20,069 bases of DNA from Mayamaea pseudoterrestris. Its lineage: Eukaryota. The DNA lies in contig BROI01000007.1 in assembly GCA_027923505.1 (NCBI GenBank), positions 1,116,001 through 1,136,069 on the forward strand, in the 5' to 3' direction. The notes under the pieces were generated by a model. The model ran no database searches and was not told where the DNA came from. It saw only the letters and a list, made by a program, of their open reading frames with translations. A program made the position numbers and the translations under genes. How positions within the stretch are numbered: position 1 is the stretch's first letter; each line of letters starts with the position of its first letter. Below are positions 1 through 20,069 of the stretch, in pieces.

Positions 1-3000
1 TGGGATAATCTTTCCGATTCAGAGGAGGAAATTGTTATTGGCGAGGCCGTCATTGAGCGCCCAGAGCTGCTTGTAGGGACCGCTTTTGATGACAGCATTA
101 GCAGAGACACATATTTTGACGAACATCAGTTTGGTTCGATTAATGGATTGCGAGTTGGCTATGGAAATCCTTGGGATGACTTATCCGACAACGAAGGAAC
201 TATGCCTGACGATGTCGCAACATTGGAAGAGTCAACGAAAGGGAAGCTCGGTAGGATGGTATCTGAGGTGCTTGGGGAAGAACTGGCTCCAACGTCCTAT
301 GCTGATGCACGCTCGCTATATGTTGCTGCCGTAAAACGTCTTGCACCTTCGGACATTCAACATGGTCTGAAAGGAGACGCCAAGAAAAATGCCCTACTGC
401 AAGAAGCTCGAAAGAAAGAAGAGTACGCCGTTTTGAAACGAACTTTTGATGCATATGAAATGGTTGCGCGTGATAAACCAATGAATGACAACGTTGGAGA
501 AGCAGAAGTTGCGAGAATTGAAGACCTTGCAGATACGAGCTGGGTAGGCTTTGCCAAGACGGTAATAAAACAAGCGGAAGCTGATGGCGATGCTAGCGAA
601 GAATATCAAGATGAGATTGATAAATGGAAAAGCGAAGCATTGCGAATGAAAGCGCTTGCCCTTGCTCGCAAACGCCGCAAGAAGCGCACAGTCACAAAAC
701 AGGAAGCTGCAATCGCCACAGCTGCTGCTGCTGGTTTCGACGATGGGGAGGATGACTACGATGAGCGAGTTTTTCGTTCGGTGGCCAATTGTCGTCCTGG
801 TATGGCAAGCCCATGGGATGATTTAAGTGATAACGAGGCTAACCTTAATTCTCTGGAACGTGGCAACAATGCTGAAGAGGAGGAAGAACCAGTATATGGC
901 GCAATAAATAGTTATCGCGTTGGAGGTCACAATCCCTGGGACGATTTATCAGATAATGAGGAAGAATCAGCGAAACCATCTGCGCCGCACGAAAAATGCT
1001 CTGATAAGCTCGTAAGTATTCTTGATCAAGTTAATGGCGAAAAAGCTATCACGAGAGATTATCATTCTTTGCGGAGTCGCTATATTCAAGCAGTTCATCA
1101 GTTGGCTCCGTCAAGAATTCCCGCGGGTTCCAGCTTTGCAGGCGCGAAGAATATGCTGTTGACGGAAGCCAAGAAGAAGGAGCAATACGAAACGCTGAAG
1201 AAGCAGTGGGACATTTACGAAATCACTACCAAAGATAAATTAGTAGGCGACATGGACGGCGAGAGAAAGGTCAACAGAGCTGAGGATCTCATCGACACTT
1301 GCTGGGTGGGCTTTGCGAAAACTGTTGTGGCCTGTGCGCAAGGAAGCCAAATGGATGCGGATTCCGAATACAAAGATGAAATTGACAAGTGGAAATCTGA
1401 AGCAAGGCGATTGAAAGCCCAAGCATTAAAAAGGAAACGACGCAAAGGTCGGAAATTCACAAAGAGAGAATCTGAGGAAGCACTTTCAGCCGAAAAAGCG
1501 CAAGACAATAGCAACTATGACGAGGAAATATACGTTCAAGTATGCGCATCAGCGGCCGACAAAAGCTTCGCCAACAATGTCGAGTTTGATCAATATGAGG
1601 ATCAAGTGTATGCGTCGTTAAGTTCGCTTCGACCGGGCATGGGCAACTTCTGGGATGATATTTCTGATTCTGAAGAGGATCCACAATCAAAGAAACTCGC
1701 AGACTTAAAAATAAAAGAAGAAACAAAGTCAACGGAGGCTCTCTCGGCCGTTATATCAACTGTATGTGGCGGTGACAGTGTTGTGAAGAGCTACAGTTCC
1801 GCCCGATCACTTTACGTAAAAGCGTTGCAAAAGCTAGCCCCAGCAAAGCTGCCGAAAGCATCGGTAGGCATTGCAAAAAAGAACTTTCTGATAGAAGAGT
1901 CGAGGAAGAAAGATCTGTATGACAAGCTTACGGAGGCGTTCGATCGATATGAAATTAGTCTTGTCGAGCGACCACGAGATATTGAAGCTGAAAGGAAGTT
2001 GACGCAGGCCGATGACCTAGCCGTGAGGGCATGGGCTGGATTTGCAAAAACAGTAGTCCAATTGGCCGCCAAGGAAGACCACCATGAAGATGACGACTAC
2101 AACGATGAGGTTGCTCGATGGAAGGCAGAAGCCGAGTCATTAAAAGCGAAAGCACTGGCTAGAAAACGTCGGAAGAAAAGAAAAGTCACCAAAGATGAAG
2201 CGGCAGCTGCCGCCGCTGCGTCAGCAGGCTTGAATGACCGTGAGGATTCTCTAGACCAGCAAGTGTATCACCAAGTCAGTCAAATGCAACGCACTGGAGT
2301 TGAAGTCGTTGAGGATGATGCGCTTGCATACGCCGAACAAATATATGGCTCAATCAGTTCATCGCGACCAGGTATGACTAATCCTTGGGATGATCTTTCC
2401 GATGCATCAGAGGAGGAATTCATTTTCGCTAAAGAGAAAACGTTGCGCCCAGATCTAATCGAAGGAACAGTATTTCACGACAGCGACTCGGGCAATGGGC
2501 TGTACGACGAATATCGATACGCATCGACGATTAGCGGTCTTAGGGCTGGGCAAGGTAATCCATGGGATGATCTTTCTGATAACGACGAATTACTGGTCGC
2601 TGAAACTATACAAAGTGAGGAAAAAGCCACGTCGAAGCTTTCCGCGATGATAACAGAGGTGCTTGGTAATTCACTTCCTTTGACTAACTTATCCCGAGCA
2701 CGTACTCGCTACATAGAAGCCGTTAAAAAATTGGCTCCTGCGGAAGTTCCCATCAACATAAAAGGGAAGGGGAAGGCCAAGCTGCTTCGACAAGAAGCCA
2801 TGAAACGAGAAAAGTTCAAAGCAATAAAAGACGCTTTTGACAAGTTCGAAGTATTCGCAATCAAAAAGTCTAACAACGAGAAAGGCGTGGAAACGAACTT
2901 ACAAAAGGTTGAAGATCGTCTTGATAAGGCCTGGTCTGGTTTTGCAAAGTCAGTTGTGAAAGCAGCAGAAGAAAGTGATGATACTGACGAGGAGTACAGG

Positions 3001-3340
3001 GATGAAGTGGATAAGTGGCGTGCAGAAGCCATGCGAATTAAGGCCCAAGCACTCGCACGGAAACGTCGTAAGAGATGCAAAGTCACAAAGAAAGAGACTG
3101 CAGCGGCCACGGCAGCAGCCGCTGGCTATGACGACGGCGAGGACGATGAAGATGATGAGGTCTATCGCTCGATTTCATTGTCCCGTCCAGGAATGCGCAA
3201 TCCATGGGACGAACTCAGCGATGATGAAACCGGACAGAACGAGGAGACACAATCTGAGGCGGAAGAAGAGCCGGTATACGGAGCAATAAACATTTCCAGA
3301 GCTGGTATGCGTAATCCTTGGGACGAATTGTCTGACGACG
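1..3340 (+). repeat. Nine dispersed copies of the short motif (V/I)Y-x-S-I-x3-R-(P/A/V)-G-x-x-N-P-W-D-(D/E)-L-S-D-x-E
   Basis: Trp codons of the motif at 1, 172, 814, 937, 1651 (NFWDDISD), 2386, 2563, 3205 and 3319, all in frame +1. Confidence 0.93.
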
Positions 3341-5307
3341 AAGCCGCGGACACTGCTAACGCCAGCGCCTTCGCGGATCATGGACAAAGCGCAGTTGACG
3401 AGCCTCAACATATACCTGAAAAGTCTTTGACTTTAAAAGAACGGCAGATTAAAGAATTGCTAGTGACGATTCTGACAGATATTGATCAGACGCTGGGCGC
3501 GTTTTCAGATTTTGCTGCATGTCGTTCCAATTATGTAGAAGCACTGCGCAAGCTATCACCGAAAACCATCTCATCATCATTAAAAGGAGAGAAGAAGACG
3601 GAACATCTAAGAAGCCTAGCCGAAAATAAAGCGAAGTACGAAAGTCTTAAAAACGCGTATGATGCTTACGAAGAACTGGCTAACGATAAAAAGGTCGATT
3701 TGCGCGTAAATGATGACATAGCTGCACTTGAAGACCATTTGGATGATTCATGGTTGGACTTTGCCAAAAACGTCGTCAACGGAAGTAAGGACGCCAGTGA
3801 CCATGACTCGGACTACGACGATGAGGTCGATAAATGGCGAGACGAAGCTCGGAGACTTAAAGCCGAGGCTATGAAACGGAAGAAATTGAAGGGACGTCGA
3901 GTATCTCCCGCCGATGCACAAGCCGGCAAAGATGCGCTCGCTGCCGTTTTAACGGACATTCACGGCAAGAATGTCAAGCTTTCAAATGACTATGCGGGAG
4001 CACAAACCCAGTTTATTGCTGCGGCCGAAATAGTCAAACCTGGCGCCTTTTCGGCTGACCTTCCAGTCAACAAGAAGAGAGAGGTTCTGAAGAAGGAAGC
4101 AGCCAAGAAACAAAAGTATGACGATCTCAAGGACGCGTGGGAGGTGTATGGGCATATTGCCGAAAACAGACCGGACTCCGACTCTGCTATCGGGAAGTCA
4201 CTTGAGACCAAAGTGGATAGGGCAGAAGATAAGATAGACGCGCTATGGGGATCGTTCGCTAAGAAAGTCGCCAAGCAGGCTGACTATGGAAGCGACAGTG
4301 AAAGCGACTCCGAATACGATGACGAATTGGATCGTTGGAAGCTTGAAGCGAAAAAACTCAAAGCTGACGCCGAGGCCAAGCGTGAGCGAAGAGCCGAGGA
4401 GGGCAAAGTTGTTCACAAAGATTTCGCTGACGAAAGCGGGGCTGACGAAGCGATAACATCAGTTTCCGAGAAGATACAACAAAAAGAGTCCAAAACAGCA
4501 ATCGAACAAAGCGAGTCTGAGCCGGATTTTGATGATGAGAGCGAAAGCGATGCAGACTCGTCAGATTCTGACAGCGATGGCTCGGAGCAGAAAAAGAAAA
4601 CCAAGAAGAAGGATGAGAAAAAGAAGAAGAAAAGAAAAGACGAGAAGAAGAAGAAGAAAAAGAAGAAAGAAAAGAAAGTTAAGAAAGACAAAATAAAGAA
4701 GAAATTGAAGGAGGATACGCTGGGCGAGACTCGCAACATGGACGGTACTCTGTGGAAGAATCCACTTCGCTTCTGGAAAAACAAGGCCAAGGTCGAAATC
4801 GAGGGCGCGGCGATCATAATGAGAGTGCCAGGTAGAACGGACTTTTGGCGCAAGACAGGCGGTGCATCGGTTGCCGATTCGGGCGCCTTCTACTGGCACA
4901 AGATCACTGGTAACTTTGAGCTGATCGTCAAGATTGCTTCCACCATGAGTAGTGATATGGACAAGGCTGGACTTATGATTCGCCTTGATGAATCTAATTA
5001 CATCATGACCGGTATGGAGGCGTTCGCGGGGCGAGTATACAACTCATCACTTGTAGCGATTGACGCGACAGATCAATCGCTCTGTCTTCTACCAAAAGGT
5101 GCTGAAAAGCAGGGTATCTGGTTTTGTTTCAAGCGCTATCACAACTCGTATGAGTGCTTCTACTCGTACGATGCCTTGGTGTGGTTTCAGACGCGTCAAG
5201 GAGTATTCACAGACCGACCAGTCCTTAGTGTCGGTATTGCTGCCGCTTGCCCCTCCGGCAACACATTCAAGGCTAATTTTGAATACTATCGGGTCAAAGC
5301 TGTATAG
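1..5307 (+). CDS. Giant repeat protein (5'-partial, >1768 aa): six helical repeat modules, nine (N)PWDDLSD motifs, acidic/Lys-rich block, C-terminal DUF1349 (Ree1-like concanavalin A-fold) domain
   Basis: Frame +1 is open from base 1 (tgg gat aat ctt tcc gat = WDNLSD...) to TAG at 5305-5307, so the TTG 'start' at 148 in the ORF track is internal. The last ~185 aa (4750-5304) carry DUF1349-type motifs: TDFWRKT, FY...TGNF, DKAGLMIRLDE, VGIAAACP.G..F.A.F. Confidence 0.9.
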   Translation, partial: WDNLSDSEEEIVIGEAVIERPELLVGTAFDDSISRDTYFDEHQFGSINGLRVGYGNPWDDLSDNEGTMPDDVATLEESTKGKLGRMVSEVLGEELAPTSYADARSLYVAAVKRLAPSDIQHGLKGDAKKNALLQEARKKEEYAVLKRTFDAYEMVARDKPMNDNVGEAEVARIEDLADTSWVGFAKTVIKQAEADGDASEEYQDEIDKWKSEALRMKALALARKRRKKRTVTKQEAAIATAAAAGFDDGEDDYDERVFRSVANCRPGMASPWDDLSDNEANLNSLERGNNAEEEEEPVYGAINSYRVGGHNPWDDLSDNEEESAKPSAPHEKCSDKLVSILDQVNGEKAITRDYHSLRSRYIQAVHQLAPSRIPAGSSFAGAKNMLLTEAKKKEQYETLKKQWDIYEITTKDKLVGDMDGERKVNRAEDLIDTCWVGFAKTVVACAQGSQMDADSEYKDEIDKWKSEARRLKAQALKRKRRKGRKFTKRESEEALSAEKAQDNSNYDEEIYVQVCASAADKSFANNVEFDQYEDQVYASLSSLRPGMGNFWDDISDSEEDPQSKKLADLKIKEETKSTEALSAVISTVCGGDSVVKSYSSARSLYVKALQKLAPAKLPKASVGIAKKNFLIEESRKKDLYDKLTEAFDRYEISLVERPRDIEAERKLTQADDLAVRAWAGFAKTVVQLAAKEDHHEDDDYNDEVARWKAEAESLKAKALARKRRKKRKVTKDEAAAAAAASAGLNDREDSLDQQVYHQVSQMQRTGVEVVEDDALAYAEQIYGSISSSRPGMTNPWDDLSDASEEEFIFAKEKTLRPDLIEGTVFHDSDSGNGLYDEYRYASTISGLRAGQGNPWDDLSDNDELLVAETIQSEEKATSKLSAMITEVLGNSLPLTNLSRARTRYIEAVKKLAPAEVPINIKGKGKAKLLRQEAMKREKFKAIKDAFDKFEVFAIKKSNNEKGVETNLQKVEDRLDKAWSGFAKSVVKAAEESDDTDEEYRDEVDKWRAEAMRIKAQALARKRRKRCKVTKKETAAATAAAAGYDDGEDDEDDEVYRSISLSRPGMRNPWDELSDDETGQNEETQSEAEEEPVYGAINISRAGMRNPWDELSDDEAADTANASAFADHGQSAVDEPQHIPEKSLTLKERQIKELLVTILTDIDQTLGAFSDFAACRSNYVEALRKLSPKTISSSLKGEKKTEHLRSLAENKAKYESLKNAYDAYEELANDKKVDLRVNDDIAALEDHLDDSWLDFAKNVVNGSKDASDHDSDYDDEVDKWRDEARRLKAEAMKRKKLKGRRVSPADAQAGKDALAAVLTDIHGKNVKLSNDYAGAQTQFIAAAEIVKPGAFSADLPVNKKREVLKKEAAKKQKYDDLKDAWEVYGHIAENRPDSDSAIGKSLETKVDRAEDKIDALWGSFAKKVAKQADYGSDSESDSEYDDELDRWKLEAKKLKADAEAKRERRAEEGKVVHKDFADESGADEAITSVSEKIQQKESKTAIEQSESEPDFDDESESDADSSDSDSDGSEQKKKTKKKDEKKKKKRKDEKKKKKKKKEKKVKKDKIKKKLKEDTLGETRNMDGTLWKNPLRFWKNKAKVEIEGAAIIMRVPGRTDFWRKTGGASVADSGAFYWHKITGNFELIVKIASTMSSDMDKAGLMIRLDESNYIMTGMEAFAGRVYNSSLVAIDATDQSLCLLPKGAEKQGIWFCFKRYHNSYECFYSYDALVWFQTRQGVFTDRPVLSVGIAAACPSGNTFKANFEYYRVKAV
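244..4390 (+). repeat. Six tandem ~150-160 aa helical modules within gene 1 (approx. 244-705, 1006-1470, 1738-2200, 2635-3097, 3448-3915, 3934-4390)
   Basis: Shared consensus L...Y..AR..Y..A...LAP...K...L..EA.KK..Y..LK..(F/W/Y)D.YE...ED..D..W.GFAK.VV..A...EY.DE(V/I)DKWK.EA..LKA.AL.RKRRK. The W of W-x-x-FAK lies at 541, 1303, 2032, 2932, 3751 and 4246. Confidence 0.92.
4510..4712 (+). repeat. Low-complexity acidic Ser/Asp/Glu block followed by a poly-Lys block (purine-rich AAG/AAA tract)
   Basis: SESEPDFDDESESDADSSDSDSDGSEQ then KKKTKKKDEKKKKKRKDEKKKKKKKKEKKVKKDKIKKKLKE. Confidence 0.9.
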
Positions 5308-5627
5308 TTAAGCATAATGAGACACAGTCTTTCGCACTTCTAAGCATTGCTTTTGTAGTACGAAACATGCATGCTGCGCATAGATTGCCAAAATGTCGTT
5401 ATCGTTCGTCGTGGCTTTGCTAAAGGCGAAGCAATACTACTGATATATGCACACACGTCGGCTAAGAACTATATTTTGTAATTGAGCAGTGGATATGCAG
5501 ACTATTGTTAATACAAGCAACATTTACTACAAAAAAACGCAGAGAGTTGTCCAAGCAATTCGCTACCAAGCACCAACGCGCCTGTTGCGCGCGTTGGAAA
5601 TTAGCTCCAACCTCGATATAGAGATGG

Positions 5628-6218
5628 TCAAATGTTAATCTCTCTGTACTGATCAAAAGTGCATTTAAACTCCTTGCCCATGGGACAAGCAGCCGCAATG
5701 CCAACGTTCAGCACGGGTCGTTCCGTAAATATACATTCGCGAGTCTTGATCCATTCCTTTCCATCCACCGAGTACGAGCACGTGACTAGATTCTTGTACC
5801 GCCGAACGCATATCCAAACACCCTCCTGTTCAGCTCCGCCAGGCAGCAAGCTCAATGTCCAGTCAGTAAAGTCCTTGGTCACCGACGTGGAGTGGTGGCA
5901 ACGATCCTGGTAGTGCTCCAATCCTGACAAGATCCACTGCTCCTCATCGAGTCGAACCATGATTCCAGCCTTGTCGTAGTTGCTTTTGAATTCGGCGGAT
6001 ATTTTGGTGTACACTTCAAAGTCTCCAGTGACTTTATGCCAGTAAAAGGGTGCATTGTCAAGTATAAAGTTGCCACGAGTCTTTCGCCAATAGTCTGTCT
6101 TTTCGGGGACCTTGAAGACAATGGAAGTATCCTTCTCAATCACCTTTTTCACTGGTTTGTTTCGCCAAAACTTGAGTGGATTCTTCCAGTTATTAGCCAA
6201 GGCAGGGAGTTCGGGCAT
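5628..6218 (-). CDS. Stand-alone DUF1349 / Ree1-like concanavalin A-fold protein (196 aa)
   Basis: ATG-to-stop ORF with DUF1349 motifs TDYWRKT, DNAPFY, TGDFEV, YDKAGIMVRLDEEQW, TDWT, YSVDGKEW and VGIAAACP. Co-linear with the C-terminus of gene 1. Confidence 0.88.
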   Translation of the reverse strand: MPELPALANNWKNPLKFWRNKPVKKVIEKDTSIVFKVPEKTDYWRKTRGNFILDNAPFYWHKVTGDFEVYTKISAEFKSNYDKAGIMVRLDEEQWILSGLEHYQDRCHHSTSVTKDFTDWTLSLLPGGAEQEGVWICVRRYKNLVTCSYSVDGKEWIKTRECIFTERPVLNVGIAAACPMGKEFKCTFDQYREINI

Positions 6219-6270
6219 GATGCATGAACTCGATCGGCTATTTGAAACTTTGGATTCGAGGCAATTTAGG

Positions 6271-6288
6271 GGAGCGCACGGAGCGCAC
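6271..6288. repeat. 9-bp direct tandem repeat (GGAGCGCAC)x2 upstream of the DUF1349 gene
   Basis: ggagcgcac ggagcgcac seen directly, about 53 bp upstream of the ATG at 6218. Confidence 0.6.
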
Positions 6289-6628
6289 GTCGCTGTCAGT
6301 GCGAATTAATCAGTGCTGGTGATTACGAGGCGACAAAAACCCACTAAACTGTAGTTGTGTTGGCAGATTATATCGCAAAGTCTTTATACTTTGCGTCGTT
6401 TTCCTATTCGACGTCGTCGCTCGCTCGCTCGCGATGTTGTTGATGTGCCGGTCATCGCGGTCATGGTCATTAATGTTCGTTTCTGAAATTATGTCACAGT
6501 GAGTACCGTAGCGACATGTCGAAGTGTGACAGAAATCCAAGAGATCGACAGTTGAACGCTGCACAGCCTATTCGACGGAAGATTATCAACATTGAAACAC
6601 ACTTTTACTGTCGAGTGGCAAGACAGGA

Positions 6629-8323
6629 ATGAATTTTAGCAGGAAAAAGCTCCAAGGCTTGATTGTGGTGCTTTTGTTTACATCCTTCGTCGCTGTGTAC
6701 TTGTCAAACCGCTCGGTTTTAGAATTCTATTCAACAGAGTTGCAAGAGTTACAAGTCTTGCTCTCCGTTCAGCTAGAAATCAAAACCAGCAAGAGCAACG
6801 CTTTGCAAATCAACAAAAGTAGACGCTACCTTCACAAGAGTGCACTTTGTCCAGCATGTCGAAATGCTTCTACAGGAGAAAATCGCTTCCCGACTTGCGA
6901 AAGTTTAGTCAGCCGATATCAATTCCTTACTGCCCCGAACAACGAGACCGAATTGGATGCTTTCTATACTGTCATGTTAAACAACAAGCAGTGCAAAATT
7001 GCTTGCAATGTTTCATGCGCTGACTCTGAGCGCACCCGAGTACTCTGGCGCATGGACGACATTGCACCTCCCGAGGTGAGTGGTCGCACCTTTTACCTGC
7101 AATCGGTTCCCGACAAGCATAGGATACCGAGAACAGCACTCTCAGACTTGGATTCCTACTTTTCAAAAGCGGAAAACTTGCATCCTCAGCGAGAATACTT
7201 TTTTGAATACAATCCAAGCATTTTAAAAATACCCGACGGCTACAAGCTGCCCGAGTCATTGACGGAGAAACCAGTCTATCTCGCGTCCTTTCGCCTCACG
7301 ACAATCCAAATGTGCGTAATGGGAACCAAAAACATGTACAATGGATCAGCATGGCCACCCGAAGGCAAAGCGCTAGGACTTGCGTTGCTGCGGGCAGACT
7401 TTAGTATCATTGCCGATGTTGCAATCGACGTGAAAGCCATTGACAAGTCTGTGCAAGACTATCGGATTTTTGAGTTTGACAACCAACTGTACTTGTCCTC
7501 GCATTATTTGATGTGGCCGTTTTGGCTAGAAACTTTCAATGGAACGGGGCATTACGGCGCTGTCAAGCTAAAGCACAAGTTTGACATCGCAAATGAACAA
7601 CAGCACCCGTTTGATGTTTACATTCGTCAAGCAGCTTCCTGCGCGCGCTACAGCAAGGGACGAAATGGGAAGAACTTGAACTTTTTCAAAGACTTGGAGA
7701 CAAATGAGATAATGATGGAGCTGCTTCCCATGGGTCCGAAAATGCGCATTGACTTGAACAAGTCATGCGATTGGAATGGCGAACCCCAGGAGCCGGACAC
7801 GGAACCTCCTTCTGTTTCCGAAGCTACCTTTCGGACCATGGAAGAGCTTCACTACGGCACTTCCAGTCTCTTCTGGAATGATCGAGGTAGTGCTTGCTGT
7901 GTGTCAATAGCAGATCCTCGCAACGTTACTGGTCCGCCGCTGCTCCTTGGCATTGCCCATGGGAAGACGCTGAAAGGACCTTATAATGGCTTTGCGCATC
8001 AGTATACGTCAAGTTTTTACGCCATGGAATCTGTTCGTCCGTACGGTGTTGTTGCGAAAACTGGTCGATTTTGCCTTGGTTTTCCTTCCGAGCATGAAGA
8101 AGACAACCCATACGCGCGGCTAAACATGAGAACTCTTTTCGTTGGTGAGTCTGTTAATTGTCCTCGCATTCACTTTGTGAGTGGAATGCTAGAAAAGGCG
8201 GATGACCCATCAATACTGGTAATTGGCTATGGCGTTAACGATTGTGCTCCACGGATCGTCCAAGTAGAGAAAGAGTATGTCATACGACTCTTGTTTCCTA
8301 CCGACGAGATGGAGTTGAAGTAG
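6629..8323 (+). CDS. Type II membrane protein (564 aa) with Cys-rich stem and probable five-bladed beta-propeller glycan-active domain (GH130-like / beta-mannosyltransferase-like)
   Basis: Basic N-terminus plus hydrophobic anchor (RKKLQGLIVVLLFTSFVAVYL) and Cys cluster (CPAC...TCE...CKIACNVSC). Then the motif series YNPSI, YLASFR, DYRIF, KNLNFF, RGSACC, LLGIAH, FYAM..PY.VV, IHFVSGM, LVIGYGVNDC, which resembles propeller glycosidase/transferase blades. The gene is secure; the family call is from pattern recall only. Confidence 0.6.
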   Translation: MNFSRKKLQGLIVVLLFTSFVAVYLSNRSVLEFYSTELQELQVLLSVQLEIKTSKSNALQINKSRRYLHKSALCPACRNASTGENRFPTCESLVSRYQFLTAPNNETELDAFYTVMLNNKQCKIACNVSCADSERTRVLWRMDDIAPPEVSGRTFYLQSVPDKHRIPRTALSDLDSYFSKAENLHPQREYFFEYNPSILKIPDGYKLPESLTEKPVYLASFRLTTIQMCVMGTKNMYNGSAWPPEGKALGLALLRADFSIIADVAIDVKAIDKSVQDYRIFEFDNQLYLSSHYLMWPFWLETFNGTGHYGAVKLKHKFDIANEQQHPFDVYIRQAASCARYSKGRNGKNLNFFKDLETNEIMMELLPMGPKMRIDLNKSCDWNGEPQEPDTEPPSVSEATFRTMEELHYGTSSLFWNDRGSACCVSIADPRNVTGPPLLLGIAHGKTLKGPYNGFAHQYTSSFYAMESVRPYGVVAKTGRFCLGFPSEHEEDNPYARLNMRTLFVGESVNCPRIHFVSGMLEKADDPSILVIGYGVNDCAPRIVQVEKEYVIRLLFPTDEMELK

Positions 8324-8621
8324 TATGTCTCAGGGAATATGTTATTTGACGCATGCTGCGTCGCTCGCTGATAGTGAGATTCTACGCCTGGGCGTTACAA
8401 CGACTACCGGTGCCGTGACACGCGAGAGCAGGAAAATTTTAACCGTGTCTATCGAAGTTCAAAATTGCAGTGCTGATTGGCTTTCGCGCGCAAACACCAG
8501 CCGACAATGGAAAAGCTTACAGCCTTAGCTATTATGCGCACTTTTGCATGCATTCGTAACGTAGATAGGGAGGATTGCTGCCAATCAGCAGTCTCATTGT
8601 CAAAAGCCCGTCTATTGGAGC

Positions 8622-9981
8622 TCAACGTCGAAACTGGCCGTTCCGCACCGCTCGGTCTAGAGCAAATCGCAAGCTCCTCCAAAGGGGCAACCACAGAAAC
8701 GGTGTATAGCAATAATGGACGCAGTCATTCGTCGGATGCATGTCGAGAAGCGGTAACGTATACTGCCGAAACGGAATCAAAATCAGTTCGTGTCGCTCAG
8801 GATTCGTTGGAGTGGTGTGAAAACTAGGGTCACTTGCGTCAAGAATGGTCGCGTTCATGCTCCGCACGAGCTGCTCCGTGCGATCAAGAAAGTACGAAGT
8901 GTTGTGGTACTCTGACTCGTTGATGGGGTGACAAAGCGGTCCATCTCCAAGTTTTTTGTCGTAATGACCCCCAGGCGTTTGAAAATGCGTTGTAATAGTT
9001 TCCTTCCAGATCACAAGTGGTACCTTTTGAAATAAATATTCCAGTGTCGATTGTAGTTGTTCTTGAAAGATGTGCATTTCATTTGCAACATGATAATGCA
9101 AGCCATGGTTGAGCAATACAATATCCGCCGGATACATTGCCAGAAGGTTATCATAGATGGCAGCGTCAGCTCGATACACATTCATAAAGCGGATAGTCGT
9201 CTGCAACTGGCCATGAGAGACAATCATATGATGTGTGGTCTGCCAGAAACTTAGCGGCCCTTTATACTCTCTCTGTTCGCGAAAGGATGAAACGTTGTAC
9301 CCTCGCCTTCGTAAATTACACTCCCATCCGGTGGCTACTTGACGCAAAATCGAATCGCCGACAAAAGCTAGGGTGAGATTATGTCGCAGCAGCAGGTGAA
9401 CTATCTGACATGAATCACATTTTCGCAAAGTGTTTGATGGAAGTGGGTGCTGCTTAAGCCACTCGATTGAAACGTTTTGAGTACGTTCATAAGGAAGACG
9501 CTGGAATGTAGCGGCAAAAATATGTTAGTCGCTATTGCTTGAGCAAGTGTACGCGCAAGTTGCAAGGAAAGCATTTTACCATGGTTTCCGGTGCATTGAG
9601 ACACCACTTAGAATCCCATTTGACATCGAAAATGCGGGAGGAACTGCCGAGGCAGCAATAGTTTGGCGCACCGCCAGGGGGCGCGCAAGTTCTAACTAGC
9701 CCCACGCCACTATCTAGTTCCCACTCTTGCAGTGGCAAGTATTCCAAGTGAGGTGAAAAGGAGCTGCTTTCGTCGTGAGTCAGAGGATCGTTAGCAACGT
9801 CATGGTGTTTTTCGAAAAGGAAGAAATGGTTTATTATTGGTTCCATCGGGCCTTCACTGGCGGAACGCATACGCCGAAGCTGAGTTATACAATAGATCAA
9901 CAATACTATGCTAGCAGGGATCCTGTATCTGCGGACAGTGCTGTATTTCTTATCCTTAGAGGCAGGCGACATGGCCCACAT
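8622..9981 (-). CDS. SGNH-fold PC-esterase / trichome-birefringence-like (TBL) putative polysaccharide O-acyltransferase/esterase; two exons, join(9981..9580, 9500..8622), ~426 aa
   Basis: Exon 1 encodes an N-terminal membrane anchor (RRYRIPASIVLLIYCITQL). Exon 2 encodes FVGDSILRQ (GDS at 9351-9359), LLNHGLHY, IWKET...HF...GG and DCVHYC (DxxH at 8715-8726). Splicing out 9501-9579 joins the two ORF-track fragments in frame (...APETM|RLPYERTQ...TLRKCDSC). The start may be 9981 or 9972. Confidence 0.82.
9501..9579 (-). other. 79-bp spliceosomal intron, phase 0
   Basis: Minus strand: donor ATG|GTAAAA at 9579, branch point GACTAAC at ~9530-9524, acceptor TACATTCCAG| ending at 9501. Removal restores the reading frame. 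Confidence 0.85.
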
Positions 9982-10188
9982 CCTGCTTGATCCCACTGAT
10001 GAAGCGTCGTCGTTCCTTTTTAAACCGCGTTGGTTTTGGGGTCGATTTTCCGAATGGCAAAACCACAATTCAAAAGATTTTCAGTACCGTAGCGACTTAT
10101 TACTTGAAGTCGTACCACTACTGACGCTCAGTTACGCAGATTCTCAAAGATCGCATGCGGCAACGCAAAACATGGCACAATAGACAAC

Positions 10189-11712
10189 ATGAAGCCAGTG
10201 TTTCAGTATGTTGTACTTCTTCTGTTTATACTTATACAAATTGCATCTGCAGGTATTCCAAGAAAAGCCAGTTATTTTCCTCAGCTCGTCGACCATGATG
10301 ACGAGAACGACCATCGCCTTTGGTCACTTTGGTCGCAGCGATTCTATTCGCTCGGCGAACATTTTAAAGGACCCGGCTCGCCCATTTTCCTAATACTTGG
10401 AGGAGAGGGAGCCATTGAACCTTCGACTGGTATATTATATCCATTCATTGCCAATGATCTAGCCGTGAGTTTCAATGCCTTTATTCTCCAACCGGAGCAC
10501 CGCTTCTATGGCGAATCACAACCAATCAGCAAGGAGGAAATCACTAGAGCTCGAGCAAATGGACTACCGGATCCTCGCATCAAACTACTAAGTCCAGATC
10601 AAGCCATTCGCGATGCCTTGCGTCTTTTACAATTCGTCAGCAATCGCCTCGGATGCAGTAGTGACCGCTTTTCGTCAAAATATTGTCCTGTCATTGCGGT
10701 TGGTGGCTCGTATCCAGCCTTTTTGGCCGCCATGGCTCGGACTGCCTATCCTCACATGGTTGACATGGCATATGCGGCATCGCCACCAATGAAGTTTTAC
10801 GCGCAGACGATTGAAACGGGTGACGAATACTACGAGCACATTACGGAACAAACCGAACAGGCGTTTCCCGGATGCGCGCAAGCGGTACAAACGACACTGC
10901 AAGGCGCCGTCGAACGACTGGTTGAGCTACAAACTTTGGACGAAACGTTGTTTGGTGCTTGCGGCAATACCCTTCCGGCTTATATAAACAGCACGCAAAC
11001 CCTTGTCGACGAAATTGTCATGATGGTAGGATACACCTTTGCCAATTTCAACATGGCTTACTATCCACCATCCAACAAGACCCAAATGGCGCATTCTTGC
11101 CAAACGTTCATGAACGAGCAAGTAACTGACCCGCTGTCTCGACTCGAGAACTTTTTTCGGTACGCCTTTACCAAAAACAACAACGCCACTTGCTTTGACA
11201 TGTCACAGCAACTACCGACGGGCGAATACGCAACGATATCGGCGGGCGACTGGAGCGGCGTGGGAGCCGGATCATCGGGCGAATCGTGGGACTTTCAGAC
11301 GTGTACCAGATGCGTCGAACGGATCAACATGGCGGGCTTTTTGCCGAAACGCAACTGGTCAATGGATTGGCTGAATGAGCATTGTCAGCGACGATTCAAT
11401 GTACATCCAACTCCCTATGAGCTTGTTGAGAAATGGCATTTTGATGATTTGGTGGCTGCTGGTGCTAGCCACATTTTGTTCACGAATGGTCTTGTTGATG
11501 GTTGGTCAGTGGCGGGGATCAAAAGCAATCTCTCAGATACGCAAGTGGCTATCAATTTCGAAAATGGAGCTCATCACAGCGATTTATCTTACTACAAAGG
11601 CTTGCATGATGATGCCACGGACGATGTTAAGCAAGGACGCACTCGTATACGCGCCCTTTTGGCTCAGTGGCTGCACGAGCTGCCTGGTGGATCGGTTGTT
11701 TACAAGAATTGA
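10189..11712 (+). CDS. Peptidase family S28 serine carboxypeptidase (lysosomal Pro-X carboxypeptidase-like), secreted, 507 aa
   Basis: Signal peptide (MKPVFQYVVLLLFILIQIASA). S28 motifs F.Q.VDH, PIFLILGGEG, EHRFYGES, nucleophile GGSYPA (10702-10719), WDFQTC, ILFTNGLVDGWS (Asp) and GAHHSDL (His). Confidence 0.93.
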   Translation: MKPVFQYVVLLLFILIQIASAGIPRKASYFPQLVDHDDENDHRLWSLWSQRFYSLGEHFKGPGSPIFLILGGEGAIEPSTGILYPFIANDLAVSFNAFILQPEHRFYGESQPISKEEITRARANGLPDPRIKLLSPDQAIRDALRLLQFVSNRLGCSSDRFSSKYCPVIAVGGSYPAFLAAMARTAYPHMVDMAYAASPPMKFYAQTIETGDEYYEHITEQTEQAFPGCAQAVQTTLQGAVERLVELQTLDETLFGACGNTLPAYINSTQTLVDEIVMMVGYTFANFNMAYYPPSNKTQMAHSCQTFMNEQVTDPLSRLENFFRYAFTKNNNATCFDMSQQLPTGEYATISAGDWSGVGAGSSGESWDFQTCTRCVERINMAGFLPKRNWSMDWLNEHCQRRFNVHPTPYELVEKWHFDDLVAAGASHILFTNGLVDGWSVAGIKSNLSDTQVAINFENGAHHSDLSYYKGLHDDATDDVKQGRTRIRALLAQWLHELPGGSVVYKN

Positions 11713-11899
11713 CGGCACTAATTATGTCTTCGCATCTTTTGGAGATATTGCTGTTTTTGTTTGTTTTGTCTCTTGTATATAAACTTACATGATAAACATA
11801 TCGTCTATTCTATCGAAGCGGAAAGCTAGTGTTGGCTTGCGGATGCCGACATAGCTAAGAAGCGCCCAGTGTCACGCCTACACTTTCTCCTACAGTAAA

Positions 11900-11930
11900 T
11901 TCAAATTTGAAATGGACCAATCGACGTCAC
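11900..11930. promoter_or_regulatory. Candidate promoter cluster: palindrome TTCAAATTTGAA, CCAAT box, (T)GACGTC bZIP-type site
   Basis: TTCAAATTTGAA at 11900-11911, CCAAT at 11917-11921 and GACGTCAC at 11923-11930, about 80-110 bp upstream of the ATG at 12012. Function is inferred only. Confidence 0.35.
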
Positions 11931-12011
11931 GGTAGCGAGAGGTGATGGTCGTTGGGCTGCACCTTTGATGATGTGACAATTCGACACCCGTCATCACAAC
12001 CATAGTAAGCC

Positions 12012-13691
12012 ATGAGGAATATACAGCTGATAGTCACGTCATGTTCAATGCTCTTAACTGCTGGAGCATTACAACAGGAAGCTGTTCTCTATACGGTCGA
12101 AAGCTTCCTTGCTGGCAAGGGCAGCAAGAGTGGTGCACAAGCTGTCGCGTGGCTTCGAAATTTGTTGCCACCAACAAGGACGGACGAAGATGCTACAAAT
12201 TCCGTGACCCATCATCTTTACGATGTTTCCGCCTTTCAATCCATTCATGACCGGCAAGCGAGAAGAGGCATTTTGGACCGCTTCAAGACTAGCACAACCA
12301 GAGGAGGTTCTTCGGTGCTCGACGACGAAGACCAGAGTAGCACTAATTCCATTCTCGCACCAACGTCGCACAAGAAGCCATACTCTATCACGACGACACT
12401 TGTACATGGATCTGGCGAGACGAGTCTGATAGCCGGATGTGACATAATTGAGGCCAAGCAAACGACGCGACTCATTGCTCTTTGGGACGACAATACGCCG
12501 GCGCTGTGGAAAACCTGCGCGTTCCTGAGTGACACCTTAATCGTCGGATTGATCGAGCGAACGACCATCTCTCCATTGCTGACGCAGGCATTGCAAGCGG
12601 GGCTAGTAGCGCGCAAGGCCCAAAAACTATCCAAGCCACGCTTGGTGTTTGCGCTGCATTCAGACCCGAACTCAAAGGATGAATTGAACGAGTGGAAGGA
12701 ACAGCTTGTTATAAATGAATTATCTGGAATATCTGAACGACTCGTTGATAGCTTTCAGGTCATGGCGGTCGACGACCTGCGGACTCAAAAGCCGAAATCT
12801 CGCAGAGGCGGTGTTTCAAAGGTTGCCGAGCCAGAAGCGTTTCCTCGGCTGATGGAACAAGTACACAGCTCGTTTGGCGGCTTTGATGAATCACTGCTCA
12901 AATTGACGGAGAAGAGAGAGATACAGGAACCATTGCAAGAATTCTCAGCCACACCGGTGGAAGGGAAAGCTCCTGCACCTAAACAAACAGAGGCAGTTGC
13001 GGCTGTAGAGACTTACCTCGATGCGACATCCATTCTCGAAACTGCATTGCAGCATCTTGAATTGCTTCAGGAGCAGCAAGACAATGCCTCTTTGGAAGCC
13101 CAGGCTGGCGCCATGCCTATGGACTTTGCGTCAAAGACAGCGCCGATACTCGAACTAATTGCATCAAACATGAGCGAGCTTCCCGTGGAGGAGCAGGCCG
13201 TCCTTCAGCAGCAAATTGGAGTACACATTCAGCAACTATACCAGCAGCAACTATCATCGCTGCGAGACTATTATGGTCGCTTGTACGAAGCAATGTTGGA
13301 CAAGACTGACAATGAAAAGGAATGGAAAAGCAGTGTCAACAAGGTGCTGGACCAGTTTCGCAAAGCAGCGGCTGCCGCTGTTCCTGCAAATGTCAAGGCG
13401 TTTGGAGAACTTGATTTGCAGTATTTGAGTAGCTGCGCTGCTACGGGACTTCGTGACGATATGGTGCAAGCAATGGAACTTCGCCAAACCCTGGAGTTGG
13501 AGAGTGACGACGATGAAGGGACTGGAGTCAGCGGCGAGCCGAAGAAAACGTTACCAATGTGGTACAAGAAGCTCGCCGCGCGCGGCTTGGTTTTGGGTAT
13601 AAATTATTTTCAAGGTTGGCTAGCGTGGCAGGGAATCAAGCGTGCAGCGCTGCAAAGAGAAAGGAATTTGCCCAAATTTCCCTTGTTTTAG
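12012..13691 (+). CDS. Hypothetical protein (559 aa) with possible N-terminal signal peptide, helical C-terminal half and hydrophobic/amphipathic C-terminal segment
   Basis: Long uninterrupted ATG-TAG ORF with natural composition. C-terminus WYKKLAARGLVLGINYFQGWLAWQGIKRAALQRERNLPKFPLF. No family confidently recognised. Confidence 0.8.
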   Translation: MRNIQLIVTSCSMLLTAGALQQEAVLYTVESFLAGKGSKSGAQAVAWLRNLLPPTRTDEDATNSVTHHLYDVSAFQSIHDRQARRGILDRFKTSTTRGGSSVLDDEDQSSTNSILAPTSHKKPYSITTTLVHGSGETSLIAGCDIIEAKQTTRLIALWDDNTPALWKTCAFLSDTLIVGLIERTTISPLLTQALQAGLVARKAQKLSKPRLVFALHSDPNSKDELNEWKEQLVINELSGISERLVDSFQVMAVDDLRTQKPKSRRGGVSKVAEPEAFPRLMEQVHSSFGGFDESLLKLTEKREIQEPLQEFSATPVEGKAPAPKQTEAVAAVETYLDATSILETALQHLELLQEQQDNASLEAQAGAMPMDFASKTAPILELIASNMSELPVEEQAVLQQQIGVHIQQLYQQQLSSLRDYYGRLYEAMLDKTDNEKEWKSSVNKVLDQFRKAAAAAVPANVKAFGELDLQYLSSCAATGLRDDMVQAMELRQTLELESDDDEGTGVSGEPKKTLPMWYKKLAARGLVLGINYFQGWLAWQGIKRAALQRERNLPKFPLF

Positions 13692-13966
13692 AATGTATGG
13701 TTTTGTCGGACTGCACAGCGCCACAAACAAAACTCTTAAGCATTATTCATATAGTAAGTGTCAAATGATGCTGCATTTATGCGTGTGTAGAGTACAGGAT
13801 GAGCTCGCGGCATAGACTTGCACGATAGGTAGCGGTAATGTGAAGCGGTGCGACAACCACAAATGTGGCCAACGACAATGAGCGACTGAGCGATCAGAAA
13901 TTGACGTGAAGGCTATCACACAGCTTTTGATTCAAATACGAGAGCTCGACGGCGCATATATTAAGC

Positions 13967-15043
13967 ATGGCCGAAGACATTAGCGCTTCATTGAGTGAGG
14001 AAAATCCTCGACCTGCGAAGAATACTAAATTTACGGCGCCGCAAAACGTTAGCCATGGTCCGACCATCACGACAGCAACAACGGCAGCTGCATCGCGCAA
14101 CGGCGGAGACCCAGACATGACGCAAACATCAAAACAGTCACGTAATGGAAAGTTACGACGCCCAAAGCATCTAAATAGGGCAATAGATCCTAACATTCTC
14201 CGTGGGAGCTACACGATCGAGAATGATCCCTTTCCCACCATTCTACGATGTCGGGCGCACCAGCATGGCTGGATACCTTCGATACTTGATTGGAATTTTG
14301 AATGCCCGCGCTACACTACCGAGCAAGAGAATGCGCTTCGTCAACTACTGCTTGTGAACGAGAAGAAGGAACGCGGCATGATGCTTCGTCAGCCTGCCGA
14401 ACGCTTGACAGACATTATGCAAGCCTGTGAAACGCACAATGTTTCTCTCCATGCTGCCCTTTCTCTCCGACGACACTGTATAAAATGGAACCATCCCAAA
14501 ATACCATTGAAAGCTCTTGGACTTGGTGATGAAGCAAAGATTCGTGAGAGCGCAGAGCGATTTGAAAGGGCCGTTGGCAACTTTTTGGTCCAGCAAAACG
14601 TACGATATTTTAGCGAACGGGAGCAGAGTCGCGTCAATCGCAACTGCCGACCATACCCTCCAACTCCTGACTTTATATTGCACTATCCGGTGACGCTGCG
14701 GCGAGTATGTCATGGCGACGGCAGCTGTAGTAAGGACGATGTTGAAGTGACGCATATAATTCATTGGATGGAAGCAAAAATGTACTACGGCGCCAATACA
14801 GTACCTTGCGACGACGCAAGGTCCGCCAATGGAACCATTCTGCCGACTGCGGAAAAATATGTTCGTGTCTTTGGTCCGGGCGCGATGGTATTCATGCATG
14901 GTTGCGGGCGAGACTTGGCCAATCAACTCTTGGAATTTGGGGTGGTTGCGTTGGATGGATCGACGGGTAATTTGGACTTGGAACGAGTGCATGCGCATCA
15001 ACGAACATGGTGTGCCAATAAAGATGGTTTGATTTTGCCGTGA
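13967..15043 (+). CDS. CDIN1: CDAN1-interacting nuclease 1 (C15orf41)-like TPD-motif PD-(D/E)xK nuclease, 358 aa
   Basis: FERAVGNFL...V.YFSEREQ...TPDFIL.YPV (TPD at 14663)...IIHWMEAKMYYG (EAK at 14771)...KYVRVFGPGAMVFMHG matches the CDIN1 pattern TPDFIL..PV....IHWIESKASFG...Y.NRFGPGLVIYWYG. Confidence 0.8.
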   Translation: MAEDISASLSEENPRPAKNTKFTAPQNVSHGPTITTATTAAASRNGGDPDMTQTSKQSRNGKLRRPKHLNRAIDPNILRGSYTIENDPFPTILRCRAHQHGWIPSILDWNFECPRYTTEQENALRQLLLVNEKKERGMMLRQPAERLTDIMQACETHNVSLHAALSLRRHCIKWNHPKIPLKALGLGDEAKIRESAERFERAVGNFLVQQNVRYFSEREQSRVNRNCRPYPPTPDFILHYPVTLRRVCHGDGSCSKDDVEVTHIIHWMEAKMYYGANTVPCDDARSANGTILPTAEKYVRVFGPGAMVFMHGCGRDLANQLLEFGVVALDGSTGNLDLERVHAHQRTWCANKDGLILP

Positions 15044-15058
15044 AGGGATCCGTTCGTA

Positions 15059-15076
15059 AAGCGATTGCAATCGCTT
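15059..15076. repeat. Perfect 18-bp palindrome AAGCGATTGCAATCGCTT between convergent genes
   Basis: The sequence equals its own reverse complement and lies 15 bp after the CDIN1-like stop codon. Confidence 0.8.
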
Positions 15077-15151
15077 GCCCATATACGATTTTTTCTCTCG
15101 ACAAATAATAACGCAACCACTAGCTAGTAAATCATGCTCTTCTATCTTTAA

Positions 15152-15751
15152 TTACGCCCTCGGCTGCTTTTGCAAGTCTTCCATTCCCTTTCTGATCATT
15201 TCCTTCACTGCCTCATCGCCATCGGCAGCAAACGGATCCTTCATTGGATTCGGCTCAAAGTCAACATTCGGCTCGCCGACCAACTCCCACATTCTAACCT
15301 TTAAATACGTATCAAGCGCCACCATTTCATCCCTCGCCATGTCAATGAGCTCCTCCACTTGTCCCATATTGACGGCGTCCTCCACCGCCTCTGGATCGTT
15401 TGGATGCGCCTTGGCTTGCGCCAAGCAAAAGTTGCACCACTTGGTGACATCGATACGGTACTGCGCCGTCTCCGGCATGTCGGATGCCTCCATTTTATCC
15501 AATAGCGCTTGAAACTCCTGGTGCATGACGTTGTACCAGTTTGGCTCCACGGCGAGTCCAACGTAACCCGTCGCGGTTTTGCCCTTACCAACGCCTGGAG
15601 TAAAGGGCTTTTCGGATGCAGCAGCGGGAGCAATGGAGAAGGAGCGCAGCAATGGTCTTGCAGCGGCTGATGGTGCTCGATGCATCAAGCGATTGCCGCG
15701 TGACGCTAGCGCGCGTGCGGAAGCTCGAAGGGCGGCGGCAGGTAGCGTCAT
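15152..15751 (-). CDS. NDUFA5: NADH:ubiquinone oxidoreductase (complex I) accessory subunit NDUFA5/B13, with mitochondrial presequence
   Basis: Arg/Ala/Ser-rich acid-free N-terminus. KTATGYVGLAVEP, MPETAQYR, VEDAVNMGQVEELIDMARDEM and MWE match the NDUFA5 family. Confidence 0.92.
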   Translation of the reverse strand: MTLPAAALRASARALASRGNRLMHRAPSAAARPLLRSFSIAPAAASEKPFTPGVGKGKTATGYVGLAVEPNWYNVMHQEFQALLDKMEASDMPETAQYRIDVTKWCNFCLAQAKAHPNDPEAVEDAVNMGQVEELIDMARDEMVALDTYLKVRMWELVGEPNVDFEPNPMKDPFAADGDEAVKEMIRKGMEDLQKQPRA

Positions 15752-16155
15752 GGTGGATGAGGCGCGATTGTGTGCGCTGCGGAGGATTTTGCGTCGTCAG
15801 GGCCAGTCACGTTTGACGTTTCACTCATGACTCATCTTTGCGTTTCAACGGACGCAGTCATGCAGTTGAATGGCATCAAGAAGGAACAAACGGAGTCCCC
15901 TTCGTCGTTAGTGGCTTGAACGAGCCATTGGATTACCGTTTCATTGTGTGAGGGAAGAAGATTTGCAAGGAACGGTGGTGCTAATAGACACGATCTGATT
16001 TATTTTTCATCGATAGGAGCGTTGACGGCCTCGACAGGTTTTTCGCTTGCGCAGGGTCGGCACGAGCTCGCATCGCCAGTCAAGAATCTCATCCATTCGT
16101 CCGTAGCATTCATTGATTACCCTTCAGCAGTAACGTAGCAACGTGAAATACCGCA

Positions 16156-17961
16156 ATGCATCGAGGTTGCTACTTTCCAGAAGAACTGTTCGAGACGTCC
16201 AGCTCCATGCGCGACGAGTCTCCTTCGCCAGCGCCTCTTATGAACCAGCCGGAAGCAGCCATCAGCAGTAGCAGCAGCAACAAGCTATACCAGCGAAGCA
16301 TGCAGTACGCCGTTATGAAAAAGAAGGCAAGGAAACTACATGTTAATGAGGACTTGTCGTTTGCGAACTCTACGCGACGTTCTACATCTTCCAGCAGTTC
16401 AAAGAACAGCAGTATGTTGATCAAAGCTTCCGTTTCGAGCGGAGAAGATGAGCTTTATCATTTGATGGCTCCGCCAGCAAGGAATATGGAAAACATTATC
16501 AAAACCCCTTCGTCATATGTTCAGAAATTGTACGGACGTGGACCAAGGCATGGCTTTGGCGGAGCTACTCTACAACTGGACGAGCAGGAAGCGCTGAAGG
16601 CGTCAAAATTTCTAAGCACAGTCAATGCACCCTCCGACGAGGAAGATGAAGACAATGATGAACAAAAAGACGATTATTCAGTCCAATCAAGCGGCAGCAA
16701 CCGTTCCAGCGATACAACTGGAGCGACAATGTTTGATTTTTCCAAGGAAAACGCGTCGCAGCCATATGCCAATGGCCGCAAGATTGACAAGACACAAACG
16801 ACAAAACAAGTGTATCCAAAGTCAACCAAACCAATTGTGTCGAGAGGGTCTTTGAATGGAGGAATGTTGGATCGCGTCAACAATGCTCAATCTCGAACGA
16901 ACAACAGCTCGAAAATCAATGTCGAAAGCACGAAGCCATCGCACAAGAGTTTGCTTGCGTCAAGGGATTTGTTCAGATCAAAGATAACCAAGGCCAAGCA
17001 TATTCGACAACTAGAAGAAGCGGAAAGTCTAATGCTTGGCGGCGATGCGGCAGTAATTGCAGTGGACGAACCACCAAGGACCCCAGACCGAGTGAACATT
17101 GGTGCTGACCGTGGCAATGGAATGTATCACTCATCACCTCGATCCGTTGTTAACATTATGTCAGCAAAAGATGAGCATGACGGTAATCATAATATCACAT
17201 CAAAAGCCTCACCCTCGCAGGTTGTCGCCGGTGCGTGCGCCATGGGCCCCTTTCTTGCTGAGCTCAATCGCATGCTAACGGGCCCGTGCATGGCTGCTGG
17301 TTTGGATCACACGTCGCGCACTGGCCTGGATCTTGGGACATTTGATGATGATGACGACGACGACAATATTATTCTTGCTCCGCCAAACACGCCTAGTTCC
17401 AATACACTGGCACCTCAACGAAAGCATTCAACTATGGCCAAGGGTGAATGCCACGCGGCACCGGTGGTTCGCAGCGACTCTTTGGTCCGGACCCACGAAG
17501 AATTGATGCGACTCAAGCGAGAGCTCAAGTGGATGAAGAGTATAAAAATGAAGAAGCGACTTCAAATTGCAGCAGCCAGCTCAAAGGCGAACCAGGCAGC
17601 CACTGGCAAGAAACAAGTGCGCTTTGCGAAGCAACTGGTGACGCAAGTCCATCATCGACCATATACGCGCGAGGAAGACATTGAAAAGCTGTACTTTGTC
17701 GAAGAGGAACTGGAAGGGTATGAGTATGATCGTGCAACGACGGCACCCGAGCAATTTGAAGTGATTGCTAAAAGTCATGGAAACAGCATGATCAATTGGA
17801 TGAGCCGAGGCGCCAAGGTGCAAGTAGAATACAAGGATCGACGACGGGTCTGCCGGGACGATCAGGACGATGATGATTCATTGCTTCCATGGGAATTGGT
17901 ATCTTCGCAAATGCAGCAACATAAGAAAGGTTCAAGCGACTTGCCTACGCTGCGAGAATAA
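16156..17961 (+). CDS. Hypothetical, largely disordered Ser/Asn/Asp-rich protein (601 aa) with C-terminal KKQVRF (RVxF-type) motif
   Basis: Long ATG-TAA ORF followed by an AT-rich 3' region with AATAAA-like runs (~18010-18021). Low complexity, with a short coiled segment and KKQVRFAKQLVTQVHHRPYT.EEDIEKLYF.EEEL. Confidence 0.78.
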   Translation: MHRGCYFPEELFETSSSMRDESPSPAPLMNQPEAAISSSSSNKLYQRSMQYAVMKKKARKLHVNEDLSFANSTRRSTSSSSSKNSSMLIKASVSSGEDELYHLMAPPARNMENIIKTPSSYVQKLYGRGPRHGFGGATLQLDEQEALKASKFLSTVNAPSDEEDEDNDEQKDDYSVQSSGSNRSSDTTGATMFDFSKENASQPYANGRKIDKTQTTKQVYPKSTKPIVSRGSLNGGMLDRVNNAQSRTNNSSKINVESTKPSHKSLLASRDLFRSKITKAKHIRQLEEAESLMLGGDAAVIAVDEPPRTPDRVNIGADRGNGMYHSSPRSVVNIMSAKDEHDGNHNITSKASPSQVVAGACAMGPFLAELNRMLTGPCMAAGLDHTSRTGLDLGTFDDDDDDDNIILAPPNTPSSNTLAPQRKHSTMAKGECHAAPVVRSDSLVRTHEELMRLKRELKWMKSIKMKKRLQIAAASSKANQAATGKKQVRFAKQLVTQVHHRPYTREEDIEKLYFVEEELEGYEYDRATTAPEQFEVIAKSHGNSMINWMSRGAKVQVEYKDRRRVCRDDQDDDDSLLPWELVSSQMQQHKKGSSDLPTLRE

Positions 17962-18146
17962 TAGTTTATTGCCCAGCGTAGTGTCGGACATGTGGTTTTA
18001 TGTCATAAAATAATAAATAAATTTGGGCCAGCATAGTATATAACTGCTCAATATATTATTGACATTGCGTTTCGACATGTCTAAATTGTAGAGGCAAACA
18101 CTTCGATGCGCACCTCATGACCCAGTTGCCCTTACACTCCCTGCTA

Positions 18147-19307
18147 CTAAGCCCTTTTATTCTTGCCCATGCCCTTGGTCATTCTCTTTTGCAATACTTT
18201 TTCCTTCTTGTCTTGCTTGGCCGAGCTTGCCTGTCGCTTGGAAACCCCTGCCTTGTGTGTCGCAGCCTTGCCCGGCGCAAATTTCTTCGCATCGCCACGC
18301 TTACGCTTCTTGTCAGTCTTGTCGCTCGTCTTTGGTTTAGCGTCATTTACAATTTGCTTGGTCAAGATGCGCTTCAAAGCTCCCGTGCTTGTCGAAACAC
18401 GCTCCTTTGGAGGAAGCTTGCGTCGTTTTGCATTTTCAGCAGCACTATACTTGCCCTGCTTGGCCTTGAAGCGCTTGCCGCACACCAAAACGCGCAACTC
18501 CTTCTTCATGTATGTTGTCGCGTGTACTTTTTGCAAAGCTTCCGATACAAGTGACTTGTCGGCAAACAATACGTAGGCGAATCCCCGACACTGAAAGGTT
18601 TCCTTATCGCGCACAATCCGCACTCCTTGAATGGAGGTTGCTGAGTTTGCACTTGCATTCTTGATGCTTGGCATGGAGTTTATAAAATGCATTCGTAGCG
18701 TCTCCTCTTGACTTGCATACGGTAGATTGCCGACAAAGACTGACCGCTGCGGATCAATCGTCGGCTGGGCCGTGTCGACGCGAATGTTGTGGTCTTCCAC
18801 CAAGAGATTATTCTTGGTTTCCAGTGCGACTGCGACACTGGCAACGTTTTGAAAGACAACATAGGCGTGAACACTATTCTTGATGCAAGCATCAATCTTG
18901 TTGGTATGCGTGCATACCTTTTTCACGAGTCGCTGGTTGCCGGCGCTCGACGCCGGCAGCTGCACGCCAGTGGTGGCGACGGATCGAATGCGAGTCGAGG
19001 AAACCTTGCCGCAGTCGGCAAACAAGGCGGCGAGAGATTTGCGAGTGATAGTGACTGGTAGATTCCCAACAAATATGGTCCTTTCTTCATCGTCTTCCTT
19101 TGTATTGCGAATGTTGTCACCTTCATTTGCTGCTGCCTGTACTTCCTCTGCTGGTGTCACGCTTTCGGCCGCTCGCTTTGTTGTCGTGATGATTGGCGGA
19201 GCAGGCGTAGGCTTTGGAACTTCAAAAGTCGTGTTAAAGACGTCTTGCGATGCAGTTTCTACCTTCTCATCGTCAGTGCCGCCAAAGATGGATTGTAGCA
19301 GGGACAT
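18147..19307 (-). CDS. NOP12: Nucleolar protein 12 / RBM34-like two-RRM 60S biogenesis factor (~386 aa)
   Basis: RRM1: RTIFVGNLP...CGKVSSTRIRSV...VHAYVVF...NIRVD. RRM2: RSVFVGNLPY...IQGVRIVRDKETFQCRGFAYVLF. Lys-rich tail. The first ATG (MSLLQSIFGG) is at 19307, not the non-ATG start at 19343. Confidence 0.9.
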   Translation of the reverse strand: MSLLQSIFGGTDDEKVETASQDVFNTTFEVPKPTPAPPIITTTKRAAESVTPAEEVQAAANEGDNIRNTKEDDEERTIFVGNLPVTITRKSLAALFADCGKVSSTRIRSVATTGVQLPASSAGNQRLVKKVCTHTNKIDACIKNSVHAYVVFQNVASVAVALETKNNLLVEDHNIRVDTAQPTIDPQRSVFVGNLPYASQEETLRMHFINSMPSIKNASANSATSIQGVRIVRDKETFQCRGFAYVLFADKSLVSEALQKVHATTYMKKELRVLVCGKRFKAKQGKYSAAENAKRRKLPPKERVSTSTGALKRILTKQIVNDAKPKTSDKTDKKRKRGDAKKFAPGKAATHKAGVSKRQASSAKQDKKEKVLQKRMTKGMGKNKRA

Positions 19308-19366
19308 GTTCGATTGGAAAGTTGAGAAAGAGTGATCACACAATTCTTTGTCGCGGTTGATCGATG

Positions 19367-19389
19367 GCTACCGGTACTGAACCGGTAGC
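19367..19389. promoter_or_regulatory. Inverted repeat GCTACCGGT-actga-ACCGGTAGC in the NOP12/RPLP2 divergent intergenic region
   Basis: Perfect 9-bp arms with a 5-nt spacer; each arm contains ACCGGT. Regulatory role is inferred only. Confidence 0.45.
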
Positions 19390-19689
19390 ACAGTCGCCAG
19401 CTCTCGTTACCTCCTACCGTCTTACTAAGCCGACGCGACGCGACGAAATCGACCATGGCGATCACAACATCTGCAGGCCGCTTTCTGTAAGCTTAAATTG
19501 CGTGCGGAGTGTCAATCTCGTACTTTGTAAGTGATAAGATAGTAGCTGATACGTGTGGAAATTTCAAGAGCCGCGATTCTGCACTCAGTCGCGCCTCCAT
19601 GGATTTTCTGTCATAGTTCACATCGACTCACATTCATCATTATTCCGTATGCAGAATACAAAATCATAAACACGTAACAATCTAAAAAC

Positions 19690-20049
19690 ATGCGTCACTT
19701 GGCAGTGTACTTGATGCTCCAACTAGGAGGCAATGACTCTCCTTCCAAGGAGGATATTACCAAAGCACTTTCGGCCGTTGGTGTCGAGTCCGACTCGGAC
19801 AGCCTGGACAAGCTCATGGCAGGACTAGACGGCAAATCCGTCCAAGAACTCATGGAAGCAGGAAAGGAGCTTCTTGCCACCTTTGGAGGCGGTGGTGGCG
19901 GAGGCGGCGCGGCTGCTGCGGGTGGTGGTGACGCTGCCCCGTCTGCCGCCGCCAAGGAGGAAGAAAAGGAGGAGGAAGTGGAAATGGACCTTGCTGGAGG
20001 TATGGACATGTTCGGAGGTGAAAGTGGCGGCGGCGGAGGTGATTATTAG
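19690..20049 (+). CDS. RPLP2: 60S acidic ribosomal protein P2
   Basis: MRHLAVYLMLQLGGNDSPSKEDITKALSAVGVE...LDGKSVQELMEAGKELLA is a typical P2 N-domain, followed by a Gly/Ala hinge and acidic KEEEKEEE. Confidence 0.95.
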   Translation: MRHLAVYLMLQLGGNDSPSKEDITKALSAVGVESDSDSLDKLMAGLDGKSVQELMEAGKELLATFGGGGGGGGAAAAGGGDAAPSAAAKEEEKEEEVEMDLAGGMDMFGGESGGGGGDY

Positions 20050-20069
20050 AATGGTGTGCGATGTTACTA

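What the first reader, a model, noticed from the sequence alone, without database searches (positions are those of the whole stretch)
1..6218. Candidate undescribed two-gene system: giant modular scaffold tipped with DUF1349, tail-to-tail with a free DUF1349 twin
Seen: gene 1 ends in a DUF1349 domain, and 320 bp downstream on the opposite strand is a stand-alone DUF1349 protein that aligns end to end. Matching segments (fused/free) are WKNPLRFWKNK/WKNPLKFWRNK, TDFWRKT/TDYWRKT, FYWHKITGNFE/FYWHKVTGDFE, DKAGLMIRLDE/DKAGIMVRLDE, LLPKGAEKQGIW/LLPGGAEQEGVW and FTDRPVLSVGIAAACP/FTERPVLNVGIAAACP. Both share an unusual WKNPL.FW.NK leader. Known: DUF1349/Ree1 proteins are normally small single-domain ConA-fold proteins of unknown function. 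Inference: an old local inverted duplication in which one copy became fused to a >1500-aa repeat scaffold. Both frames remain intact despite heavy divergence, which suggests a maintained pair, for example a heterodimer through the lectin-fold domains, or a tethered and a soluble binder of the same ligand.
Basis: partly seen in the sequence, partly recalled or inferred. Interest (0 to 1): 0.78.

Follow-up and report, generated by a model that had tools for sequence, protein, structure and literature searches.

The report
Diatom giant scaffold with spun-off ends
A diatom gene encodes a 2,671-residue protein with nine copies of an uncatalogued helical domain ending in a sugar-binding-type fold. 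Both ends also exist as small stand-alone genes, which points to an undescribed modular docking family in pennate diatoms whose function is untested.

Summary
The + strand gene is 2,671 aa and starts 2.7 kb before the window. It has a conserved leader, nine ~150-aa helical domains (H; no Pfam or PDB match) and a C-terminal DUF1349. A free DUF1349 gene lies tail-to-tail 320 bp away (51% identical).

Leader–H–linker–DUF1349 is a widespread diatom-type architecture: 21 of 22 long relatives carry H, 19 of them once. The fusion is therefore old; this lineage amplified H and released the ends as satellites (free DUF1349 next door, leader+H on contig C15). The cited shared motifs are family-wide.

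The pairing is probably conserved. Seminavis robusta has two adjacent DUF1349 genes followed by Peptidase S28, as here, and a relative's two proteins share one contig length. One syntenic relative lacks the twin. All listed variants in both DUF copies are synonymous (10/10, 8/8). Sisterhood is the best tree but unresolved (70/95; AU p=0.14). H is also fused to cyclases and ARM repeats.

Best reading: an intracellular multivalent docking scaffold whose tethered lectin-fold copy has drifted while the free copy keeps the canonical residues. Heterodimer untested. The scan noted this ORF once before, from the neighbouring window.

The parts
1..5307 (+). 3' two thirds (aa 904-2671) of a 2,671-aa ORF. 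The ATG lies 2,709 nt upstream of the window (G000:C7:1113292). The leader (aa ~8-85), H1 (110-272), H2 (449-600) and H3 (693-840) lie outside the window.
   Evidence: one 8,172-nt contig of run X3 bridges almost the whole CDS with no joint or gap listed
232..687 (+). helical domain H4 (aa 981-1132); five-helix model, pLDDT 86
994..1452 (+). helical domain H5 (aa 1235-1387)
1726..2181 (+). helical domain H6 (aa 1479-1630)
2623..3078 (+). helical domain H7 (aa 1778-1929)
3445..3897 (+). helical domain H8 (aa 2052-2202)
3922..4398 (+). helical domain H9 (aa 2211-2369)
1..3336 (+). nine linker motifs of the type [YF]xx[IL]SxxR[PAV]GxxNPWD[DEN][LI]SD (PWD at aa 903, 960, 1174, 1215, 1453, 1698, 1757, 1971, 2009); related to the LRPGMMRGxSFDD repeats in the linkers of single-H relatives
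4510..4710 (+). Ser/Asp/Glu tract followed by a Lys-rich tract just before DUF1349; a similar tract precedes the domain in many, not all, relatives
4738..5307 (+). fused DUF1349 (ConA-like) domain; differs from the family consensus at 9 of 37 pan-conserved positions (including N>S2530, Y>M2556, W>Y2570, T>A2589, W>Q2595)
5308..5627 (.). 320-bp convergent intergenic spacer
5628..6218 (-). free DUF1349 gene, 196 aa, no hydrophobic leader; differs at 4 of the same 37 positions and keeps N55, Y81, W95, T114, W120
10192..11712 (+). Peptidase S28 gene; synteny anchor shared with the S. robusta DUF1349 pair (not part of the system)
15152..15754 (-). NDUFA5 gene; synteny anchor shared with locus L008, which has the single-H fused gene and no free twin (not part of the system)

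Best explanation
The large gene is an amplified member of an undescribed diatom protein family built as leader - H domain - low-complexity linker - DUF1349. In this lineage H was multiplied (3, 5-6 and 9 copies in three relatives), and both ends were duplicated into small stand-alone genes. DUF1349 was copied next door in inverted orientation, and leader+H1 was copied to contig C15. Most likely mechanism: the giant is an intracellular, multivalent docking scaffold. Its H domains and Trp-acidic linker motifs bind a repeated partner or polymer (best guess: the cortical cytoskeleton), and DUF1349 is a ConA-fold ligand-binding tip. After duplication the labour was divided: the free copy kept the canonical Trp/Tyr/Asn/Thr residues and the ancestral ligand binding, while the tethered copy changed specificity or became a docking surface. 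The two genes work in one pathway without having to touch. Shown: architecture, family, copy-number variation, satellites, purifying selection. Likely: linkage in relatives, direction of duplication. Inferred only: location, ligand, partner, division of labour.
For: Family: 21 of 22 diatom-type long DUF1349 proteins carry H, 19 once; the 23rd hit was a distant 24%-identical multidomain protein. H tree: all H copies of the giant, P0133 and P0051, plus the stand-alone leader+H proteins (C15 gene, P0053, P0054), form one clade at 99/95. The stand-alone ones group with H1 at 100/98. Separate doublings occurred in P0044 (98/93) and P0052 (100/94). The C15 gene is 318 aa, 44% identical to aa 9-309 of the giant, with a stop after H. 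H as a portable module: among the 44 new representatives it is joined to DUF1349 in 9, a nucleotide-cyclase domain in 3 and ARM repeats in 3. No signal or transmembrane stretch (highest 19-residue hydropathy 1.4). Selection: 10 of 10 and 8 of 8 listed variants in the fused and free DUF are synonymous, against ~0.22 expected by chance. In S. robusta piN/piS is 0.039 and 0 for the adjacent pair. Linkage: S. robusta Sro155_g070310 and g070320 (both DUF1349) are followed by g070330 Peptidase S28; this genome has 4 S28 matches. P0133 (giant type) and P0008 (free type) both have a longest contig of 15,774 bases (expected chance ties 0.0005). Drift: five residues kept in bacteria, diatoms and the free copy are changed in the giant. 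Other much-enlarged fused members (P0042, P0061, P0066, P0041) also carry 5-7 such changes, while free sisters of the P0042/P0061 group carry 0-2.
Against: No ligand, partner, location or expression was measured. The excess of lost conserved residues is not significant (9 vs 4 of 37, Fisher p=0.22), and relative-rate tests with 9 outgroups were all non-significant (p 0.09-1.0). One free protein (P0026) is equally degenerate (9 changes). Sisterhood of the two DUF copies has only 62/89 and 70/95 support, and an alternative placement is not rejected (AU p=0.139). The shared rare residues (5) are no more than with unrelated rows (up to 10). The S. robusta genes were seen only as table rows: size, strand and sequence are unknown. 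The contig-length link is indirect and may concern the same lineage as S. robusta. The cytoskeleton guess rests on a recalled resemblance of the leader to actin-binding helices, and Pfam gave no match. Some 'free' relatives may be truncated gene calls.
Confidence: 0.45

Rival explanations
1. Passive neighbours: the free gene arose by local duplication and stays beside its parent only because gene order in this block is slow to break. The two proteins now work independently.
For: Unrelated genes also stay linked to this locus: Peptidase S28 in S. robusta and NDUFA5 in L008. Free DUF1349 forms arise in several diatom clades. The genes are convergent, so they share no promoter. L008 lacks the twin.
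Against: The same lineage also released the other end of the protein. Erosion of the fused copy goes with enlargement and a free sister in more than one clade (post hoc).
Confidence: 0.27
2. One reading: an obligate pair in which free and fused DUF1349 form a heterodimer (or the free domain docks on the H repeats), so that the giant recruits the small protein.
For: The pair is probably linked in relatives. Both copies are under purifying selection. The fused copy keeps its fold residues while losing aromatic ones, as a docking pseudo-lectin would. The solved relative 3MEP has three chains in its entry, though that need not be a biological oligomer.
Against: Most family members have a fused DUF1349, and one syntenic locus has no free twin. 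H also occurs in proteins without any DUF1349, which points to a third partner.
Confidence: 0.17
3. Nuclear or nucleolar regulator: the Lys/Arg clusters closing H2-H7 and the Ser/Asp plus poly-Lys tract target the protein to the nucleus, where DUF1349 senses a metabolite, like the gene-regulatory role recalled for yeast Ree1.
For: Basic clusters such as RKRRKKR and the poly-Lys tract. Weak compositional PDB hits of the family profile include nuclear proteins (E 0.02-0.4).
Against: Those hits are low-complexity matches. The yeast homologue is reported as cytosolic (PMC3045335 passage). The basic clusters continue the last helix of H. Some relatives have little Lys before the domain.
Confidence: 0.1
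4. Artefact: two genes that happen to be in frame, or a mis-assembly joining a repeat gene to a DUF1349 gene.
For: A Met (window 4738) precedes the DUF1349 domain, and a simple-repeat tract lies at the junction.
Against: Contigs of four runs each bridge the junction. The same junction and order occur in 21 relatives, including a named transcriptome protein family (P0048 cluster, Entomoneis).
Confidence: 0.02

Closest known systems
DUF1349 / Ree1 family (PF07081; yeast YJL217W, PDB 3O12; Pectobacterium ECA2234, PDB 3MEP)
   Same: Both domains pass the Pfam cut-off. The free-protein model matches 3O12 (TM 0.83-0.88, E 2e-16) and 3MEP (Z 26, rmsd 2.0 over 179 residues).
   Different: The diatom-type domains form their own clade against the bacterial-type rows (100/100). 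They have a WKNPL leader and YDKAG for YDQAG, and are often fused behind a leader, an H domain and a long linker; here nine H domains. No function is established for the family (PMC3045335 passage).
C-terminal ConA-like domain of GH43 beta-xylosidases (PF17851); CBM66
   Same: Next-best folds (Z 20.1, rmsd 2.5 over 174; CBM66 Z 14.8); weak Pfam hit of 23.3 bits for the free copy. A preprint passage calls DUF1349 a lectin/glycosidase fold found fused to GH43.
   Different: No GH43 catalytic domain in either gene; 11-17% identity. A shared fold shows no ligand.
Seminavis robusta DUF1349 genes (Sro155_g070310/g070320; Sro6_g004920; Sro324_g117470) in the source data of PMC7335047
   Same: An adjacent DUF1349 pair followed by Peptidase S28, both core genes with low piN/piS. 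Two other DUF1349 genes have homologues in 4-6 pennate and 0 centric, 2-3 benthic and 0 planktonic species.
   Different: Listed only as table rows; the passages and the section part I read do not discuss them. Sequences not seen. The Sro155 pair did not appear among the signature genes shown.
Helical-bundle repeat scaffolds (spectrin repeats, syntaxin Habc)
   Same: Beads-on-a-string all-alpha domains; best structural rows are syntaxin (Z 9.2, rmsd 3.3, 132 aligned) and spectrin (Z 8.7, rmsd 2.4, 95 aligned).
   Different: These Z values are in the range common to any helical bundle; 4-6% identity; no Foldseek match with E<=0.001; no Pfam family shared by two repeats; repeats are separated by 10-175-aa linkers.

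Membership tests
DUF1349 (PF07081) | score above the Pfam gathering cut-off over the whole model | tested here: met
   114-120 bits (fused) and 167 bits (free) vs 32.4; model positions 1-177 and 1-174 of 179
DUF1349 (PF07081) | ConA-like beta-sandwich as in 3O12/3MEP | tested here: met
   free copy: pLDDT 90, all-beta; Foldseek TM 0.83, VIA Z 26; fused copy not modelled, 51% identical
DUF1349 (PF07081) | conserved Trp/Tyr/Asp/Glu/Asn set intact | tested here: inconclusive
   free keeps 33 of 37, fused 28 of 37; difference not significant
DUF1349 (PF07081) | small single-domain protein (usual, not strict) | tested here: not met
   not met by the 2,671-aa protein, met by the 196-aa one
DUF1349 (PF07081) | carbohydrate or other ligand binding | not testable with these tools
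   no assay; family function unknown
GH43 glycoside hydrolase | catalytic GH43 domain | tested here: not met
   no such Pfam hit in either protein at E<=0.1 (this scan covered aa 904-2671 of the giant, the rest being H domains and linkers)
Spectrin-repeat / syntaxin-Habc helical bundles | fold and sequence signature | tested here: inconclusive
   Z 8.7-9.2, not above unrelated helical rows; no Pfam or Foldseek support
Secreted diatom adhesive or cell-wall proteins | N-terminal signal peptide or membrane anchor | tested here: not met
   hydropathy scan only: highest 9-residue mean in the first 40 aa is 0.7 or less; highest 19-residue mean is 1.4
EPLIN/Xin-like actin-binding leader (recalled resemblance) | sequence match to a described actin-binding segment | tested here: inconclusive
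   leader motif is conserved (35 of 67 proteins vs 0.07 in shuffles; pattern derived from these same proteins), but there is no meaningful Pfam match; actin binding not testable
Obligate two-gene system | both genes present and linked wherever one occurs | tested here: not met
   linked here, probably in S. robusta and in one contig pair; absent from syntenic L008; none of the 5 diatom-like loci L008-L012 holds two copies, but four of them are only 1-3 kb
Obligate two-gene system | physical interaction or co-regulation | not testable with these tools

The most novel reading that the evidence does not exclude
H is an undescribed pennate-diatom targeting module that brings lectin-fold domains, nucleotide cyclases and ARM proteins to one cortical or cytoskeletal site. 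This locus is a three-gene rheostat: a nine-valent scaffold, a free leader+H competitor and a free DUF1349 ligand-binder. Benthic lineages have built it repeatedly by amplifying H and spinning off the ends, and it may serve surface life (adhesion, gliding control or cell shape).
Probability: 0.22. Interest if true: 0.78.

Novelty: new variant of a known kind. Interest (0 to 1): 0.52.

Why it matters
It defines a new ~150-aa domain with no Pfam, NCBIfam or clear PDB match. All named carriers are pennate diatoms, and it is shared by DUF1349, cyclase and ARM proteins, so it is a handle on lineage-specific signalling or cell architecture in benthic diatoms. It also gives a natural paired experiment for DUF1349, a family with solved structures but no function: two copies under selection, one with the conserved aromatic set intact and one with it altered. 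The probable S. robusta orthologues make both questions testable in a model with an expression atlas.

Tried and rejected
Expression: no RNA holder was listed (4 runs, one study, kind not on record). Runs X2-X4 begin ~185 nt before the ATG, end near the stop and leave part of the spacer uncovered, while X1 runs through. This looks like RNA but is not counted as evidence.

Searches for H that found nothing usable: Foldseek, ESM Atlas (for P0030 only DUF1349 clusters), Pfam, NCBIfam, PDB sequences. These blanks do not show a new fold. A word-based search for other giants of 1,469-4,675 aa returned only the query; it missed P0051, so it is weak.

The metagenome scan gave 53 loci, only 5 diatom-like. 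The contigs behind P0133/P0008 and P0051/P0025 could not be fetched. P0051 (5-6 H, ends in what looks like intron read-through) and P0025 (a DUF1349 exon, sister to the free clade at 99/88) share a 156,296-base length, but this may be one gene or two. A tie at 3,255 bases between different sources (P0053/P0018) was treated as chance (0.3 ties expected overall).

Faster evolution of the fused copy was tested and is not significant. An Atg8-interacting (WxxL) reading of PWDDL and a kinase-site reading of MMRGxSF are recalled resemblances only. A raphe-gliding-specific role was weakened: two S. robusta DUF1349 genes each have homologues in 2 araphid species.

Literature: DUF1349+diatom gave 2 papers; DUF1349 gave 12, 11 listed. 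Searches gave none; one search gave one irrelevant abstract book; one search gave 2 listings, not read; some searches gave listings from which I opened the papers named in the report. None of the listings or passages described this fusion. Supplements of PMC8027222, PMC7296067 and PMC12618581 had no hit for the S. robusta genes. The PMC7335047 source file was cut and its main supplementary PDF was unreadable, so unseen parts may bear on novelty and expression.

Tree rows dropped: L008, L009, P0050, L003 and most bacterial-type loci, additionally L014, four more outgroups and P0012, P0035, P0038, P0049.
Full report
1. Observation. The window begins inside a + strand frame that is open to 5307. 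The own-genome search placed the window at G000:C7:1116001-1136069 in a 30.6-Mb, 41-contig genome and gave an open frame of 2,672 codons. Upstream DNA shows an ATG 2,709 nt before the window and a 2,671-aa protein. A 196-aa gene lies on the - strand at 5628-6218, 320 bp from the first stop. Both carry DUF1349 above cut-off and are 51% identical end to end. The genome has a third, distant DUF1349 on C3 (29%). Contigs of four public runs each bridge the repeat-to-DUF1349 junction, and one 8,172-nt contig covers nearly the whole CDS without a listed joint or gap. The runs come from one study and their kind is not on record.

2. Anatomy of the giant. There are nine copies of a ~150-aa domain (H), 25-51% identical to each other. 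AlphaFold2 on the nine-copy alignment gave five helices at pLDDT 86, pTM 0.77. Foldseek found nothing at E<=0.001. The wide structural search gave syntaxin (Z 9.2) and spectrin (Z 8.7), within the range common for helical bundles. No Pfam family matched more than one repeat, and NCBIfam gave none. The linkers hold nine PWD[DEN][LI]SD motifs preceded by RPG-like segments. An N-terminal leader (GIKARLLAYQ) is conserved in 35 of 67 family proteins (0.07 in shuffles; the pattern was derived from these proteins). An acidic and then Lys-rich tract precedes DUF1349. There is no signal or membrane stretch by hydropathy.

3. The fusion is a family, not a one-off. A search for longer relatives of the fused domain gave 23 proteins. 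Of these, 22 are diatom-type (552-1,776 aa) and 21 of those carry H: 19 once, one twice, one three times. A profile search of 1.84 billion representatives gave 56 H-bearing proteins. Among the 44 not seen before, Pfam finds DUF1349 in 9, a nucleotide-cyclase domain in 3 and ARM repeats in 3; 27 have no family and 2 have only incidental hits. One of the 44 (P0086) showed no H domain on rescoring. The few named members are pennate diatoms: Entomoneis twice, Amphora, and one name cut at 'Amphip'; most have no name. The fused copy is no closer to its neighbour than to other fused domains.

4. History. In two DUF1349 trees the diatom-type domains are one clade (100/100). The giant groups with P0028/P0133 (100/100), and the free copy with free orthologues of 72-83% identity (100/97-98). 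The two groups join in the best tree at 62/89 and 70/95. An alternative placement of the giant, chosen after seeing the tree, is not rejected (AU p=0.139). In the H tree all copies from the giant, P0133 and P0051 form one clade (99/95) that includes stand-alone leader+H proteins; other lineages doubled H separately. One stand-alone gene is in this genome: G000:C15, 318 aa, one GT-AG intron, 44% identical to the giant's first 309 aa. Inference: the fused form is ancestral, and this lineage amplified the middle and released both ends.

5. Linkage. For: the source data of PMC7335047 list S. robusta Sro155_g070310 and g070320, both DUF1349 and core with piN/piS 0.039 and 0, followed by Peptidase S28. 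Here S28 is the fourth long ORF after the pair, one of 4 matches in the genome. Sizes and strands were not visible. P0133 (giant type) and P0008 (free type) each have a longest contig of 15,774 bases, and P0051 and P0025 share 156,296 (expected chance ties for these pairs 0.0005). These contigs could not be read, and the second pair may be one gene. Against: L008 holds a single-H fused gene with NDUFA5 2 kb downstream (71% identical to the window's), and no free twin. The persistence of S28 and NDUFA5 also shows that neighbours here stay linked without a shared function.

6. Selection and residues. One search listed 26 variant places: 1 upstream, 17 in the giant and 8 in the covered part of the free gene. 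All 10 in the fused DUF1349 and all 8 in the free gene are synonymous (chance fraction ~0.22); elsewhere in the giant 4 of 7 are. At 37 positions conserved in diatom-type and bacterial-type rows, the giant differs at 9, its orthologue at 5 and the free copy at 4. The giant's changes include Asn, Tyr, Thr and two Trp that the free copy keeps. This is suggestive but not significant (p=0.22), and relative-rate tests are negative. The free model matches 3O12 and 3MEP, then GH43 C-terminal domains and CBM66. That these residues line a ligand groove is my inference from the fold.

7. Mechanism. I favour an intracellular multivalent docking scaffold with a ligand-binding tip, and a division of labour between the tethered and free tips (0.45). 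H as the docking unit follows from its copy-number plasticity, its stand-alone form and its reuse in cyclase and ARM proteins. The cytoskeleton as target is a guess from a recalled likeness of the leader to actin-binding helices; it comes from no call and Pfam did not support it. Two other S. robusta DUF1349 genes have homologues in 4-6 pennate, 0 centric, 2-3 benthic and 0 planktonic species, but also in 2 araphids each. That fits surface life more than raphe gliding; I did not see their sequences. Rivals: passive neighbours (0.27), heterodimer (0.17; complex prediction unavailable), nuclear regulator (0.10), artefact (0.02).

8. Papers seen. PMC7335047: passages, part 1 of 2 of one section, and parts of the source-data file. 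PMC3045335: three passages, giving YJL217W as ConA-like, cytosolic and of unknown family function. bioRxiv 10.64898/2026.10.27.762293: one passage. PMC8027222, PMC7296067, PMC12618581: supplement searches only, no hits. All others: search listings. Ten searches showed no description of the H domain or the fusion; the library lacks most subscription journals. The regulatory role of yeast Ree1 is recalled, not read.

9. Verdict. The feature is real and maintained by selection. It is an amplified member of an undescribed diatom family, with satellites of both ends. It is a new variant of a known kind (DUF1349) that carries an uncatalogued domain. An obligate two-gene system is not shown. Interest 0.52. 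This scan's notes held no look-alike on other DNA; one first-reader note saw the same ORF from the neighbouring window.

Noticed in passing
L067:4359-5391 (G000:C15:405859-406891, +): Stand-alone leader+H gene, 318 aa, one 79-nt intron, paralogue of the giant's N-terminus; similar short forms are P0053 and P0054.
   Followed up: yes
P0062, P0087, P0088 (and by eye P0068); P0073, P0074, P0093: H domain at the N-terminus of soluble adenylate/guanylate cyclases (one named Amphora) and of ARM-repeat proteins; the two groups are neighbours in the H tree (90/79).
   Followed up: partly
P0058, P0064, P0070, P0072, P0076, P0077, P0085: H-domain proteins that end, in place of DUF1349, in a shared C-terminal segment containing LLPWNATG; no Pfam match.
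   Followed up: no
P0042, P0061, P0078, P0081: Very long linkers in which a short Trp-containing helix motif like the last helix of H seems to be repeated on its own (4-12 matched stretches).
   Followed up: no
L003:1252-2280 (G000:C3): Third DUF1349 of this genome, of the YDQAG/WLKTG type, 29% identical, with an internal insertion.
   Followed up: partly
L014:590-2310 and L015: Two very divergent DUF1349 genes in tandem on one strand in a metagenome contig outside the diatom-type clade.
   Followed up: no
window 6632-8323 (+), 12012-13691 (+), 16159-17961 (+): Three ORFs of 560-600 aa with no Pfam match at E<=0.1.
   Followed up: no
window 13964-15043 (+); 8622-9524 (-); 18147-19307 (-); 19690-20049 (+): TPD-motif protein (PF14811), weak PC-esterase-like protein, RRM protein and 60S acidic ribosomal protein.
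   Followed up: no
L005:8983-9238 and 9721-9925: Listed variants are far denser in the two DUF1349 regions (18 in about 0.9 kb) than in the repeat region (7 in 7.4 kb); could be haplotype structure or an assembly effect.
   Followed up: no
giant aa 365-380 (upstream of the window); P0133 aa 344-360; P0051 aa 794-810: A second, internal copy of a leader-like motif (SIAEKAKMF / SVKERLKVF) in all three multi-H proteins.
   Followed up: partly
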